A stretch of DNA of 64,000 bases from an uncultured Methanosarcinales archaeon (GTDB lineage Archaea > Nanobdellota > Nanobdellia > Woesearchaeales > GW2011-AR9): contig CAZWBB010000001.1 of the NCBI GenBank assembly GCA_964632045.1, forward strand, positions 1 through 64,000, read 5' to 3'. Shown in pieces: positions 1-64,000 of the stretch. The notes beneath the pieces are model-generated. The model made no database searches, had not been told where the DNA came from, and saw only the letters and a list, made by a program, of their open reading frames with translations. Each line of letters starts with the position of its first letter. The stretch's first letter is position 1. A program made the position numbers and the translations under genes.

Positions 1-156
1 GTGGGGGGAAATAATTCACGTTCACAATATCCCTCTCGGGCGGCTGGTTTCTACTGTAGCAATGACAACTTCCGTGTGGATGGCGATGGCAGCCTCGACG
101 ACCGGGGTCGTTCTCGTGGGGTGATTTATCCGCGAAGCGGCGAAACGAAAAAATGA
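1..156 (+). CDS. 3' fragment of a leader-family paralog (array A); C-terminus ...GRSRGVIYPRSGETKK
   Basis: Nt 1-150 are ~85% identical to 770-905, the C-terminal coding region of the next paralog. Stop TGA at 154-156 overlaps ATG 153 (ATGA). Confidence 0.6.
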   Translation: MGGNNSRSQYPSRAAGFYCSNDNFRVDGDGSLDDRGRSRGVIYPRSGETKK

Positions 157-908
157 ACATACTCAAACCACTACGACAATCAGGACTGCTTTCCGAAGAG
201 GAAGCGTTGAGAGACCTAGAGGACATCCCAATGGTGAGAGAAACATCCTCCCCGATCCCCTCAGGAAAGGATACTGGAAACATCATTCTTGATTGCCATG
301 CTGCTGAGAAAGGAGATAGAAGAACTCAGGATGAATGGATTGAATATTGGAATAAAAGTGACAGAGTAATGGCTTCCATGGCAGACTATTATCAGTATTT
401 CAAGCAATTGAAAGGGAATAATGATGAAGACAAAGTCAAGACGTTGCTTACCAGCCTGAGGGAAGATTTTGACCACCAGGAAAAAGGTAACTGGCTCATT
501 AGCAGTACCAGATTAGTCTATTCAAAAGATAATCTGGATGCAAGGATCATTCCTCATTATGGATGCGCTCGAGAGGAAGTAACAATAAAAGTTCCTTATT
601 ATGGTGGCGTCCCTATTACGCAGGTGGTCGGCGAGGGAGAAGGATTAACTTATCTGCAGACATTGTTTGGTACTGAGGATGAAGGGGAAGAGATAATTCA
701 GATATTGGAGTTTGTTAGCGATAGGAATAGAGACGTAATAAAAGTGTGGACGGCTGCTGTGGAAGACGCTTATACACGTTCACAATACCCCTCGCGGGCG
801 GCTGGTTTCGGCTATGGCGATGACGACTTCCATGTTGGTGGCGGCCTCTACGGCCGAGGTCGTTCTCGTGGGGTGATTTATCCGCGAAGCGGCGCGACGA
901 AAAAATGA
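153..908 (+). CDS. Leader-family paralog, subfamily B (N-term MNILKPLRQSGLLSEEEALRDLED; C-term GRGRSRGVIYPRSGATKK)
   Basis: ORF with conserved 25-aa N-terminal leader. Its body is similar to 2619..3347 (EWIEYWNK...MADYYQYFKQLKG). ATGA overlap with the next gene. Confidence 0.8.
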   Translation: MNILKPLRQSGLLSEEEALRDLEDIPMVRETSSPIPSGKDTGNIILDCHAAEKGDRRTQDEWIEYWNKSDRVMASMADYYQYFKQLKGNNDEDKVKTLLTSLREDFDHQEKGNWLISSTRLVYSKDNLDARIIPHYGCAREEVTIKVPYYGGVPITQVVGEGEGLTYLQTLFGTEDEGEEIIQILEFVSDRNRDVIKVWTAAVEDAYTRSQYPSRAAGFGYGDDDFHVGGGLYGRGRSRGVIYPRSGATKK

Positions 909-1768
909 ACATACTCAAACCATTAAGACCATCAGGACTGCTTTCTGAGGAGGAAGCGTTGAAAGATATAGAGAGTGCTCCTGATGCAGAAATTCCCAGA
1001 GACGATAACAAACAAGAAGTACAGGAAATGGGGAATAAACATCTCAGATTAGGTGTTGATTACGGACTGATCTACATCGACCGTGCTACCAGTGACCTGG
1101 TCATTACCGATGGGAAAGATTTTGAAGTCATTCTGAGGGAAGTAAATCTCAATGACGTATTCTATGATGAAAAACTCTACTACACAAAAGATTGCAGCCT
1201 GTATGAATGGCCATCCAGATTGCTGCACGACTACGGTGTGAACGGAACAGGTGGTAAAGAGGCTGTAGGTATCGGCAAACATGACGGAAGACTCATTGTC
1301 ACTCTTCCCTATGTTGGTGAGATCGCTGATGAGCAGGGCAACATAATCTTTGAAGGATTGCAGCAACCCATCAGTGTCTGTTCCTACAAAGGAGAATTAT
1401 ACCACACTGAAGCGTCCCAGGGCAGAGGCCTGGTGAAGACGCCTTATCAGCTTGTTCATCGGCCAGGCAGGTACGCCCTAGGACTTGCTGCTGGGGAAAA
1501 AATATTTTTTGGGGGAGAAGATGAAACATTATACAGCTATGACGGACAGGTGCAACGTGTATGTAATCTGGGATCAACCTGCGGTCTCCTGGAATGTGTT
1601 GGAGATGTTCTCTACGCAGCAGGCCTCCATAAGATAGGCATCCACTCCATCCCATTAGATGATCCATCAGCAAGGAAGACTTTACTGCGAGGACATGTGC
1701 CTGAGGGTATAAGGGCAATGACAGCTGTCCCTATGACTTTCATACATGAACTAAGCGAAAACAAATGA
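905..1768 (+). CDS. Leader-family paralog, subfamily A (putative beta-propeller-like repeats; LYYT..LYEWPS motif)
   Basis: Conserved N-terminal leader. Repeated LY(Y/F)T and GxxY blade-like motifs. Conserved C-terminal V.PMTFI motif shared with 6500, 7291, 8124, 8978 and 9810. Confidence 0.8.
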   Translation: MNILKPLRPSGLLSEEEALKDIESAPDAEIPRDDNKQEVQEMGNKHLRLGVDYGLIYIDRATSDLVITDGKDFEVILREVNLNDVFYDEKLYYTKDCSLYEWPSRLLHDYGVNGTGGKEAVGIGKHDGRLIVTLPYVGEIADEQGNIIFEGLQQPISVCSYKGELYHTEASQGRGLVKTPYQLVHRPGRYALGLAAGEKIFFGGEDETLYSYDGQVQRVCNLGSTCGLLECVGDVLYAAGLHKIGIHSIPLDDPSARKTLLRGHVPEGIRAMTAVPMTFIHELSENK

Positions 1769-2622
1769 ACATCCTAAAACCACTTAAACACGGAAACGTA
1801 CTGACGGAAGAGGAAGCGTTGAAGGATTTGGAGAATGCATCATCTACATCTCAGAATATTCCGATTACTGAAAATGTTTCTGAGACGACGTATTCCTGCT
1901 CAACCCTGGGAATTGATTGCGGACTAGTGTTAATCAATAAGACCAACCAGGAGATTTGTACAACTGATGGTGAAGATGTAACTTGTATCGGTAGAGAAAG
2001 AGGCTACCACAGATTGCACTACAACGGAACTGACTTGTATTACACCCGACATAACAAACTATACAGATGGCCTAGTCAGGAAGTCCAGAAGTATTATTAT
2101 AAAAAGAAAGCTGAGTGTACATCTGGTATAACTGAGTATGATGGAGAGACTCTAGTAGGTTTCCAGGATGGCATCTATAATGAAAAAGGAGAACGAAAGT
2201 ATGGGTCCGGACCCGTCAAGGACTTGATCAGATTTCAGAACAGACTATTCAGCATTCAGTTATGGAGAGGCAAATATTCATTTGTGGAAGTAGGAGTGGA
2301 AGCAAAGAAAGAAATAACATTCAGATCAAGGCTTGCTAAAATGGATGACCTTCTTTTACTGGGGCTTGAATGCGGCTCCGTCTTTTCATTTGATGGTGTA
2401 GACATGAGCCTGGTTTTCGCCTCCAACAGCCAGCAACGTTTATTATGTGCAACAAGTGATCGCCAGATGTATTTTGGCGGATTTGGCGAGGAAGGACTAT
2501 GGACACGTTCTTTGTATCCCCGGAGAAAGTCAGAGGCAATATTGCAGGAAAAGATCAAGAGTTGCACAGCAGGTATCACAGTACCACTTGATTTCATAGA
2601 ACACTTAAACAAAACAAAATGA
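1765..2622 (+). CDS. Leader-family paralog, subfamily A
   Basis: N-term MNILKPLKHGNVLTEEEALKDLE. LYYTRHNKLYRWPS motif. ATGA overlaps on both sides. Confidence 0.8.
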   Translation: MNILKPLKHGNVLTEEEALKDLENASSTSQNIPITENVSETTYSCSTLGIDCGLVLINKTNQEICTTDGEDVTCIGRERGYHRLHYNGTDLYYTRHNKLYRWPSQEVQKYYYKKKAECTSGITEYDGETLVGFQDGIYNEKGERKYGSGPVKDLIRFQNRLFSIQLWRGKYSFVEVGVEAKKEITFRSRLAKMDDLLLLGLECGSVFSFDGVDMSLVFASNSQQRLLCATSDRQMYFGGFGEEGLWTRSLYPRRKSEAILQEKIKSCTAGITVPLDFIEHLNKTK

Positions 2623-3347
2623 ACATCCTAAAACCACTTAAACACGGAAATGTAATGACTGAAGAGGAAGCGTTGAAGGATTTGGAAGGTGTACCATCCA
2701 TAGAACCAGTGAGTGCTGCGGATCAGCCGACTGGACTTGGAATCGTCCTACTCGATCAAGGTAATTCAGAAGACTCAAAAACCCAGCCTGAGTGGCTAGA
2801 ACATTATGACAAGATCACTGATGGTCGTGTATTCGCTGCTATGAGCGACTATTACGGATTCTTCAAACGGAAGATGGATCAGAAAACCGACAAACAGTAC
2901 GCTAAGGCGATGTTATGGCCCAATAATATTTCAGAATGCGACAGTCATCTTCTTACCAGCACCAGGATCGAACTCTTGCCATCCGGTCACACAAAAATAA
3001 TTCAACATTACGGCTGCAAGTATCCAGAACATATCAGCAAAAGAACTATCGTCGCACCGGTATTACACAAGATACCCCTCTCAGAAGCGATCAGGACAAA
3101 TTCGGCAAGGAGATACCTAAAAGCTCTGTTTGACACCGAAGACAAGACCGTCAAAATAATCCAAACGCTCGAGTTTATCGCAGGTGTAGACAGGAGAGAC
3201 ATAACCATTTCCACAATCCCCGATCCTCCCAGCCCTATTGAAAGTGATCAGAGAGCATCCGGGTTCAATTGTTTTTCCTCGGGGCTCGATATCTATACCT
3301 ACTCCCTTATAGGTGTGGGGCAATCACGAGGAGCATCTTACCCATGA
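2619..3347 (+). CDS. Leader-family paralog, subfamily B
   Basis: Same leader. Body is paralogous to 153..908 (EWLEHYDK...MSDYYGFFKRK; C-term GVGQSRGASYP). Confidence 0.8.
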   Translation: MNILKPLKHGNVMTEEEALKDLEGVPSIEPVSAADQPTGLGIVLLDQGNSEDSKTQPEWLEHYDKITDGRVFAAMSDYYGFFKRKMDQKTDKQYAKAMLWPNNISECDSHLLTSTRIELLPSGHTKIIQHYGCKYPEHISKRTIVAPVLHKIPLSEAIRTNSARRYLKALFDTEDKTVKIIQTLEFIAGVDRRDITISTIPDPPSPIESDQRASGFNCFSSGLDIYTYSLIGVGQSRGASYP

Positions 3348-4030
3348 ACATCCTAAAACCACTTAAACACGGAAATGTACTGACGGAAGAGGAAGCGTTG
3401 AAAGATATAGAGAGTGCTCCTGAGGTACTGGATAGCCCGCCGGGAACATGGAACACTATGCCTGAATTTCCAACCTATGGGCAGGCAATCACCCACATTG
3501 GATTGGAATATGCAAAAGGATATTGTAAAGGTCCACTTCACCAACACAATGACAGGACTATGATCCGCCCGCCCACCGTTAAAGAAATCGCGAAAGCCTG
3601 CGTTGAGGACTACGAAACAACAACTACTGCTGATAGTAGCAACCGAAGTGTCGAAGACAGGACTTTCCTGCTGAGAAGTAAGTGGAATACCTGCGCAGCT
3701 ACCATCAATAGTTTCTGGTCTGATAAATGGAAAATAAACCCAGTCTCCGATGAACTTATAACACTGGACAAAAGCACAGAAGTAAGGTATTCAAAGCTTG
3801 AATGGAATGTATTCAGTCTATTGGAAGTAGAAGGACGTGACTTCTGGAGGATTCTTATTAGTGATGATTCTTTGTATCAAGCATATCAAAAGATTGTCAG
3901 TCCGTATGGTCCGTTGGAAGTGGAGATAGAAGAACCATCAAAACAATACCTCAGAAACATCCGGGTTGAAGGGCAGAAACTGGTATTCTGTCCATTGAAT
4001 ATTACAGCAAGGTTCCTGGCAATAAAATGA
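3344..4030 (+). CDS. Leader-family paralog, subfamily C
   Basis: The internal ATG at 3344 restores the conserved leader MNILKPLKHGNVLTEEEALKDIESAP. The track ORF start at 3269 is a 5' run-on. Body is paralogous to 4027..4719 (MIRPPTVKEIAKACVEDYET...). Confidence 0.8.
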   Translation: MNILKPLKHGNVLTEEEALKDIESAPEVLDSPPGTWNTMPEFPTYGQAITHIGLEYAKGYCKGPLHQHNDRTMIRPPTVKEIAKACVEDYETTTTADSSNRSVEDRTFLLRSKWNTCAATINSFWSDKWKINPVSDELITLDKSTEVRYSKLEWNVFSLLEVEGRDFWRILISDDSLYQAYQKIVSPYGPLEVEIEEPSKQYLRNIRVEGQKLVFCPLNITARFLAIK

Positions 4031-4719
4031 ACATCCTAAAACCACTTAAACACGGAAATGTACTGACGGAAGAGGAAGTGTTGAAAGATATAGAGAGTGC
4101 GCCGATCGTTGACAGACCCATAGAGACTTCCAGATACGTTTGCATACGGGAACGCAATAACTATAAGGGAGCTCTTAATTCGCTGTTAATTTATCATGCT
4201 GCCTGCAGACGCAGCGGTCCGCTCTACGAGCATGATGGAAAGATGATAATACGGCCTCCTACAGTAAAAGAAGTAATACAGGCTAGAGTTGAGGATTATG
4301 AAACGCTCACCAATCCGGATGGCAGCAAGAGAAGTCTGGAGGAGAGGACCTGCTTGATTAGAACAAGTTTCAACACCTGCGCCGGTGTTTTGTTCAATCC
4401 TCATACTCAAAAATTAAAACTGAACCCTCTCTGCAAAGAATTGATAACACTGAACAGATCTTGTGGACGTAGAATATTCTATCAGGATTTTGAGGGCGAA
4501 GAATACTACCCTGGTGGTCTGATTGGACCTGATCGCTGGAGGATTTTTACTGAGGATGAGCAGTTACGTCAGGCATACTGGAATATCTCTAATACTGTGG
4601 ATACACCGAAGGAGCCAGTTCAAACTCCGGAAAAATACTTGAACAATGTTAGAGTTGGAGGAACTACTCTTACATTCTATCCCCTAAGCAAAAAAACAAC
4701 ATTCCTGCAGATAAGATGA
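4027..4719 (+). CDS. Leader-family paralog, subfamily C
   Basis: The leader nucleotides are almost identical to 3344-3420. Body is MIIRPPTVKEVIQARVEDYETLTNPDGSKRSLEER. Confidence 0.8.
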   Translation: MNILKPLKHGNVLTEEEVLKDIESAPIVDRPIETSRYVCIRERNNYKGALNSLLIYHAACRRSGPLYEHDGKMIIRPPTVKEVIQARVEDYETLTNPDGSKRSLEERTCLIRTSFNTCAGVLFNPHTQKLKLNPLCKELITLNRSCGRRIFYQDFEGEEYYPGGLIGPDRWRIFTEDEQLRQAYWNISNTVDTPKEPVQTPEKYLNNVRVGGTTLTFYPLSKKTTFLQIR

Positions 4720-6506
4720 CATTAGAACAACTGACACAAGACATAGTGGACGAAGAAACAGCAAAGTTTGATTACAAAGGAGATGTCCGTATCAAAGAGC
4801 AGATGGGAGATCCCTGCTTCTCCGGAAGGATCGACCTGCTGACAACTGCTAAGATAGAGATCTGCTACAATCCGGATTATGAGAAAGAAGCAGAATCCAT
4901 GGAGAAGATTGTCCCTCAACCTTTCAGGAAAGCTTTCACTGCAGTGATGCAGCACGAGCTGAACCATAAAGGGGGAGGAAGATTCCTTGGCTGTCCCAGG
5001 ACGATTGATCTGCACGCAGAGAAAGTTCTGGAACCAGTTTCGGAAGTGCTGAAAAGGGAGGATTTCCCTAACGTACCTGTGAGCAGCGGACAGACACTCT
5101 ATGCCTATATGGCAAATATGGTTGAAGATATCATCGACAATTCTGAACTTGGCAACAAAACGGACCATATCGGTATGTTTCTTTGCTACCATGATGATGC
5201 TATTCATTGTAAAGAAGGATTAAGTCCCCTCTTCAGCGCCTTTGTCAAGCTGCAGGAAGTTCTCTTCGGCGGGAGAAGAAGCAGGAAGCTGTTAAATGGC
5301 CACCATCCGAAAGATGACAAGGTTGACCAGGCGGTTGAAAACGTCATGCAACGCACAGGGATGAGCAGGATGCAGCGTCAGGTTGTTACAAGAAGGAAGA
5401 AGAAAAGAAAAGATGTATTTGACCGAAGGAGGGCAATGGAGCACTACACAGATGAAGAGAACTGGCCGGAAATATCCAAGATCATCACGGAAGAGTTCTG
5501 CGAACTGATCGACAAGGATGAACTTGAAAATCCACAATACATCGAGGAAACCTTCCTTCCACTTAAAGGAGAAGGCGACTCCTTCGGCGATGAGATGGAG
5601 GACGCTGACACTAAGATGAAGTTTGTCTGGAAGAAGTATCAGGGCAAAGGACAGGAATCCGGCGAGGATGATACTGAATTCCAACCACCCGCCTATCTGG
5701 AAAGCTTCGAAGCTCTTGACCTGCTCTATCAAAGATTGGCCAGGAATCTCCACATTAAGACGGAAAGCTCTACTCACAGTGAATCGATGCCAGTGATGTG
5801 GTACGGTAACCGGCCGGCAACACCAAGAGACAGGAGGGTAAGAGTCCGACTGGGAAGAGACGGTTGTCTTGAGCTGACTGCCAAGAGATATCATGAGGAC
5901 GAAGAGATCGAGTACACTGAAAGCATGCCCGGTCTGCCCGAGATAAAGTTTGTCATGCTGGATACCTCTTCCTCGATGCAATGTAGTATCGATGGCAGCC
6001 AGGGGAAGATCATGAATCCCTGGGCCTCCGAAAGTGTACAGTGGGATGATCGAAGCCGATACCATCATGCCCTTATCGCCTGGTATGGGCTGCTGGAACT
6101 GCTGCGGAGACAGGGAACATTGCGACACACTTCCGTAAAGCTTGCCAACTATTCCTGGGAGACCAAGAAAGCGGTCAATCTGAAAGAGGCCAAAAGGCTG
6201 GCCTTGAGTCCTCAGTTCGGAGGAACACAACTTGAACTACCTCAGATTAGGGACATGTTTGGTACAAAGCAGTTGGTAATCTCATTATCTGATGGAGATG
6301 TGATGAACTGGTATGACATAAAGACAGAATACATCAAACGGGCCAGGAACAACCATTATTTCCATCTACAGATAGGTGGGCAGAGTAATATGTCCATGGA
6401 TCTGGAGAAGGCAGGATTGCATGTGGTCTATGATGATGGCAGCAACCTGGGCAATATTGTTGTTGATCTGACAAAACCGTTTATCGTGAGGAAGAAGAAA
6501 TGGTAG
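4716..6506 (+). CDS. HExxH putative zinc metallopeptidase N-domain fused to a vWA domain (DUF2201-like architecture)
   Basis: HELNH motif (AVMQHELNHKGGG). MIDAS DxSxS (VMLDTSSSMQ) plus downstream GGT and SDGD vWA motifs. Embedded in array A with ATGA overlap at 4716-4719. Confidence 0.75.
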   Translation: MTLEQLTQDIVDEETAKFDYKGDVRIKEQMGDPCFSGRIDLLTTAKIEICYNPDYEKEAESMEKIVPQPFRKAFTAVMQHELNHKGGGRFLGCPRTIDLHAEKVLEPVSEVLKREDFPNVPVSSGQTLYAYMANMVEDIIDNSELGNKTDHIGMFLCYHDDAIHCKEGLSPLFSAFVKLQEVLFGGRRSRKLLNGHHPKDDKVDQAVENVMQRTGMSRMQRQVVTRRKKKRKDVFDRRRAMEHYTDEENWPEISKIITEEFCELIDKDELENPQYIEETFLPLKGEGDSFGDEMEDADTKMKFVWKKYQGKGQESGEDDTEFQPPAYLESFEALDLLYQRLARNLHIKTESSTHSESMPVMWYGNRPATPRDRRVRVRLGRDGCLELTAKRYHEDEEIEYTESMPGLPEIKFVMLDTSSSMQCSIDGSQGKIMNPWASESVQWDDRSRYHHALIAWYGLLELLRRQGTLRHTSVKLANYSWETKKAVNLKEAKRLALSPQFGGTQLELPQIRDMFGTKQLVISLSDGDVMNWYDIKTEYIKRARNNHYFHLQIGGQSNMSMDLEKAGLHVVYDDGSNLGNIVVDLTKPFIVRKKKW

Positions 6507-7294
6507 AGACTCTAAAACCATTAAGAAAAGGACCAAGAATCCTCACAGAGGAAGAAGTCTTGGCTGATCTGGCAGGATTACAGGAGCAACCAAATTCATC
6601 TGAAGAAGAAAAGTGGAAAGGATTAGGAATCGATTATTGTCTTGCATTTGCAGATGATATGATCCGATGTACCGATGGAAACCGATCAGACGTGTTTCTG
6701 GAAGAGAGAACTGATTGCCTGACTTACAGCAGCCAGTTGTATTACATAATGGAAGAATCACTTTACAGATGGCCAAAAGAACAGATATTTGACTTTCAGA
6801 AAGCACCACATGGGGTGGCTGCGTACCAAGACGGAGTTGTTATCTCATTTCCATTTTCAGTCTGTGATCAGGGAGGTAATACAATCTTTGAGAACAGGAA
6901 ATCTTTCATAAATCTGATAGAAGTGTTCAACGGAGAGATATACTATGCTACCGGCGTGAACAATGGCGAACTTGTAAAAGCTCCAAATACTTCGATAGAA
7001 ACATTTGGCGAACCACTATTCGGAATCACTACTTCAGAAAATAACTTGTATATCTCCGGACGTCATAATATTTACCGATACGATGGCAAATCTGTAAAAA
7101 GGATATTTCAATATGATGGCCAGATACAATGCATAAAATATGTTCAAGATGTAAGTGGCGAATATCTGTTCATTGGAAATACAAATGAAAATATCGTCCG
7201 CCTATACTTGCAGAATACAAAAAACAAAACATACATCCCTGATACAAAATCTGCATCTTCGATAGCAGTAATACCCATGACCTTTGTAAAATGA
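6500..7294 (+). CDS. Leader-family paralog, subfamily A (variant leader MVETLKPLRKGPRILTEEEVLADLAG)
   Basis: LYYIMEESLYRWPKE motif. C-term IAVIPMTFVK. Confidence 0.75.
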   Translation: MVETLKPLRKGPRILTEEEVLADLAGLQEQPNSSEEEKWKGLGIDYCLAFADDMIRCTDGNRSDVFLEERTDCLTYSSQLYYIMEESLYRWPKEQIFDFQKAPHGVAAYQDGVVISFPFSVCDQGGNTIFENRKSFINLIEVFNGEIYYATGVNNGELVKAPNTSIETFGEPLFGITTSENNLYISGRHNIYRYDGKSVKRIFQYDGQIQCIKYVQDVSGEYLFIGNTNENIVRLYLQNTKNKTYIPDTKSASSIAVIPMTFVK

Positions 7295-8127
7295 ACATCC
7301 TTAAACCATTAAAACGCGGAAATGTACTGACGGAAGAGGAAGTATTGAAAGATATTGAGCAGATTTCCAGTGAGAGGTCTACCCCGAACAATAAACCTAA
7401 GGGCGCTGTCATGAAAGGGTTGGGGAAGGATTATGGATTAGTTTTCTGTGAAGAGGAGACTCTATATGCTTCTTTGGACGGAGAAAGTTCTACCATCGTT
7501 GGCAAAGGAAAATACAATGACTTCTTTTTTGACGGAGATGATCTTTATTACACAACTGGAAATGACTGCTTTAGATGGCCAAATGAAAACATATTTTCTG
7601 CAGAAAAACCTCTTTGGGGAATCTGCAAACACGAAGGAAGAATAATTGTAGCCTGTCCAGAAAGGAAAATGATACTGAGAGATTATGGAAGCCCTGATTA
7701 TCATGCACACCGTCCAGTTGGAATTGCCTCCTACAAAGGCCAGCTTTTTTGTACTTCGGAAGAACCAGATGGATTGATTAGGCTACCAAACGAGCTGATA
7801 GCTTCATGCGGAAGCTATACCGATGGAATCTGCGTACTGGAAGACATATTATACTTTGCCGGACAGAATGGAATCATCTATCAATATGATGGAAATGATG
7901 TTAAAGAGAAATTCAAATTACGAAATAAGTTTGGCTCCACGGAACCGATATTCAAATTAGATGGAGTTCGAGATAATACGGGAGATGTAATATATGCTTC
8001 ACTGGGCCCGGGGACACGAGTTATTAATCTAACTGCTTTGACAGCTAAGACTATCCTTAAGAATCACTCCGGAGCAAAATCAGTAACTGTAGTGCCTCTC
8101 GATTACCTTAAGAACATGATAAAATGA
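7291..8127 (+). CDS. Leader-family paralog, subfamily A
   Basis: MNILKPLKRGNVLTEEEVLKDIE leader. LYYTTGNDCFRWPNE motif. C-term VTVVPLDYLKNMIK. ATGA overlaps. Confidence 0.8.
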   Translation: MNILKPLKRGNVLTEEEVLKDIEQISSERSTPNNKPKGAVMKGLGKDYGLVFCEEETLYASLDGESSTIVGKGKYNDFFFDGDDLYYTTGNDCFRWPNENIFSAEKPLWGICKHEGRIIVACPERKMILRDYGSPDYHAHRPVGIASYKGQLFCTSEEPDGLIRLPNELIASCGSYTDGICVLEDILYFAGQNGIIYQYDGNDVKEKFKLRNKFGSTEPIFKLDGVRDNTGDVIYASLGPGTRVINLTALTAKTILKNHSGAKSVTVVPLDYLKNMIK

Positions 8128-8990
8128 ACATCCTTAAACCATTAAAACGCGGAAATGTAATGACGGAAGAAGAAGTATTGAAGGAGTTAGAGAATGTTCC
8201 TGATAGCAATAATGCTCCAGAGGAGGTAGATGTTGCATCTCCGGATGATCCTGGAGAGACATTCCATGCCCTGGGAATCGATTATGGACTGATCTTTGCC
8301 AGCAATGGGCGAATCTTCACATCCAGAGATGGACAGGAGGTAAAAGAGATCCGACGTAAGGCTGGTGGGGGTATTCTCTATCAGAACAAAAATCTACACC
8401 ACTCATCTGGTAATGAGGTTGTCCAGTGGCCTGACGGAAACACGTATACTTTTGAGGATGAAGTAACGGGTATCAATCAATATCATGGAAGGATATTCAT
8501 AACGCTTCCAGGAAAAATCTGCAATCTTCAGGGAAGAACGATAGCTGAAGCAGAGAGAGCAAAACAAGCAACCTTCTATTGCGGCGACCTGTGGTATATC
8601 TCTAAAGGCAAGCTTCATACAAAACATTTTACGCGTAAGACATGGATGCCTGAGATGGACACCCACCATGAGAAAGTCCTTGCGGAATTTGAAGATTCAT
8701 TGTATACGAGCTGCAGCCAACAGGTGTTGGACAGATACCAACCTAGTGGAGTGCAGCACAGACTGTCCGGAAAATTTCCATATAATCCACACTGCATAAG
8801 AGGGATGAGAGACAGGGACGGAGTAAAAATCTTCTTAGGTACAGAATTTGGAATAAAGTCAATCAACATAGAAAAACCTGAAGATATCTGCAATTACTGT
8901 TCGGGATGGTCACACATTGTAACTTCGATCACTTTTGCTCCGATAGATTTCATAAAAAGACTTAACGCCGGCTCAAAATGGAAATACTAA
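8124..8990 (+). CDS. Leader-family paralog, subfamily A
   Basis: MNILKPLKRGNVMTEEEVLKELE leader. C-term ITFAPIDFIKRL. Confidence 0.8.
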   Translation: MNILKPLKRGNVMTEEEVLKELENVPDSNNAPEEVDVASPDDPGETFHALGIDYGLIFASNGRIFTSRDGQEVKEIRRKAGGGILYQNKNLHHSSGNEVVQWPDGNTYTFEDEVTGINQYHGRIFITLPGKICNLQGRTIAEAERAKQATFYCGDLWYISKGKLHTKHFTRKTWMPEMDTHHEKVLAEFEDSLYTSCSQQVLDRYQPSGVQHRLSGKFPYNPHCIRGMRDRDGVKIFLGTEFGIKSINIEKPEDICNYCSGWSHIVTSITFAPIDFIKRLNAGSKWKY

Positions 8991-9826
8991 AACCCCTAAA
9001 ACAAGGAAACGTACTGACAGAGGAGGAAGCTTTACGCGATCTGGGATACTATGATGACGAAGAGATGCCCACGACGGAATTCCAGGTTCCTGGATTCAGG
9101 ACAAGATTAGGAAAAGATTATGGATTGGCTCTCATAAATCGAGGATCCTGTGATCTTTGCACCACTGTTGACGGCAATACGGTATTCACTTATCCCTCAC
9201 AGAGAGGATACCATAAACTATTCTTTGATGAAAACCTCTATTTCACAAGAAACAAAACATTATACAAATGGCCATCTGAGAAGGTTTCATCTTTTGCTGC
9301 AAATGCTTTTGGTGTATGCAAACTGGAAGGTATGTTTGCTGTTGCTCTGGAAGACGGCATCATAGTGCATAATAATGCTTTTCCCAACATCAGAACCACT
9401 TATAGACTGCATGACCTGGTCAATTTCAAAAGTTGCTTCTACTCAACCACAGAAGATGGCAAACTGCTGGTGACCTACCCATCGGATACTCCATCAACAT
9501 ACGAACTTTCTATCCCTCAGGCTTTGTGCTTGAAGGCAACGGATGACATCCTGTACATAGGTGGGGCTGATGGAAAAGTAACAGCAATGACAGAGGATGG
9601 TTCTGAAGAAGTCTGCCAGCTTTCTTCTGCCGTCCATTCAATGGAGATCGTGCAGGAGGACGGAGACATCAGGCTCCTCTACGTTGGAGGAGAGTTCAGG
9701 AAAGGCATCACGATCGTAAATTTGGCAAACAAGCTGAAGAAGAAGATATTGGAGGAGACAGTAGAAGGAGTGAGTTCGATCGTAAAGATACCTCTCACAA
9801 TGTTAGAAGATGACAGAAATACTTAA
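8978..9826 (+). CDS. Leader-family paralog, subfamily A
   Basis: MEILKPLKQGNVLTEEEALRDL leader. LYFTRNKTLYKWPSEK motif. C-term IVKIPLTMLEDD. Confidence 0.8.
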   Translation: MEILKPLKQGNVLTEEEALRDLGYYDDEEMPTTEFQVPGFRTRLGKDYGLALINRGSCDLCTTVDGNTVFTYPSQRGYHKLFFDENLYFTRNKTLYKWPSEKVSSFAANAFGVCKLEGMFAVALEDGIIVHNNAFPNIRTTYRLHDLVNFKSCFYSTTEDGKLLVTYPSDTPSTYELSIPQALCLKATDDILYIGGADGKVTAMTEDGSEEVCQLSSAVHSMEIVQEDGDIRLLYVGGEFRKGITIVNLANKLKKKILEETVEGVSSIVKIPLTMLEDDRNT

Positions 9827-10688
9827 ACCACTGAGACATGGAAATGTACTTACAGAAGAGGAAGTGTTGAAGGAGTTAGAGAACTACGTTCCACCAAAAA
9901 GGGATTCCCGGGATGATCCAGAAGACTGCCTCATCTCAGGATTAGGAACAGATTATGGATTGATCTTCATCGATGAAGAGGGCACTCAGATACGTACTAC
10001 TTTGGATGGGATGGAGTACCAAACAGTATGTGAAGATACAACGGAACATGAGACAGCACATGCAATAACACCTAATACATTCAACTGCCTCTACGTTGAT
10101 GGGGACGAACTATACTTCACCAAAAGAAATGCTCTTTTCAAGTGGCCCGATCTCCAGATCGCAAAATTTGGATCGCTGGCGGAAGGTATTACAAAGAAAG
10201 GTGATAGGTTTTATGTTACACTTAAGGAAGGATCCATCGTCAATCATCTGCTTGAAGGAATCTCCTTCCGCTTGACCAATCCCTGCCAGTTAACTGTAAT
10301 GGGCGCCGGTATATACCACACAGAAGGAGATAGAGGAAGGGGGCTTGTAAAAACCTGTGTAAAATCTCTCTTCAATCCCAAATGCTGGATGAGCGGCTTG
10401 ACTTCCCTCGATAAAAAGATCTACTGTGGTGGGGGAGATATGAAAATCTACTCCCATAGCCATTCTAGTACTGAAACGCTATTCGAAACTGACTTTGGCA
10501 TATGGAGTCTAAAAGCGATAGAACATGACGGTCAACAGATTCTCTTCGCCGGTGGAGAATGCCACCCGGGAATTCTGGTAGTTGACATCAAAAAGAAGGA
10601 AAAGATGTCCACACTTCTGGAAGGCATGCTTGATGGAGTTTCCTCAATCGTTACGGCTCCACTTGAGTTGATTGAAAGGATGAATTAA
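9810..10688 (+). CDS. Leader-family paralog, subfamily A (last array member in window)
   Basis: MTEILKPLRHGNVLTEEEVLKELE leader. LYFTKRNALFKWPD motif. C-term IVTAPLELIERMN. Confidence 0.8.
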   Translation: MTEILKPLRHGNVLTEEEVLKELENYVPPKRDSRDDPEDCLISGLGTDYGLIFIDEEGTQIRTTLDGMEYQTVCEDTTEHETAHAITPNTFNCLYVDGDELYFTKRNALFKWPDLQIAKFGSLAEGITKKGDRFYVTLKEGSIVNHLLEGISFRLTNPCQLTVMGAGIYHTEGDRGRGLVKTCVKSLFNPKCWMSGLTSLDKKIYCGGGDMKIYSHSHSSTETLFETDFGIWSLKAIEHDGQQILFAGGECHPGILVVDIKKKEKMSTLLEGMLDGVSSIVTAPLELIERMN

Positions 10689-10726
10689 CACAATCTTTAT
10701 TAACAAAGTTACATTTGTATGCACAA

Positions 10727-10819
10727 TGGACATCAAAGAGATAATCGGATGGATTGCTTTGGTAATCTTCATTCTGCTGGGGATCATTTTTTTCCTGAGG
10801 CAGTATGGGGTGATCTAGG
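10727..10819 (+). CDS. Small hydrophobic peptide (30 aa, MDIKEIIGWIALVIFILLGIIFFLRQYGVI)
   Basis: Short ORF encoding a single TM helix immediately after array A. It is in a different frame from track ORF 10719..10907, which looks spurious. Confidence 0.25.
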
Positions 10820-10951
10820 TGCTGAAGGACGTTATTTTCTTCGGTGCCATAACTATTACTCTGTTTTTTATTCTAAGCAATTATTTATTCAACAAGGAAT
10901 GCTTTGACACCCTCCAGACGATCTGCACTATCGCTCTTCTTGTGGAGAGTG

Positions 10952-11437
10952 TTATTGTGCAGAAATTATTTTAATCTTATCCCCGATCTCATATTCTCCA
11001 GGAGAACCTAATTCCACCAGATACTTACCCTCTTTCTCAGAATTCCAAAAAGTAAATGGTCGGAAGTTCCTTTTGATCTCAACTATCCTTTTCTCCTCAT
11101 CCAACACCAACACATCGATGGAAAAGAAAACAAACCACATGTGCAAACGGATTTTCCTCGGTTTCTTGAAAACCATCAGCAGGTTCTGCTTCCGGCGAAA
11201 CATCAGCCCTCTGCCAAAAGAGAAGAAATTGCTGCAGATGAGTTCTTTTTCTGAGATGGTTCTATTATTAGTTTTGTTGATGATCACAATAAGGGAAGAA
11301 ATGGTGGATATTCTATAAACTTTACTACACTGCTTCCTCCTTTCGGACAGAATCAACCAGCGAATCATAATCCCTATGCAGAACTTTTGCCAGATCTGAT
11401 TTAGCGAAACGAGGATTTTCCTCCAACAACACATCAT
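10952..11437 (-). CDS. DUF192-family protein (start uncertain, probably downstream of 11437)
   Basis: GRGLMFR motif and C-terminal YLVELGSPGEYEIGDKI are typical of DUF192/COG1430. Overlaps the upstream gene, which suggests a later start. Confidence 0.5.
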   Translation of the reverse strand: MMCCWRKILVSLNQIWQKFCIGIMIRWLILSERRKQCSKVYRISTISSLIVIINKTNNRTISEKELICSNFFSFGRGLMFRRKQNLLMVFKKPRKIRLHMWFVFFSIDVLVLDEEKRIVEIKRNFRPFTFWNSEKEGKYLVELGSPGEYEIGDKIKIISAQ

Positions 11438-11834
11438 AACCTTTGTCCTTCATCTCCTGACGTGTCTCTGCAAAAAGGTTAGCAGTAGTAACCTTTCTCT
11501 CTGCGTAATTAGGAATTTTATAAGCACAGACGCACATAACCAACATATTGAAATCCATGAACGCCCTGATATACCTCTCCGCCACTTCCAGCTCAGTGAA
11601 TTCCTTGATAACCAAATCACCAAAGCGCTCGGAGAAATCAGACTCTTTATCCCTTGTCATCAAATTCACTTGAATATCATCAATTTCCTCTGTTTCTTGG
11701 AACTTACATACAAAAAGCCACTTCTCTCCATCATCTTCATATGCTCTAAGAATACCTGCTCCTAGTGCCAGATTCTCCAATACGTATTTATTGTTCCCCA
11801 TCAACCGTGATAATTGCCACTTACTTATAAACAT
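11325..11834 (-). CDS. Hypothetical protein
   Basis: 169-aa ORF with no recognisable motif. Confidence 0.45.
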   Translation of the reverse strand: MFISKWQLSRLMGNNKYVLENLALGAGILRAYEDDGEKWLFVCKFQETEEIDDIQVNLMTRDKESDFSERFGDLVIKEFTELEVAERYIRAFMDFNMLVMCVCAYKIPNYAERKVTTANLFAETRQEMKDKGYDVLLEENPRFAKSDLAKVLHRDYDSLVDSVRKEEAV

Positions 11835-11915
11835 TTCGCCATTTACTACTTTGAAATAAGTATGACCCCGCCACAGGAAAAATTTAAATAAGAATGTTTC
11901 CTAGGTGAAGAGTAG

Positions 11916-12023
11916 ATGGCAAAAAAAATAGAGAGAGATTGGTTTGGAATAATTGCCTACGTCGTCGGTATTGGTGCAATACTCTTTACGGTGATAATGA
12001 TTATAGTGATGCTATTCAAATGA
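11916..12023 (+). CDS. Small membrane peptide (35 aa, MAKKIERDWFGIIAYVVGIGAILFTVIMIIVMLFK)
   Basis: AGGTGA RBS 7 nt upstream of ATG 11916. Single TM helix. ATGA overlap with the next small ORF. Confidence 0.35.
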   Translation: MAKKIERDWFGIIAYVVGIGAILFTVIMIIVMLFK

Positions 12024-12148
12024 AAAAGCATATTTTGCTGTTCTTGTCGTTAGTTATTTCTAGTATCACTATATTGTATTTACTTATAGCTAACATGAAT
12101 CGAAGAAGTTTCATAACAAGCGAGGATATACTTACACTCCCATCCTGA
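12020..12148 (+). CDS. Small membrane or secreted peptide (42 aa, MKKHILLFLSLVISSITILYLLIANMNRRSF...)
   Basis: Translationally coupled to 11916..12023 by ATGA. N-terminal hydrophobic helix. The longer track ORF from 11939 is an upstream run-on in the same frame. Confidence 0.35.
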   Translation: MKKHILLFLSLVISSITILYLLIANMNRRSFITSEDILTLPS

Positions 12149-12265
12149 AGAAACAATCCCCCCTGTGCTCAACCTGTTGAATAGACCTTACACAGCTGAA
12201 GTTGTATACCATGCAAAGTCTGTTGGGAAGATTGTCAAAGTAAAGGATTTGAAACCAAGATAATC

Positions 12266-12763
12266 TCACTCCATCTTCCAGAGATCATCTCCCACATAAT
12301 GGATGTTCTTGATAACTTTCCCTTCTGTCATCTCCCTCATCTCTTCTCCGGAAAACATGGTTACTCCAACAGCAAGCGGTTTTCTATTATCCACGTCGAG
12401 AATAACAACAAAATTTCCTTCAGCAATCCCTTCCTCGATATTTGTTATACCGGGCCGCATCACGTCTGCTCCATTGATGACAAATTTTATGGCTCCCATA
12501 TCCACGACTATTCTCTTAAGTAGAAAGACATTTTCCTGTAAGTATTTCAATGTTGGAACAGGATTGCCTTCATAAAAAAAGAATGATGGTTGCTTATTGA
12601 TCAGAATTATCTTCTTATCTTCATCCTCCTGAAGTTCTACCTGATCCTTTTTGCTGAGATGGATTGCGTAGTGTTCCAGTTGCCGATTCGCTTCTTTGCT
12701 TTTAAGATGAGTACGTTTCATGATACTGCCAATATGAAGAATCATATAAACTTTGTTCTCCAC
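12266..12763 (-). CDS. PUA-domain RNA-binding protein
   Basis: IKFVINGADVMRPGI PUA signature. N-terminal MKRTHLKSKE...LSKKD is typical of the archaeal PUA family. Alternative start near 12718. Confidence 0.65.
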   Translation of the reverse strand: MENKVYMILHIGSIMKRTHLKSKEANRQLEHYAIHLSKKDQVELQEDEDKKIILINKQPSFFFYEGNPVPTLKYLQENVFLLKRIVVDMGAIKFVINGADVMRPGITNIEEGIAEGNFVVILDVDNRKPLAVGVTMFSGEEMREMTEGKVIKNIHYVGDDLWKME

Positions 12764-12815
12764 TACAACAAAATTTATAAATACAGCATATACTTCTCCT
12801 GCCAGTTGGGGAAAG

Positions 12816-13793
12816 ATGCCAGAAATCGATTACTTCGGAGAAAAGGAATTCTGCGAGAGTGAGCGCTATAATATGAAGAACTTTCTTGGAGCAGGAGCGG
12901 CTGGAGAGGTATATAAAGTCGGTGACAATACTGCCGAGAAGATTACCCTAATCAGGGATTTTGCTTACAAAGACCACATCTCTCCAAAAGTCAGCAGGTT
13001 GCATGATGTAAGATATTTGGGGGGTCATATCTTACAAGTCGACGACAATCTTCTGCAGCTTACGGATGATGAGCTGAAGAGATTCAGGGAATCATTGTAT
13101 GAGGCTAACATGCTGAGAGAAGCGGATGCTAGGAATGTAGTCAGGCTTAATGAACATAAATATGTAGAATGTCGGGGAGACATATATTCTGTCATCGAGA
13201 TGGAATTTGTCAAAGGAGACTCTCTTCATGACGCTACTATAAGCAACCTTGAAGACAAACTGAAGGCTCTTCGCGACGTGGCAGATGCAATATCAGACAT
13301 TCACAAGCAGAAGATAATTCACAGGGATGTCAAGCCAGCCAATATAATATATACTAAGGACAAAGTTCCGGGAGAGGGAAAAGCTACTTTGATAGATTTC
13401 AGTCTTGCCACAAGAGGGTACGGTTCCATCAAACACGAATATGCTCAGTTGCTAACTAATGAGAGTATCCTCCGCTCCAGGCTATCTGCCGGAACCCTCG
13501 GATACATTGCACCGGAAGTGGTCCGTAGCAGGATGATGAGTCCCATGAATGACATTTTCTCATTTGGATTGGTGGCTTACAAAGTGCTGATGCAGAAAGA
13601 GCCATTTTCCGGCGACGAAGAGACCGCATTACGGCAGATAAGAGACTATTGTGATATCGACAAGGAGATCTTCATGTCACGGATGTGGAAAAGTGGGTTT
13701 TCACATTCTCTTTCGGAAGCCTGGGGACAGATGATGTCAGAGGATCCTGACGAGAGGGAGATTAATTCTTTTTATGGTGAGTTGGTCAACTGA
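12816..13793 (+). CDS. Hanks-type Ser/Thr protein kinase
   Basis: GAGAAGEVYK gly-loop, HRDVKPANI catalytic loop, DFSLA, GTLGYIAPE. Start set at MPEIDYF (ATG 12816) with TATA TTTATAAATA about 40 nt upstream. Track ORF starts at 12753. Confidence 0.75.
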   Translation: MPEIDYFGEKEFCESERYNMKNFLGAGAAGEVYKVGDNTAEKITLIRDFAYKDHISPKVSRLHDVRYLGGHILQVDDNLLQLTDDELKRFRESLYEANMLREADARNVVRLNEHKYVECRGDIYSVIEMEFVKGDSLHDATISNLEDKLKALRDVADAISDIHKQKIIHRDVKPANIIYTKDKVPGEGKATLIDFSLATRGYGSIKHEYAQLLTNESILRSRLSAGTLGYIAPEVVRSRMMSPMNDIFSFGLVAYKVLMQKEPFSGDEETALRQIRDYCDIDKEIFMSRMWKSGFSHSLSEAWGQMMSEDPDEREINSFYGELVN

Positions 13794-14412
13794 GGTCAGG
13801 AAGAAATTTTCTGAACCTTCTCAACAACTCTTTTCTTGACAACATACGATCAAAATACAACGTTCCCACTCCAGCTTCTCCTGCATTTTTAATGTCCATC
13901 TCTTGGCAATCTCCGATATGCAGAATCTCTGCACAATCAACACCAAGCTTCTTGGCTATCATTCGATATAGTCTAGCAGGTTTGCCAGCGATTCCAAAAT
14001 CGTCCAGAGAAGAAAAGACGTGCTGGAAATAATTCTTATTCTCAGCTAACTCAACATCAATAAACTCTCTCGTCGTCGAGGAAGTGATGATAAGAGTTAC
14101 TTTTCCCTGCAGTTCTTCCAGAAGCGGTCTCACCTCCTTAAAGAAATGTGGTCCATTTTTCATCATCTTCAGAACATCCTCAAACTTCTGTTCCAACCCC
14201 AGTTCTTTCATCCAATAATTGTAAGAATAATAACGAGAATCATATTTTCCAAAAACCTTGAATTTCCTCTTCAACTGTTCCTTCGCTTCCAAATCTGTTA
14301 TACCTCTCTTCTCCGCATACAATCCAGGTAAGATCTCCATCCAGAACTCATCGGAGAAAGCACTGTCAGATAATGTTCCCTGCAGATCGAAACTGATCAC
14401 TTTGAATTTCAT
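13786..14412 (-). CDS. HAD-superfamily hydrolase
   Basis: N-terminal FDLQGT (DxD-type motif I) and C-terminal GD motif. Confidence 0.6.
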   Translation of the reverse strand: MKFKVISFDLQGTLSDSAFSDEFWMEILPGLYAEKRGITDLEAKEQLKRKFKVFGKYDSRYYSYNYWMKELGLEQKFEDVLKMMKNGPHFFKEVRPLLEELQGKVTLIITSSTTREFIDVELAENKNYFQHVFSSLDDFGIAGKPARLYRMIAKKLGVDCAEILHIGDCQEMDIKNAGEAGVGTLYFDRMLSRKELLRRFRKFLPDLS

Positions 14413-14987
14413 TCCTCTTCCTCCGAATGATCTTCTATAGCTTTTTTCTCCCTGATCTTCACCAGAGAGAAAAGATCATATCCATCCAATGAATCTCTTC
14501 CACCCAAATATTTCAGTTCAATAACGTAAGCGCAACCTACCACTTCTGCTCCACACTTCTCTGCCAGATTGATGGCTGCCTTTGTTGCCCCTGCCCCAGC
14601 CATGATATCATAGACGATCAACACCCTATCTCCCACACCAAAAGAATCCACTTTCACCTGATATTCTCCTTTTCCATACTCTTTGATGAATTCTTCACGG
14701 ACGACTTTTCCGGGCGTCAGATGAGGTTTCCTGATCAGTACAAGAGGCAGGTTTATCTCATAAGCCAGGGCCGATCCTATGGTAAATCCTTTTGATTCGA
14801 TCGCTGCGATTTTTGTCACTTTTGTTTCCTGGAAATGTTCTTTTATGTCGGAGATCACCTTTCTGAAAGCTGCGGGATCTTTCAGCATAGGAGTGAAGTC
14901 CCAATAGAGGACTCCTTCTTTGGGAAAATCCTGCTGTGATGTTATGAATTCTTTGTAATCAAATTCATTTTCGCCAAATCTCTTCAT
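14409..14987 (-). CDS. apt: Adenine phosphoribosyltransferase-like PRTase
   Basis: PRPP-binding motif VLIVYDIMAGAGAT. Size and layout of APRT. ATGA overlap with neighbours. Confidence 0.65.
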   Translation of the reverse strand: MKRFGENEFDYKEFITSQQDFPKEGVLYWDFTPMLKDPAAFRKVISDIKEHFQETKVTKIAAIESKGFTIGSALAYEINLPLVLIRKPHLTPGKVVREEFIKEYGKGEYQVKVDSFGVGDRVLIVYDIMAGAGATKAAINLAEKCGAEVVGCAYVIELKYLGGRDSLDGYDLFSLVKIREKKAIEDHSEEEE

Positions 14988-15622
14988 TCTTCTCCCTCCT
15001 CGATCAGGATCGCTCTTACCGGTGCTGCGTCTATTCCGGTTACTTTAATGGGCAGGCAAACTAGTTGATACTCTTTGGCTTCTGCTTGTTTCAGTCTCAA
15101 GTTATCGATGACTGTAATGCTTTTCTCCAGAAGGATGCGATGGATCTCATTTGCCCCATCCCTTTCAAAACTCTGATAATCATAACCTATCGTAGTCACG
15201 CCTTGACCAATTAAGTAATGGGCAGCAGCTGGAGTCATCGCTACATGATGAGGATTGTACTCTTCCATTGGATCATAAGAATTTTGTGTCTTCAGCAACA
15301 CTTTAGCCTGCGTTATACTGCATCGTTCAAAATGCTTCACATCAATCATATCGTCTATGTGTGTTAAGTCCAACACCTGACACCTGCCGATTAGCCTTTC
15401 CAAAGGGATTTGGTCAGAAGTCCACTTGTCAGAGAACAGGTAGTAAGGGGCATCAACATGTGTTCCTGCATGGGAGCCAAAATTCAGCCAGGTGAAATTA
15501 ACCGGAGCATCTGGAATTCTTGCTACTGGCTCAAGCTGGGGAGGGAGATCCTCTTTCCACACAACTGTTCTTTCATTAAGTTCCATTGAGATATCAATTA
15601 TCTTCTTTGTATCGATCGACAT
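14984..15622 (-). CDS. Cyclase-family protein (kynurenine formamidase-like)
   Basis: HAGTHVDAPYY matches the HxGTHxDxPxH cyclase motif. Confidence 0.65.
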   Translation of the reverse strand: MSIDTKKIIDISMELNERTVVWKEDLPPQLEPVARIPDAPVNFTWLNFGSHAGTHVDAPYYLFSDKWTSDQIPLERLIGRCQVLDLTHIDDMIDVKHFERCSITQAKVLLKTQNSYDPMEEYNPHHVAMTPAAAHYLIGQGVTTIGYDYQSFERDGANEIHRILLEKSITVIDNLRLKQAEAKEYQLVCLPIKVTGIDAAPVRAILIEEGEE

Positions 15623-15623
15623 T

Positions 15624-16898
15624 TTATTCCTCCAGTAACCTATTCATCCTCTCGTACCACTCATACTTTCTCCCTAGACATGCATCTGAAGCTTGAGTAA
15701 GGATATGAGCTCTTTCTGTGAGATACATCTCTTTCAGGGCAGAAAAATTAGGAAGGCATTTAATCAATTCTCTACTTTTATCTGTCCCACTGAAAAAGTC
15801 TAGATGATTTGCTTTTGGCATAGGAGTCCAAGCGGGACCATACATATCCGCCAACTGCCATAGAAACTCAGCCATTGCTCCTTTGCCATGAGTTTCTTCC
15901 TCTAAAACCAGAAGAAACTGTCTCAATAAATGTTCTCTACCTACAAAATCAATAACTTCAGGAACTGTAAAATTGTTCCGATACATTGTCACCAAATCAG
16001 ACTTGCCAATGAGTCTGTCAATTTCCTCCAGTAATACAGGAAATTCAACTTCATCTTCCCCAGAATATCTTTCCCTTATCTCCTTCAGAGTAACTTTTTG
16101 ATAATTCTCGTCATTCATGAAATAGAAATGGCCAATCAGATCTACCCGATTCTCAAAAGGATAAGCACCAGATTCAAAGCATTCCAACTGAGTGTCCTCG
16201 TCGTACGTAGATAAGAAAACTGAATCATACTGCCCACTCCCTGACGTCCGCATGAAAAAAGACAATATCTTAAAGTTTGCTTTGCCAAAAAAGTTAAGAT
16301 ACATTTCAGCATTTCGTAAGGTGGTTCCCGAATCTACATACTCATCAAAGAATAGGAAAGGTTGGGCAACAATTTCTGCTAGCTTGGTCCCCTTCAGGCG
16401 GTCCGCCATCCTCCCCTGCCATGGATTGGGGTCATTCTGACCGATTCCCCTCAAAACCTGAGGCAGTGGCAGTTTTTCACGTTGAAAAGTAGAAGCTGGC
16501 ATCTTTGCGCAAAGATTCCTTATTGCTTCCTCACGGACCTCCTGCGTTGGTAGAACTTCTTCTTTCTCCTCATCAGCAAGATGGTACGCAACAAGTGGAA
16601 AAATGTTTGTTAATGGTTCCCTGGGAAATTTAAGGTAATGCCAACATACATCGACACCTTCTCTTTTGAGTAACTTTTCGCAGACATATGCTAATGGATT
16701 TGCACCTGTTTCTGATACTGCAACTTGACGATAATCACTGGCGACTATTGCATCTACCATCCGTTGAGCAAGTTGAATTACTCTTTCATCCGTCATGAAA
16801 TCAAATCCTTGACCGTATTCCGGACTCACAAAACCTGAAAGATTATCTACATCTCCATAAATGCCCGTCACTTCAATCATCTTTCTTTGATATATCAA
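15624..16898 (-). CDS. Hypothetical protein with PRTase-like motif
   Basis: FLFFDEYVDSGTT resembles a PRPP-binding loop. Otherwise unassigned. Confidence 0.4.
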   Translation of the reverse strand: MIYQRKMIEVTGIYGDVDNLSGFVSPEYGQGFDFMTDERVIQLAQRMVDAIVASDYRQVAVSETGANPLAYVCEKLLKREGVDVCWHYLKFPREPLTNIFPLVAYHLADEEKEEVLPTQEVREEAIRNLCAKMPASTFQREKLPLPQVLRGIGQNDPNPWQGRMADRLKGTKLAEIVAQPFLFFDEYVDSGTTLRNAEMYLNFFGKANFKILSFFMRTSGSGQYDSVFLSTYDEDTQLECFESGAYPFENRVDLIGHFYFMNDENYQKVTLKEIRERYSGEDEVEFPVLLEEIDRLIGKSDLVTMYRNNFTVPEVIDFVGREHLLRQFLLVLEEETHGKGAMAEFLWQLADMYGPAWTPMPKANHLDFFSGTDKSRELIKCLPNFSALKEMYLTERAHILTQASDACLGRKYEWYERMNRLLEE

Positions 16899-17534
16899 TG
16901 AATTTCTTTATCTTCTCCTCATCCTTCCTGTCTTTCCTAAGGTATTCTGACGAATGAGTACTGACTCCCGTAGAAACATCGGTGCCCTGTGGTTTTGTAA
17001 TATCCATGGCTTCTTTCACATTCTCCGGATCAAGTCCGCCGGCGATAAAAACAGGCTTCTCAGAGATCTCTACTAACTTCTTACAAAGATGCCAGTCATT
17101 AGTTACTCCTGTCCCACCTGTATAACCACCAAACCTGGTGTCCAGAAGGATGAAGTCACAATATGGTTGATATCCCTTCAGCTTCTCAGAACTTTTCTCA
17201 TCGTCAACCACGACTGTCTTGATGATTTTCTTGTCCGTAAGCTCCCTTACTTCTCTAAGAACGTCAACTCCAACATCTTCTGAAACCTGGATCCCAGTTG
17301 CTTTGACATAATCAGCCAGGGCAACAATATCTTCTGCTTCCGTCAGATGAGTAACAATAAAACTATCCACTTTCTCTGGAAACTTCTTAATCATCTCTCT
17401 GACATGCTGAGCATGAGGTTCTACCTCGACCGGCAGTACTTTACCTCCCATCACAAAACCGATTGCATCCGCCCCATGCTTTATTGCATTGAACGCATCA
17501 ATTGAATTGCTTATTCCACATATTTTTACTAACA
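16873..17534 (-). CDS. trpF: Phosphoribosylanthranilate isomerase
   Basis: KICGI, ADAIGFV, GGTGVTNDW and AGGLDPENV motifs. Start set at MLVKICGI (17534). The track ORF extends to 17643. Confidence 0.7.
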
Positions 17535-17554
17535 TTTTATTCTCCTCCATTAAT

Positions 17555-18199
17555 TCAATCTTCATTTTTACCATACACATTCCTATGCAGAAACTCCAAC
17601 AACTCTTCCGCACAGCGTTCCGCTGTTCTTCCCGTCGTATCAATCAGATGCTTAGGACAGGTGAACTGCTCCCATACTTGCTTGTATTTTCTTTCCCTTT
17701 CAATCATACTTTGCGGGTGCTGTCTCAGTCCTCTCCGATACTCATCTTTATCCTCTGCCAGCCGGTCCACAATTTCATCAATTGAAGCTGTTACATGGAC
17801 ATAGAAGCCTGGTTGCAGCAGAAAAGGAGTACACAACTTCCTGAAAAGACGGTTATGTATCCATTCTGAATCTGGCAGGTAAGTATCTACTGATTGCACA
17901 TACCTGTCCTGTAAGACAATCTTATCTGTAGCCAGCTTTGGCTTGATGATGCGGGCTGTTTTTGCGGCCAGATCTAGGTAATAAGCACTGGAATGAGGAC
18001 GACTACTGATCCATCTTCCCCAAGTCGTATCATGAGTGAAACCTTTGCTGTAATGAAGCCTCTCCTGCAATTCTTCATCCGCCATCTGCATGACTGCATT
18101 CAGTATAGTAGTCTTTCCGACGCGGTTGAGTCCTTCAACAACAACAAATTTACCTGACATCCTGGCCCTCTTTCTGCCTGCTTCCATAAGCCCTGTCAA
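17555..18199 (-). CDS. Thymidylate kinase-like P-loop kinase
   Basis: P-loop VVEGLNRVGKTT. DRY motif (LQDRYVQS). Probable start MSGKFVVVEG near 18160. Confidence 0.5.
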   Translation of the reverse strand: MTGLMEAGRKRARMSGKFVVVEGLNRVGKTTILNAVMQMADEELQERLHYSKGFTHDTTWGRWISSRPHSSAYYLDLAAKTARIIKPKLATDKIVLQDRYVQSVDTYLPDSEWIHNRLFRKLCTPFLLQPGFYVHVTASIDEIVDRLAEDKDEYRRGLRQHPQSMIERERKYKQVWEQFTCPKHLIDTTGRTAERCAEELLEFLHRNVYGKNED

Positions 18200-19016
18200 A
18201 GTAATGTCTGTTCATCGTCGCATCAAATCCTTCCATCAACCTTGCTTCCGGAGCGGTCAAAAGACTTCCCAGGTCCTCCAGACCACTATCTGTAGGTCTC
18301 AACAGATGTCCTGCAAATGAAAGTATCCTGCAGCGATCATCGCAGGTATGAGCAGCAGCTGAGACAATATTCAGTCCAGGATAAGCCCTCCTGCATCCAT
18401 CAACAACATCTCTGTATTCCTGCCCGGAAATGGCAAACTCAGATTCATGCTGCTCTCCATACCCACTAGCGATGAATTGAGACAACTTCCAGGCGATCAC
18501 ATTTCCGTCAATCAAATCGCCGATTCCCTGAATACTATTTCTATTCTTTCCAGAGACTAAAGTATTTATCTTCACCCCGATCCTCGAATAATCCCTACTC
18601 AGTAAATCGATCAGTTCGCCTACATGCTGATAATGATCTGGTACCGCTTTGGTGGGCCTCATCTGGTTATGCACATCCGGAAGAACAGAATCCAATGGAA
18701 GATTGACAAAATCCAGGTAGTCTGCGATGTATGGCAGCTTCTCCGCCAGCAATGTTCCGTTGGTAGATAAGACGGTAGTCAGACCAGAATCGTGAGCAAA
18801 CTGAAGAAGCTCATCGATATCTCCTCTCAACAGAGGTTCTCCTCCTGTGAAATTAATCGCCTCCAATCCTCTCGACCTTAAGTATTCTAAGCATTGGATA
18901 ACTTCTTCTGTATCCATCTCCTGGGCTAGGTCTTGTTCTCTCCAAAAGGAAAAGCAAAAACCGCAGTCCATGTCGCATCTGGAAGAGACTTCCGCCGTCA
19001 GGTATCGAATCTTCAT
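18150..19016 (-). CDS. Radical SAM domain protein
   Basis: CDMDCGFC (Cx3Cx2C) and FTGGEPLL motifs. Confidence 0.7.
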   Translation of the reverse strand: MKIRYLTAEVSSRCDMDCGFCFSFWREQDLAQEMDTEEVIQCLEYLRSRGLEAINFTGGEPLLRGDIDELLQFAHDSGLTTVLSTNGTLLAEKLPYIADYLDFVNLPLDSVLPDVHNQMRPTKAVPDHYQHVGELIDLLSRDYSRIGVKINTLVSGKNRNSIQGIGDLIDGNVIAWKLSQFIASGYGEQHESEFAISGQEYRDVVDGCRRAYPGLNIVSAAAHTCDDRCRILSFAGHLLRPTDSGLEDLGSLLTAPEARLMEGFDATMNRHYFDRAYGSRQKEGQDVR

Positions 19017-20161
19017 CTTTTCGTACCACCCACTCCTACTAACGGTCCGATCTCCGATTTCAGGCGATCCAGCTCCTCTTCAAAGCTGATACATTTCCCT
19101 GTGATGTCAAAGTGTTCAAATTCCGTTCCACGCTGTTCAGCTTCCTGAGCTCCGGCCGGATTGACTGCACCGATAGTCTTCACCCTGGTCAATTTGTAGC
19201 CATTGGTACGCATCTGCTTCATCTTCAGTGGATTATTTGTCAGGAATATGATGTCCTTGCTTGTTCCCAGATAATCAAGTACCAGGAAAGTAACTTTATA
19301 TCCAACATTGTTTCCTTCCCGTCTTGGATCAGGCCTTATCCCGATCGCTTCGAAACCGCCCCACATGGTAGCTTGGGTTATCTGCTCTGAAGAATATTCT
19401 CCCCGGTGTCTGATCGATGCTCTTGAGAAAAGGTCGAAGGCAAATTCTTTATTTGTGTAACCGCTACCCATGCCATTCTGAGTATCCACGTGCATCAGGA
19501 TGAATCCTGGCCCTTTGTCCTGTGCAAGATGCTGGTGGTTCTTCAGGAGAACTTGCTGCTGTACCCACTTCTCAAATAGCGAGCCATCATCGATCTTTGG
19601 AGCTTCTACCGGATTAAAATGGGCAGCAAGTTCTCGAATAGAGTCCCATTGATGGGCGCAGTTGCATCTCTGTGAACCAAAGATGAATGAAGGTGTACAA
19701 GCTGACTCGCTACGCAAGACAACTTTCCCATCGTAGACATCTCCAACTAAACCCACATTGACAAACTCGATCCCTAATCCAGGGATGTAGAGACAAAAAC
19801 CGATATGGCGGGTAATGTACGGTGTCTTTGTGTTGGGAGAGATGGAATATAGAGTTGCTCCTTTGTTGCAGATGATCAAAGCTCCCGTCTCTCTATGAAT
19901 CGCTGCCTCGTAGATCTGGCTCAGATCTGCCTGTGCATTTTTGCCGTCAAGCATAGTCCCAAACTGCCTGATCACCTGTCTAAACAGTTTTGGTTCCTCA
20001 ATTCTCCACACTTTCTCTTCAGGATTGTCTTTCTCAGCCAACTGCAACAGTTTCATGTACAGCTTTTTTTTCTTCTCGATCCTCTTGGCAAAGTTATCCA
20101 TGCCCTTTGCCAAGGTCTTTCCGTTTTTAATCGTCTTATTTACCATCTTGTTTTTTACCAT
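19013..20161 (-). CDS. GTP cyclohydrolase II (RibA)-like domain protein with N-terminal extension
   Basis: VVLRSESACTPSFIFGSQRCNCAHQW resembles the RibA zinc site VRVHSECLTGD...RCDCG. Confidence 0.4.
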   Translation of the reverse strand: MVKNKMVNKTIKNGKTLAKGMDNFAKRIEKKKKLYMKLLQLAEKDNPEEKVWRIEEPKLFRQVIRQFGTMLDGKNAQADLSQIYEAAIHRETGALIICNKGATLYSISPNTKTPYITRHIGFCLYIPGLGIEFVNVGLVGDVYDGKVVLRSESACTPSFIFGSQRCNCAHQWDSIRELAAHFNPVEAPKIDDGSLFEKWVQQQVLLKNHQHLAQDKGPGFILMHVDTQNGMGSGYTNKEFAFDLFSRASIRHRGEYSSEQITQATMWGGFEAIGIRPDPRREGNNVGYKVTFLVLDYLGTSKDIIFLTNNPLKMKQMRTNGYKLTRVKTIGAVNPAGAQEAEQRGTEFEHFDITGKCISFEEELDRLKSEIGPLVGVGGTKR

Positions 20162-20697
20162 TTTATTATACCCCTCTCTTTAGCATCCTGCAACATCTGA
20201 TAATGGTCAAAGGCAAACCTATTCTTATTCCTCTCCACATCACCAAGATCCATCAAAAAGACGCGTGTCTTGCCAGGCTCGTCTCTCATCTTTCCCTGAG
20301 CGGTCCCATAGACAGTAGTCGACACCTTAGGCCCACGAGGATCCCTGCCCGGAGTATCGTACCTGCCCAACTCTCCCTGCACTGTCAACTCCAAGCCAGT
20401 CTCCTCAACAAACTCGCGAATTGCGCATTCTACAGGTCCTTCCAGAGTGTCTTCCAGGTCCATTCTACCTCCTGCATCGACTGGATCTCTCCTTCCACCA
20501 GGTAAGGCGTAGCCTAATGGAAACTTCAGCCGTTCCACTAAGACCAGCTTCCCCTGATACAAGGCTATCGTGTCTGCACAATACTCTAAATCTCTCATTA
20601 TTCTCTCCGCACACAGTGCTAATGTTACTCCTGGCAAGTGGCAATATATAAATCTTTCGCTTTTTGGTGTCATTGTTGTCATTTCCATCTGTGTCAT
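20155..20697 (-). CDS. Nudix hydrolase
   Basis: Nudix box GGRRDPVDAGGRMDLEDTLEGPVECAIREFVEETGL. Confidence 0.7.
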   Translation of the reverse strand: MTQMEMTTMTPKSERFIYCHLPGVTLALCAERIMRDLEYCADTIALYQGKLVLVERLKFPLGYALPGGRRDPVDAGGRMDLEDTLEGPVECAIREFVEETGLELTVQGELGRYDTPGRDPRGPKVSTTVYGTAQGKMRDEPGKTRVFLMDLGDVERNKNRFAFDHYQMLQDAKERGIIKW

Positions 20698-20708
20698 CGC
20701 CTTACCTC

Positions 20709-21707
20709 CTAAGCTGCAAGCTGATAGCTTTCATCCCTATCCAACTGTGCAGATTTTCCCACTGCTTCTGCCATATACTTGTCTAGTGGTAAGCTGATCA
20801 GCCAATCTTTGTTCCTCAGGCAGTATTCCTTGCTTCTTGGAATTGATTCTGTAACGACAACTTTCATCCCCGAATCTCTTAGACGCTGCTCCGCGGTTGT
20901 TGATTCACTCACTCTGCTAAATACTCCATGCGTAGCGACTGCATAAACTTCAGCTGCTCCTCTTTCCATCAACATCTTTGCTGCAGAGATTAAAGTACCA
21001 CCCGTGTCGATCATGTCATCGTAGATGACAACCGTCTTGCCTGCAACATCTGGCCCGATGTAGAGCAATGACTTTACCTTATCTGACTTTTTACCGCTTC
21101 TCTGTTTCTCTACCACCCCAATATCTTCCCTGCCATCCAGACAGTTGGCAAATTTCCGGGCCCTCTTGGAGCCACCAAAGTCAGGGCTTACTACAACCAC
21201 GTCTTCAAGAGATCCTGCATACTCTCTTCTAAAATATTCTACCTGTACCGGAGCGGAAGGCAGGTTCTGTACTTCCCGGTCATAGAATCCCTGCGCCTGC
21301 GCGCAATGCATATCCAGCGAGACTATCTTCTCAACTTTTGGATTAGCCTCGATCAGGTTGGCCATCAGTTTTGCTGAGATGGGAACCCCAGGCTCATCCT
21401 GCCTGTCCTGCCGCAGATAGGTCATGTACGGCAACATCAGATTGATACTTCGTGCTCCTGACCGAGCAAGCGCATCGTTCGTCAACAATAATTTCATCAA
21501 TCCATCATTGGGATTGTCGTGGTACAAAGAGTGAAACAGATAAACATCCTTTCCCCGTACCGTTTCGGGAACCTTCACTTTCACTTCCCCACTCTTGAAA
21601 GTGATGTATTCAGCTTCCGAGTAGGAAACTCCACTAAGCTGCTGGTACACCCTTTCTGCCATGTCACTCATCTTCTCTGTTGCTAAAATCTCAATTTTTT
21701 CAGTCAT
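20709..21707 (-). CDS. prs: Ribose-phosphate pyrophosphokinase (PRPP synthetase)
   Basis: VVVSPDFGG and VIYDDMIDTGGT PRPP and ribose-5-P loops. Full-length architecture. Confidence 0.8.
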   Translation of the reverse strand: MTEKIEILATEKMSDMAERVYQQLSGVSYSEAEYITFKSGEVKVKVPETVRGKDVYLFHSLYHDNPNDGLMKLLLTNDALARSGARSINLMLPYMTYLRQDRQDEPGVPISAKLMANLIEANPKVEKIVSLDMHCAQAQGFYDREVQNLPSAPVQVEYFRREYAGSLEDVVVVSPDFGGSKRARKFANCLDGREDIGVVEKQRSGKKSDKVKSLLYIGPDVAGKTVVIYDDMIDTGGTLISAAKMLMERGAAEVYAVATHGVFSRVSESTTAEQRLRDSGMKVVVTESIPRSKEYCLRNKDWLISLPLDKYMAEAVGKSAQLDRDESYQLAA

Positions 21708-21850
21708 TTTTTTGCCTCCAGTTTTGCTTATTTCGTTTGTTTTCCTTGTTAGTTAACGTCTGTTTAACGCTAACACCTGGTGGAAAACACAACTAGTATA
21801 TAAACTTTGCGTTTTTGTTACGTTAAGTATGCGTAATTTGTACGTAACAC

Positions 21851-21857
21851 TTATAAA
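21851..21857 (+). promoter_or_regulatory. TATA box (TTATAAA) for the leaderless Nudix gene at 21882
   Basis: TTATAAA lies 25 nt upstream of ATG 21882, which matches archaeal promoter geometry. Confidence 0.5.
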
Positions 21858-21881
21858 GGTTGAAAACTTTCATTAGTTAAA

Positions 21882-22496
21882 ATGAGCCAAAATTACGAAA
21901 AATCAAAAGTAGCTGTGGATCCTGTCATCTTCACTATCCACCAAGGCAAACTGAAAGTTCTTCTTCATACACGTGAAAAGGAACCCGACCAAGGGAAACT
22001 GGAATTGCCCGGTGGATTACTGCTCCCGGATGAGACTGCGGAAGCGACCTTGAGGAGGAAGCTGCAGGAGTTGATCGGCCATCATAGAATATTCTTCCGT
22101 CAGTTCTTCACTTTCACAGAACCGGAGAGAGATGCCCGGGGCCGGACAGTCTCCATAGGCTTTCTGGCCTTGATCGATGAAGATAAACTGAATGATGTAT
22201 TACATTGGCATGACTATGATGCCCTTTCCGGACTGGCTTTCGACCACAGCAAGATCATCAGAAAAGCTCATCAATATCTCAAAGAAAATCTTTCCGCTCC
22301 CATCGTCAAAGAATTCATGCCCACCATTTTCCCACTCAACAAACTGCAAGCCATCTATGAGATGATTGAAGAGAAAGAACACGACAACAGAAACTTCAGA
22401 AAGAAGATGATCTCTTCAGGAATAGTTGAAGAGACCAAGCAGATGGAAGAGAACGTCTCCCACAGACCAGCCCGGTTGTTCAGGTTTAAGGAATGA
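21882..22496 (+). CDS. Nudix hydrolase (second copy, ADP-ribose pyrophosphatase-like)
   Basis: Nudix box LPGGLLLPDETAEATLRRKLQELIG. Divergently transcribed from prs. Confidence 0.65.
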   Translation: MSQNYEKSKVAVDPVIFTIHQGKLKVLLHTREKEPDQGKLELPGGLLLPDETAEATLRRKLQELIGHHRIFFRQFFTFTEPERDARGRTVSIGFLALIDEDKLNDVLHWHDYDALSGLAFDHSKIIRKAHQYLKENLSAPIVKEFMPTIFPLNKLQAIYEMIEEKEHDNRNFRKKMISSGIVEETKQMEENVSHRPARLFRFKE

Positions 22497-22763
22497 TTTG
22501 CATCTCAACTACTACTTCTACAAAAGATATTTCTGCAAGAAAATCTCCTCTCCGTGGCGCGCTGAGGAGACAGAAATTTGTAAGTTCACTCCATCATTCA
22601 TCCAGAACTGTACAAATTTCTGACGGATAGGATAAGATTTTTGGCTGGCGCTCATTCATTGACTTGCCAAAAATTTATCCGTGAGCGCTGCCCCCGGAGG
22701 AGAGGTGATTTTCGTGAGCAAAGACTAAACAATAACTTTTAAAAACACATACTCTACAAATCC

Positions 22764-24956
22764 CTACCCCCCAACAACCCTCAACAATTCCTCTCCATAC
22801 TTCTTTATTTTCATCGGACCCATCCCATACACGCTTTCCAGCTCAACCTTTGTCATAGGCACCTTTTCAACAATATCAAACATGGTCTTGTCATGCATGA
22901 TCATATAAGGAGCAACTCCCAACTGCCGGCTCATCTCAGTCCTCCATTCCTTCAGACGGGACAAAACATCCGTCGACGGATTACTCACACCACTCTTCTT
23001 CACCAGAGATACAGGTTTTACCTTAACCTCATTCTCTTCAATCATCCCCAGCATCTTATCTGTGATAAAATAAGTAGGCTTGGCACCGGAGTAACTCAGA
23101 TAGAGACTGTTCTTGGCCCGGCTCATCGCTACATAAAAAAGCCGACGCTCCTCTTCCTCTTTGTCATACTCCTCAATATCAACCAACTCCATGACCGGAT
23201 GTTCGCTGCCTTTGCAGGGAAAATTTATCCCATGACAGCCGATGACAAAGACCAGTTCAGCTTCCATCCCCTTGATAGCATGGATAGTGGCCAGGGTAAT
23301 CTCATCCTCCCCTGCCATAATACTGTTTTTCATCTCATCACTTCTGACAACATGCCTAATCCTCCGCACCCGCATCCTCTGCGACAGCTCATTTAACTGC
23401 CGGTTGGTTCTCGCCAATACAAAGATCTCATTCCGAGGTAGTTCGGAGGCAAGTATCCGCTGGATGACAAATTCAGATTCACTCTCTTCTGAATTGAAGG
23501 TTAGCAGATGGATGTCCTTCTTTCCATCCAATGGAGATTCCAGATCCGCTAACCTCATGTTCCGGATAGATTCATTTACTAAATTTACGATGTGCTTGGA
23601 TGAACGATAATTCTTGGTTAAAGTGACGGTCTCACATTGAGGATATTTCTCCTCGAATTGCAGTATATACTTAACATCAGAACCGCGCCAGCCAAAGATG
23701 GATTGCCTGGGATCGCCCACAGCAAACAGGTTTGGAGCCGCAAGCAGGTCGACCAACTTAATCTGTGTGGAGTTGACATCCTGATACTCATCGATGAGAA
23801 TATGTTCATACTCGGGCAGCAGATCAGGACGTTTTTCAAAAAGGGCGATGGCATCGAGCAACTGATCAGCAAAATCCCGCAAGCCTTGCTTCTTCATATG
23901 GGCTTCGATGAAATTGCAAACAGCAAAGACCATCTTACCTGTGAAATTATCCTGTGCACGCTTCTTGTCAAGTGAATTGTTCTTGAACTTGCAGTAATCA
24001 CGCAAAAAGAAGCAGTCATTCATGAAAATATTTGCAAGCTGCTCTTCCATCTTCCCTCGCTTCTGCGCAAAACTAAAATAATTGTCTATAGCTGTACTCA
24101 GACTCATGTTCAGTTTTGCTACTGCCTTCTTAATCATAATTATCTTGTCTTTGTAAGTGATGACTCTCACCGGTTTCTCATAGACAAGATCATTATACTG
24201 GCGCAGAATCTTCTCGCAGAAGGAATTGAATGTCTCTACCTGCACATCCTGCAACGACCCATAATCACCCATCTTAGCCAGACGTGTCATCATCTCTTTC
24301 CTTGCTTTCCTTGTAAAAGTGATGGCTAGGATCTTTGTCGGGGGAACAGACCTATATTTCACCAGAAACTCAATCCTCTTCGTAAGAACAGTCGTCTTAC
24401 CGCTGCCCGCGCCGGCGATACATAGAAGATGTTTCTTATCGCTGATGATTGCCTTCTTTTGCGGGTCATTGTACTTCTCCAGGTAACTTCCCAGGGAAGC
24501 GAACAGTTTACGGTCCTCATCAGTGATCTTGGTCTTGCTTTCTTTATAATTGAACGACAGTTTCTTCTTATAGAGGGATGGATTATCAATCTCTCTCCGA
24601 CCTTTGTCACTCAGTTCAAGAACTTTCCAGTACTGCTTCCCGTTTACACTGGTCATCTTGATTAACCCGTTGAGTACCAGATGATTGATCATCTCCTCTA
24701 ACTCTGTTCTTTCGTAAGCCAGACAGCCAAAGTTGACACAACGATGCAGCTGATTCCTGGAGATTGATTTATGTTCCTCCTTCCCCTGCAGAAACTGTAT
24801 CAGAAGTTTTTTTCCAACTCCAAAAGGGATTTCCTGCAGTGCTTTCAATATGAAAAGATAATCCATCTCTTTTTGCATGTTTTTGGAGAAAGGGAGTTGT
24901 TTAAGAAGTTTTTGATTGTGGAGGTGAGAAAAGACAAGGAGAATTGCATTAATCAA
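22764..24956 (-). CDS. UvrD/Rep/PcrA-family DNA helicase with C-terminal HRDC-like region
   Basis: Walker A CIAGAGSGKTT. Motifs LAITFTRKA, VDEYQD, NYRSS. C-terminal HRDC-like helix bundle. Confidence 0.8.
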   Translation of the reverse strand: MINAILLVFSHLHNQKLLKQLPFSKNMQKEMDYLFILKALQEIPFGVGKKLLIQFLQGKEEHKSISRNQLHRCVNFGCLAYERTELEEMINHLVLNGLIKMTSVNGKQYWKVLELSDKGRREIDNPSLYKKKLSFNYKESKTKITDEDRKLFASLGSYLEKYNDPQKKAIISDKKHLLCIAGAGSGKTTVLTKRIEFLVKYRSVPPTKILAITFTRKARKEMMTRLAKMGDYGSLQDVQVETFNSFCEKILRQYNDLVYEKPVRVITYKDKIIMIKKAVAKLNMSLSTAIDNYFSFAQKRGKMEEQLANIFMNDCFFLRDYCKFKNNSLDKKRAQDNFTGKMVFAVCNFIEAHMKKQGLRDFADQLLDAIALFEKRPDLLPEYEHILIDEYQDVNSTQIKLVDLLAAPNLFAVGDPRQSIFGWRGSDVKYILQFEEKYPQCETVTLTKNYRSSKHIVNLVNESIRNMRLADLESPLDGKKDIHLLTFNSEESESEFVIQRILASELPRNEIFVLARTNRQLNELSQRMRVRRIRHVVRSDEMKNSIMAGEDEITLATIHAIKGMEAELVFVIGCHGINFPCKGSEHPVMELVDIEEYDKEEEERRLFYVAMSRAKNSLYLSYSGAKPTYFITDKMLGMIEENEVKVKPVSLVKKSGVSNPSTDVLSRLKEWRTEMSRQLGVAPYMIMHDKTMFDIVEKVPMTKVELESVYGMGPMKIKKYGEELLRVVGG

Positions 24957-25020
24957 ACCCTTGTGTCACTACTTCCAAGAAAAGAAACATTTATAAATAA
25001 GACATGCTCCCAATATTTTA

Positions 25021-25968
25021 ATGAGGCTCAAAAGACTGGAGGGGATACTTACTGAACTGAATGAAGACAAATTTGACGTAAGTCTTCTCTTGAACCATTG
25101 TACTAAAGTAAGGATCAACTCTGAACATGCAAGTCTTCCCGATACCCATTTGATCGTTCAAGGCAAAGGAAAGAAAAAAGAAGAGATAATGCTTCTGACC
25201 CATTACAGCTTACTCGTTTTTGAGACAAGCAGGAAAGCGTTTGAACAAGCTGAATATGTCGTCAAGAAGGACGAATTTGAGGAGCATGAGACCAAGTCTT
25301 CTGACCCAGAAGACAGACTGAAATTAACAATAGCAGCCGAAGAAGGCAAGTCTGATCAAGAGACTTTTGAACAGGCTAGGAAAGAACAGGATGAATTCTT
25401 CAGTTCCTGTATTGATAATACTACCAAAATATTAGAAAGTTATTCGCTTACATTATTCCCTGAATTAAGAGATAGTGTAATGAATATGCTTGAGTTCACT
25501 TCTCAAAGTAATCTGGAAGAGATTCAGCGATCTTCAGAGAGCTCTTGGGAACTGAAGAAAATCTCCACATTCATGGACACATCCAAAGCTGGAGAAGGGA
25601 CTTATAAAGTGCTCAACTTCCTGACTCTTGGCTTAGTGGGATACAGAATTAGAAAGAGAATTGAAAGAATTGCTGAGCACCATCTGGCCTGGCAGGTGTT
25701 GGAAGCAGTCACTGAACGAGGTGCAAATGATTTCAGAGAGGACGTTCAATATCTCCGGAAACATGGAAACGATGAACTGGCGGGTAAAGTAGAGGACATC
25801 GCCGCTTTCTATCAAAAAGCGAGTGTAATTGCAGCCAGAAATACGCAGCGCATGGAGAGGTACCTTGCCGATGAGATGGAAATGACTGAAATGATGAGAG
25901 CAGGTGTCAACCTTCCTGACCTGCAGCCCTGTAAGAGAGCTGTATTGGAAAAGTATGGAGTGAAGTGA
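25021..25968 (+). CDS. Hypothetical acidic protein
   Basis: 315-aa ORF. No motif recognised. Confidence 0.45.
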   Translation: MRLKRLEGILTELNEDKFDVSLLLNHCTKVRINSEHASLPDTHLIVQGKGKKKEEIMLLTHYSLLVFETSRKAFEQAEYVVKKDEFEEHETKSSDPEDRLKLTIAAEEGKSDQETFEQARKEQDEFFSSCIDNTTKILESYSLTLFPELRDSVMNMLEFTSQSNLEEIQRSSESSWELKKISTFMDTSKAGEGTYKVLNFLTLGLVGYRIRKRIERIAEHHLAWQVLEAVTERGANDFREDVQYLRKHGNDELAGKVEDIAAFYQKASVIAARNTQRMERYLADEMEMTEMMRAGVNLPDLQPCKRAVLEKYGVK

Positions 25969-26103
25969 TTGTTTGGTAAGAGGATTCTGTTTGAAGGTTG
26001 TTTTTGGGTGTCGTATTTCTGACAATAAATTTTCCACGAGGACTGTAATACGCTGAGCTTATAGCAGTGTGTGGATTAGCAAATTTCCACATCATACCAG
26101 CCA

Positions 26104-27087
26104 CTACCACATCCCTTCCGGGTAGGAGAGCCTCTTGATATTCTCTAATACTAACGAAAAAGAATACTGCTGGATGTCCTGCTTCAGATAGGCTCTTAAC
26201 TCAGTGAATTGCTCATCGAACTCCTTCTGATCACCGGCTACGATCACAACCTTCAGATCAAAGTTACCCAGGATTCTCTCAGCATAGAGGATATTTTTCT
26301 GTGTCTTGAAAAAGTAAGAGAGTTTCTTCCTCTTTTCACGAGAGAGCCGGTTGACTTTCAGCAGAAGGACATACTGCTGCAGGTTGAACTTGTCATAGTT
26401 CACGATCGCCTTTCCTTTCCTGACGATCCCTTTCCGGATCAGATTATTGAAACGGACAGAGCAGGTCTCGGGATTCATCTTTGTCTTTCTGGCCAGTTCA
26501 GCGATGCTCATGTTTGCCTTATCTGAAAGCACCTGAAGGATCTTCTTGTCTCTTGCATCCGGAACAATCCCCCCAGTGAACTTCTCCATCTCTTTCGACT
26601 TATAATCAACATCCACCAGAAAATTCAGCTTTTCGTGTTTCAGTGGGACGACAGACATCAACAAGAAATTCTCAGCGATGATCTCACCAAACTTCTCATT
26701 TAATTCGTCCAGAAAGATTGCTAGGCCAATTTTGTCCTTAACTACAACAGTCATGATGAAATCCCAACTTCCGCTGCATCTGTCCAGATACTTGATGTTG
26801 GGATGGTTTTTTATGAAATCACCTATCTCCTGCAACAGCTCATTAGTAGCGCTCTGCAGCTTGACAGTAATATTATACGTCTCAAAGTGCAGTTTCTTAT
26901 TGCTGACAACAAGATTAAAGCCAAGGATGTATTTCTCTCTGACCAGTTTGGCCAGGCGATACTTGACCAGTTCCCTGGAGAGGTGCACTTTCTTAGAGAG
27001 TTGTGTCTGCGTCAAGCGGCAATTCTCATTGAGCAGATACAAGAGTTCTTTATCTTTCTTGTCCAGTTTGGTGACATTTCGCGGCAT
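26104..27087 (-). CDS. Lrp/AsnC-family transcriptional regulator (tandem double-domain)
   Basis: Two HTH_AsnC-like units (LDKKDKELLYLLNENCRLTQTQLSKKV and KKILQVLSDKANMSIAELARKT), each followed by a RAM-like region. Confidence 0.7.
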   Translation of the reverse strand: MPRNVTKLDKKDKELLYLLNENCRLTQTQLSKKVHLSRELVKYRLAKLVREKYILGFNLVVSNKKLHFETYNITVKLQSATNELLQEIGDFIKNHPNIKYLDRCSGSWDFIMTVVVKDKIGLAIFLDELNEKFGEIIAENFLLMSVVPLKHEKLNFLVDVDYKSKEMEKFTGGIVPDARDKKILQVLSDKANMSIAELARKTKMNPETCSVRFNNLIRKGIVRKGKAIVNYDKFNLQQYVLLLKVNRLSREKRKKLSYFFKTQKNILYAERILGNFDLKVVIVAGDQKEFDEQFTELRAYLKQDIQQYSFSLVLENIKRLSYPEGMW

Positions 27088-27329
27088 ATTTTCTCCATTA
27101 CAAGACCCACTTTATAAGATTTTTGGAATATGGAAAGAATAAAATGGCAGATTTTATATTCGCCCCAAGAATTTGGTATCAAGAGAGATCATAGGAACGG
27201 AAATCTTCTGGAGATACCAGAAGAATGCATATAAAACCCACTTTCCCATGAATGTATGGGGGAAGGTGTTACAGGAATTTAGCAGGGTTTAAAGCCCCCC
27301 TTTAGGGCGCTAAATTACTGTTCCAAAAA

Positions 27330-27760
27330 TTCGCCAATAAATGTGAGGAGCGTAAAGCCACGGGCTTTAGCCCGTGGATAGCGAGGAGCGGCGAATTTTT
27401 GTTACATCACAATCACCTCATTGCGCCTCTGGCGCGCCGCAATACAGCCCTACTCAAAGGATATTGGTATATTGTGTTGGCTGCGGTGATAAAGCACAGT
27501 TTTACTGTGCTGCCTATGGAAGGCACTGGTCTGAAACCAGTCATCGGGTTCGATTCCCGGCTACAAAGTAAGGTTGGGCCTGGGTTTGGCCGAGCAGAGC
27601 CTGGCTCTGTGAGGAAGGATGTGGCGTATGTGGTCATGGGGATACCTGCCTTTGAGAAAGTCTGAGGGGCAAGATGGTACCCGTCGCGGTACCGGAAACC
27701 TTGGACTAACATTGGCATCAACCATAACTCCCAAAGCATCTTGACAAACTTGGGCCGGAT
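27330..27760 (+). ncRNA. GC-rich structured RNA candidate (identity unresolved; RNase P RNA is one possibility)
   Basis: A local GC island in an AT-rich genome. At least 7 perfect hairpins (ccacgggctttagcccgtgg; gcacagttttactgtgc; ctggtctgaaaccag; cgggttcgattcccg; cagagcctggctctg; ggtacccgtcgcggtacc). Only short overlapping ORFs on both strands. Weak resemblance to RNase P CR motifs (GCGGUGAUAAAGCAC; ACAAACUUGGGCCGG). Strand is tentative. Confidence 0.45.
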
Positions 27761-27821
27761 CTTACCCCCATATTAAAGATCATCACCTTGACAGACCAGC
27801 GGAGACGCGGAGGTAACCTAA

Positions 27822-28880
27822 ATGGAACAGGAATATGTAATTAGAGAGAACGAAATCGGAATTGTTTTTGTAGATGGACAGCTGCAGGAAAAACTGAAAC
27901 CAGGGAAGTATAAGTTTGGAACTAACATCCTTGACCGCCAGGAAGCGGTCAGAAAGAAAGTGGAAGAGAAAGAAGAGTTCCAGACCATCACTTACCCTCA
28001 GCTGACAAATGTACCTCTGGGCGTAGCGCTGAATGTACGTAGGCTAGAGAGAAAGCTGAGAAACATCAGATATGGATTCACTGCCAGACAGCTGATAGAG
28101 ATGGCTAAGATCCCTTTCGGGGTCCCAAGAATAGAAAGAAAGGAACTAGGCAGACTCTATGAAGATGAACTTAAGGATGCAAAGATCAGAGCGTACGGTG
28201 ATTACAACAAGCTACCAGTGCAGGTTAGAGAAAAGATAATCCAGCTGGAGATAGAGATTGAAGATGCAAACAAAGTACCCAAGATTGAAGTGAAGACTAT
28301 CGACACCAGACAGCTTACTCTAACAATCACCGGACAGGAGATGCTGACCAGAGATAAGGTTTCAATCAGGATCAACGTGATTGTCCAGTACAAAGTTAAG
28401 GACGCAGTGAAAGCTCTAACCAGCGTTGTAAGCTATGAAGACAGACTTTACCAGCAAGTACAGATGATCATCAGAGATTACGCCTGCGCCAACAGCCTGG
28501 ATCAGCTTTTGACCAACAAGAACACTATCGGTAAGTACATCCAGAAGCAAGTTGAAGGATTGGCTACTGCCATCGGACTGCAGGTGATGGAAGTAGGTCT
28601 GAAGGACATCATCCTGCCGGGAGCAATCCAGGAGATGATGAACAAAGTAGTCGAGGCTGAGAGAGAAGGTAAAGCTAAGCTGGTCAGAGCCAGAGAAGAG
28701 ATGGCAGCTGCAAGGATCAACGCTAACATCGCTAAGATGATGCAGAAAGAAGGATCACTGCAGCTTAAGCAGATGGAGGTACTGACTGAGATCGCTAAGT
28801 CACCAGCCACTACAATCTACTTCGGAGTCGGAGATGAGTTGCTCGAATCAATGAAAAAGAAGAGAGTGACTGGAAAATAG
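27822..28880 (+). CDS. SPFH/band-7 domain protein (flotillin/stomatin-like)
   Basis: SPFH core (KVSIRINVIVQYKVKD...) followed by an Ala/Glu-rich coiled coil (EAEREGKAKLVRAREEMAAARINANIAKM). GGAGGT RBS before ATG. Confidence 0.7.
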   Translation: MEQEYVIRENEIGIVFVDGQLQEKLKPGKYKFGTNILDRQEAVRKKVEEKEEFQTITYPQLTNVPLGVALNVRRLERKLRNIRYGFTARQLIEMAKIPFGVPRIERKELGRLYEDELKDAKIRAYGDYNKLPVQVREKIIQLEIEIEDANKVPKIEVKTIDTRQLTLTITGQEMLTRDKVSIRINVIVQYKVKDAVKALTSVVSYEDRLYQQVQMIIRDYACANSLDQLLTNKNTIGKYIQKQVEGLATAIGLQVMEVGLKDIILPGAIQEMMNKVVEAEREGKAKLVRAREEMAAARINANIAKMMQKEGSLQLKQMEVLTEIAKSPATTIYFGVGDELLESMKKKRVTGK

Positions 28881-28904
28881 TTTCTTATTTTTTTTATATT
28901 TTTA
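28881..28904 (+). terminator. Oligo-T terminator after the band-7 gene
   Basis: TTTCTTATTTTTTTTATATTTTT immediately follows the stop codon. Confidence 0.5.
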
Positions 28905-29510
28905 CCCCAACAACTTAACCACAGACTTAGAAAGAGATTCTGAGTCATCAAAATCACCCGCATGGTCTCTCGCTGATTTGACAATATCCATCACATTGTT
29001 AATATCATATTCGGGTAACTCTCCCATTTTGTAGAGAACCCTTCTAGTTGCTCTTGCCAGATCTCCAACATCTGTAAAATCTCCCAGATAGAGCCAGGGA
29101 ATAAGCCATAACGCATCTTCAGCCGGGATATCATTCTCCGCCAAAGCATCTTTGGTTATTGCCACTGCATTTTTCATCCTGTCCAGATCATCAAAATCAC
29201 CTGCATCCTTACTATAAGCCTCCATCAGTTTGGGAGTGTACTTATTCAATTCCTTGATCCGCCGCCCAACCAACTGTTTATGCTTTTTCTCCCTGGCGAT
29301 CTCCTTCCGCCTTTGATCCTCCTGTCGCTTCACCATTTTCTGCAACGACGTATTCTTGTCAGGTGGAGCTGTCAGCAGCATGGGATTGACCCGGTCGACC
29401 AGATCAGAGAGTTCTCCTTTATACCTGCCTTCCTTTGTTGCCAGTTGATAAGAAAAAGCACCATCTGCTGCTTGTTGACATGTGCGAAGGATGTATGATC
29501 TACACCTCAA
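28902..29510 (-). CDS. Hypothetical protein
   Basis: 202-aa ORF. No motif. Confidence 0.45.
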   Translation of the reverse strand: MRCRSYILRTCQQAADGAFSYQLATKEGRYKGELSDLVDRVNPMLLTAPPDKNTSLQKMVKRQEDQRRKEIAREKKHKQLVGRRIKELNKYTPKLMEAYSKDAGDFDDLDRMKNAVAITKDALAENDIPAEDALWLIPWLYLGDFTDVGDLARATRRVLYKMGELPEYDINNVMDIVKSARDHAGDFDDSESLSKSVVKLLG

Positions 29511-29602
29511 AGAATGGTCATGAGCCAGGGAAACCAGAGATTATCAGATTCTACAGGAAAATGCTGACCAACCAAACAGAAAGCTAAACTCAGTTTTCTC
29601 AC

Positions 29603-30514
29603 CTACTTATATCGAGGGGGAGGTGGCGGCGGCAACCCCGATTTTGTCTTAGTCTCAGTCTTCTTATCTCCTGGAGCAGGTGGTGGGGGAGTATGTGTCC
29701 TACCTAGCATCATCGTGTGTTTGACTTCTGGCCCAGCAGCCTGTGCACCAGGCGATGGTACTGCCTGCCTTTGAATTGGCTGACCCGGTACTGCTGCAGG
29801 AATTGTTGGCGGTATCGTTTTCTGCTTAGCTTCTTTCAACTTCCCTTCCAACAAGGCGACTTGCTGTTGGATCATCTGGACTTTTGCAGGATCTTTCTCC
29901 AGATGCCGGTGAATACCCAATTCATGTTTCAAAGCATCTAAACGCTGCTGCAGCATGTTGATTCTGGCTATGGATTCTTGAGTGGGGGGGACAGCTGCTT
30001 GTTGTGGTCTCTGTGTAGACTGTTGAGCCGGTCGACCCAAACTTACCCTCAACTGCTCCGCTCTTGCCTTCCGGCCTACAACTCTTTCTCCGCCGATTTG
30101 CATTACCTGCTTACTTAAAGCAATATCTTCCTGTGTCCCTCTCCTGGCCAGATAATCTCCCAGAAGATGTGAAAGTTTCTCTACTTTCTGTTGCAGATCG
30201 TTATCTTTTTCTGCTCCCAGCTTCTTTTTCATGAAATCAATCTGCTTCTTTAGAGAACTTATGTGGACAGACTCTTCTTTTTCCTTCTTCAATAACTTTT
30301 TCTCTAGTTCAAATACTCCTTTAAGAAGATTTTCCAGGTGAACAATCTCTTTTCTGATAGAAAGCTTAGGTACTTTTTTCTGCGTTGCAAGGTACTTGAT
30401 TTCGTTGACCTTCTTAGTAATCTCCTCTTTGTTGAAGGCTTCCTTGTCCTTCCTGGCTATCTTTGCCGCCTTTCTTAAAAAATTTTTTGCTTTGAATGAA
30501 GGCATATGTTCCAC
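29603..30514 (-). CDS. Coiled-coil protein with C-terminal polyproline tail (…GLPPPPPPRYK)
   Basis: Long heptad-rich region (LENLLKGVFELEKKLLKKEKEE...). Pro-rich C-terminal third ending PPPPPP plus basic residues. Confidence 0.6.
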   Translation of the reverse strand: MEHMPSFKAKNFLRKAAKIARKDKEAFNKEEITKKVNEIKYLATQKKVPKLSIRKEIVHLENLLKGVFELEKKLLKKEKEESVHISSLKKQIDFMKKKLGAEKDNDLQQKVEKLSHLLGDYLARRGTQEDIALSKQVMQIGGERVVGRKARAEQLRVSLGRPAQQSTQRPQQAAVPPTQESIARINMLQQRLDALKHELGIHRHLEKDPAKVQMIQQQVALLEGKLKEAKQKTIPPTIPAAVPGQPIQRQAVPSPGAQAAGPEVKHTMMLGRTHTPPPPAPGDKKTETKTKSGLPPPPPPRYK

Positions 30515-31054
30515 CTATCTGAATACTCCGCCTCTTTTCTTCCCTCCTGTAGGAGGTGGAGGTGGCAAATCATTACTATCATCAATAGGAGGTGCCGCTG
30601 GCATCTCCGGCATTGGAGCGCTTCTTGCAGGAGCTCCACCTATTGGTGAGCCCATTTCGTGTTGAGACCTCATTGCATGCTGTGGTGGTAATGGTGGGGC
30701 TTCCATTCCGGGAGGGACCCCTAGCCCAGGAGAAGTTTTCTTCATCCAATCCTCCAACTTATCTGAGATGGCAATCATTCCTTTAGCGATAGTCTCGTTC
30801 TGACTGACAACCGCCTCCATTTTTTCCTTAACGATCGCCAATACTTTACCCGAATCTTCATCTTTGGATTCTTCCAATGCTTTATGGAAGATACTATTCA
30901 GTTCATGGATAGAATCCTTAAGACTTTCAATCTCTAGAATCAATTCCTGAATTTTATTGTCTGGCTGACTAAGTTTCTTCTTCAAAGCTTCAACATCATG
31001 TTTCAAATCGGCAAGTAGACCTTCAGGAATCATTTCATATTCTTCATTGGCCAT
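30515..31054 (-). CDS. Coiled-coil protein with C-terminal polyproline tail (…DLPPPPPTGGKKRGGVFR), paralogous to 29603..30514
   Basis: Start set at MANEEYEM (ATG 31054) with GGTGA RBS. Coiled coil, then Pro-rich region, polyPro and basic tail. Confidence 0.6.
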   Translation of the reverse strand: MANEEYEMIPEGLLADLKHDVEALKKKLSQPDNKIQELILEIESLKDSIHELNSIFHKALEESKDEDSGKVLAIVKEKMEAVVSQNETIAKGMIAISDKLEDWMKKTSPGLGVPPGMEAPPLPPQHAMRSQHEMGSPIGGAPARSAPMPEMPAAPPIDDSNDLPPPPPTGGKKRGGVFR

Positions 31055-31247
31055 GAATATCACCTTCTTTGTATACCAAAAGCACAAACTTATCGAACAT
31101 TCAATCGTGCCTTTCGGATATCCTAGCAGCAATGTCCGAATATTTATTGCCGCCGAGAGATATCATAAACAATAGTCATGTTGTATTTAAATGTTTCTTT
31201 ACTTTTCATCCAAACCTTAATATACTATTAATAAACTACTGGGTAAT

Positions 31248-32102
31248 ATGCTGTTTGAACTGGTGATGATGGCTTTGGCTATGGCTACTTTGGTAATAGC
31301 TTCTTTTACCGACCTCAAAACTAGAGAAGTCCCTGACTGGCTGAATTACGGACTTATTTTCGCTGCACTAGGCATCCGGTTTATTTATTCATTTGACCTG
31401 GGTTGGCAGATTATCCTAAGTGGCCTACTTGGATTCGTGGCCTGTTTTGTCTTGGCTTGCCTCTTCTATTACACACATCAATGGGGAGGAGGCGACAGCA
31501 AACTGCTTATGGGGATGGGTGCTGTTATCGGAATTACTTATCCTTTGAATAACAGCAGCTTTCTTTTATTGTGGTTTTTCCTAGCTTTGCTACTTTTAGG
31601 AGCATTTTTTGGAGTGATGTGGATGGGCGTACTGGCCATGAAACGGAAGGAACAATTCATGCAATCGTTCAAGAACAACCTGGGTGAATATCGAGGTGTG
31701 CATATTGGAGCAGGTGCGCTTTCACTGAGTTTTGCTATGATCAGTTTTGGCTTTATGCCCCTGTGGCCCATGGCAGTGCTACCGATCGCCTTTTTCTACC
31801 TTTTTACTTTCGTGACTGCCGTGGAAAGGAGCTGTTTCATCTCTGCAATCGATCCGATGAAACTTACTGCTGGCGACTGGCTGGCGGAAGACGTTTCTAT
31901 TGAAGGAAAGACGGTAGTTGCTAAGAAGACACTGGAAATGACAGAGGTAGAGAAGCTGAAACATCTGAAAAGGCAGGGCAAATTATCTTCAGTAGTGGTT
32001 AAGGAAGGTATCCCTTTCGTCCCTGCTTTTCTGCTGGCATACGTCTTCATCGTTATTGGTGGAGAGATGTTTAGTTGGGTCTGGGGTGTTGTTTTTGGGT
32101 AA
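31248..32102 (+). CDS. Type IV prepilin/preflagellin peptidase (A24 family, PibD/FlaK-like) with C-terminal extension
   Basis: FTDLKTREVPD catalytic Asp motif and HQWGGGDSKLL second Asp motif. Multiple TM helices. Confidence 0.75.
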   Translation: MLFELVMMALAMATLVIASFTDLKTREVPDWLNYGLIFAALGIRFIYSFDLGWQIILSGLLGFVACFVLACLFYYTHQWGGGDSKLLMGMGAVIGITYPLNNSSFLLLWFFLALLLLGAFFGVMWMGVLAMKRKEQFMQSFKNNLGEYRGVHIGAGALSLSFAMISFGFMPLWPMAVLPIAFFYLFTFVTAVERSCFISAIDPMKLTAGDWLAEDVSIEGKTVVAKKTLEMTEVEKLKHLKRQGKLSSVVVKEGIPFVPAFLLAYVFIVIGGEMFSWVWGVVFG

Positions 32103-32158
32103 CATTTTTAAATGATAGAAATTTAACTAATACTTTACAATATAAAAGAGGTGTCAAA

Positions 32159-32710
32159 ATGAATAAGAAAGCATCATTAAACCTTTCTATACAAGCGATA
32201 GTGATTGTAGTTATCGCTTTTGTAGTATTAGGATTAGGATTAGGTTTTGTACGTGGAGTCTTTGATGATATTGGAGGTCAGACAGATGAAATATTCAGTT
32301 CGGTATCATCTGATATCAAAGGACAAATCGCCAAAAGTAATGAACCTCTCTATTTTCCAAAAGAGAAGATGAATGTCGAAGCAGGAGAGGAAAAAGTGAG
32401 TGGCGTTGGTGTTAAGAACACGGGGGATGTCCCTCTGCAAATGCAGGTTGTCTTTGAGGTACGTGTTGGAAGTGATTTTGTTCCTTTCATCTCAGGAGAA
32501 GTCGGAACTTTTGGTGAAGGTGATTCGGAGTTTACTGCAGGAATCTTTTGGGACGACTCGATACAGCGGTTTGGTCCTACTGAAGGAAGAGCTATTCCGA
32601 TTACACTAACCGCTCCAAGCAAATTCGGCAACTATCTGTACAAAGTGAAAGTTATGAAAGAGGATGGAAGTGATTTCGCTCAGAAGACTTTCTTTGTCAG
32701 AACATCATAG
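32159..32710 (+). CDS. Pilin-like protein with class III (type IV pilin) signal peptide
   Basis: MNKKA|SLNLSIQAIVIVVIAFVVLGLGLG: basic N-terminus, then a hydrophobic helix. GAGGTG RBS 8 nt upstream. Adjacent to the prepilin peptidase. Confidence 0.6.
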   Translation: MNKKASLNLSIQAIVIVVIAFVVLGLGLGFVRGVFDDIGGQTDEIFSSVSSDIKGQIAKSNEPLYFPKEKMNVEAGEEKVSGVGVKNTGDVPLQMQVVFEVRVGSDFVPFISGEVGTFGEGDSEFTAGIFWDDSIQRFGPTEGRAIPITLTAPSKFGNYLYKVKVMKEDGSDFAQKTFFVRTS

Positions 32711-32720
32711 AGGTGATAGA

Positions 32721-32951
32721 ATGAAAAGATCAAGTTCAAAAAAACGGATGACCGAAGAGCAAGAGTTTCAGATAATGAAATTAGTGTTAGATAAGTTTCT
32801 CTGGTTAGGATTTATCGTCATGGGCTGGGGGATGTTTACTTCGATCAAGGATGGAACGGTCCTTCCTGGATTATGGTACATGATCGGAGGAGCTGTTCTA
32901 CTGGTGCTGTTTGCTGTGATTATCGTGAAAGAGTATGAGATATTCAAGTAA
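32721..32951 (+). CDS. Small membrane protein (76 aa)
   Basis: AGGTGA RBS then ATG 32721. Two predicted TM helices. The track ORF starts earlier at 32664. Confidence 0.45.
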   Translation: MKRSSSKKRMTEEQEFQIMKLVLDKFLWLGFIVMGWGMFTSIKDGTVLPGLWYMIGGAVLLVLFAVIIVKEYEIFK

Positions 32952-32962
32952 TCATTTTTTTC

Positions 32963-33391
32963 TTATTCTATTGTTCTGATGGGGTAGGAGTTCATACTCA
33001 GATACTTATTCAACACTCCCTCTACGATATCAATCGCCTGGTTAGTAATCTCTCTTTTCTGCCCAGCAGTATAACCAGCTTCCGGGAACGGTTCAAATTT
33101 TAGGACCCAGTTAAACTCCAGTTCCCCGCCATGAGGCACCACAAAGTAGCGTTTGTGCAGATTGACCAAGAAATCAGTCCAGTGAGGAGAGGTAGCTGAC
33201 AATATTTGAGATGCAAGTTTTTCGAATTCCTCCTCTTTCTCTTTTGGTACTTCAAAGATTATGTGAGCATACTTCTCTGACTGATCTACTTCCAAATCTT
33301 CAGAATGACCCTCACAACTGGAAGAGGTCTCTATATACGGCACCTTATTGAGCAACTCTACAAGATTCTTTATCCCTGGTTCGATTTCCAC
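32963..33391 (-). CDS. Hypothetical protein
   Basis: 142-aa ORF. No motif. Confidence 0.45.
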   Translation of the reverse strand: MEIEPGIKNLVELLNKVPYIETSSSCEGHSEDLEVDQSEKYAHIIFEVPKEKEEEFEKLASQILSATSPHWTDFLVNLHKRYFVVPHGGELEFNWVLKFEPFPEAGYTAGQKREITNQAIDIVEGVLNKYLSMNSYPIRTIE

Positions 33392-33586
33392 AAAACATAC
33401 ATAATCATTGACTATTTAAACTTTGAGAAAGAAACAACTCTATAGAATTGCTTACTTCGTCATTCTAATGACCCCGTATTGCCGTGGCTGCTCGGCTTAC
33501 TTTTAAGACGAGCCTCACGGACGCCACATATTGGCAATGACAGCAATTCTACAGAGCCGAAAGAAACTTACTTTACAATAGTCACT

Positions 33587-33599
33587 AAAATATATAAAG
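33587..33599 (+). promoter_or_regulatory. TATA box (AAAATATATAAAG) for the leaderless pilin-like gene at 33621
   Basis: 22-30 nt upstream of ATG 33621. Confidence 0.45.
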
Positions 33600-33620
33600 A
33601 TTTCCCCATTTCAACGACTG

Positions 33621-34172
33621 ATGGTTGATAAAAAAGCAGCGATCGGACTTTCCATAAATACACTTGTAGTCGTCATCATCTCTCTGGTCATCCTTTCCAG
33701 CGGCATCACTCTGCTGTATAAATTCATAGGGGGAGCTACTGACATACAAGAAGGACTCGACCAAAGGACTGCCGACCAGCTGGACCGTCTCCTTGTCGAT
33801 CAAGGCAAACAAGTTGCTTTGCCCTTGCACAGGGAGACCATAGACAGAGGAGAGGACCATATTTTTGGCATTGGTATCCTTAATATTGGTGGAGGCGAAG
33901 AGTTCACCATCAAGGTGACTCTTTCTAGAAATGTTGAAGAAAACGGTGAAATGGGCGCCCTATCGACTAATGACGTCTATGACTGGCTTCTATTTGATCC
34001 TGGCCCACACACTATCAGAGAGAATGAGCATCGCAAGGAAGGTATCCAGGTGATCGTTCCTAAGGATGCTCTCAAGGGGCAGTATATCTTCAACGCTCGC
34101 GTGTATAGGGAGGAAAGTGGAGAAGAAGTGCAGTACGGCAACACGCAGAAGTTTACTGTTATTGTAGTTTGA
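33621..34172 (+). CDS. Pilin-like protein with class III signal peptide (paralog of 32159..32710)
   Basis: MVDKKA|AIGLSINTLVVVIISLVIL is a near-parallel N-terminus to the other pilin-like gene. Confidence 0.6.
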   Translation: MVDKKAAIGLSINTLVVVIISLVILSSGITLLYKFIGGATDIQEGLDQRTADQLDRLLVDQGKQVALPLHRETIDRGEDHIFGIGILNIGGGEEFTIKVTLSRNVEENGEMGALSTNDVYDWLLFDPGPHTIRENEHRKEGIQVIVPKDALKGQYIFNARVYREESGEEVQYGNTQKFTVIVV

Positions 34173-34532
34173 TTACTCGGACCAGATGATCTTCATCCTC
34201 TTGCTGTAAAGAGGGAAACACAGTTGAGGATCTTTTGCAGCAAGTTTGGTTAGGAAAAGTATCATCCTGTTCTTTAGTCTTTTGTCCATCAGGATTCCAC
34301 CATAGATTGAAGCAAGAGGAATTGGCCTCAGGGCCTGTACTTCAGCCATCCTACCAGCCAGGCCACCTGTAGTGTACTCTATACTTATTCCTGCTGCCTG
34401 GCAAGCAGCCTTCTCTCTTTCGTGGATATTACTACCTCTGAACACAAAGAATCCGCTTTCTTTCACAAGTTCCGGATCGATGATAAAAGCGACAGCGTCA
34501 CCCCAAAAATCCACGTTGTTTGGATCAATCAC
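34173..34532 (-). CDS. Hypothetical protein
   Basis: 119-aa ORF. TATA (AGCTATAAATTC) about 120 nt upstream on the minus strand. Confidence 0.4.
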   Translation of the reverse strand: MIDPNNVDFWGDAVAFIIDPELVKESGFFVFRGSNIHEREKAACQAAGISIEYTTGGLAGRMAEVQALRPIPLASIYGGILMDKRLKNRMILFLTKLAAKDPQLCFPLYSKRMKIIWSE

Positions 34533-34699
34533 AATATCAAGTGATACAACATCCGGAAAATAAGACCCCCGGTGTGTTCCCAGGTCGACTCTGCGAGGCG
34601 GTTGCAGACCATTTTTTACAAAACGGGCTAAAGTAGATGGATGCCAGAATTTATAGCTTGTTCATAGGATAAGGATTCTGTGGCAGATAATAAATGTTA

Positions 34700-36739
34700 C
34701 TATCTAGGAAGACAAGTGTTACCTGGACAGATGGTGTTATCTGAATCCAATTTGCATTCATACCCAAGTCTGCAATCATTATCAGAATCGCAACCGATGA
34801 TGCAATATAGTGATCTATGATTACCATTGACTACCTGACAACAATGAGCACCAAAATCTTCACAACTATCATTGACGTGACCCGGGCAACCGGATGATAC
34901 ACACATCCCCCCTGGCCATTCAGAGATACAATGACCATCAATAAAATCATCACCTACAGAGTAATTTCTACAATCTCTTAATCCAATACACTCATCTCCT
35001 AACAGGCAATTAGGAAAACAATCAGGCCTGTTAGCTACACATGCTCCATCTACACATTGTTGGTCTTCACCACACTCATTCAATCTTTCTTCCCTATTAC
35101 CACAACTGTCCTGCCAATATACATCTCCATCGTGACATGTGGTGTTGGTATGCGACGCGCATTCAGATTCCTCCTCCACACATGCTCCATTTTGACAAAC
35201 CCTATCATCACCACACCACATTTCTTCATCCAGCCAGTTTCCGCAGGAGTCCCTTGACCATACGTCGTTATTCCTACATACATTTGAGGTTCTTGGCATA
35301 CAAACATCATGATAATCGTTGCATGTGGCTGTCTCATCACAATCAGCATCAGAGTTACAACGGGAATCAGAAACACAAACCCAATGATCAGAATTTCCAG
35401 ATGAAAGACAAAGACCCCAGTCTCTACAATCCCAATTTCCTTCACAAGGGTCACAGTAGCCAGCATCACCAAAACACGAACCTTCCTCACAAATACTGTG
35501 CCTTCCACATTCCTCTACTAATCGGCGTAGATTACCACAACTATCTTGATGCCATACATTGCCTTCGTGACATACCCTTTGCAGGTGCCGGCAAGGATCT
35601 GATTGCGTACATTCCCCCTCCCGGCAGTAACCTAGTTCACAGGATTCAATAAATTCTTCTATACGTCCACAGCTGTCTTTCCAATGTACATTCCCATCAT
35701 GACAGGTCCTATCGACGTGTGATGAGCACTGTGGGTCTCCTTCGATACAGCGTCCATCATTACAATTATGCCCATCGGTGCAGGGTGTTATGATGCTCCA
35801 TTCAAAGCAGGCATCATCATCCCAATTTCCACAACTTTTCCAGCCATTATCAAAGCACTCATTTTTTCCTTCAACACTGCATTCGTCCTCGCAGGTTTCA
35901 TCGCAACCATTTTGCTCGGTCAGATCCAAACCCATAAGAGTAGATGTAGGCGGAAATCCATGTTCCATCGGTCGGAAACTTCGGACCCGGGCCGTCTGGT
36001 CATCACGCATCTCTTCCTTTATCCTATGGGCTAAATAATCAGCCATCAAGCTGGAATATCCATCCATGCCAGTGGTTTTCTTAACCATAGCTGCACCAAA
36101 ATCAATATGGGTCTCCAACCATGCTCTATCTCTGCAACCATTATCATCCCAACCATTCCAACTAGCAAAACTCTCAGCCGATGCTTGATTTCTCTCTTTC
36201 TCTTTGCTATTGTATTCCACTTGCTGAAGCGGCATTTTTGTCAAACGATAGTGATGTCGGCTGTGGTGAGCAGCAATTTCCAGTTGGGGCGCGTAATCAG
36301 GATGATCTAAAAGGAATGCCTCGTAACCATCTCCATTGAAATATAGAACATTAACATCAGGTATGGCGTTAGCAAATTGGCTCTTCACCTCGACAACTAC
36401 TTCTTCCTCATCATCCTGGAAATATGCTTTTCCTTCCCTATCAGTTTTTCCGGAGTAAACAGGAATCCCTGCAACTGATTTTGTAATTATAGAATCAGGG
36501 CTAACGCCAACACATTCTCCTTCCTGACAGATGGTCTCTCCTATACAGTCTGAGTTATTGCTGCATTGACCAGTTTGATCCATGGGGATACATACAGAAT
36601 AATAACAAACCTCACCTTGAGGACAGTCTAAGTCAAATTCGCAGGAGTCATCCATTATTTTACATCCACTAACATAGGAGGAGATTGTATACAAAGATAG
36701 CAATCCGACAATTCCTTTTGAAAGTATATTCATCCCCAT
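34700..36739 (-). CDS. Large secreted cysteine-rich repeat protein
   Basis: N-terminal signal peptide (MGMNILSKGIVGLLSLYTISSYVSG). Six or more ~40-aa modules of the form C..G.V.W.DSCGN......C.....C..G.C. Central non-repeat region. High Cys content throughout. Confidence 0.7.
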   Translation of the reverse strand: MGMNILSKGIVGLLSLYTISSYVSGCKIMDDSCEFDLDCPQGEVCYYSVCIPMDQTGQCSNNSDCIGETICQEGECVGVSPDSIITKSVAGIPVYSGKTDREGKAYFQDDEEEVVVEVKSQFANAIPDVNVLYFNGDGYEAFLLDHPDYAPQLEIAAHHSRHHYRLTKMPLQQVEYNSKEKERNQASAESFASWNGWDDNGCRDRAWLETHIDFGAAMVKKTTGMDGYSSLMADYLAHRIKEEMRDDQTARVRSFRPMEHGFPPTSTLMGLDLTEQNGCDETCEDECSVEGKNECFDNGWKSCGNWDDDACFEWSIITPCTDGHNCNDGRCIEGDPQCSSHVDRTCHDGNVHWKDSCGRIEEFIESCELGYCREGECTQSDPCRHLQRVCHEGNVWHQDSCGNLRRLVEECGRHSICEEGSCFGDAGYCDPCEGNWDCRDWGLCLSSGNSDHWVCVSDSRCNSDADCDETATCNDYHDVCMPRTSNVCRNNDVWSRDSCGNWLDEEMWCGDDRVCQNGACVEEESECASHTNTTCHDGDVYWQDSCGNREERLNECGEDQQCVDGACVANRPDCFPNCLLGDECIGLRDCRNYSVGDDFIDGHCISEWPGGMCVSSGCPGHVNDSCEDFGAHCCQVVNGNHRSLYCIIGCDSDNDCRLGYECKLDSDNTICPGNTCLPR

Positions 36740-36780
36740 AAAAGCTTGGAGACATTAAAACATATAAAGTTATGCTTTTC

Positions 36781-37437
36781 CTACATCAACATCTCTCTAA
36801 GAAACTTCACTGGATTCTTTGCTTTAGGAACAGCATGCCCAATTAAAACGCCCTCTGCTCCCAACAGCAGGGCATGTCCCAGGTCTTCTTTAGAATGAAT
36901 CCCTGCCCCGCACAGTACTTTACTCTGCCTACTTATTTCCCTGGTTACTTCCACTGCTTTAAGGACAATTTCTGGTTTGGCTTTCGTAACAGAAATATCC
37001 CCACCAATAAGTTCTTTGGGTTCATAAGCGATAAAATTAGGATGGAGCTGAGCTACTTTCTTGACTTCGTGGATTGTAGAGGCACAGATGATCGTTGACA
37101 ACCTCCTTTTTTTGCACAACTCAACTGTTTTTTGTAGCATCGAGAAAGGAATTTTCCTCTCAGAATGGTTAAGGATCGTTCCTTTTACTCCCATTTTTTT
37201 CAGTTCCTGTACTGAGATGCTTCCTGTGTGTGCTCCGGCGATAATTGGGTCAGCGTGTTGTGCATAGATCGGAATATTTACTTTACAGGTAATTTCCTTA
37301 AGTGTCAACATGGAAGGAGCGATAGCAATCTGGTACTTTTGTCTCCTTACTTTAGCTATCTGTCTGGCCAAAGGAAGCGCTTTATCTCCAGCAGCCTCTT
37401 TATATGTCTTGAAATTGATAAGGATTAATGGTTTCAT
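36781..37437 (-). CDS. tpiA: Triosephosphate isomerase, archaeal type
   Basis: MKPLILINFKTYKEA, NHSERK, AYEPKELIGG and GAGI motifs. About 218 aa, typical of archaeal TIM. Confidence 0.8.
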   Translation of the reverse strand: MKPLILINFKTYKEAAGDKALPLARQIAKVRRQKYQIAIAPSMLTLKEITCKVNIPIYAQHADPIIAGAHTGSISVQELKKMGVKGTILNHSERKIPFSMLQKTVELCKKRRLSTIICASTIHEVKKVAQLHPNFIAYEPKELIGGDISVTKAKPEIVLKAVEVTREISRQSKVLCGAGIHSKEDLGHALLLGAEGVLIGHAVPKAKNPVKFLREMLM

Positions 37438-37703
37438 TTTCCTAACTTCCTATTTATCTCTTCCAGATTCTGGCCGACTTTCTTCAACGTATTCTTTGTG
37501 ATTTCTGAATGAACTTCTAGTTTAGCAGTCTTAGCATTCAGACTGATAAGGTAACCGGTCAGCATGACCACATACCCCATAATCAATTGCTGTACCGTGG
37601 GGCTGTCTCCAAAGATTCCCCATAACAAGAGGACAATGACTACCAAAGCACCAAGGTACATGACCACTTTAGAGATGGTTTCTGAAAAGCTTTTTGTTTC
37701 CAT
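37434..37703 (-). CDS. Small membrane protein, translationally coupled to tpiA
   Basis: Two TM helices. ATGA overlap with tpiA. Confidence 0.5.
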   Translation of the reverse strand: METKSFSETISKVVMYLGALVVIVLLLWGIFGDSPTVQQLIMGYVVMLTGYLISLNAKTAKLEVHSEITKNTLKKVGQNLEEINRKLGK

Positions 37704-37792
37704 TGCCTAAAACAGATATATTTTCGCCAGATAGATCAAAAACAAAACTAAAACGATCCACAACAACAGATTGTCAATATTAAGACTTTTAT

Positions 37793-38029
37793 TCATTTCT
37801 TCACCTTATACTTAACGTTGATGACATCCTTTGGTTTCTCTTTTTTAACTTTGTTGAGCATTTTGAAGAGGTAACTCAGAACCAGGATGATTATCGCTAT
37901 CGGTAGAAGGAATAGAAGTAGGTGGAATACCAGGACCAATATTACGGCGACGACTAGGATAGCAAAAAGAGCGATGATCCATGCTTTGAGTCCTCTTACT
38001 GTGTAGAGCATGAGTTGAAGAATATCCAA
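37793..38029 (-). CDS. Small membrane protein
   Basis: 78 aa, two hydrophobic helices, Lys-rich tail. Confidence 0.45.
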   Translation of the reverse strand: MDILQLMLYTVRGLKAWIIALFAILVVAVILVLVFHLLLFLLPIAIIILVLSYLFKMLNKVKKEKPKDVINVKYKVKK

Positions 38030-38082
38030 TAGTATAAAAGATGTTTGTATTACTCAAAAATGGTTTTGTCTACATCAATAAC

Positions 38083-38841
38083 TCATCCACAATTCCCTTG
38101 TAGAAACCTTTCCAGCTCTTCCTTCCCCATCGCTCCTCTGAGACGCGCTTTTTCCTCGCCCGCCACATAAAGGACGGTGGTAGGAACTTTCTCTATCTTC
38201 TGTTCCTCAGCAACACTACCGCTCCCCCTGGTGTTGACCTTGGCAAACTGGATCACTTTTCCATGCTCCTCTGCAACGGCTGCAAAGACTGGAGCAAAGG
38301 CTGCGCAAGGGTGACATCCGTTATGGTAGAAATCAACAAGAAGATATTCATTACCCCTCAGCGCCTCTGGGAAGCTCTCTTCATCAAGAAGGGAGACGAT
38401 CCCATCATCATAATCAACATCGACTGCTTCAGCAGCTGGTTTCTTCTCTTCTGTTTTTATCTTCTCTGCTGAAACAACAGCTATCAGGTCAGGAGCGCGT
38501 CTGGCATAACCTGCAAGAACTCCTGCTATGGCAAGTGCATCTTTCTGTGTAGCCATAACCTCTTCCCTGTTAGCAGGATCATGAAGATAGGCCTGCTTCC
38601 TTCCTGTCTTGACACTCGCATCTACGTCCTTCTGCGCAATATCATAACCTCTCTTAAGTCTGCGTCCGGCAACTTCTGCTTTTTCCTGGATAGCATCTTT
38701 GGCTACTCTCGATCCTTTTGATATTCTTTCCTGAGCGACCTTTGTACTCTCTGCGATCCTTCCCGAAGCTGCTCTTGAACTTTCCGCAATCTTTCCCTGA
38801 GCTTCTCTCGATTTTTCTTTCAGTCTGTCCCATAATCCCAT
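38083..38841 (-). CDS. Thioredoxin-domain protein with N-terminal 11-mer (LEA/apolipoprotein-like) repeats
   Basis: C-terminal Trx fold with CHPC active site (LLVDFYHNGCHPCAAFAP). N-terminal repeats (GKIAESSRAASGRIAESTKVAQERISKGSRVAKDAIQEKAEVAGRR). Start set at MGLWDRL (38841) with TATA about 30 nt upstream. Confidence 0.65.
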   Translation of the reverse strand: MGLWDRLKEKSREAQGKIAESSRAASGRIAESTKVAQERISKGSRVAKDAIQEKAEVAGRRLKRGYDIAQKDVDASVKTGRKQAYLHDPANREEVMATQKDALAIAGVLAGYARRAPDLIAVVSAEKIKTEEKKPAAEAVDVDYDDGIVSLLDEESFPEALRGNEYLLVDFYHNGCHPCAAFAPVFAAVAEEHGKVIQFAKVNTRGSGSVAEEQKIEKVPTTVLYVAGEEKARLRGAMGKEELERFLQGNCG

Positions 38842-38986
38842 TTTACTACATAGAACCAGCCACAGTATATAAGTTTTTCGGAATGTAACTACTAAATAGT
38901 TGATAATGGCTTGCCGGCCGTTTGCTTTTGCCGCTTTCCTCTCCAGAATTTGTTCTCCAACCCAATATCTTCGACTTTGTAGGTTT

Positions 38987-40054
38987 TCACTTTTTGGGTT
39001 CCTGTCCATCGGAAGGAGCAACTTTCGGAGCAGTAGGTTTTTCTTCAACCTTCCTAGCTTCTTCTTTTGGCTTCTTCGTTCCTATTTCTCCATCAACCAT
39101 CCCTTCCTCCAACTCAAGGGCTTTTGCTTTACTTCTCCTATATTCCCGCTTCCCTTTTGCCTTCTTAGATGGTTCGCCGCCTTGCAGTATTCCGCTTAAC
39201 AAAGGATTGCCCGTTGAAATTATCAAGTTGGGTTTAGATTCCGCAAGAACTTCATACGTCCGCAAAGTCTCCCAGAACTTATAGAACTCAGGGTCCTGAC
39301 TGAACACTTCATTGTAGTACTTGGCAACCTCCCCTTCAGCCTCTCCCAGAATCTCCTCAACCTGCCTCTGCCCATCAGAGACATATAATTGCACTTTGGC
39401 TTCCATCTGTCCCAGGATCCTCTTTCTTGCCGCCTCTCCTTCCGCTCTGGTAAAAGCAGCCTGCTTCCTTACCTCAGCGATCATCCCTTTGTGGATAGCT
39501 CCTCTGCTTTCACTTGGGATATCGGTCCTCTTGATCCTTATATCTACTATTTCAATTCCATACTTAGCCATGGCCTCATTTCCTCCTTCCACAGCTTTTT
39601 GTCGGATCTCCTGACGCTTGGTATGCTGATTCTGTTCAAAAGTGTGGTTAGACATCTCAGCCCAAACCCTGGCAAAGACATTCTTATCCAGTATAGTCTG
39701 AGCCCTCTCTTCATGCTTGACCTGCGGAATGTACTTAAAAGGATCTTCTACTCTCCACTTAGCAAATCTGTCCGATTTCATGAACTTATCATCTTTAGTA
39801 GGTATCTGCTCTGCCCTGTCCTCATATTCACGAAGCCTATTGTCTTCCCTTTGTACTTCAGTTACAACCCAGGCAAAGGGGATGTACCAATTTTTGATCA
39901 GATGGGGCCCAGGTGATTTTTTAACATCAACCAAAGCATTCAACTGTCTCTCCGCCCCAATCTCTATCTTATGCAGCTCATATACTGAAGGAGCATAAGC
40001 GATTGCCAAACACCCCAGGGCAACTCCTGCTCCGATCAACTTTGTAATGCTCAT
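38987..40054 (-). CDS. SPFH/band-7 protein, HflC-like
   Basis: N-terminal TM helix, SPFH domain, then a long charged coiled coil. ATGA-coupled to the upstream HflK-like gene. Confidence 0.65.
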   Translation of the reverse strand: MSITKLIGAGVALGCLAIAYAPSVYELHKIEIGAERQLNALVDVKKSPGPHLIKNWYIPFAWVVTEVQREDNRLREYEDRAEQIPTKDDKFMKSDRFAKWRVEDPFKYIPQVKHEERAQTILDKNVFARVWAEMSNHTFEQNQHTKRQEIRQKAVEGGNEAMAKYGIEIVDIRIKRTDIPSESRGAIHKGMIAEVRKQAAFTRAEGEAARKRILGQMEAKVQLYVSDGQRQVEEILGEAEGEVAKYYNEVFSQDPEFYKFWETLRTYEVLAESKPNLIISTGNPLLSGILQGGEPSKKAKGKREYRRSKAKALELEEGMVDGEIGTKKPKEEARKVEEKPTAPKVAPSDGQEPKK

Positions 40055-41097
40055 TTTTCTTTTCCATGGATGAGGTGCTGCATCAATCCGCCGCCCTCTC
40101 CGATGTCCTTGTCGATGACTGTAACATTCGCTTTCAATAGTCCCCGTACAGTTCTCTGATGCAACCTGAAGCGATGCAGATCCAGGTTTCCTTTCCCGTA
40201 CTGGGCATAGGCTCGCTTAAAACGTTCTACCTCTCCTCGAGCTTCATTTTTCATCAAGTCTGCACGTCCTCTTGCTGTTTGAATCATCATGTCTCTCTGA
40301 CCCTTAGCCTCTTCGACTTTTGTTGCTTTCACAGCCAGAGCTTCCTCCTGATATCTCTTTGCATCCAGTTTGGCATCCTGTAGATCGTGATAGGCATCTT
40401 CTACTTCCTTTGTAGGCAGTGTTACCGGTTGCAGCAGAAGAGAGTTGATCGTGATACCTACTCCATAACTATCCAGTATTTCCTGAGCAAGTATGGCCGC
40501 TTCACGCCAGATAAGTTCCTTACCAGTCTTCAATACTTGAGTATATTCCTTTCCGGCAATTACTTCCCGCAGAGCAGATTCAGCAACATCGGCGACTGTC
40601 TTATGAGGATTTCTTACATTGAACAGAAAGGCGCTGGGATCACTCTTCTTGTATTCCACGCTGTACATGACATGAAGTTCCCCTTCATCCCCCGTAACCA
40701 TCAATGATTCTTTGCTAAAATCTCCTTCTTCGTACTCTGTTTGCACCCCTGACTTTTTTGTCCGGAAACCTCTTTCCAGGCGGAAGACCTTATCCACGTT
40801 TACATCATAACCAACTTCCTGAGGATACCTACAATGGAAACCTGCTCCCTGAACACGTTCCCATAATCCTCCCATCCCCAGGAGGACTTTCTTGTGCCCT
40901 TGTCTTATCTCATAGCAGACCCGCTCATCAAGGTAGACCGTATCAACCTGATTGTTGTCAATCTTGTATTCCTTAAGAACTTCCGGCTTCATCAGATTGT
41001 GTACGCCAAACCAGACACCAATCCCTACAGCAGCTGCCCCGACAGGAATACCTACATACTTCCCTAATGCTTTGCCAAGATTTGATAACCGACCCAT
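40051..41097 (-). CDS. SPFH/band-7 protein, HflK-like
   Basis: N-terminal TM helix (YVGIPVGAAAVGIGVWFGV), SPFH core and coiled coil. Paired with 38987..40054. Confidence 0.65.
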   Translation of the reverse strand: MGRLSNLGKALGKYVGIPVGAAAVGIGVWFGVHNLMKPEVLKEYKIDNNQVDTVYLDERVCYEIRQGHKKVLLGMGGLWERVQGAGFHCRYPQEVGYDVNVDKVFRLERGFRTKKSGVQTEYEEGDFSKESLMVTGDEGELHVMYSVEYKKSDPSAFLFNVRNPHKTVADVAESALREVIAGKEYTQVLKTGKELIWREAAILAQEILDSYGVGITINSLLLQPVTLPTKEVEDAYHDLQDAKLDAKRYQEEALAVKATKVEEAKGQRDMMIQTARGRADLMKNEARGEVERFKRAYAQYGKGNLDLHRFRLHQRTVRGLLKANVTVIDKDIGEGGGLMQHLIHGKEK

Positions 41098-41216
41098 TTT
41101 ACCCCAAAATTGGATTTAGATATCGCTGCTAGTATATAAGTTTTATGGTGCAGTACTACTCCCAAATAGCTACGCACGAAAACTTTATAAACCTCGGTGT
41201 TTGTCACCACAATTGT

Positions 41217-42893
41217 ATGGCAGAAATCGGGGGAAGCAGTATGTGGGACATAGTAAAAGAAGAACTTGACGGTTTAAATTATGAACTGCTCAGAGAACTG
41301 TCTGACGGCAGATCTTCAAATTCGAAAGTGTGGCTGGCCCACCGCCTTAATGGTGATGCAGATCTTGAAGAGATTGCGGTGAAAGTCTCGTCCTGCGTAC
41401 TTTTTGGCAGTTGGGATTTTGATGATCCACAGAAGATGGACGAGAAATCAGAGAGGGAATTAGAGATCTATGAAAAACTTCCTCCACATCCAAATATTGT
41501 TTCTTTCAAAGACTTCCACAGGATCGCCATCGGAGATTCGGTGTCTATTCCCGTGGACATCCTGGCTATGGAATACGTGGATTCTCCGAACCTGCTCAAC
41601 CGCATCAGGAAGAAAAGGAAACTCAGCGAGGAAGAGGCCAAGAAATTGCTGGAAGGCTCTCTATCCGGATTGGCTCATGTTCATAATGGGGTGGAGGGAC
41701 ATCAGATACTGCATAGAGACATCCGTCCATCCAACATCTTATTCAATGGAGATGTCAAGTTGTTTGACTTCAATTTCTCAAAGATCGGTGACGCGACCAG
41801 CGCTTCCCGTCTAGTTGAAAATCCTTATTATCCAGTCGATGCGGTCGGTAAGCAGACGCAGAGCCAGGATCTGGTCGCTTTGGCCAATAGAGTCATCTGC
41901 GCAGGTTATGGTTTGGAGATCGAGGAAGTAAGAGACAAGCAGGGGAAGACTGGATTGGATCCGATCGACGTTGACGGTCTCAATTTTGGACAAAAGGTGA
42001 AGAGCATCCTGATGAAATTGAGCCACGACAACCCGGCTTTGAGATATCAGACGGCCGAACAGGCTCTGCAAGATCTGCGCAGCATGGATGCTCTAGCCGT
42101 TATTGACTTCGACAATAAGTTATCGACTGTTGAAAGGAGCCCACAGATGCAGGAACTGCTGACTAAATTGAAGGATAAAGATACACTGTTTGATTACAAT
42201 GTTCCTGTCGTGATGAGAAACAATTCCGATGATGATGCTCTGCTGGAACACTTAGAAAAGATCTATTCCCAGGAAAGGTTCATAGTAGAGGGAGATGAAG
42301 CTGTGAAGCAGCATATCAAAAAGTGTGACAGGGTAATAAAAAAGGACTTAGGGACTGTAATTAAGAACAGAATAAGTAAAGGGGCTCAAGGGATAGTACT
42401 TGACCCTCATCACAATGATACACAAGCAAGAGTTGAGTTCCACAGCGGAATTGTCAAAGGTACCAAAGTCTGGCATATAAACCATAAATGTATGGATGTA
42501 ACGGGCAAAAGGCGTAAGTGGCTGGGGGACAAAGCCTATGATGACGAAGTGAGAGCAGATAAGTTTCCCGGAGGACTTGCCCACAATCATTTTGTTGAAT
42601 ATACGGGAGATGAAATTACTGAGTATAGTTTCTACGTGGAAGATAGCTCGGAAGGGATCGTGGCACGCATAAATAAACAAGATGAACTTCCCTTGCGCAT
42701 CGTCTGGGAAAACCGACCAGGACTGATCCAGGATCTTGACTCCTCTTCTCGCAATCACGGTTTGATAGATATTGGAATAAGGTCCATGTACTCAACGGTC
42801 AACCTTGTCAAACCAAACCCCGTCAACTTCAAACAACTTTACAAAGAATGCTTCCCAGATACTTCTGACGAAAATTCTGATTCAGAAGAATGA
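41217..42893 (+). CDS. Ser/Thr protein kinase-like protein with a large C-terminal domain
   Basis: HRDIRPSNIL catalytic loop, DFNFS, and N-terminal lysine (IAVKV). TATA AACTTTATAAACC 26-34 nt upstream of ATG 41217. The track ORF begins at 41145. Confidence 0.65.
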   Translation: MAEIGGSSMWDIVKEELDGLNYELLRELSDGRSSNSKVWLAHRLNGDADLEEIAVKVSSCVLFGSWDFDDPQKMDEKSERELEIYEKLPPHPNIVSFKDFHRIAIGDSVSIPVDILAMEYVDSPNLLNRIRKKRKLSEEEAKKLLEGSLSGLAHVHNGVEGHQILHRDIRPSNILFNGDVKLFDFNFSKIGDATSASRLVENPYYPVDAVGKQTQSQDLVALANRVICAGYGLEIEEVRDKQGKTGLDPIDVDGLNFGQKVKSILMKLSHDNPALRYQTAEQALQDLRSMDALAVIDFDNKLSTVERSPQMQELLTKLKDKDTLFDYNVPVVMRNNSDDDALLEHLEKIYSQERFIVEGDEAVKQHIKKCDRVIKKDLGTVIKNRISKGAQGIVLDPHHNDTQARVEFHSGIVKGTKVWHINHKCMDVTGKRRKWLGDKAYDDEVRADKFPGGLAHNHFVEYTGDEITEYSFYVEDSSEGIVARINKQDELPLRIVWENRPGLIQDLDSSSRNHGLIDIGIRSMYSTVNLVKPNPVNFKQLYKECFPDTSDENSDSEE

Positions 42894-43085
42894 AAAAGAA
42901 AGCCTCGCAGCCGAAAGAATAATGATTTAACGATTTGGGGGGTCGTAAAATCTCGGCTGTGAGACCTCTTTTATCATTATACTACCCGGTAAAACGTACT
43001 CGTTTATAAACTTTTCGGTTGGCTTTGTCACTGCGTTGTGGTGCGAGGGGTTCACTACTGTGTTATTGCGAAAAAATTGCGAATA

Positions 43086-43700
43086 TTATAGCTTCCCTTT
43101 CTTAAAGAATACAGAAATAATCCCCAGCAGCAACGTCAACAAGAATATTTTCACACTCAAACCAAAGAAGAACCTTCCTGGAAAAGTCTGTATCAGCATC
43201 GAATCTGCTGCAAACATCCAGTTGCCCTGCGGGAAGAAGAGAAGATGGAAGATGGTGAAAGTCAGTGGGAAACTGACCAGGGAAAAGAAGAGAACCATAA
43301 GAATCCCAATCGTTGTCGTCAGTCCTCCGAAAAAGAATAATTTTCGCAGTGCCTTTTTCCTCTTCCTGTGAGTCGTGATAATCAACGTCGAAAATAGCAG
43401 CGAAACGAAAAATACAATCTCCGTCCATCTCATCACTTCTTTGACATCCTGCAGATGAGAAATCTCTTTTGACGTGTAATTCAGTTGTAGCTCTTCTTCT
43501 CCTTGCACGAAGTCAATAGTGTTTTGTTGCGCAGGATCCAGGTCGGAAAACAAAAGGACAATTTTGTACGAGAAGAGGGTAAGAAATACTGGTAAAGTGA
43601 TACAGAAGATGATGAGTTGAAGCGTCTCTTTTTTCATATTGAGATATTGAAAAAGCAGTAAATCAAACATTGTTAACTGTTTTTCTATCTTGTTTGTCAA
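43086..43700 (-). CDS. Polytopic membrane protein, hypothetical
   Basis: Five or more hydrophobic helices. Confidence 0.5.
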   Translation of the reverse strand: MTNKIEKQLTMFDLLLFQYLNMKKETLQLIIFCITLPVFLTLFSYKIVLLFSDLDPAQQNTIDFVQGEEELQLNYTSKEISHLQDVKEVMRWTEIVFFVSLLFSTLIITTHRKRKKALRKLFFFGGLTTTIGILMVLFFSLVSFPLTFTIFHLLFFPQGNWMFAADSMLIQTFPGRFFFGLSVKIFLLTLLLGIISVFFKKGKL

Positions 43701-43707
43701 TAAATAA

Positions 43708-44079
43708 TCAACTAAGTTTCTGTACTAATACCACTAGCGCTACAATGATGATGATGATGATGATGAGGATATAAGGATCAATCTGAGCTTTCTTGTTCAT
43801 CCAGAAATGTTCAACGGCTTCTTTCCAACCTTCTAATTTTGATGTTTTTTCTTTGAGGTTTTCCATCATCTTTCGATTTTCCTGTTTCAACAGACTAATT
43901 TCTTTTCTTAGGTTTTGTATCTTGGAATCATAATTGTTCTTAAGATACAAAGTAATAATCACTATCCCAATAATGAATGAAGGATACCGAACATAAGGAT
44001 GCAGTCCTTCTATGAAACCGGCGGGAATGAGAAACAGACTCAGCAGCCCGATTAAATCCATTAACTTCTGCTTCCCCAT
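43708..44079 (-). CDS. Membrane/coiled-coil protein containing a poly-Ile tract
   Basis: N-terminal TM helix, central coiled coil, and a C-terminal TM helix carrying IIIIIIII. Nt 43744-43767 are an (ATG/CAT)8 microsatellite. Confidence 0.5.
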   Translation of the reverse strand: MGKQKLMDLIGLLSLFLIPAGFIEGLHPYVRYPSFIIGIVIITLYLKNNYDSKIQNLRKEISLLKQENRKMMENLKEKTSKLEGWKEAVEHFWMNKKAQIDPYILIIIIIIIVALVVLVQKLS

Positions 44080-44111
44080 TTTTCATTTCTCTATCACCTG
44101 TCAATTTTATG

Positions 44112-44392
44112 TTTTAGGGGCACACCCGCGGTCGAACCAACCAAGCCTCGTTGGCTTAATCCCGAAAGCTTCTCGAGCTTGCTACCCTTTGAACATGAAA
44201 CTTAAAAGTTAAGGCTGCTCCATTCCTGGCCTGACCTGATTCCCAGTAAGCACATCCCAAAGGACAAACCGTCAGCAAAGACGATCGGGACCAACAAAAC
44301 AAAATCAGCCCTTCTTTGGGCTTCGGCTCCGTGTGAGGTCCGTTCACGGTAACAGCGCAGGACCAGCGCGCCAGCCTAGCTATCCCTACTTC
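44112..44392 (-). ncRNA. Signal recognition particle 7S RNA (SRP RNA)
   Basis: Minus-strand reading AUCAGGUCAGGCCAGGAAUGGAGCAGCC (plus-strand 44213-44240). It matches the universally conserved helix-8 motif CAGGUCAGGUCCGGAAGGAAGCAGCC. Alu-like GGUCC/GGACC loops near the 5' end (44340-44370). GC island. TTTAAAAAAAAC TATA on the minus strand at ~44412-44425. Confidence 0.7.
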
Positions 44393-44601
44393 CAATACCC
44401 AGTATTAGCATGTTTTTTTTAAAGGTTTCTGCTGTGCAGTATCTCCGATGGTGCAGTAAACAGCGCCGGCTACGTCTTAAGGTGAACCGAGAGCCGCTAC
44501 TCGTAAGAAATAGAGTGTAGATGCCCCGGGTCTATTATGACAGATTCTACTGGGGCAATCCCCACATCAAAGGGACACGAGGTGAACGACGTAGGCGGTG
44601 T

Positions 44602-45699
44602 TTAAGTAGCAGTCGGAGATATGTTGCCAGCCTTCAATTCCTCAACAATCCCCCGTACTGCACTATAACCTTCCACCAGTTTCTCCCAGCCGCCCACTTC
44701 AATGTGTTCTTCCAATTTATCTGCCAGGTAGTCGATGACTTCATTACAGGTCTGTCTTACATCCTCAACCCTACTGTCGGCAAGTTCATTAATATCAGCA
44801 TGGAAATACGACTTTAGCCTCTCTTCTGCCTGCTCATCACTGATATTCCTGTATCCTATGCCTACTCCCAAGGTATATTTCTCATCATCAATGTCATACA
44901 TGAAGATAGTAATTGACTGACACAGGTTCTCATTGAGGTAAAGTTGCCTCCCTAGCTGCTGGCCCAGAAGATGACTGTTCGTTGCTCTCATTCTGGTGAA
45001 TCTGCCCAATTCATCCAGCTCTTCCATTTCTATCTCTCCTTCATTGAGTAGAATATCTGTCATCTTTCTGATGTAATCCTTCCAGGGTCTCCTTAAGTAG
45101 TTTTCTGCAACATCTTCCAGTTTTGTCTCTCTTGGAACCGGGATAGTAAGCAGAAAAGCCTCAATTTCTGGCACCCCTGCTTCCTTAAGTTGGTTGTATG
45201 AATAAGCTACCAGTTCCATTGCGAATTTCCTTCTAAGAATTTTACCCCAGTCCTTTGCCTCGAATGCACTTCTTGCCCGGCGATACTCTTCTTCTGGCAA
45301 CTTCTTACTTTCCTCTTCCCAAGCAGCTTTAAGTATTTCTCTCTCTTTGCGAAAAATTTCCAGAGACGGATTATACCGCTCGTGAAAAGCATGCATCACT
45401 TCATGATCAACCGTGTCCTCCTCCGGCTCTGAGAAGAACTGGATTACATTCCTGTCCCCCCGCTTTTCATAGATAGCTTCTGTATCAACACTTTGCTTAC
45501 CGGCCCGCTCAGCCAAATATGAAGGCAACAGGTTTTCATCTCGCTTAATCGGAAACTCATACTCAAACTCTAGTGCAGGAAATCCAAGCAAACCAGAAAG
45601 TTCTGCATTTGCTTTCGCTACCAGATCCTCTGCCAATGGTGTCCACTCTCTCTTTCTTCTTCGTTGTTCCAGAAAATTCTTGACCCGTCTGATTAACAT
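44602..45699 (-). CDS. Hypothetical protein with HExxH motif (putative metallopeptidase)
   Basis: VDHEVMHAFHE. 365 aa. Otherwise unassigned. Confidence 0.45.
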   Translation of the reverse strand: MLIRRVKNFLEQRRRKREWTPLAEDLVAKANAELSGLLGFPALEFEYEFPIKRDENLLPSYLAERAGKQSVDTEAIYEKRGDRNVIQFFSEPEEDTVDHEVMHAFHERYNPSLEIFRKEREILKAAWEEESKKLPEEEYRRARSAFEAKDWGKILRRKFAMELVAYSYNQLKEAGVPEIEAFLLTIPVPRETKLEDVAENYLRRPWKDYIRKMTDILLNEGEIEMEELDELGRFTRMRATNSHLLGQQLGRQLYLNENLCQSITIFMYDIDDEKYTLGVGIGYRNISDEQAEERLKSYFHADINELADSRVEDVRQTCNEVIDYLADKLEEHIEVGGWEKLVEGYSAVRGIVEELKAGNISPTAT

Positions 45700-45711
45700 T
45701 TTTCAGAAATA

Positions 45712-47559
45712 CTACCCTTTCGCCAACCCATACAAACATCCCTCGTACCTGTGAACAGGAATGTCTATCCAAATACCCTCTAACTCTTCCTGAAGTTTCT
45801 CCGGTTCCATCGTACTGCCGGTCTCCAGATAGAACCTGCTGATATCCTCATTCTGCAGCTGTTCACTTGCTGCTTTCAGACGAAGCAGGTCAAGATATAC
45901 TTTTTCGTTTTTTCCGTCCAACTCAAGGGCTCTGCTTAGATATCTTTCCGCAGTTGGATAATCGCCTGCATTGAAAGCAACCGCTCCCAAGAACCAGTTG
46001 GCCTGGTAAGAAGTATCCAGATGACTGGCCAAATCTATTTCATACTCCTGCATATTGCCTTCCATCTCTTCATACTTAATTGAACATCTTGTCAGACGGA
46101 CATCTAAACTTCTTCCTTTCACTTTACCCAGATGTTCCAAAGCTCCCTCACGATCGCCCAGTTCCAGTTTGAGGTATCCGACAACCGCTTCCTCCCTGGG
46201 AGTTCTATCTGTCAGTTTGGAATATTCCTGCAACGCTGCTTCGTTCCTCTTCAGGAAAAGGCTAGCTAAAACATATGTCCTGATTAATCCTGCATCACTG
46301 GTCGAACTGAATAATCCTTTTTCCTCTTCCAGCAACTTTCCTAATCCAATGTGGTCTTTCTCCTTCATGTACTTGTGAGCGTCAGCAAGTACATCAACAT
46401 GCCCCTCATTGAAAGCACGCGAGACAAAAATTTGTTCAATTTCAGCCGCTTTCAAAACCAACCTTTCTCCCATCTGCTGAGCGTCTTCATGGAAAGCAGC
46501 TCTCAACCTTCTCTTCACTCTTTCCAAAGGCAGAGTGGGATACTTTACATTGACACGGACGATAAAATTATCTTCACCAACATCCTGCAGCGAGATATCA
46601 ATTTCCGGTCCATTTGATGTGTCCATGAAAAGAAACCGGCCCATCCGTTGCGCCGTCTGGTAAGCTGCATCAAGTTTGTCCTGCAGCAAGTAATCAAGGT
46701 CTCCTTGATAATTCTCTTCAATAGCCGATGGGTCAAGAAGAACATTTATCTGCTCTGCTAACGCTTCTTTCATGGCTTGGGCATCTCGTTCCAGCAAAGC
46801 TGCACTCAATCTTGTCTCCTTAAGTTTCTCGCTTTCCCTACCATATTCAATCGAAAATCGTAAAGTTGTATCGGGCATTTCTCCGGCTTCTGCTTTTCTG
46901 TACGTTTCATAACCGCTGGCCAGTGCTTCCGTGGCCATCATCTGAACAACACGCGTATTAAAGTATGCCCATAGGGATTTGAAATATTGCTGCAGTTCCT
47001 TAGATGACGGTTGCAGAGCGGCAGTATCCAGCAGATCAACTTTATCTTCAAGTGTCCTGATTGAATGATTAGCGATCGTGTGGTGGGCATATACTGCCTC
47101 CCTGGTAACTTCTCCAGCTGTTGCATGAGGATGATGGAAGATATAACGTCCATCTTTGGTAACTTGAAAAATGGCCCTGGTCTGAACTCCCGGCGTCAGG
47201 GTTGTATTACGATCAAGATGATCGATGAAAGAAAATCGGTTTCTGTCACATTGAACATCTCTTTCCTGCAACAGGATCGTGATGTCCCTGACTTCAAAGA
47301 AAGCAGCGATCTCACTCCCTTCTCGTCCCAAAATAACTGGTTTAGGAGCTGGTCTTGGAGGAGTCGGTCGAGGAGCCGGAGGAGGAGGAATCCAGTTGGG
47401 GTCCCATCGGGGATCGAGTGGATCATATCCTTTTGGCATCTTAGGAAGAGGTCCGAATAATGCTTCATCTGCTCTTAGAAGAGCTCTATCCACCTTATCC
47501 ATCGCTTTTTCCGCTTTAGCAGCGACCTTTTCTGCTCCTTTGAGTAGTTTATCCAACAT
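45712..47559 (-). CDS. TPR-repeat protein with N-terminal proline-rich segment
   Basis: PPPPAPRPTPPRPAPKP. C-terminal TPR-like helices (AERYLSRALELDGKNEKVYLDLLRL). Confidence 0.55.
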   Translation of the reverse strand: MLDKLLKGAEKVAAKAEKAMDKVDRALLRADEALFGPLPKMPKGYDPLDPRWDPNWIPPPPAPRPTPPRPAPKPVILGREGSEIAAFFEVRDITILLQERDVQCDRNRFSFIDHLDRNTTLTPGVQTRAIFQVTKDGRYIFHHPHATAGEVTREAVYAHHTIANHSIRTLEDKVDLLDTAALQPSSKELQQYFKSLWAYFNTRVVQMMATEALASGYETYRKAEAGEMPDTTLRFSIEYGRESEKLKETRLSAALLERDAQAMKEALAEQINVLLDPSAIEENYQGDLDYLLQDKLDAAYQTAQRMGRFLFMDTSNGPEIDISLQDVGEDNFIVRVNVKYPTLPLERVKRRLRAAFHEDAQQMGERLVLKAAEIEQIFVSRAFNEGHVDVLADAHKYMKEKDHIGLGKLLEEEKGLFSSTSDAGLIRTYVLASLFLKRNEAALQEYSKLTDRTPREEAVVGYLKLELGDREGALEHLGKVKGRSLDVRLTRCSIKYEEMEGNMQEYEIDLASHLDTSYQANWFLGAVAFNAGDYPTAERYLSRALELDGKNEKVYLDLLRLKAASEQLQNEDISRFYLETGSTMEPEKLQEELEGIWIDIPVHRYEGCLYGLAKG

Positions 47560-47615
47560 AGTATGCTGAAATTACCATTCATTTATAAAACTTTCGGAGA
47601 ATTTGTCACTCCAGA

Positions 47616-48275
47616 ATGGCAACCATTTCGCAAAAAATATTTATATGCCGCCTCCCTGCCCTTTACATGTTACATCTCAGAACATTCAAAGGAGGATATG
47701 ACAGCAACTTCAGCTACATCCTCTATGATCACTCTACAAAGGAAGCAGCTATCATCGACACATCAATAGAACCAGACACTCTACTGAGCTTTATCCAAGA
47801 GAAGAGATTGCAGCTCAAATTCGTTGTCATCATGCATTCCCATTTTGATCATATGGTCGGAATCGATCGCTATCGGGAGAAAGGAATCAAACTTGCCGCT
47901 TCCGAGAAGATGCAGAAGGAAATTGACATCAAACTAAAAGATGGCGATGAACTGCAGCTGGGAGATCATCAACTGAAAGTGCTGTTCACACCCGGCCACA
48001 TCTATGACAGCATCTGCATCCTAGTGCAAGGGAAACTGTTCACTTCTGACACTTTATTCATCGACGGCTGCGGAAGAGTCGATCTTCAGGGGGCGGATGT
48101 AGAAGATATGTTCAATTCCTTGCAGAAGATTAAGCAGCTACCTGACGATACGATCATCTATCCGGGACATGACTATGGAAGAGTTCCTTTTGAAACGTTG
48201 GGAAATCAGAAGAAGAGCAATCGGTTTCTGCAGGCGGAACCTATGGAAGAGTTTGTTGGGGAGAGAGGGGGTTGA
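47616..48275 (+). CDS. Metallo-beta-lactamase-fold hydrolase (glyoxalase II-like)
   Basis: MHSHFDHMVG (HxHxDH), TPGHIYDS and PGHDYG motifs. Alternative start at 47667. Confidence 0.7.
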   Translation: MATISQKIFICRLPALYMLHLRTFKGGYDSNFSYILYDHSTKEAAIIDTSIEPDTLLSFIQEKRLQLKFVVIMHSHFDHMVGIDRYREKGIKLAASEKMQKEIDIKLKDGDELQLGDHQLKVLFTPGHIYDSICILVQGKLFTSDTLFIDGCGRVDLQGADVEDMFNSLQKIKQLPDDTIIYPGHDYGRVPFETLGNQKKSNRFLQAEPMEEFVGERGG

Positions 48276-48279
48276 GCAT

Positions 48280-48390
48280 TTATCGTAAGTGATATACCTC
48301 TCCACGGTGGTCCAAGGCCACTAGATATACCACTTTATTCTCTTCATTAACTTTGAAAATCAGTCGGAAACTACCTGTCCATTCAGACAT
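48280..48390 (-). pseudogene. Truncated RelE/ParE-family toxin remnant (36-aa ORF: MSEWTGSFRLIFKVNEENKVVYLVALDHRGEVYHLR)
   Basis: Matches the RelE C-terminal core (GYRLVYQVIDEKVVVFVISVGKRERSEVY) but lacks the N-terminal ~50 aa. Sits 2 nt after the stop of the antitoxin-like ORF. Confidence 0.5.
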
Positions 48391-48392
48391 TT

Positions 48393-48608
48393 TCACATCT
48401 CGCTCAATAATTCTTGAGCAGAATTTACTGTCTTAACTTTACCATATTTAATATCTTCACTACTTTCAGCCACTTGCATCATTGTCTCAGGATGGCTCAT
48501 TATCTCAATAGTCTCTGCCAGCTCCTTTACGTCTTTTTTTGTTGCCATGTTCTCTTCTATGAATTTTAATTCCTTTAGAATCTGATTCATTGATATAGCT
48601 TCTGTCAT
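48393..48608 (-). CDS. Putative antitoxin-like small protein upstream of the relE remnant
   Basis: 71 aa. C-terminus ...EDIKYGKVKTVNSAQELLSEM resembles RelB/ParD-type antitoxin tails. Its position fits a relBE layout. Confidence 0.4.
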   Translation of the reverse strand: MTEAISMNQILKELKFIEENMATKKDVKELAETIEIMSHPETMMQVAESSEDIKYGKVKTVNSAQELLSEM

Positions 48609-48768
48609 ATGTTAACGTAGGCCACTCTTCTTTAAATCATTTTTGCCATCTTAAGCAAAAGTCAAACCGAGTGAAGAGGCTCTATGGCAGATAGAAAAGA
48701 AGCACCGGCAGTGTAACCACTAATTAGAAGCGAAAACATTATATACTAAAGACATTTAAATTGCCTGT

Positions 48769-49467
48769 ATGACTGAAAATATACAAAGGATAAAGACATT
48801 CCATGACCATTTCAACACAAGCGGTCTGCAGAAAGTAGAGCTAGATGATGGAACAAGCAAGACAGCAGTGATTTCTGTTGCTGCAGTATTTCCTGAGCTG
48901 AGGAAGCGGCTGTTAGAAGAGTTTCGAAGGATTCGCAAGCTTCTTCCTGTGGAGAATCAATCCTCTCCCCGGCTTCTTTCTATCGGTCTGGGAAATGGGA
49001 TCATCGAAGAGGAATTGCAGAAGAATGGTTTTCAGGTTGAGGGAATAGAGTTGTCAGAAGTGCAGGCGGAAGAGGCAAGAAAGAGAGGAATCCTGGTGAA
49101 AGTCGGGGATGTTCATAAGATACTACCACGGTTGACGGATGAGAGTTTTAATATTGTTTTCATAGGAGAAGCGATAGGTTATCTGGAAGTGGATAAGATT
49201 TTCCTGGAGACAGAACGGGTCTTAGCGGATGGAGGCGTAATCGTAGTGACTTCTTATCCGGTTTCTAGTGAGGAGGAATTCAAAGTCTCTCCAACCCACT
49301 ATGTGAATGTACCTGTGTCAAGGATAAAAGAAGAGTTGGCTGAGGCAGGTTTGCAGTTCATCGAGGAAGTGCAGATTCTCCGTGCGGAGTTTTCTGGATT
49401 TAGGATACATAAACATATCAAAAGGGAAGTTATCTCTTCAGTTATTGTTGGAAGGAAGGCCCCATAG
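48769..49467 (+). CDS. Class I SAM-dependent methyltransferase
   Basis: LSIGLGNG (motif I), IEL (motif II acidic residue) and FNIVFIGEA (motif III). TATA about 29 nt upstream. Confidence 0.6.
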   Translation: MTENIQRIKTFHDHFNTSGLQKVELDDGTSKTAVISVAAVFPELRKRLLEEFRRIRKLLPVENQSSPRLLSIGLGNGIIEEELQKNGFQVEGIELSEVQAEEARKRGILVKVGDVHKILPRLTDESFNIVFIGEAIGYLEVDKIFLETERVLADGGVIVVTSYPVSSEEEFKVSPTHYVNVPVSRIKEELAEAGLQFIEEVQILRAEFSGFRIHKHIKREVISSVIVGRKAP

Positions 49468-49494
49468 GTTGGTGTAGTTAGAGAGCTGTATGGT

Positions 49495-50055
49495 CTATTC
49501 TTTCATAAAAGCCCTGATGTAATCCTGGTTCTCAATCGTCTGAGCCATCACTAAGGTAAACCCTTTGAGCGCAATGACCAGGTCGTCCTCACTGCTTTCT
49601 CTGGTATGGACAGTTCCTGAGACTTTCCCGTCCCTCTCAAAGCAAAAGACTTGGGTGAGGGGTGAAGGGTGTTCAACAAAGTAGGCATGAGTCACTCCCA
49701 TCTCCTCCAGCCCTTTGTATTCCTCTTTTTTTAGAAGAGCTTTCCGGAGTACTTTTCTGAAGGGGATAACCTTGCCATTCTCTTGGTATTCACCTTTTCT
49801 GTTGAATGAAGCGACAGGATCCATCCTTCCCCATCTCTTCTTCCGCATGATGGAAAGATAGTCCTTTTTGTCATAAAGTCTTGCCTGGGCGATTACTTTT
49901 CTTTTCTTTGGATCAAGAATGTCTTCCAGGGAGATGTCCCTTGAGTCAGGCTGCAGGTAGTAGTCTGTGTAGATGAAACCTAATCTCTTGGGGTTTTCAC
50001 CTAGCTTGAGAATGTGGGTTCCGTCATCTTCCGTTCTTATCAGGTATTGTGTCAT
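49495..50055 (-). CDS. Hypothetical protein, terminal gene of the array-B operon
   Basis: 186 aa. Starts 18 nt downstream of the vWA gene stop. No motif. Confidence 0.45.
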   Translation of the reverse strand: MTQYLIRTEDDGTHILKLGENPKRLGFIYTDYYLQPDSRDISLEDILDPKKRKVIAQARLYDKKDYLSIMRKKRWGRMDPVASFNRKGEYQENGKVIPFRKVLRKALLKKEEYKGLEEMGVTHAYFVEHPSPLTQVFCFERDGKVSGTVHTRESSEDDLVIALKGFTLVMAQTIENQDYIRAFMKE

Positions 50056-50072
50056 TTTTGGTTACCGCTCTT

Positions 50073-51839
50073 TTATGCTATTCCATAGGTCTTAAACAGT
50101 CTGAGCATCTCATCCGGCAGTCGGTGTAATTCATCCCTGCCCAGCAGAGTGTAATGCTTAGGTCCGATGTGTTTTGTCAGCTCTTTTGCATAACCGTCGA
50201 ACTCCTTGCCGATAACGATGACAAAGGGAAACACTTTGTTGTCGTACAGTTCTTTGAGGACTTCAGGAGCCCCCTTATCGGTCGATTCCCCGTCAGTAAT
50301 GATGGTGATCCCCCGAGGTCGTTCGCCTTGTCTTTCCAACACATGGCCGACCGCTTTTGAACTGGCAGCCAGACGAGTTCCTGCAACATCACTTTTCCTA
50401 CATACAGAGATGATCTTGTTGGCCACTTGAGGATTGTAGGTTTCAGGGAAGTCTTTGATCCTATAAAGGTTACCGCTGAAAGCAAAGAGGCCGAATGGAT
50501 AGTCAGTAACTCCTAACGCTTCCCCCTGGATAAGTAATCCTGCTTTTATCTCATTGATGATATTGTAATGATCCAGATCTGTAGATGGACTGATGTCAGC
50601 CAGGACTGCCCAGGCCGGTCTGTGCTTAAAGCGGCTTTTGGAGACGAAGTGGCGGCCGTTCCTGCTGATGCTGGTCACTTCTCTCTCCAGATCGGTCTGC
50701 AAAAATTCTTCATATTCTAAGTCTTGACCGGAAAAATCCAGGCGTGAAGAACGATGTGTCTGTTTCAGGCGTCGGAAAATACTTTTCATGGAGCCGATGG
50801 CGTAGGCATACTTGTCCCGCAGCTCTTTTTCTTTACGAATGACCCAGTCGGAGTAATCTGGATTCACTTTGACGATGGAGATGTCGGCATCCTCGGATGC
50901 TTCTGTATAGAGACTTTCCCTATCTTTGTCATGCTTAGATGGTTTGGGCTTAGTCTTTTTCCCTTTTGGGTCCGGCTTTTCCTCCTTACCTTTGCCTTTC
51001 TTGAGCCGTTTGGGTCTTTTCTCCTTTTTGTCACGTCCTTCTCTGGGTTTGACTTCCCCCCCATAACCCTGCTGCGGGCTGCCAGGAGTCTTGCTGTGGT
51101 TGCCTTTTCCCTGCTGTTGGGGGAGACGTTTTATCTTCTGCTTGATGTCAAAATTCTCTTTGAATATCTGGTAGATCTTATCGACGGCTTCTTTGTCTTC
51201 ATAGATGGAATCGGCAGAATGACACAGTTCTACACATTCTTCCAGTATCTGCTGATGTTCTTCAGGGACAGGTTCAACTGTGCAGCCCAGCAGAGCCTGC
51301 TGCAGGAATTGTTCTCTGAAAGCGTCCAGCTCAGACATTTTTTTTATGCTTGGCCGGAAATATTTTATGGCATCGTGATGAACTTCCTTGTCATACTTGG
51401 CCAATCCAGGCAACTGCTCACAACGCTGCGCATCGATCCGTCTGTCTTTGACGATGTTATCTATGAATCCGGCCAGGGCAGGATTCTCGGTGAGGTCTGC
51501 ATGGTTCCTCTGCAGGTAGACTCCGACCACACCTTCTCCTTGATTCCTAATAGAATGGATCTCATCTCCGAAATATTCTTCATATTCCCTGATATGGTCA
51601 GCTTCATGAGCAGTGGAGTTGGCTATGTTCATCTCATTATCTCTTTTTTTCTTGCAGAGCTTCTCTCTTGCTGGCAGGAAGATCTTCGTTCCGTCAGTAG
51701 CAGGACAGCCGTTATCACCTTCGATCATCGAACCGCCCTGAATCTCGATGGGATGTTTTTGAGAGGCGCCTTTACCGATACGAAAATCTACCATCCTTTC
51801 CAGTTTTCCAAGCACTTCTGATGTTTTTACTGTGGTCAT
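50073..51839 (-). CDS. HExxH putative metallopeptidase N-domain, Lys-rich linker and vWA domain (DUF2201-like architecture)
   Basis: HEADH (STAHEADHIREYEEY). MIDAS DxSxS (AVLADISPSTD) with downstream T and ITDGEST motifs. About 70-aa K/E/P-rich low-complexity linker. ATGA overlap with 51836. Confidence 0.75.
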   Translation of the reverse strand: MTTVKTSEVLGKLERMVDFRIGKGASQKHPIEIQGGSMIEGDNGCPATDGTKIFLPAREKLCKKKRDNEMNIANSTAHEADHIREYEEYFGDEIHSIRNQGEGVVGVYLQRNHADLTENPALAGFIDNIVKDRRIDAQRCEQLPGLAKYDKEVHHDAIKYFRPSIKKMSELDAFREQFLQQALLGCTVEPVPEEHQQILEECVELCHSADSIYEDKEAVDKIYQIFKENFDIKQKIKRLPQQQGKGNHSKTPGSPQQGYGGEVKPREGRDKKEKRPKRLKKGKGKEEKPDPKGKKTKPKPSKHDKDRESLYTEASEDADISIVKVNPDYSDWVIRKEKELRDKYAYAIGSMKSIFRRLKQTHRSSRLDFSGQDLEYEEFLQTDLEREVTSISRNGRHFVSKSRFKHRPAWAVLADISPSTDLDHYNIINEIKAGLLIQGEALGVTDYPFGLFAFSGNLYRIKDFPETYNPQVANKIISVCRKSDVAGTRLAASSKAVGHVLERQGERPRGITIITDGESTDKGAPEVLKELYDNKVFPFVIVIGKEFDGYAKELTKHIGPKHYTLLGRDELHRLPDEMLRLFKTYGIA

Positions 51840-52870
51840 TTTATATCTGTTTCTAGTGTGTTCTTTATCTCCGGTATATCAACCTTCCATGGATCGATAA
51901 TCTTTACATTTTTAGGTTTGACTTCTGGCTTAGGTTTCTTTTTCTTTGGTGGCTTCATGTATGGTCTCAGGGTACTTCTGCCGGTGGGGAAAACATAGGG
52001 GTAGACTAGCGATGCTGCTAACCTTACAGGGTAGACTAAAGGATGAATTCCGTCCAGAAGAAGAAATCCTGCCACGGGGATAAGTGCCGCATTGGCTATG
52101 TCTGCTTCTGGGGAGTATCCTTTTCCTGCTTTGTCAAGAATGTCCTCGCCCCGCAGTTTTCGTGAAGCATATCCAAACAATAAGGGAAGGATTCCTCCCA
52201 GGAGTATTCCTGCTCCCCAGGGAATCCTGTCTTCCCAGGGAAAATCGTCAGAAATTCTTTTTATATCAAGTGTGTCCCTTCTTTTGTAGAGGCCGCTCTT
52301 GAAGCGTTTAATATCTTCGGGCGGTCTGAAAGTACCATATAGGTCCCAGATATTTCCATTTAAGTCCAGTCTTAATTGTTTTGTGATGCCCGCGCCATGA
52401 TGCAGAAATCTGTAGTGTGTCTCACGGACCCACTCTTCTTTTGCTGCAAGATGCGTCTGCATCGCTTTGAGATCATTTCCGGCCACACTTCTAACAAATT
52501 CAAAATATTCCCGCTGTTCTGGAGTGTGGACAAGACTGTTCTTTTGAGTCTCTGAGGTCTTCTGGCGGATCTCTTTATCGGTCCTGCTTAGGACGGATTC
52601 TAAAGCAGTGATCTCATGGGTGTTCAGTTCACGATCAGCGCTGAAAGCATTGTATAGATCGCTGTAGACAAGATATTCTTTTTTTGAGTCGTCGAAAGTG
52701 GGCTGCTCTGGAGTAAGTTTTTCCGGGAGTGAGATGCCAGCTTTGGCGATAGTCTCCTCTACTGTCGGTTCCAGTTTTCTCTCAGCAGCAAGCATGAAGC
52801 CGCTGCCCACCAGCAATCCACCAGCTAGAACAAGTGGAGTACTTTTCCTAAGCATGTATCTGTAGTTCAT
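51836..52870 (-). CDS. C-tail-family paralog, secreted subtype (signal peptide; C-term IIDPWKVDIPEIKNTLE)
   Basis: N-terminal MNYRYMLRKSTPLVLAGGLLVGSGFMLA signal. GxxxG-rich hydrophobic segment (GAGILLGGILPLLFGYASRKLRG). Conserved C-terminal motif. Confidence 0.75.
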   Translation of the reverse strand: MNYRYMLRKSTPLVLAGGLLVGSGFMLAAERKLEPTVEETIAKAGISLPEKLTPEQPTFDDSKKEYLVYSDLYNAFSADRELNTHEITALESVLSRTDKEIRQKTSETQKNSLVHTPEQREYFEFVRSVAGNDLKAMQTHLAAKEEWVRETHYRFLHHGAGITKQLRLDLNGNIWDLYGTFRPPEDIKRFKSGLYKRRDTLDIKRISDDFPWEDRIPWGAGILLGGILPLLFGYASRKLRGEDILDKAGKGYSPEADIANAALIPVAGFLLLDGIHPLVYPVRLAASLVYPYVFPTGRSTLRPYMKPPKKKKPKPEVKPKNVKIIDPWKVDIPEIKNTLETDIK

Positions 52871-53943
52871 TCTGAATCTTTCCTCACTTCTAATGTACTT
52901 TTTATCTCTGGTATCTCAACTTCCCATGGATCGATGATCTTTGCTTTTGGAGGTTCGATCTCAGGAGGTTCTGTTTCAGGCTCTTCTACCTGCACCTTTC
53001 CTGTTTTCTTCTTTTCGCTCGGGAAAATATATGGGCAGACTAACGCTGCCGCGATCCTTACTGGGTAGACCATTGGATGGATACTATCAAGAAGTATGAA
53101 TCCCGCGACGGGATTTGCAATAATGTTGATGTAATCACTTGTGCCTCCGTTTTCTCCATCACCTATAAATTCCTCGCCACGAATTCTCCTTACTCCATAA
53201 CTAAAAAGTCCTGGCAGCAGTAATCCCATAAAAAGACCCAGGGAGTAAGGTATCTTATCCTCCCAGGGGTAGTCGTCGATGAAGTCTCTAATCAGAAGGT
53301 TTTCTCTGCTGTTGTAGAGACCACTCTTGAAATGTTCTATTTCTTTGCTTGGATTGAATAGGTTCCTCAGGTATACGGGTTCTCCTTTTCTCCGGTCACC
53401 GCGGTCTTGCTTATGGATGTTTCCAGTGTACGGTGTAGAAAGATTGACGATCTTACCTGAACCATGATGCCAGTATCTGTCCACTGTTGAAGCCAACCAT
53501 TCTTCCTTTTTCTCAAGATGCAGGCGAAGTTCTTTAAGATCAGTGCTTTTGATTCCAAGAACATAAGTTACATATTTCTGTTCTGCTTCTGAACGGATTG
53601 CGTTGATGTCCCACAATTCCTCGCTCTTCTTACCTATTTCCTCCACCAATCTGTCCAGGATATATTCTAGCGCTTCGATCTCTCCAGTACTGAGTTCATC
53701 ATCGGTAGTGAATCTTTCATAAGCTCTGCTGTAGATAAGGAATTCTTGTTTTGGCTTATCGTAGATAGGCTCTTTTGGAGTCAGTCTTTCTGGTAGGGGG
53801 AAGTCGATGCTGGCAGGGATGCCTTCTTCTGCATTTTCTCCCTCGGTTGGTTGTTCACTTCCACTTAACATGATGCTTCCTGTCAACAATCCACCAGCTA
53901 GGATGAGTGGAGTTCCTTTCCTAAGTATCTTTTTGTAGTTCAT
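52867..53943 (-). CDS. C-tail-family paralog, secreted subtype
   Basis: Signal peptide MNYKKILRKGTPLILAGGLLTG. C-term KIIDPWEVEIPEIKSTLE. Confidence 0.75.
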   Translation of the reverse strand: MNYKKILRKGTPLILAGGLLTGSIMLSGSEQPTEGENAEEGIPASIDFPLPERLTPKEPIYDKPKQEFLIYSRAYERFTTDDELSTGEIEALEYILDRLVEEIGKKSEELWDINAIRSEAEQKYVTYVLGIKSTDLKELRLHLEKKEEWLASTVDRYWHHGSGKIVNLSTPYTGNIHKQDRGDRRKGEPVYLRNLFNPSKEIEHFKSGLYNSRENLLIRDFIDDYPWEDKIPYSLGLFMGLLLPGLFSYGVRRIRGEEFIGDGENGGTSDYINIIANPVAGFILLDSIHPMVYPVRIAAALVCPYIFPSEKKKTGKVQVEEPETEPPEIEPPKAKIIDPWEVEIPEIKSTLEVRKDSE

Positions 53944-54932
53944 GTTGTGTCTTTGAGGATGTTTTCTATCTCAGGGATCTCTACTTTCCAGGGATTGATG
54001 ATCTTTGGTTTAACTTTGGGCTTATTCATGAGCGGCTTCTTGTACTTTTTCGGTTTACGATTTCTAGTATGGAAAACATAAGGATAAATTATAGATGCAG
54101 CTAGTCGGATTGGGTAGACTAGAGGATGGATGCCATCAAGAAGAAAGATGCCGGCTGCTGGATTAAGTACAGCGTTAATTATATCTGAGTATCGAGCGGA
54201 TTGTTTTCTTGCATCAAATAAATTCTCACCACGTAGTTTTCGCGAGGCATATCCAAACAATACTGGAAGGAATCCTCCTAATAGCAGTCCTGCTCCCCAA
54301 GGTATTCTGTCTTCCCAGGGATGGTCTTCCTTGAATGTTTTTATGACAACATCAGGATATTTGTTGTAAACAACGTTAAGGAGATAGGTTCCTTTTGGTT
54401 CAAATACTGATTCAAGGTCACGGATATTCCCCTCGTCTAGATCAGCTAGGTATTTTGATGCCCCAAATCCGTGATGCCAGTATTTTCCTTCAGTAGTTGA
54501 TATCCATTCTTCCTTTGCTTTTAGATGTTTACGTAATTCTTTTAGGTCCTTGGCCATACGTTCAGTTAAGTAGAAATGATCCCTTCCTTGCTTCGATTTC
54601 ATTTGATAAGCTCTTTCAGTCTTATGTTGCAATTCCAGGATGGTTCTACTTAGCACGTGCTCCAAGGCGGTGATCTCGTGGGTGTCTAATTCTCCATCAT
54701 TGGTGAAAGCAGTGTACAATTCACTGAAGACCGAATATTCTTTTGTAGGATCACCAAGAAGCGGTTTCTCAGGAGTCATCCTTTCCGGCAGTGTTATCCC
54801 AGCAGCAGCAATCGTCTCTTCTACTGTCGGCTCTTCAGCAGCTTCGTGAGCTGGATAAAGAGCGCTGCCTACCAATAAGCCACCTGCCAGCGCAAGTGGA
54901 ATACTTTTTTTGATTATATTTTTGTATTTCAT
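53940..54932 (-). CDS. C-tail-family paralog, secreted subtype
   Basis: Signal peptide MKYKNIIKKSIPLALAGGLLVG. C-term KIINPWKVEIPEIENILK. Confidence 0.75.
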   Translation of the reverse strand: MKYKNIIKKSIPLALAGGLLVGSALYPAHEAAEEPTVEETIAAAGITLPERMTPEKPLLGDPTKEYSVFSELYTAFTNDGELDTHEITALEHVLSRTILELQHKTERAYQMKSKQGRDHFYLTERMAKDLKELRKHLKAKEEWISTTEGKYWHHGFGASKYLADLDEGNIRDLESVFEPKGTYLLNVVYNKYPDVVIKTFKEDHPWEDRIPWGAGLLLGGFLPVLFGYASRKLRGENLFDARKQSARYSDIINAVLNPAAGIFLLDGIHPLVYPIRLAASIIYPYVFHTRNRKPKKYKKPLMNKPKVKPKIINPWKVEIPEIENILKDTT

Positions 54933-54947
54933 CTTTTGCCTACCTCA

Positions 54948-56384
54948 TCATACAAATTTCTCCACAACCTCCATCAGCTCCTTAGCCATCTGGCCTCCTC
55001 CATGAGCGATGTCGTTCTCGTAGGTCACCAATGGATTGATAACCATGTCTCTGAACAGATCTCTCTGGGTGATGTTCGTTCCAGAAGCGATCCGTTGCGC
55101 TACTTCAACAGCTCCTTTCAGTCCAAGATCCTTGTTGTAGGTGTGTACCTTGCCGCGCATCTCATCAAGCACACTGGAGATCATCTCTGCTGTATCATAC
55201 TCGATTCCCGGTGCACGGGCCATGAGGATGTCTGTAGTATTGTCTTTAGAGGGGTAGCCCATCTTTAGCTGGTTGAACCTCTGTAATGTTGCGTCGTTCC
55301 ATTCATTGTGGGTATAGTTGGCGTGGAAATTACCCAGCGCAACAAACCTGAAGTTTGGTCCTGCTCTGAGCAGCTCGTAACCAAAATGGGTGTTTACTGG
55401 CAACTCGCCGGTTTCCAGGAAAACGTTCAATGCTGTAAACTCATCCTGGTGAATCGGAGCGGCTTCTTCCAAAGCATAAACGCCGTCGTGTATCAATGCG
55501 AGGGTCAGTGCTCCCGGTGAAAAGACTGGTTTGTCTATACCTGGAACAAACTGTCCGATCGTCCGTGAGACACGGAAAGAGCTTCCACCTTTCTCGTAGA
55601 AGTAAGGGATACTTCTCTCACAGGCATATTCCCTGGTAAGTACGCTCTTTCCATTTCCGGTCGGTCCGTTGAGGATTATCGGTCTTGTGTATTCATCCAT
55701 GTAAGTAAAGAACCTGTCCTTTTCTCCTTTCTGGTCCTGGTAAGGGAAAGCATCTTTGATCATCCTGGGGGCAAAGTGTTGCTTTACAAAACAGGTGAAA
55801 TCTGTCTCTTCCATGCTCTTTCGCGGCGTGATGACGGTCGGAGCCTTCACTTCCTTCTTCTTGACACTTTTTCCTTCAACATCGGCCATAATCCTTTCCA
55901 GCATCACCAAAGGCAGAAAGGCTTTGCATTCTGAAGAGGTGGTGGTTAGAGTGGCCCTTTTCCTTCCGTCGCTTTCAAAGAGATCCAATACACCCTGCTC
56001 CTCCTTGCTGCGGATATTATAGCGGTGGGTGATACCCATCTCCTGCAACTTTTCTAATCCTTCTTCTTCAGGCAGCTCATCGGCATCTGCCCGGTCGATG
56101 TCGTATTTTCGGCCATTGACACGCAGAGTCAAATGGTCTTCATCCTCAAAAGTAAGGATGGAGAGAAATTCACCGTTCTTCAGCTGAACACGGTCTTTTT
56201 CCGGCAGATGGGAACTGATAATTCCTAGTTCACTATCATCCTGCATCGAACTCACTTCGTAGTGTATGGGCAGTTCCAGTTCATCCTCAAGAGTAGGCGT
56301 CTTCACTGCCACTTTGTCACCTTGGTCGTCCGTATTGACCAGCACAACTCCTTTTTCCTGAAAAGCTATGGTATATTGTTTCAT
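54948..56384 (-). CDS. AAA+ ATPase, CbbQ/NorQ/MoxR-like, with N-terminal extra domain
   Basis: Walker A LNGPTGNGKS (compare CbbQ GPTGCGKT). Walker B-like VYALEEA. Start set at MKQYTIAFQ so that ATG overlaps the TGA of the upstream paralog (ATGA). The track ORF extends to 56444. Confidence 0.7.
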   Translation of the reverse strand: MKQYTIAFQEKGVVLVNTDDQGDKVAVKTPTLEDELELPIHYEVSSMQDDSELGIISSHLPEKDRVQLKNGEFLSILTFEDEDHLTLRVNGRKYDIDRADADELPEEEGLEKLQEMGITHRYNIRSKEEQGVLDLFESDGRKRATLTTTSSECKAFLPLVMLERIMADVEGKSVKKKEVKAPTVITPRKSMEETDFTCFVKQHFAPRMIKDAFPYQDQKGEKDRFFTYMDEYTRPIILNGPTGNGKSVLTREYACERSIPYFYEKGGSSFRVSRTIGQFVPGIDKPVFSPGALTLALIHDGVYALEEAAPIHQDEFTALNVFLETGELPVNTHFGYELLRAGPNFRFVALGNFHANYTHNEWNDATLQRFNQLKMGYPSKDNTTDILMARAPGIEYDTAEMISSVLDEMRGKVHTYNKDLGLKGAVEVAQRIASGTNITQRDLFRDMVINPLVTYENDIAHGGGQMAKELMEVVEKFV

Positions 56385-57367
56385 TTTTTTCCTCCAAATC
56401 TGTTTTCTAGTATGTTTTTTATCTCTGGAATGTCTACACTCCATGGATCGATAAGCCTGAAAGGTTCTTGTTCTATTACTTCTTCCGTCTCGTCTTCTTC
56501 CGCCTGTGGCTGTTGTTTTTGATGGGTTGCTTTCTTTCCTGTGATCAGAGATTCAAAAAACTCATAGATCATGTTCTTGTCGGAGCGGGTATATCCTATG
56601 GAGAGTCCTCTTTGGGAATCTGTGTTTTTGAATTCTTCTCGAAGAATCTCAAAATGCTTGTCTAGTTTTTTCCTTAGCCTTTTTATTCTCTGTTTGCTGA
56701 ATGGTCCTTTCACGCTTTTAATATCCTCGTAAGCACGCATGAACCTGTCAAGGAAAAAATCAGGGTTCTTCAGTTTTCTTTCGAGATGTTTATATGTGGG
56801 AATGTACCCAATTGCATGAAGTGGACCGCAGGGGCTACCTTTGTAGCCTTTGAGACCTGTCAACATTTCCGCTGCGAATAATCCTGCTACGACGGGCAGA
56901 TAGAGGCGTTCAGGAACCCCAAGATAAATGGAAGCTTCTGTCAATCCCAGGACTCCTGCAATAGAGGCTGCGAATCCAGGAAGGCGGCTTCTACGCAGAT
57001 ACGAGTCCCAGTGAGAGATGTATCCTCTTTTCCGGGTGAGTTGGACCTCGACGCTGCCTGGATGCCAGATTCTCCAGTGGCCTTCACTTAAGTATTCCAT
57101 ATAATCCTCCTCCTCATGCGGTACCTTTTGCCCTGTGGCAGATTCAGTCCTCTCCATGAGAGTACGGAAAAGTGGATAATCTTTCTCTTCAAGATCGGGT
57201 CTGAAAAGTACACCCTGGTAATAGTCGTTTTCGGAACTGCCAAGGTTCCTGTATAGGCGGACAATATACCCGTCTAAGGTTGTCTGCGCCATATACTTCC
57301 TTCTCTTCTTCACTTCAATGATATCTTTAAAGATTCCCTGGGAGAACCTCATGGTGGTGTAGCTCAT
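56381..57367 (-). CDS. C-tail-family paralog, cytoplasmic/membrane subtype (C-term LIDPWSVDIPEIKNILENRFGGKK)
   Basis: Family core (YYQGVLFRPDLEEKDYPLFRTLMER). GxxxG hydrophobic segment, then GPLHAIGYIP. Conserved C-tail. Confidence 0.75.
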   Translation of the reverse strand: MSYTTMRFSQGIFKDIIEVKKRRKYMAQTTLDGYIVRLYRNLGSSENDYYQGVLFRPDLEEKDYPLFRTLMERTESATGQKVPHEEEDYMEYLSEGHWRIWHPGSVEVQLTRKRGYISHWDSYLRRSRLPGFAASIAGVLGLTEASIYLGVPERLYLPVVAGLFAAEMLTGLKGYKGSPCGPLHAIGYIPTYKHLERKLKNPDFFLDRFMRAYEDIKSVKGPFSKQRIKRLRKKLDKHFEILREEFKNTDSQRGLSIGYTRSDKNMIYEFFESLITGKKATHQKQQPQAEEDETEEVIEQEPFRLIDPWSVDIPEIKNILENRFGGKK

Positions 57368-58137
57368 CTTTCCTTCCCTCCTTGCAGCACATTCTCTATC
57401 TCAGGGACTTCTACTTCCCACGGATCGACTACCCCAGTGGGGACCATTACCACAGATTCTGGCTCCTCTGCGTCCTCATCGAGTTCTGCATGTACCCCTA
57501 AAGCAGCGTAGTACACGGCACGCTCAAGTTTTAACAGATGTGGACTACGCATCTGTACAGAGAGACCTTTCTGAAATGCTGTAAATGGGAATAAATCTGT
57601 GATCAGATCATAATAGTAATCTATTTTCTCCTCCATCTTGCCAAGTTTTTTCAGGCTTAGTGAATCTCTATTATTATCAAATCTGGTGTATGCTTCCAGG
57701 AATCTATCAGGGATGTGATTGGGATGCAGGGCTTTGTTCTTTTGGAGGTAGTATGACAACATGAATCCGGCTTTTGCCCTAACTCCTGCAGGCAGCATTT
57801 TCGTCTGTTCCGGGTTGAGATGGATGGTAAGGTTATGACTGTCATAGTGCAGCTTCAATCCACCCCTGGCTAAATACTCGTCAAATGAATCTGAGTCATT
57901 CGCTATACCCCGCTTAGTTGCATTGGCAATCCTGTTGGTCATGTCCTTGAAAAAGTGAGAGAAGCTCTGAGGAGAGTGGATCACTGCCTGGAAATCCTTT
58001 TGGCCTGCCTCTCTATAGAGCCGGTAAAATCTATACCTTCCCAAATCAGTATGCATGTAGAAAGCACCATCTCTCCTGATCTCTAATCTACTTCTTCCAG
58101 TTACCTGGTCTGCCATGGTCGTTACCTGAAGAGTCAT
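57364..58137 (-). CDS. C-tail-family paralog (short, no hydrophobic segment; C-term VVDPWEVEVPEIENVLQGGKER)
   Basis: Conserved C-tail. GGAGG encoded by the GG codons precedes the next ATG. Confidence 0.7.
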   Translation of the reverse strand: MTLQVTTMADQVTGRSRLEIRRDGAFYMHTDLGRYRFYRLYREAGQKDFQAVIHSPQSFSHFFKDMTNRIANATKRGIANDSDSFDEYLARGGLKLHYDSHNLTIHLNPEQTKMLPAGVRAKAGFMLSYYLQKNKALHPNHIPDRFLEAYTRFDNNRDSLSLKKLGKMEEKIDYYYDLITDLFPFTAFQKGLSVQMRSPHLLKLERAVYYAALGVHAELDEDAEEPESVVMVPTGVVDPWEVEVPEIENVLQGGKER

Positions 58138-59108
58138 TCTCTCTTCACCTCCAACACATTCTCGATCTCAGGGATTTCTACACTCCAAGGGTCGATCAAT
58201 TTTACTGGTTCTGCTCTCTCTATAGGTTCTGCTGTCTCATCCGGAGATTCACCACACGCTACCCAATTATTTATCCCTGTGCTGAGATAGGCGATGCGTT
58301 CAAACACTCTGTCTTGGTCGGAGTTGACAAAAGTGATGGAGAATCCTTTCTGTTTGTAAGTTTGTTTGAATATCTCCTTGATAACCTCATAGTATAAGTC
58401 CATCTTGTTGATCATCTTCATGATTTTTCTTGGAGAAGCTGTCTTCTTTTTCTTTTCAAGAGCATTATGAGTCCGCATAAATCTTTCAGTGGCATAATCC
58501 GGATGCATCATCTTATTTTTGGCAAGGAACCATGCCGGAACGTAGCCGAGGGCATGGACAGGACCTACCCACTCTTTCCTTTCCACTAATGTAAATGCAC
58601 CGCCCATCCCTTCAAGAACTGAGTACATCATTCCAGCTAACACCATGTCACCACCACCTGATCCAAACTGCTCGTTATATGCCGCCAAAATAACTCCCGC
58701 AAAACCCGCCAACGTGCATACTGTCCCAGGAATGTGGGCGATGTTGGCCGCTCTTCTGTGTAGTCTTCCAGTGAATGGATATCCTTTGGTGTTTACATTC
58801 AATACAGAACCGTCAGAATAATTTTTCACCATCCCTTTTCTGGCGATGTAACCGTAATAATCATCGACATCATTGTCAACATGCTCCCCCGTGATATCCT
58901 CCATCCTGTCCGTAAGCAGCTTGAACAGAGCAGGATCCTTCTCTGTTGAAAAGACAGAACCCTCATATTTCTGACCTAAAGCATGATGCAATCGGGAGTA
59001 CAAGCCGTTACCATGACGGTCCTGAAAGTAGTACTCGTCATCTCTCTTGATGGATATCCTTTTGAAACCTTTTACAGTATCCTCGATTGTGGTTACTTTG
59101 TAGTTCAT
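58134..59108 (-). CDS. C-tail-family paralog (C-term LIDPWSVEIPEIENVLEVKRE)
   Basis: Start set at MNYKVTTIED (ATGA overlap with upstream stop at 59105-59108). Gly-rich hydrophobic segment, then GPVHALGYVP. Confidence 0.7.
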   Translation of the reverse strand: MNYKVTTIEDTVKGFKRISIKRDDEYYFQDRHGNGLYSRLHHALGQKYEGSVFSTEKDPALFKLLTDRMEDITGEHVDNDVDDYYGYIARKGMVKNYSDGSVLNVNTKGYPFTGRLHRRAANIAHIPGTVCTLAGFAGVILAAYNEQFGSGGGDMVLAGMMYSVLEGMGGAFTLVERKEWVGPVHALGYVPAWFLAKNKMMHPDYATERFMRTHNALEKKKKTASPRKIMKMINKMDLYYEVIKEIFKQTYKQKGFSITFVNSDQDRVFERIAYLSTGINNWVACGESPDETAEPIERAEPVKLIDPWSVEIPEIENVLEVKRE

Positions 59109-59833
59109 CTTCTTCCCCCCTGTGCTACGTTTTCTATCTCTGGTATGTCTACTTCCCATGGGTCGATGATTTCAGTTGGCACTGTTGCGATGATGGGCTG
59201 TTCTTCCACAACTTCCTCTTTGGATTCTTCAGCCACCCGAAGGATTTTGCTGTAATGATTGTATAGGAGGTATAGATTCCTGCTTCTGGTGAATAAAGAA
59301 AAACCGTTCTGTTTACCAGAAAAAATCTTATCAAGAAGGGAAAAATGCTGATCCAGTTCCTGACCCAAACGCAAGGCCTCATCCTTCTGGTTAAAGCCAA
59401 GGGTGTGGTATTCTTTGTGCGTCTGAAGGAATTCTTTCCACAATTCGTCTCCTGTTTCAACTAGTATGTCCTCGGCACCTGGTTCTGGGATCGTTATGTC
59501 GGTGTATTTAGTGTCGACAGATAAGCCTTTTCGATTTACAAAATTGATAAATTCTGCTGGAGAGGTATCTATCCCGGACGGTTTACCTTGCTTCTCTTCG
59601 ATTCTTTCAACCAACAGCTTAAAGAGGTTGTAGTCCTTTTCATCATCCGTGAAATCTGGTTTGAACAGAGTTCCAAGGTATTGGGCGACTGGGGGAATAC
59701 CGTTTTCCATCTTGTAGACCCTTAGAAACAGGCAATCATCCAGTTCTGCCTGAGCCAGCATCTTATCTCCGCATCTAATTTCGGTTACAGGTTTTCCAAA
59801 TCCTCTGTCTACTTCCTGAACTGAATAGCTCAT
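59105..59833 (-). CDS. C-tail-family paralog (MSYSVQEVDRGFGK N-type; C-term IIDPWEVDIPEIENVAQGGRR)
   Basis: N-terminus is near-identical to 60750 and 62704 members. Conserved C-tail. Confidence 0.75.
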   Translation of the reverse strand: MSYSVQEVDRGFGKPVTEIRCGDKMLAQAELDDCLFLRVYKMENGIPPVAQYLGTLFKPDFTDDEKDYNLFKLLVERIEEKQGKPSGIDTSPAEFINFVNRKGLSVDTKYTDITIPEPGAEDILVETGDELWKEFLQTHKEYHTLGFNQKDEALRLGQELDQHFSLLDKIFSGKQNGFSLFTRSRNLYLLYNHYSKILRVAEESKEEVVEEQPIIATVPTEIIDPWEVDIPEIENVAQGGRR

Positions 59834-60753
59834 CCTTTCACCCCCTGCAGCAAACTCTTGATTTCAGGAATGTCTACTTCCCATGGGTTGATTAGGGGCA
59901 ATGGTTGTCCTGAATCCTCTGGCTGTATCAGATGCTTTTGATTTCCTGTCTTTAGGTAAGAGAAAAAACCAAGTACTTCATCAAGGGTTCCTTTATAATG
60001 GATGGTAAGGCCCTGATAATCCTGAGTCTGGTGAAATTGTCCTTCCAGGAGTGGAATCAAAGGACATAATCTGTTTCTTAGAGACTGACATTCTCCGTAG
60101 TTCGTAGAATTTTCTGCCTTCAGGGCAATACCTACAGCTTTTTCCCACAACCAGGAAGGGTGGCTGAACTTGCGGGAGTAATATTGTTTGTATGGAAGGT
60201 GGCCTAGGCATCTAAGTGGACCAAGCCAGTATTTGGATTCTCTCTTTTCACCCAGATAAATGCCGATTAATAATTCTGGGGTTGTGGACATGAGGAAGGC
60301 GAGAGGTGCAGGAAGGCCAACTTGATTCAGCACACAGGCCCCGGCAGTTATTCCTGCTACTATGGTAGCGATGCCCAAAGGCAATGATTTATCGCGGGCA
60401 TAATCATCATAGCCGTAGGGGGTAAAACGGGTACTTTTATGATTGATTCTTAGAATTGTCTTATCAGAGTACTTAACAAGTCCCTCCCGTAGATATTTGG
60501 GATAGGTGCCAATGCTATTATCAATTTCGATCCCTGGATAATCCTCCAGAAAGGCTGTTAAGTTTTGAAATCTTTTATAATCAGCGGGCAAAATTTGCAG
60601 CGGTCTGAAGAGGACTCCATAAGCACAATCTTTGTGGCCCCATATCCTCAGGCAGTCTCCCTCCAAGGTGGTCTGCTGTAGGGATCTTTTGCCATCACTA
60701 AGGCAGCCTCCTCCAAGTATGGGATGAGTTCTGGTGACTATTCTATATGTCAT
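59830..60753 (-). CDS. C-tail-family paralog (C-term LINPWEVDIPEIKSLLQGVKG)
   Basis: Hydrophobic GxxxG segment, then GPLRCLGHLP. 3' ~45 nt are near-identical to the 60750 member. Confidence 0.75.
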   Translation of the reverse strand: MTYRIVTRTHPILGGGCLSDGKRSLQQTTLEGDCLRIWGHKDCAYGVLFRPLQILPADYKRFQNLTAFLEDYPGIEIDNSIGTYPKYLREGLVKYSDKTILRINHKSTRFTPYGYDDYARDKSLPLGIATIVAGITAGACVLNQVGLPAPLAFLMSTTPELLIGIYLGEKRESKYWLGPLRCLGHLPYKQYYSRKFSHPSWLWEKAVGIALKAENSTNYGECQSLRNRLCPLIPLLEGQFHQTQDYQGLTIHYKGTLDEVLGFFSYLKTGNQKHLIQPEDSGQPLPLINPWEVDIPEIKSLLQGVKG

Positions 60754-61769
60754 CCTTTCACCCCCTGCAGCAAACTCTTGATTTCAGGAGCATCTACGTC
60801 CCATGGGTTGGTGATCTTTGGCTTGTCATCTAATTCTGGAATATCCATCTCCCACGGATCGATGATCGGAAAAGAGTCCTCCTTCGCGAGTACGCTCTGT
60901 CTGCAGCAGTCTATTCCGGCGAAAGTTTCGTTTACTTTGTCCAGTATACCATCCCGGTAGCTGATGGAAAGACCTTTCTGTCTTTGGGTGTAAGGAAAGA
61001 TTGATGTAAGATATGAAAAGTATTTGTCTGCTTTTCTTTGCAGGAAGTATCTGCTTATTCTGTTGCTGCCTTGTAGTTTGTCGTTAGTGTGGAGAAATTC
61101 ATCCCATACTTTTGCCGGGCCGAGAATCCTTTCTCTCATGTACATATGGCTGAATGCCCAGCCTAAGGAGTGGAATGGGCCTGACCATCCTCTCTCTTTG
61201 AAATTGTGGAAGCCGGCGCAGATCTCAAAGATTCCCATGGCCATCATCCCTTCTAACATAGTACCTGGAAATCCGACTGATTGTATAAATGGTCCTCCAA
61301 TAGCAGCAGTACCAATCGCTGATGTCAGCAGACCGGGGATTCTGCCTTTCCAGCTGAGGTTCTTATCCAACCATTGTGATAACTGTCCTTGCCAGAACTT
61401 ATGTGAATTCCGTTCCAATTTTAGTTCAATTCCATCTACACTGGCATTGAGATACTGGTCACCCATCAGGTTCATCCTGTAAGCAGCAGGCGAAGTATCG
61501 ATACCACTCTTCTTTCCCGTGTAAGTTTCAATAGCTTCTACCATCGTCAGGAAATCCTGGTATCCAGCAGCATTAGCTCCAACCTTCTTGAAAAGTATCC
61601 CATGATGGTCCTTGTTGGCAAGAGGCACTCTATTCTCCTGCAGTCCATGATAGGTCCTGTAAAAAAATCCATCATCCAATTCCACCTGAGCCAGCATCTT
61701 CTTTCCACATCTCACTTCCGTGACCAGTTTTCCAAGTCCTCTGTCTACTTCATGGATGGAATAACTCAT
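60750..61769 (-). CDS. C-tail-family paralog with duplicated C-tail motif (IIDPWEMDIPELDDKPKITNPWDVDAPEIKSLLQGVKG)
   Basis: MSYSIHEVDRGLGKLVTEVRCG N-type. GPFHSLGW motif. Tandem duplication of the DPW..PEI tail. Confidence 0.75.
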   Translation of the reverse strand: MSYSIHEVDRGLGKLVTEVRCGKKMLAQVELDDGFFYRTYHGLQENRVPLANKDHHGILFKKVGANAAGYQDFLTMVEAIETYTGKKSGIDTSPAAYRMNLMGDQYLNASVDGIELKLERNSHKFWQGQLSQWLDKNLSWKGRIPGLLTSAIGTAAIGGPFIQSVGFPGTMLEGMMAMGIFEICAGFHNFKERGWSGPFHSLGWAFSHMYMRERILGPAKVWDEFLHTNDKLQGSNRISRYFLQRKADKYFSYLTSIFPYTQRQKGLSISYRDGILDKVNETFAGIDCCRQSVLAKEDSFPIIDPWEMDIPELDDKPKITNPWDVDAPEIKSLLQGVKG

Positions 61770-62707
61770 CTTTCCTTGCCTCCCTGCAGTACATTCTTTA
61801 TCTCAGGAATCTCTACTTTCCATGGGTCGATTATGGGGGATGGGTCCTGCACGATTTCTGGTTCTTCTTCTGTTATAACATTTATTCCTGCAAGTATGCC
61901 GGAAAAAGTGTTGTAAACATCATCCAGGCTCCTGCTGCTATAAGTGACAAAAAACCCTTTGGCTAGTTCAGTATTCTTGAATGTCTCTTCCAGGACGGCA
62001 AAACTATCCTCCATCTTTCTGCATAAAGAATGATATTTCTTCATGTTGCAGATATTACCCTGCAGGGACTGGGCTTTCTGGTGGGTTTTCGTTAGTTCAC
62101 TCAAGATTCTATCAGTGTTGTAGTATTTACTTAGGACATATTCAGTTGGAAAATGTGCCAGGCCGTGGAATCCTTCTCTGAGTTCCAGGCCTCTAATTAA
62201 TCCCACACTACAATCGGTTAAGGCTGCAAAAAGACCTACTGCTAGGGCAGCTCCGACACCTACACTCATCCCGGAGATAGCAGCAGAAGAAGTCAACCAA
62301 CCAGGAATACTGCCTTTCTTTCTGATATATTCATTGCGGTTAGGCGAATATTGGGTTCTGTCATTTGTATTGAGCTCCCATCTTAGGGGTCCTAATTTGT
62401 GATAGGTCCCTGGATGCTTGGCCCAACCCACGAAATTTTCTGGAGTGATGTCCAATCTGCTAGAGCGGCCTGATTGCTCCTCCATCCCTCGGGCCAGAAG
62501 CTCAAATGTATGGTAGAATTCTTGGTCCATTTTTGTCGGTCGGGTAAAGAGTACCCCTTGATAATCCGAACTGTTTCGGCCTCCATATATCCGAAGTTCA
62601 AGATCTCTCTCCAAAGATGTGACTCGGGCTAGATATGAATCATCGTACTTGATTTCCTCTACCTTGCTGCCATTGATCCAATCTCTGGTGTCTACAGAAA
62701 TGCTCAT
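61766..62707 (-). CDS. C-tail-family paralog (C-term IIDPWKVEIPEIKNVLQGGKER)
   Basis: Family core GVLFTRPTKMDQEFYHTFELLARGMEE. GxxxG segment. Confidence 0.75.
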   Translation of the reverse strand: MSISVDTRDWINGSKVEEIKYDDSYLARVTSLERDLELRIYGGRNSSDYQGVLFTRPTKMDQEFYHTFELLARGMEEQSGRSSRLDITPENFVGWAKHPGTYHKLGPLRWELNTNDRTQYSPNRNEYIRKKGSIPGWLTSSAAISGMSVGVGAALAVGLFAALTDCSVGLIRGLELREGFHGLAHFPTEYVLSKYYNTDRILSELTKTHQKAQSLQGNICNMKKYHSLCRKMEDSFAVLEETFKNTELAKGFFVTYSSRSLDDVYNTFSGILAGINVITEEEPEIVQDPSPIIDPWKVEIPEIKNVLQGGKER

Positions 62708-63702
62708 CCTTCCACCTCCAGTACATTCTGTATCTCAGGAATCTCTACATCCCACGGGTCGATGATGGGCGAGGGTTCTGAAGGATTTGCATCCTCCGCT
62801 TCTCCTAGCCCGCTTCCATGCAAGATCTCTGCGAAGGTATCATATAAAGAATCAAAATCATGACTCTTGAGACTGATCGAGAATCCTTTTTGGAGAGTTG
62901 TATAGCCGAATATCTCTCTCAGAAATCCAAAGTAATAATCCTGTGTGTTAAGGAGAGAAGTGTATCTCCTTTGCTGCTTGATACAGTTGCCCAAAGATTC
63001 CATTTCTCTATGTGCTTCCAGGAATTTACCAAGTACAAACTGGGGGTCTTTTAGATTTTTGAGGCGGTGAAAGAATGATGGAGCATGTCCCAAGCTGAAT
63101 AATGGACCTCGCCGGCCATTCTGTGCTGGCATACACAAATCAGCATATGTTCTGACTCCGATTATTTCAGGCAAGGTAGAGCAGCCTATGAGTGGCAACG
63201 AAATATATAGCGGAATATCTGGCGCGGAAAAAAGCACACTCGCTGACGTTAAAATACCTCCGATTGAGGTCATTAACCCCATAATATGAGGTGTTTCTCG
63301 CAGATACGAGTACATTTTTGGTGAGTAATAACCTGAATTCCAGACGTGCTTCGTAATACGTTTATCCTGGATGCGCAGTCTGAGATCGAAGTAGCCAACA
63401 TCTGCGCTTGCTCCCTTCCTTTTCACATAGTCGACGAAGCTGGGAGCGTCTGTCTTCAATCCACTGGACTTTCCTGTGCAGATTTCAATTCTCTCAACAA
63501 GGGATTTGAATGTTTGATGTTTCTTCTCATCAACCGTTAGGTTGGGAATGAATAGGACCCCTCTGTGACTTCGGCCATCATCATACGCCCGGAAATAGAC
63601 GTTATCATCTACAGCAACCTGGGCAATCCTCGTATTGTCACAAATAACTTCCGTGACCAGTTTTCCAAGTCCTCTGTCTACTTCATGGATGGAATAGCTC
63701 AT
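62704..63702 (-). CDS. C-tail-family paralog (MSYSIHEVDRGLGKLVTEV N-type; C-term IIDPWDVEIPEIQNVLEVEG)
   Basis: The 5' ~50 nt are near-identical to the 60750 member. GPLFSLGHAP motif. Confidence 0.75.
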   Translation of the reverse strand: MSYSIHEVDRGLGKLVTEVICDNTRIAQVAVDDNVYFRAYDDGRSHRGVLFIPNLTVDEKKHQTFKSLVERIEICTGKSSGLKTDAPSFVDYVKRKGASADVGYFDLRLRIQDKRITKHVWNSGYYSPKMYSYLRETPHIMGLMTSIGGILTSASVLFSAPDIPLYISLPLIGCSTLPEIIGVRTYADLCMPAQNGRRGPLFSLGHAPSFFHRLKNLKDPQFVLGKFLEAHREMESLGNCIKQQRRYTSLLNTQDYYFGFLREIFGYTTLQKGFSISLKSHDFDSLYDTFAEILHGSGLGEAEDANPSEPSPIIDPWDVEIPEIQNVLEVEG

Positions 63703-63902
63703 TCTCCCTCCTCCAGCACATCTATCGTCACCTGTACTATCGTCTGTGGTTTCAGTTTATCTTTTAGGAAAGAAGGAAGTATTATTACAGATTGCTTTCC
63801 GTGCTTGGCTATCTTCTTAGTCAGTACTATCGGCTTCAATATTACACCACCAACACATAAATGATGTGTCTCTAACACACCCCACAGAACCACCTGACAC
63901 AT
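63699..63902 (-). CDS. Small ORF at the head of the array-B operon, possibly an AbrB/SpoVT-like swapped-hairpin protein
   Basis: C-terminal ...KHGKQSVIILPSFLKDKLKPQTIVQVTIDVLEEGE resembles AbrB/MazE-type (K.G.vtIP..hR..L.h..GD.h.h). ATGA overlap with the first paralog. True start may be an internal TTG. Confidence 0.3.
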   Translation of the reverse strand: MCQVVLWGVLETHHLCVGGVILKPIVLTKKIAKHGKQSVIILPSFLKDKLKPQTIVQVTIDVLEEGE

Positions 63903-64000
63903 GGAAAATGAGGGTTATATATAAATCTTTTGGTGGGTTGTTACTTGCGAGTGGTCGGGGGTGAAGGTGTGGTAAAATTTAAAAGGAAATAGTGACTTCA

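What the first reader, a model, noticed from the sequence alone, without database searches (positions are those of the whole stretch)
59105..63702. Near-identical nucleotide tracts at both ends of array-B paralogs (recent gene conversion)
The 5' ~50 nt of 60750..61769 and 62704..63702 are almost identical (61721-61769 vs 63651-63699, encoding MSYSIHEVDRGLGKLVTEV). The 3' ~45 nt of 59830..60753 and 60750..61769 are identical (59830-59875 vs 60750-60795). The intervening bodies differ strongly. Terminal tracts are being homogenised while the interiors diversify.
Basis: seen in the sequence. Interest (0 to 1): 0.55.

Follow-up and report, generated by a model that had tools for sequence, protein, structure and literature searches.

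The report
Gene-conversion tracts in tagged paralog array
Two short, almost perfectly identical DNA patches shared by otherwise very different neighbouring genes are real and are best explained by recent copying between gene copies; the genes form an undescribed archaeal family whose members all carry the same short C-terminal peptide next to a MoxR ATPase and a VWA protein.

Summary
The heads of g1 and g3 match at 54 of 55 nt (63648-63702 vs 61715-61769, 50 exact). The tails of g3 and g4 match at 40 of 40 nt (60750-60789 vs 59830-59869) and at 57 of 61 overall. No other pair among the 11 tagged paralogs shares more than 19 nt, and the proteins are only 22-40% identical. Synonymous sites are saturated in the gene bodies but almost all identical inside the tracts (P about 1e-6 each). 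The g3 head is mosaic, g1-like and then g5-like. g3 also carries a second C-terminal motif that copies the g4 tail. Recent short-tract ectopic recombination (gene conversion) is therefore well supported for these pairs, but not across the whole array. The deeper cause of the conserved ends is functional. Every paralog ends in [DN]PWxV[DE]IPEI, followed by a Shine-Dalgarno-like run and an ATGA stop/start overlap. The same peptide ends unrelated proteins around homologous CbbQ/NorQ-type MoxR and VWA gene pairs in Heimdallarchaeia-like contigs. Residues flanking the motif follow the genome rather than orthology, which is concerted evolution. That the peptide docks clients onto the MoxR-VWA machine is inferred, not shown.

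The parts
63648..63702 (-). g1 head tract: first 55 nt of gene 62704..63702 (codons 1-19, MSYSIHEVDRGLGKLVTEV)
   Evidence: 54/55 identical to 61715-61769, with a 50-nt exact run. 16/18 synonymous-capable codons are identical, P=1e-6.
61715..61769 (-). g3 head tract: first 55 nt of gene 60750..61769. Identity to g1 starts exactly at the ATG and ends at codon 19.
   Evidence: Mosaic: nt 1-57 follow g1 (10 informative sites to 0) and nt 58-99 follow g5 (12 to 3), Fisher P=1e-4.
60750..60810 (-). g3 tail tract: second C-terminal motif plus tail (NPWDVDAPEIKSLLQGVKG*). The last 40 nt (60750-60789) are identical to the g4 tail.
   Evidence: 40-nt exact word and 57/61 overall. 12/12 codons identical, P=1.2e-6.
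59830..59890 (-). g4 tail tract (NPWEVDIPEIKSLLQGVKG*), partner of the g3 tail tract
60831..60866 (-). g3 first, internal copy of the motif (IIDPWEMDIPEL), 51 nt upstream of the second copy. It deviates at two positions that are invariant in the terminal copies (V to M, I to L).
   Evidence: Motif scan, codon view, invariant columns.
56381..63702 (-). Eight tandem paralogs of one family: g1 62704-63702, g2 61766-62707, g3 60750-61769, g4 59830-60753, g5 59105-59833, g6 58134-59108, g7 57364-58137, g8 56381-57367. They are 22-40% identical. Every junction is an ATGA stop/start overlap preceded by a GGAGG-like run. Each gene ends in [DN]PWxV[DE][IVA]PEI.
54948..56384 (-). MoxR-class AAA+ ATPase (478 aa; the start overlaps the g8 stop in ATGA)
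   Evidence: Pfam AAA_5 E=5e-9. Closest solved relatives are CbbQ (E=4e-12) and NorQ. Homologues at 43-60% identity include one named Ca. Heimdallarchaeaceae.
51836..54932 (-). Three paralogs of a second family with a hydrophobic N-terminus (h1 53940-54932, h2 52867-53943, h3 51836-52870) that carry the same C-terminal motif
   Evidence: Their bodies match L002 proteins X08/X14 across genomes.
50073..51839 (-). 588-aa protein with a C-terminal VWA domain (DISPS MIDAS-like motif and an N-terminal HEADH, both read by eye), partner of the AAA+
   Evidence: Pfam VWA E=1.7e-4, just below the curated cut-off. 592-595-aa proteins with near-identical C-terminal sequence occupy the same position after the AAA+ in L003 and L004.
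49495..50055 (-). 186-aa conserved last gene of the system
   Evidence: 48% identical (E=9e-62) to the 180-aa gene that follows the VWA gene in L004; also present in L003 and L005.
63699..63902 (-). 67-aa ORF whose stop overlaps the g1 start. It may be a small regulator, in the position held by an RHH protein in L003 and L004.
   Evidence: ORF list, no Pfam hit, RHH at the equivalent position in L004. The regulatory role is inference only.

Best explanation
The region is an operon-like array from a Heimdallarchaeia-like archaeon. A CbbQ/NorQ-type MoxR AAA+ ATPase and a VWA protein are surrounded by 11 fast-diverging genes. All 11 end in the same short peptide, [DN]PWxV[DE]IPEI, which sits after a disordered, acidic or proline-rich linker. 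Each gene is translationally coupled to the next through a Shine-Dalgarno-like run inside its last codons and an ATGA overlap.

Two layers explain the finding. The first is long-term purifying selection on the peptide and on the coupling signal. This keeps the 3' ends similar while synonymous sites still drift.

The second layer is recent short-tract, non-reciprocal ectopic recombination (gene conversion or template switching), which copied patches between particular paralogs. About 55 nt were copied between the g1 and g3 heads, and 40-61 nt between the g3 and g4 tails. The tail event left g3 with a second motif copy. These islands of similarity are the only places where paralogs of roughly 30-55% sliding nucleotide identity can still pair.

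Repeated over time, such events make the tails genome-specific (concerted evolution), so every paralog stays compatible with the single shared machine.

Shown: the tracts, their excess synonymous identity, the mosaicism, conservation of the motif across genomes and across unrelated proteins, and the genome-specific tail flavour. Inferred: that the peptide is a docking or recognition tag for the MoxR-VWA pair, and the exact recombination mechanism.
For: The tracts are outliers: 50 and 40 nt exact, against 19 nt or less for all other pairs and 26 nt or less in the sister arrays L002 and L004.

Same-codon use at identical residues is 16/18 and 12/12, against 0.35 in bodies and 0.48 in the motif. 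In the all-pairs tables these two pairs are by far the strongest. The permutation test gives global P<0.0005 for both.

The g3 head is g1-like and then g5-like (Fisher P=1e-4). g3 carries two motifs, and the distal one matches the g4 tail.

An independent assembly is identical over 9.5 kb, and a second-sample contig carries the same g3 tail.

The motif is conserved on all 16 complete paralogs of L002 and on 7 mostly unrelated small proteins of L004. It is also on the single homologue upstream of the AAA+ and VWA genes in L003. Within the 64-kb window it occurs nowhere outside the array.

Bodies find cross-genome best hits (X08 with Wh, X01 with Wg8/Wg6, X12 with Wg5/Wg3/Wg1). Tail-flanking residues instead group by genome: 0.43 identity within against 0.20 between, permutation P<0.0002.

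The AAA+ is most similar to CbbQ and NorQ. The C-terminal 40 residues of the g1 model have low pLDDT, as expected for a linker plus a linear motif.
Against: There are only two clear events, so 'homogenisation' as an ongoing array-wide process is extrapolated.

The tail tract overlaps the Shine-Dalgarno/ATGA region, so nucleotide-level selection contributes there. It cannot explain the 25 nt further upstream, because other junctions reach the same signal with different sequences.

Donor and recipient cannot be assigned. The within-genome against between-genome tail test is not phylogenetically independent.

No experiment or co-fold links the peptide to the AAA+ or VWA protein. Read-level support for the g3 head-to-body junction was not available. 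A second-sample contig (L008) joins the g2 tail through the shared tract to the g1 body, which shows that the tract can mislead assembly or mediate rearrangement.
Confidence: 0.72

Rival explanations
1. Purifying selection alone. The ends are identical because the encoded peptide (and, at the 3' end, the ribosome-binding signal for the next gene) is constrained, and no recombination has taken place.
For: The C-terminal motif and a GGAGG-like run upstream of each ATGA are conserved in all 11 paralogs and in other genomes. Same-codon use in the motif is slightly above expectation (0.48 against 0.38).
Against: Selection on the peptide leaves synonymous sites free. The 12 motif copies use varied codons, yet the two tracts are 16/18 and 12/12 codon-identical. 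Other junctions build the Shine-Dalgarno-like run from different sequences. The head tract is not universally conserved, and g3 switches from g1-like to g5-like after codon 19. Sister arrays under the same constraints share 26 nt or less. No unusual RNA structure is predicted at the junctions (z from -0.5 to +0.45).
Confidence: 0.1
2. Assembly artefact. The shared tracts result from chimeric joining or collapse in a metagenome assembly, so one of the two copies is not really attached to that gene.
For: Contig L008 from a second sample joins the g2 tail through the shared tract to the g1 body. Contig L007 from that sample begins 14 nt past the tract. The repeat therefore does break or misroute at least one assembly.
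Against: The window and JGI contig L001 agree base for base over 9,476 nt, including both tracts. The two head copies differ at codon 2 (AGC/AGT) and codon 19 (GTT/GTG) and have different upstream flanks, so two copies exist. Repeats of 40-55 nt are shorter than ordinary reads. The g3 tail with its double motif is reproduced in L007. Beyond the tract, g3 continues in homology with g5, so a head of this family is expected there.
Confidence: 0.06
3. Reciprocal unequal crossing-over or segmental duplication rather than gene conversion. The tracts are scars, or substrates, of copy-number change in the array.
For: g1, g3 and g5 lie at a two-gene period (spacings 1933 and 1936 nt), which suggests past duplication of two-gene units. 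L008 has exactly the junction expected from an unequal crossover between the g3 and g1 heads, that is a [g1 g2] tandem duplication. It has the g3-type AGT at codon 2 followed by the g1 body.
Against: In the window there are no near-identical whole genes flanking the tracts, which a recent unequal crossover would leave behind. Bodies are 28-33% identical. L008 may equally be an assembly chimera. The mechanisms are not exclusive, because the same tracts can serve both.
Confidence: 0.12

Closest known systems
Interlocus (ectopic) gene conversion and concerted evolution in tandem paralog arrays, giving mosaic divergence
   Same: Short non-reciprocal patches with near-zero synonymous divergence sit in otherwise old paralogs. 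Parentage is mosaic along one gene, and within-genome similarity of a sub-region exceeds that between orthologues. The general phenomenon is described for tandem paralogues, for example in PMC3966223 and bioRxiv 10.1101/2025.10.29.685298 (titles and abstracts seen).
   Different: The backgrounds here are extremely diverged (22-40% protein identity). Exchange is therefore confined to islands of 40-60 nt that are held similar by a functional peptide tag, a translational-coupling signal or a conserved N-terminal strand. The host is an Asgard-type archaeon, for which I found no such report.
CbbQ-CbbO and NorQ-NorD: MoxR AAA+ with a VWA partner, acting as remodelling chaperones
   Same: The AAA_5 ATPase is closest to CbbQ and NorQ among solved structures (E=4e-12 and 2.5e-8). 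A roughly 590-aa partner with a C-terminal VWA domain is encoded downstream, which is the same two-component logic as in PMC9976466 and PMC13036017. It is established knowledge that CbbQO acts on Rubisco and that VWA MIDAS sites bind acidic ligand residues.
   Different: The ATPase has an extra N-terminal region of about 230 aa. No Rubisco, NOR or other known client is nearby. Instead there are 11 unannotated proteins that share a C-terminal peptide. The VWA hit is just below Pfam's cut-off, and no solved relative was found by sequence.
VMAP-MoxR-vWA ternary conflict systems (Kaur, Burroughs, Iyer, Aravind 2020, PMC7159879)
   Same: The minimal version in L003 has the same strict gene order: variable third protein, then MoxR, then vWA (order stated in PMC7159879). 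The third component is rapidly diverging and mostly helical in its C-terminal half, and the partners are multiple and diversified.
   Different: No VMAP-C or VMAP-M Pfam model is matched above noise; the only hit is E=0.03 on one L004 protein. The VWA protein has no effector domains, there are no PADLOC hits, and the VWA domain is C-terminal rather than N-terminal. The unifying element is a 10-residue C-terminal peptide rather than an EAD domain.
Short terminal targeting peptides that recruit diverse cargo to one machine, for example encapsulin cargo-loading peptides (own knowledge, not tested)
   Same: One short conserved terminal peptide, placed after a flexible linker, sits on otherwise unrelated proteins encoded next to the machinery.
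   Different: No shell or encapsulin gene is present. The putative receptor would be a MoxR or VWA protein. The resemblance is purely analogical.

Membership tests
Interlocus gene conversion between paralogs | A tract whose identity, especially at synonymous sites, far exceeds that of the flanking gene | tested here: met
   16/18 and 12/12 same codons against 35% in bodies. Exact words of 50 and 40 nt against 19 nt or less elsewhere. Permutation global P<0.0005.
Interlocus gene conversion between paralogs | Mosaic parentage or phylogenetic incongruence along the gene | tested here: met
   g3 nt 1-57 track g1 and nt 58-99 track g5, Fisher P=1e-4. The distal motif and tail of g3 track g4.
Interlocus gene conversion between paralogs | Non-reciprocal transfer with an identifiable donor and recipient | not testable with these tools
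   This needs an outgroup strain or population data with the pre-conversion allele. The near-identical second-sample contigs already carry both tracts.
Interlocus gene conversion between paralogs | The tracts are real in the genome and not assembly products | tested here: inconclusive
   An independent contig is identical and two distinguishable head copies exist. No reads were available, however, and L008 shows an alternative join through the tract.
MoxR AAA+ / VWA chaperone pair (CbbQO/NorQD type) | AAA_5 (MoxR-class) ATPase domain with a Walker A motif | tested here: met
   PF07728 E=5e-9, above the cut-off. CbbQ and NorQ are the best PDB matches. GPTGNGKS was read in the sequence.
MoxR AAA+ / VWA chaperone pair (CbbQO/NorQD type) | Adjacent partner protein with a VWA domain and a MIDAS motif | tested here: inconclusive
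   PF00092 scores 22.3 bits against a cut-off of 23.8. PF13519 VWA_2 is listed as weak on the P0022-locus protein in the same position after the AAA+. The D-x-S-x-S motif (DISPS) was read by eye. There was no PDB hit by sequence, and the structure was not modelled.
MoxR AAA+ / VWA chaperone pair (CbbQO/NorQD type) | A known client enzyme (Rubisco, NOR and the like) in the neighbourhood | tested here: not met
   No such gene lies in 49495-63902. The neighbours have no Pfam or NCBIfam family.
VMAP-MoxR-vWA ternary system | Third component carrying the VMAP-C domain | tested here: not met
   No VMAP Pfam model was hit by six of the eight g paralogs tested or by h1 (g7, g8, h2 and h3 were not scanned). 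The only trace is VMAP-M9 at E=0.031 on one L004 protein.
VMAP-MoxR-vWA ternary system | Gene order of third component, then MoxR, then vWA | tested here: met
   L003: the g homologue (347 aa), then AAA_5, then the 592-aa protein. The window follows the same order with expansions. The order is defined in PMC7159879.
VMAP-MoxR-vWA ternary system | vWA component fused to variable effector domains | tested here: not met
   The 588-aa protein shows only a VWA hit and there are no PADLOC matches.

The most novel reading that the evidence does not exclude
The 10-residue C-terminal peptide [DN]PW-x-[VI]-x-IP-[EK]-[IL] is a portable recognition tag. Through it, a Heimdallarchaeia-specific MoxR-VWA machine recruits an open-ended, rapidly diversifying set of client proteins, many of them with hydrophobic (membrane) segments. 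Short-patch gene conversion seeded at the tag-coding DNA keeps all clients matched to the one machine while their bodies diverge. This would be a previously undescribed 'tagged-client' class of MoxR-VWA system in the closest archaeal relatives of eukaryotes. A parallel N-terminally tagged array (153-10688) may work the same way.
Probability: 0.35. Interest if true: 0.7.

Novelty: new variant of a known kind. Interest (0 to 1): 0.5.

Why it matters
The recombination signal itself is a clean example of a known process, interlocus gene conversion. It operates here at the limit of what homology allows, on islands of 40-60 nt inside paralogs that are otherwise saturated, and in an Asgard-type archaeon where such dynamics are essentially undocumented.

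The signal also points to a rare gene system. The profile search found only 59 cluster representatives among 1.84 billion proteins. In this system a MoxR/VWA pair is surrounded by diverse proteins united only by a terminal peptide.

If that peptide is a recognition tag, two things follow. It gives a directly testable handle (peptide plus ATPase/VWA binding) on how MoxR-VWA chaperones select clients, which is still poorly understood. It also gives a simple sequence rule for finding the clients in Heimdallarchaeial genomes.

There is a practical point as well. The tracts are long enough to misroute short-read assemblies or to drive copy-number change in these arrays.

Tried and rejected
- **Family searches.** Pfam, NCBIfam and PADLOC scans of the paralogs found no family.
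- **Word-indexed homologue search with g3.** It found only paralog g1.
- **Motif-pattern scans.** Scans of GTDB genome contigs and JGI metagenome contigs with alignment A1 produced pattern matches, but none was confirmed by tblastn.
- **RNA-structure explanation.** It was rejected because junction folds are no better than shuffles.
- **Literature.** Searches for the sample id, for Asgard/MoxR/VWA systems and for Asgard gene conversion found nothing specific.
- **Organism name.** Exact-sequence look-ups returned no organism names. The Heimdallarchaeia assignment therefore rests on one named AAA+ homologue at 53% identity. It is also supported by the archaeal ribosomal/EF context of L004.
- **Relation between the two large proteins.** The array-A 596-aa protein and the array-B VWA protein show no BLASTP similarity, so I do not claim they are homologous.
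- **DPW motif resemblance.** I considered a resemblance to the eukaryotic DP[FW] adaptin-binding motifs. I set it aside as untestable here and probably coincidental.


Full report
**What is at the locus**

On the minus strand, 56381-63702 holds eight tandem genes. They are g1 62704-63702, g2 61766-62707, g3 60750-61769, g4 59830-60753, g5 59105-59833, g6 58134-59108, g7 57364-58137 and g8 56381-57367. All belong to one family and are only 22-40% identical in protein.

Every junction is an ATGA stop/start overlap preceded by a purine-rich GGAGG/GGGGG/GGAGGTG run inside the last codons of the upstream gene. The listed ORF for g6 starts too far upstream. Its ATGA-coupled start is at 59108, and L001 calls a 324-aa gene.

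Downstream follow five more genes:
- a MoxR-class AAA+ ATPase (54948-56384; AAA_5 E=5e-9; closest solved relatives CbbQ and NorQ);
- three paralogs of a second family with a hydrophobic N-terminus (h1-h3, 51836-54932);
- a 588-aa protein with a C-terminal VWA domain (50073-51839);
- a conserved 186-aa gene (49495-50055).

All 11 g and h proteins end in [DN]PWxV[DE][IVA]PEI followed by 6-12 residues. The motif occurs 12 times in the window, twice in g3, and nowhere outside this array.

**Checking the observation**

The 5' pairing as written is 3 nt out of register and gives 12/49 matches. In register, 61715-61769 and 63648-63702 match at 54/55 nt with 50 exact.

The 3' tract is exact over 40 nt (60750-60789 vs 59830-59869), not 46, and similar over 61 nt at 57/61.

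Both tracts end exactly at the gene boundary. Identity starts at the ATG of g1 and g3, and it ends at the ATGA of g3/g4 and g4/g5.

**Is it more than protein conservation?**

Yes. The evidence is as follows.
- Among all pairs of the 11 paralogs, the next longest shared word is 19 nt. In the related arrays L002 and L004 the maximum is 26 nt.
- At aligned positions with the same amino acid, paralog bodies use the same codon 34.6% of the time, against 36% expected from codon usage. Synonymous sites are therefore saturated.
- Even the universally conserved motif reaches only 48% same-codon use.
- The g1/g3 head has 16/18 same codons and the g3/g4 tail 12/12, with Poisson-binomial P about 1e-6 each.
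- In tables of all pairs these two stand far apart. Weaker signals appear for g1/g2 tails (5e-4) and for g1/g5 and g3/g5 heads (2-4e-3).
- A Sawyer-type permutation of polymorphic columns gives runs of 49 and 24 sites. The maximum in 2000 permutations was 18.

**Signatures of exchange**

The g3 head is mosaic. In nt 1-57 it agrees with g1 against g5 at 10 sites and never the reverse. In nt 58-99 it agrees with g5 against g1 at 12 sites, against 3 the other way (Fisher P=1e-4).

g3 also has two C-terminal motifs: IIDPWEMDIPEL, then DDKPK, then ITNPWDVDAPEIKSLLQGVKG. The distal copy and tail are the part identical to g4, and the KSLL/QGVKG ending is unique to these two genes.

A patch of g4-type tail was therefore copied onto g3, or the reverse. 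RNA folding of the four junctions is no better than shuffled controls. A structured RNA element is thus not the explanation.

**Artefact check**

JGI contig L001 (12.7 kb, sample 3300009374) is identical to the window over 54525-64000. Whether it comes from the same reads as the 109-kb NCBI contig that also holds these proteins is unknown.

Two short contigs come from another sample (ERZ23499040).
- L007 starts 14 nt past the head tract. It reproduces the g3 body, the double motif and the tail, and runs into g4.
- L008 consists of the g2 body and tail with no mismatch, then a head with the g3-type AGT codon 2, then the g1 body, then the start of g2.

The L008 junction is exactly what an unequal crossover between the g3 and g1 heads would produce, namely a [g1 g2] duplication. 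It is also what an assembler would produce by walking through a 50-nt exact repeat. I cannot tell these apart without reads.

L008 does show that two distinguishable head copies exist: AGC after the 67-aa ORF, and AGT after the g2 tail.

**Why the ends are conserved at all**

Homologues of the AAA+ (43-60% identity) include one named Ca. Heimdallarchaeaceae.
- L002 has an AAA+ that is 60% identical. There, 16 complete flanking genes from several body families all end in DPWxVxIP[ETKVI]I, most of them followed by KEGLR* or EDSRR*. They again show ATGA overlaps and a GGAGG inside the tail.
- In L003 a single g homologue (P0043) precedes the AAA+ and a 592-aa VWA-type protein. A ribbon-helix-helix-like gene lies upstream and the 180-aa gene downstream.
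- In L004 the system lies in a chromosomal ribosomal-protein/EF-1alpha/EF-2 neighbourhood. Seven small proteins, mostly with no detectable similarity to each other, all end in [ND]PW[ED][VI][DN][IV]P; five of them continue with K or R.
- A profile of the eight g paralogs finds only 59 cluster representatives in 1.84 billion proteins, and many carry the same C-terminal motif.

The motif is therefore an old, protein-level feature that is portable between unrelated proteins and tied to this MoxR/VWA pair.

In the AlphaFold model of g1 (pLDDT 84.9, pTM 0.79) the last 40 or so residues are low-confidence. This is what one expects of a linker plus a linear motif. The head tract, by contrast, encodes the first strands of a confident N-terminal beta-sheet domain. 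No solved or viral structure resembles the model.

**Concerted evolution**

Body-only BLAST pairs X08 with Wh1-3, X01 with Wg8/Wg6, and X12 with Wg5/Wg3/Wg1 across the two genomes. These body types therefore predate the split.

The residues around the core motif are nevertheless genome-specific in both g and h types. The window has II-DPW...N[VI]L, and L002 has L[TA]-DPW...EGLR. Flank identity is 0.43 within genomes and 0.20 between them (label permutation P<0.0002). Five of the six cross-genome body-match pairs compared share fewer flank residues than either partner shares on average with its own genomic neighbours (X12/Wg3, at 0.57, is the exception).

Part of this reflects the different ways each genome encodes its Shine-Dalgarno-like run in the tail codons. 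The pattern is what repeated conversion, or co-evolution with one receptor, would give.

**Mechanism: shown and inferred**

Shown: recent copying of patches of 40-60 nt between specific paralogs; long-term conservation of the peptide and the coupling signal; and genome-specific tails.

Inferred: that the exchange is homologous-recombination-type short-patch conversion nucleated on these islands. The bodies, at roughly 30-55% sliding nucleotide identity, offer no other pairing substrate.

Also inferred: that the peptide is a docking tag for the MoxR hexamer or the VWA MIDAS site. This is by analogy with CbbQO/NorQD logic, in which a VWA adaptor brings a client to the ATPase (PMC9976466 and PMC13036017).

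The minimal gene order (variable protein, then MoxR, then VWA) matches the VMAP ternary systems of Kaur et al. (PMC7159879). However, VMAP-C is not detected, the VWA protein has no effector domains, and PADLOC is silent. I therefore do not file it as a member of that family.

**Verdict**

The gene-conversion reading is right for two pairs, plus a few weaker ones. It is incomplete as an account of why the ends are alike.

The process itself is of a known kind. The gene system it acts on appears undescribed. I score interest at 0.5.

Noticed in passing
window 153-10688 (+ strand): A second array ('array A') holds 11 tandem paralogs, 15-46% identical, that share an N-terminal peptide MNILKPLKHGNVLTEEEALKDLE. 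A 596-aa gene (4716-6506) lies in the middle, with HELNH and DTSSS motifs read by eye. The same phenomenon is stronger here: a 52-nt exact word between 3344.. and 4027.., several 32-36-nt words, and a mosaic in which a5 matches a6 over nt 1-52 and a2 over nt 46-80. The 596-aa protein has no Pfam hit and no BLASTP similarity to the array-B VWA protein.
   Followed up: partly
L008 (ENA ERZ23499040 scaffold_54268) against window 61770-63702: A contig from another sample joins the g2 tail through the shared 50-nt tract to the g1 body and then to the g2 head. This is either a real [g1 g2] tandem duplication made by unequal crossover at the tract or an assembly chimera. L007 from the same assembly begins 14 nt after the tract.
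   Followed up: partly
L004:437-7994 and L003:854-5714: A compact version of the system: an RHH gene (Pfam RHH_1 E=5e-4 in L004), proteins carrying the tag, the AAA+, a VWA-type protein of 592-595 aa and a conserved 180-aa gene. In L004 it sits between the EF-1alpha/S10 and EF-2/S7/S12 genes. Seven mostly unrelated small proteins there carry the NPW..IPK C-terminus.
   Followed up: partly
P0022 locus (JGI 3300072015, no DNA available): A homologous AAA+ and VWA pair lies between two tyrosine-recombinase genes and next to a terminase large-subunit-like gene. Some copies of the system may therefore ride on integrated mobile or viral elements.
   Followed up: no
window 54948-56444 and 58134-59159: The mechanical ORFs for the AAA+ (498 aa) and g6 (341 aa) start too far upstream. 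The ATGA-coupled starts give 478 aa (56384) and 324 aa (59108), matching the JGI gene calls.
   Followed up: yes
window 12753-13793, 41145-42893, 27822-28880, 38987-40054, 22764-24956: The rest of the window encodes two eukaryote-type Ser/Thr protein kinases, two SPFH/Band-7 proteins, a UvrD-like helicase with RQC and HRDC domains, and many ORFs without any family. No tRNA genes were found.
   Followed up: no
window 57355-57431 vs 61757-61833: The g7/g8 and g2/g3 junctions (tails ...NVLQGGKER* plus the next start) are 82% identical over 77 nt. This may be an older exchange or a shared descent of junctions.
   Followed up: no
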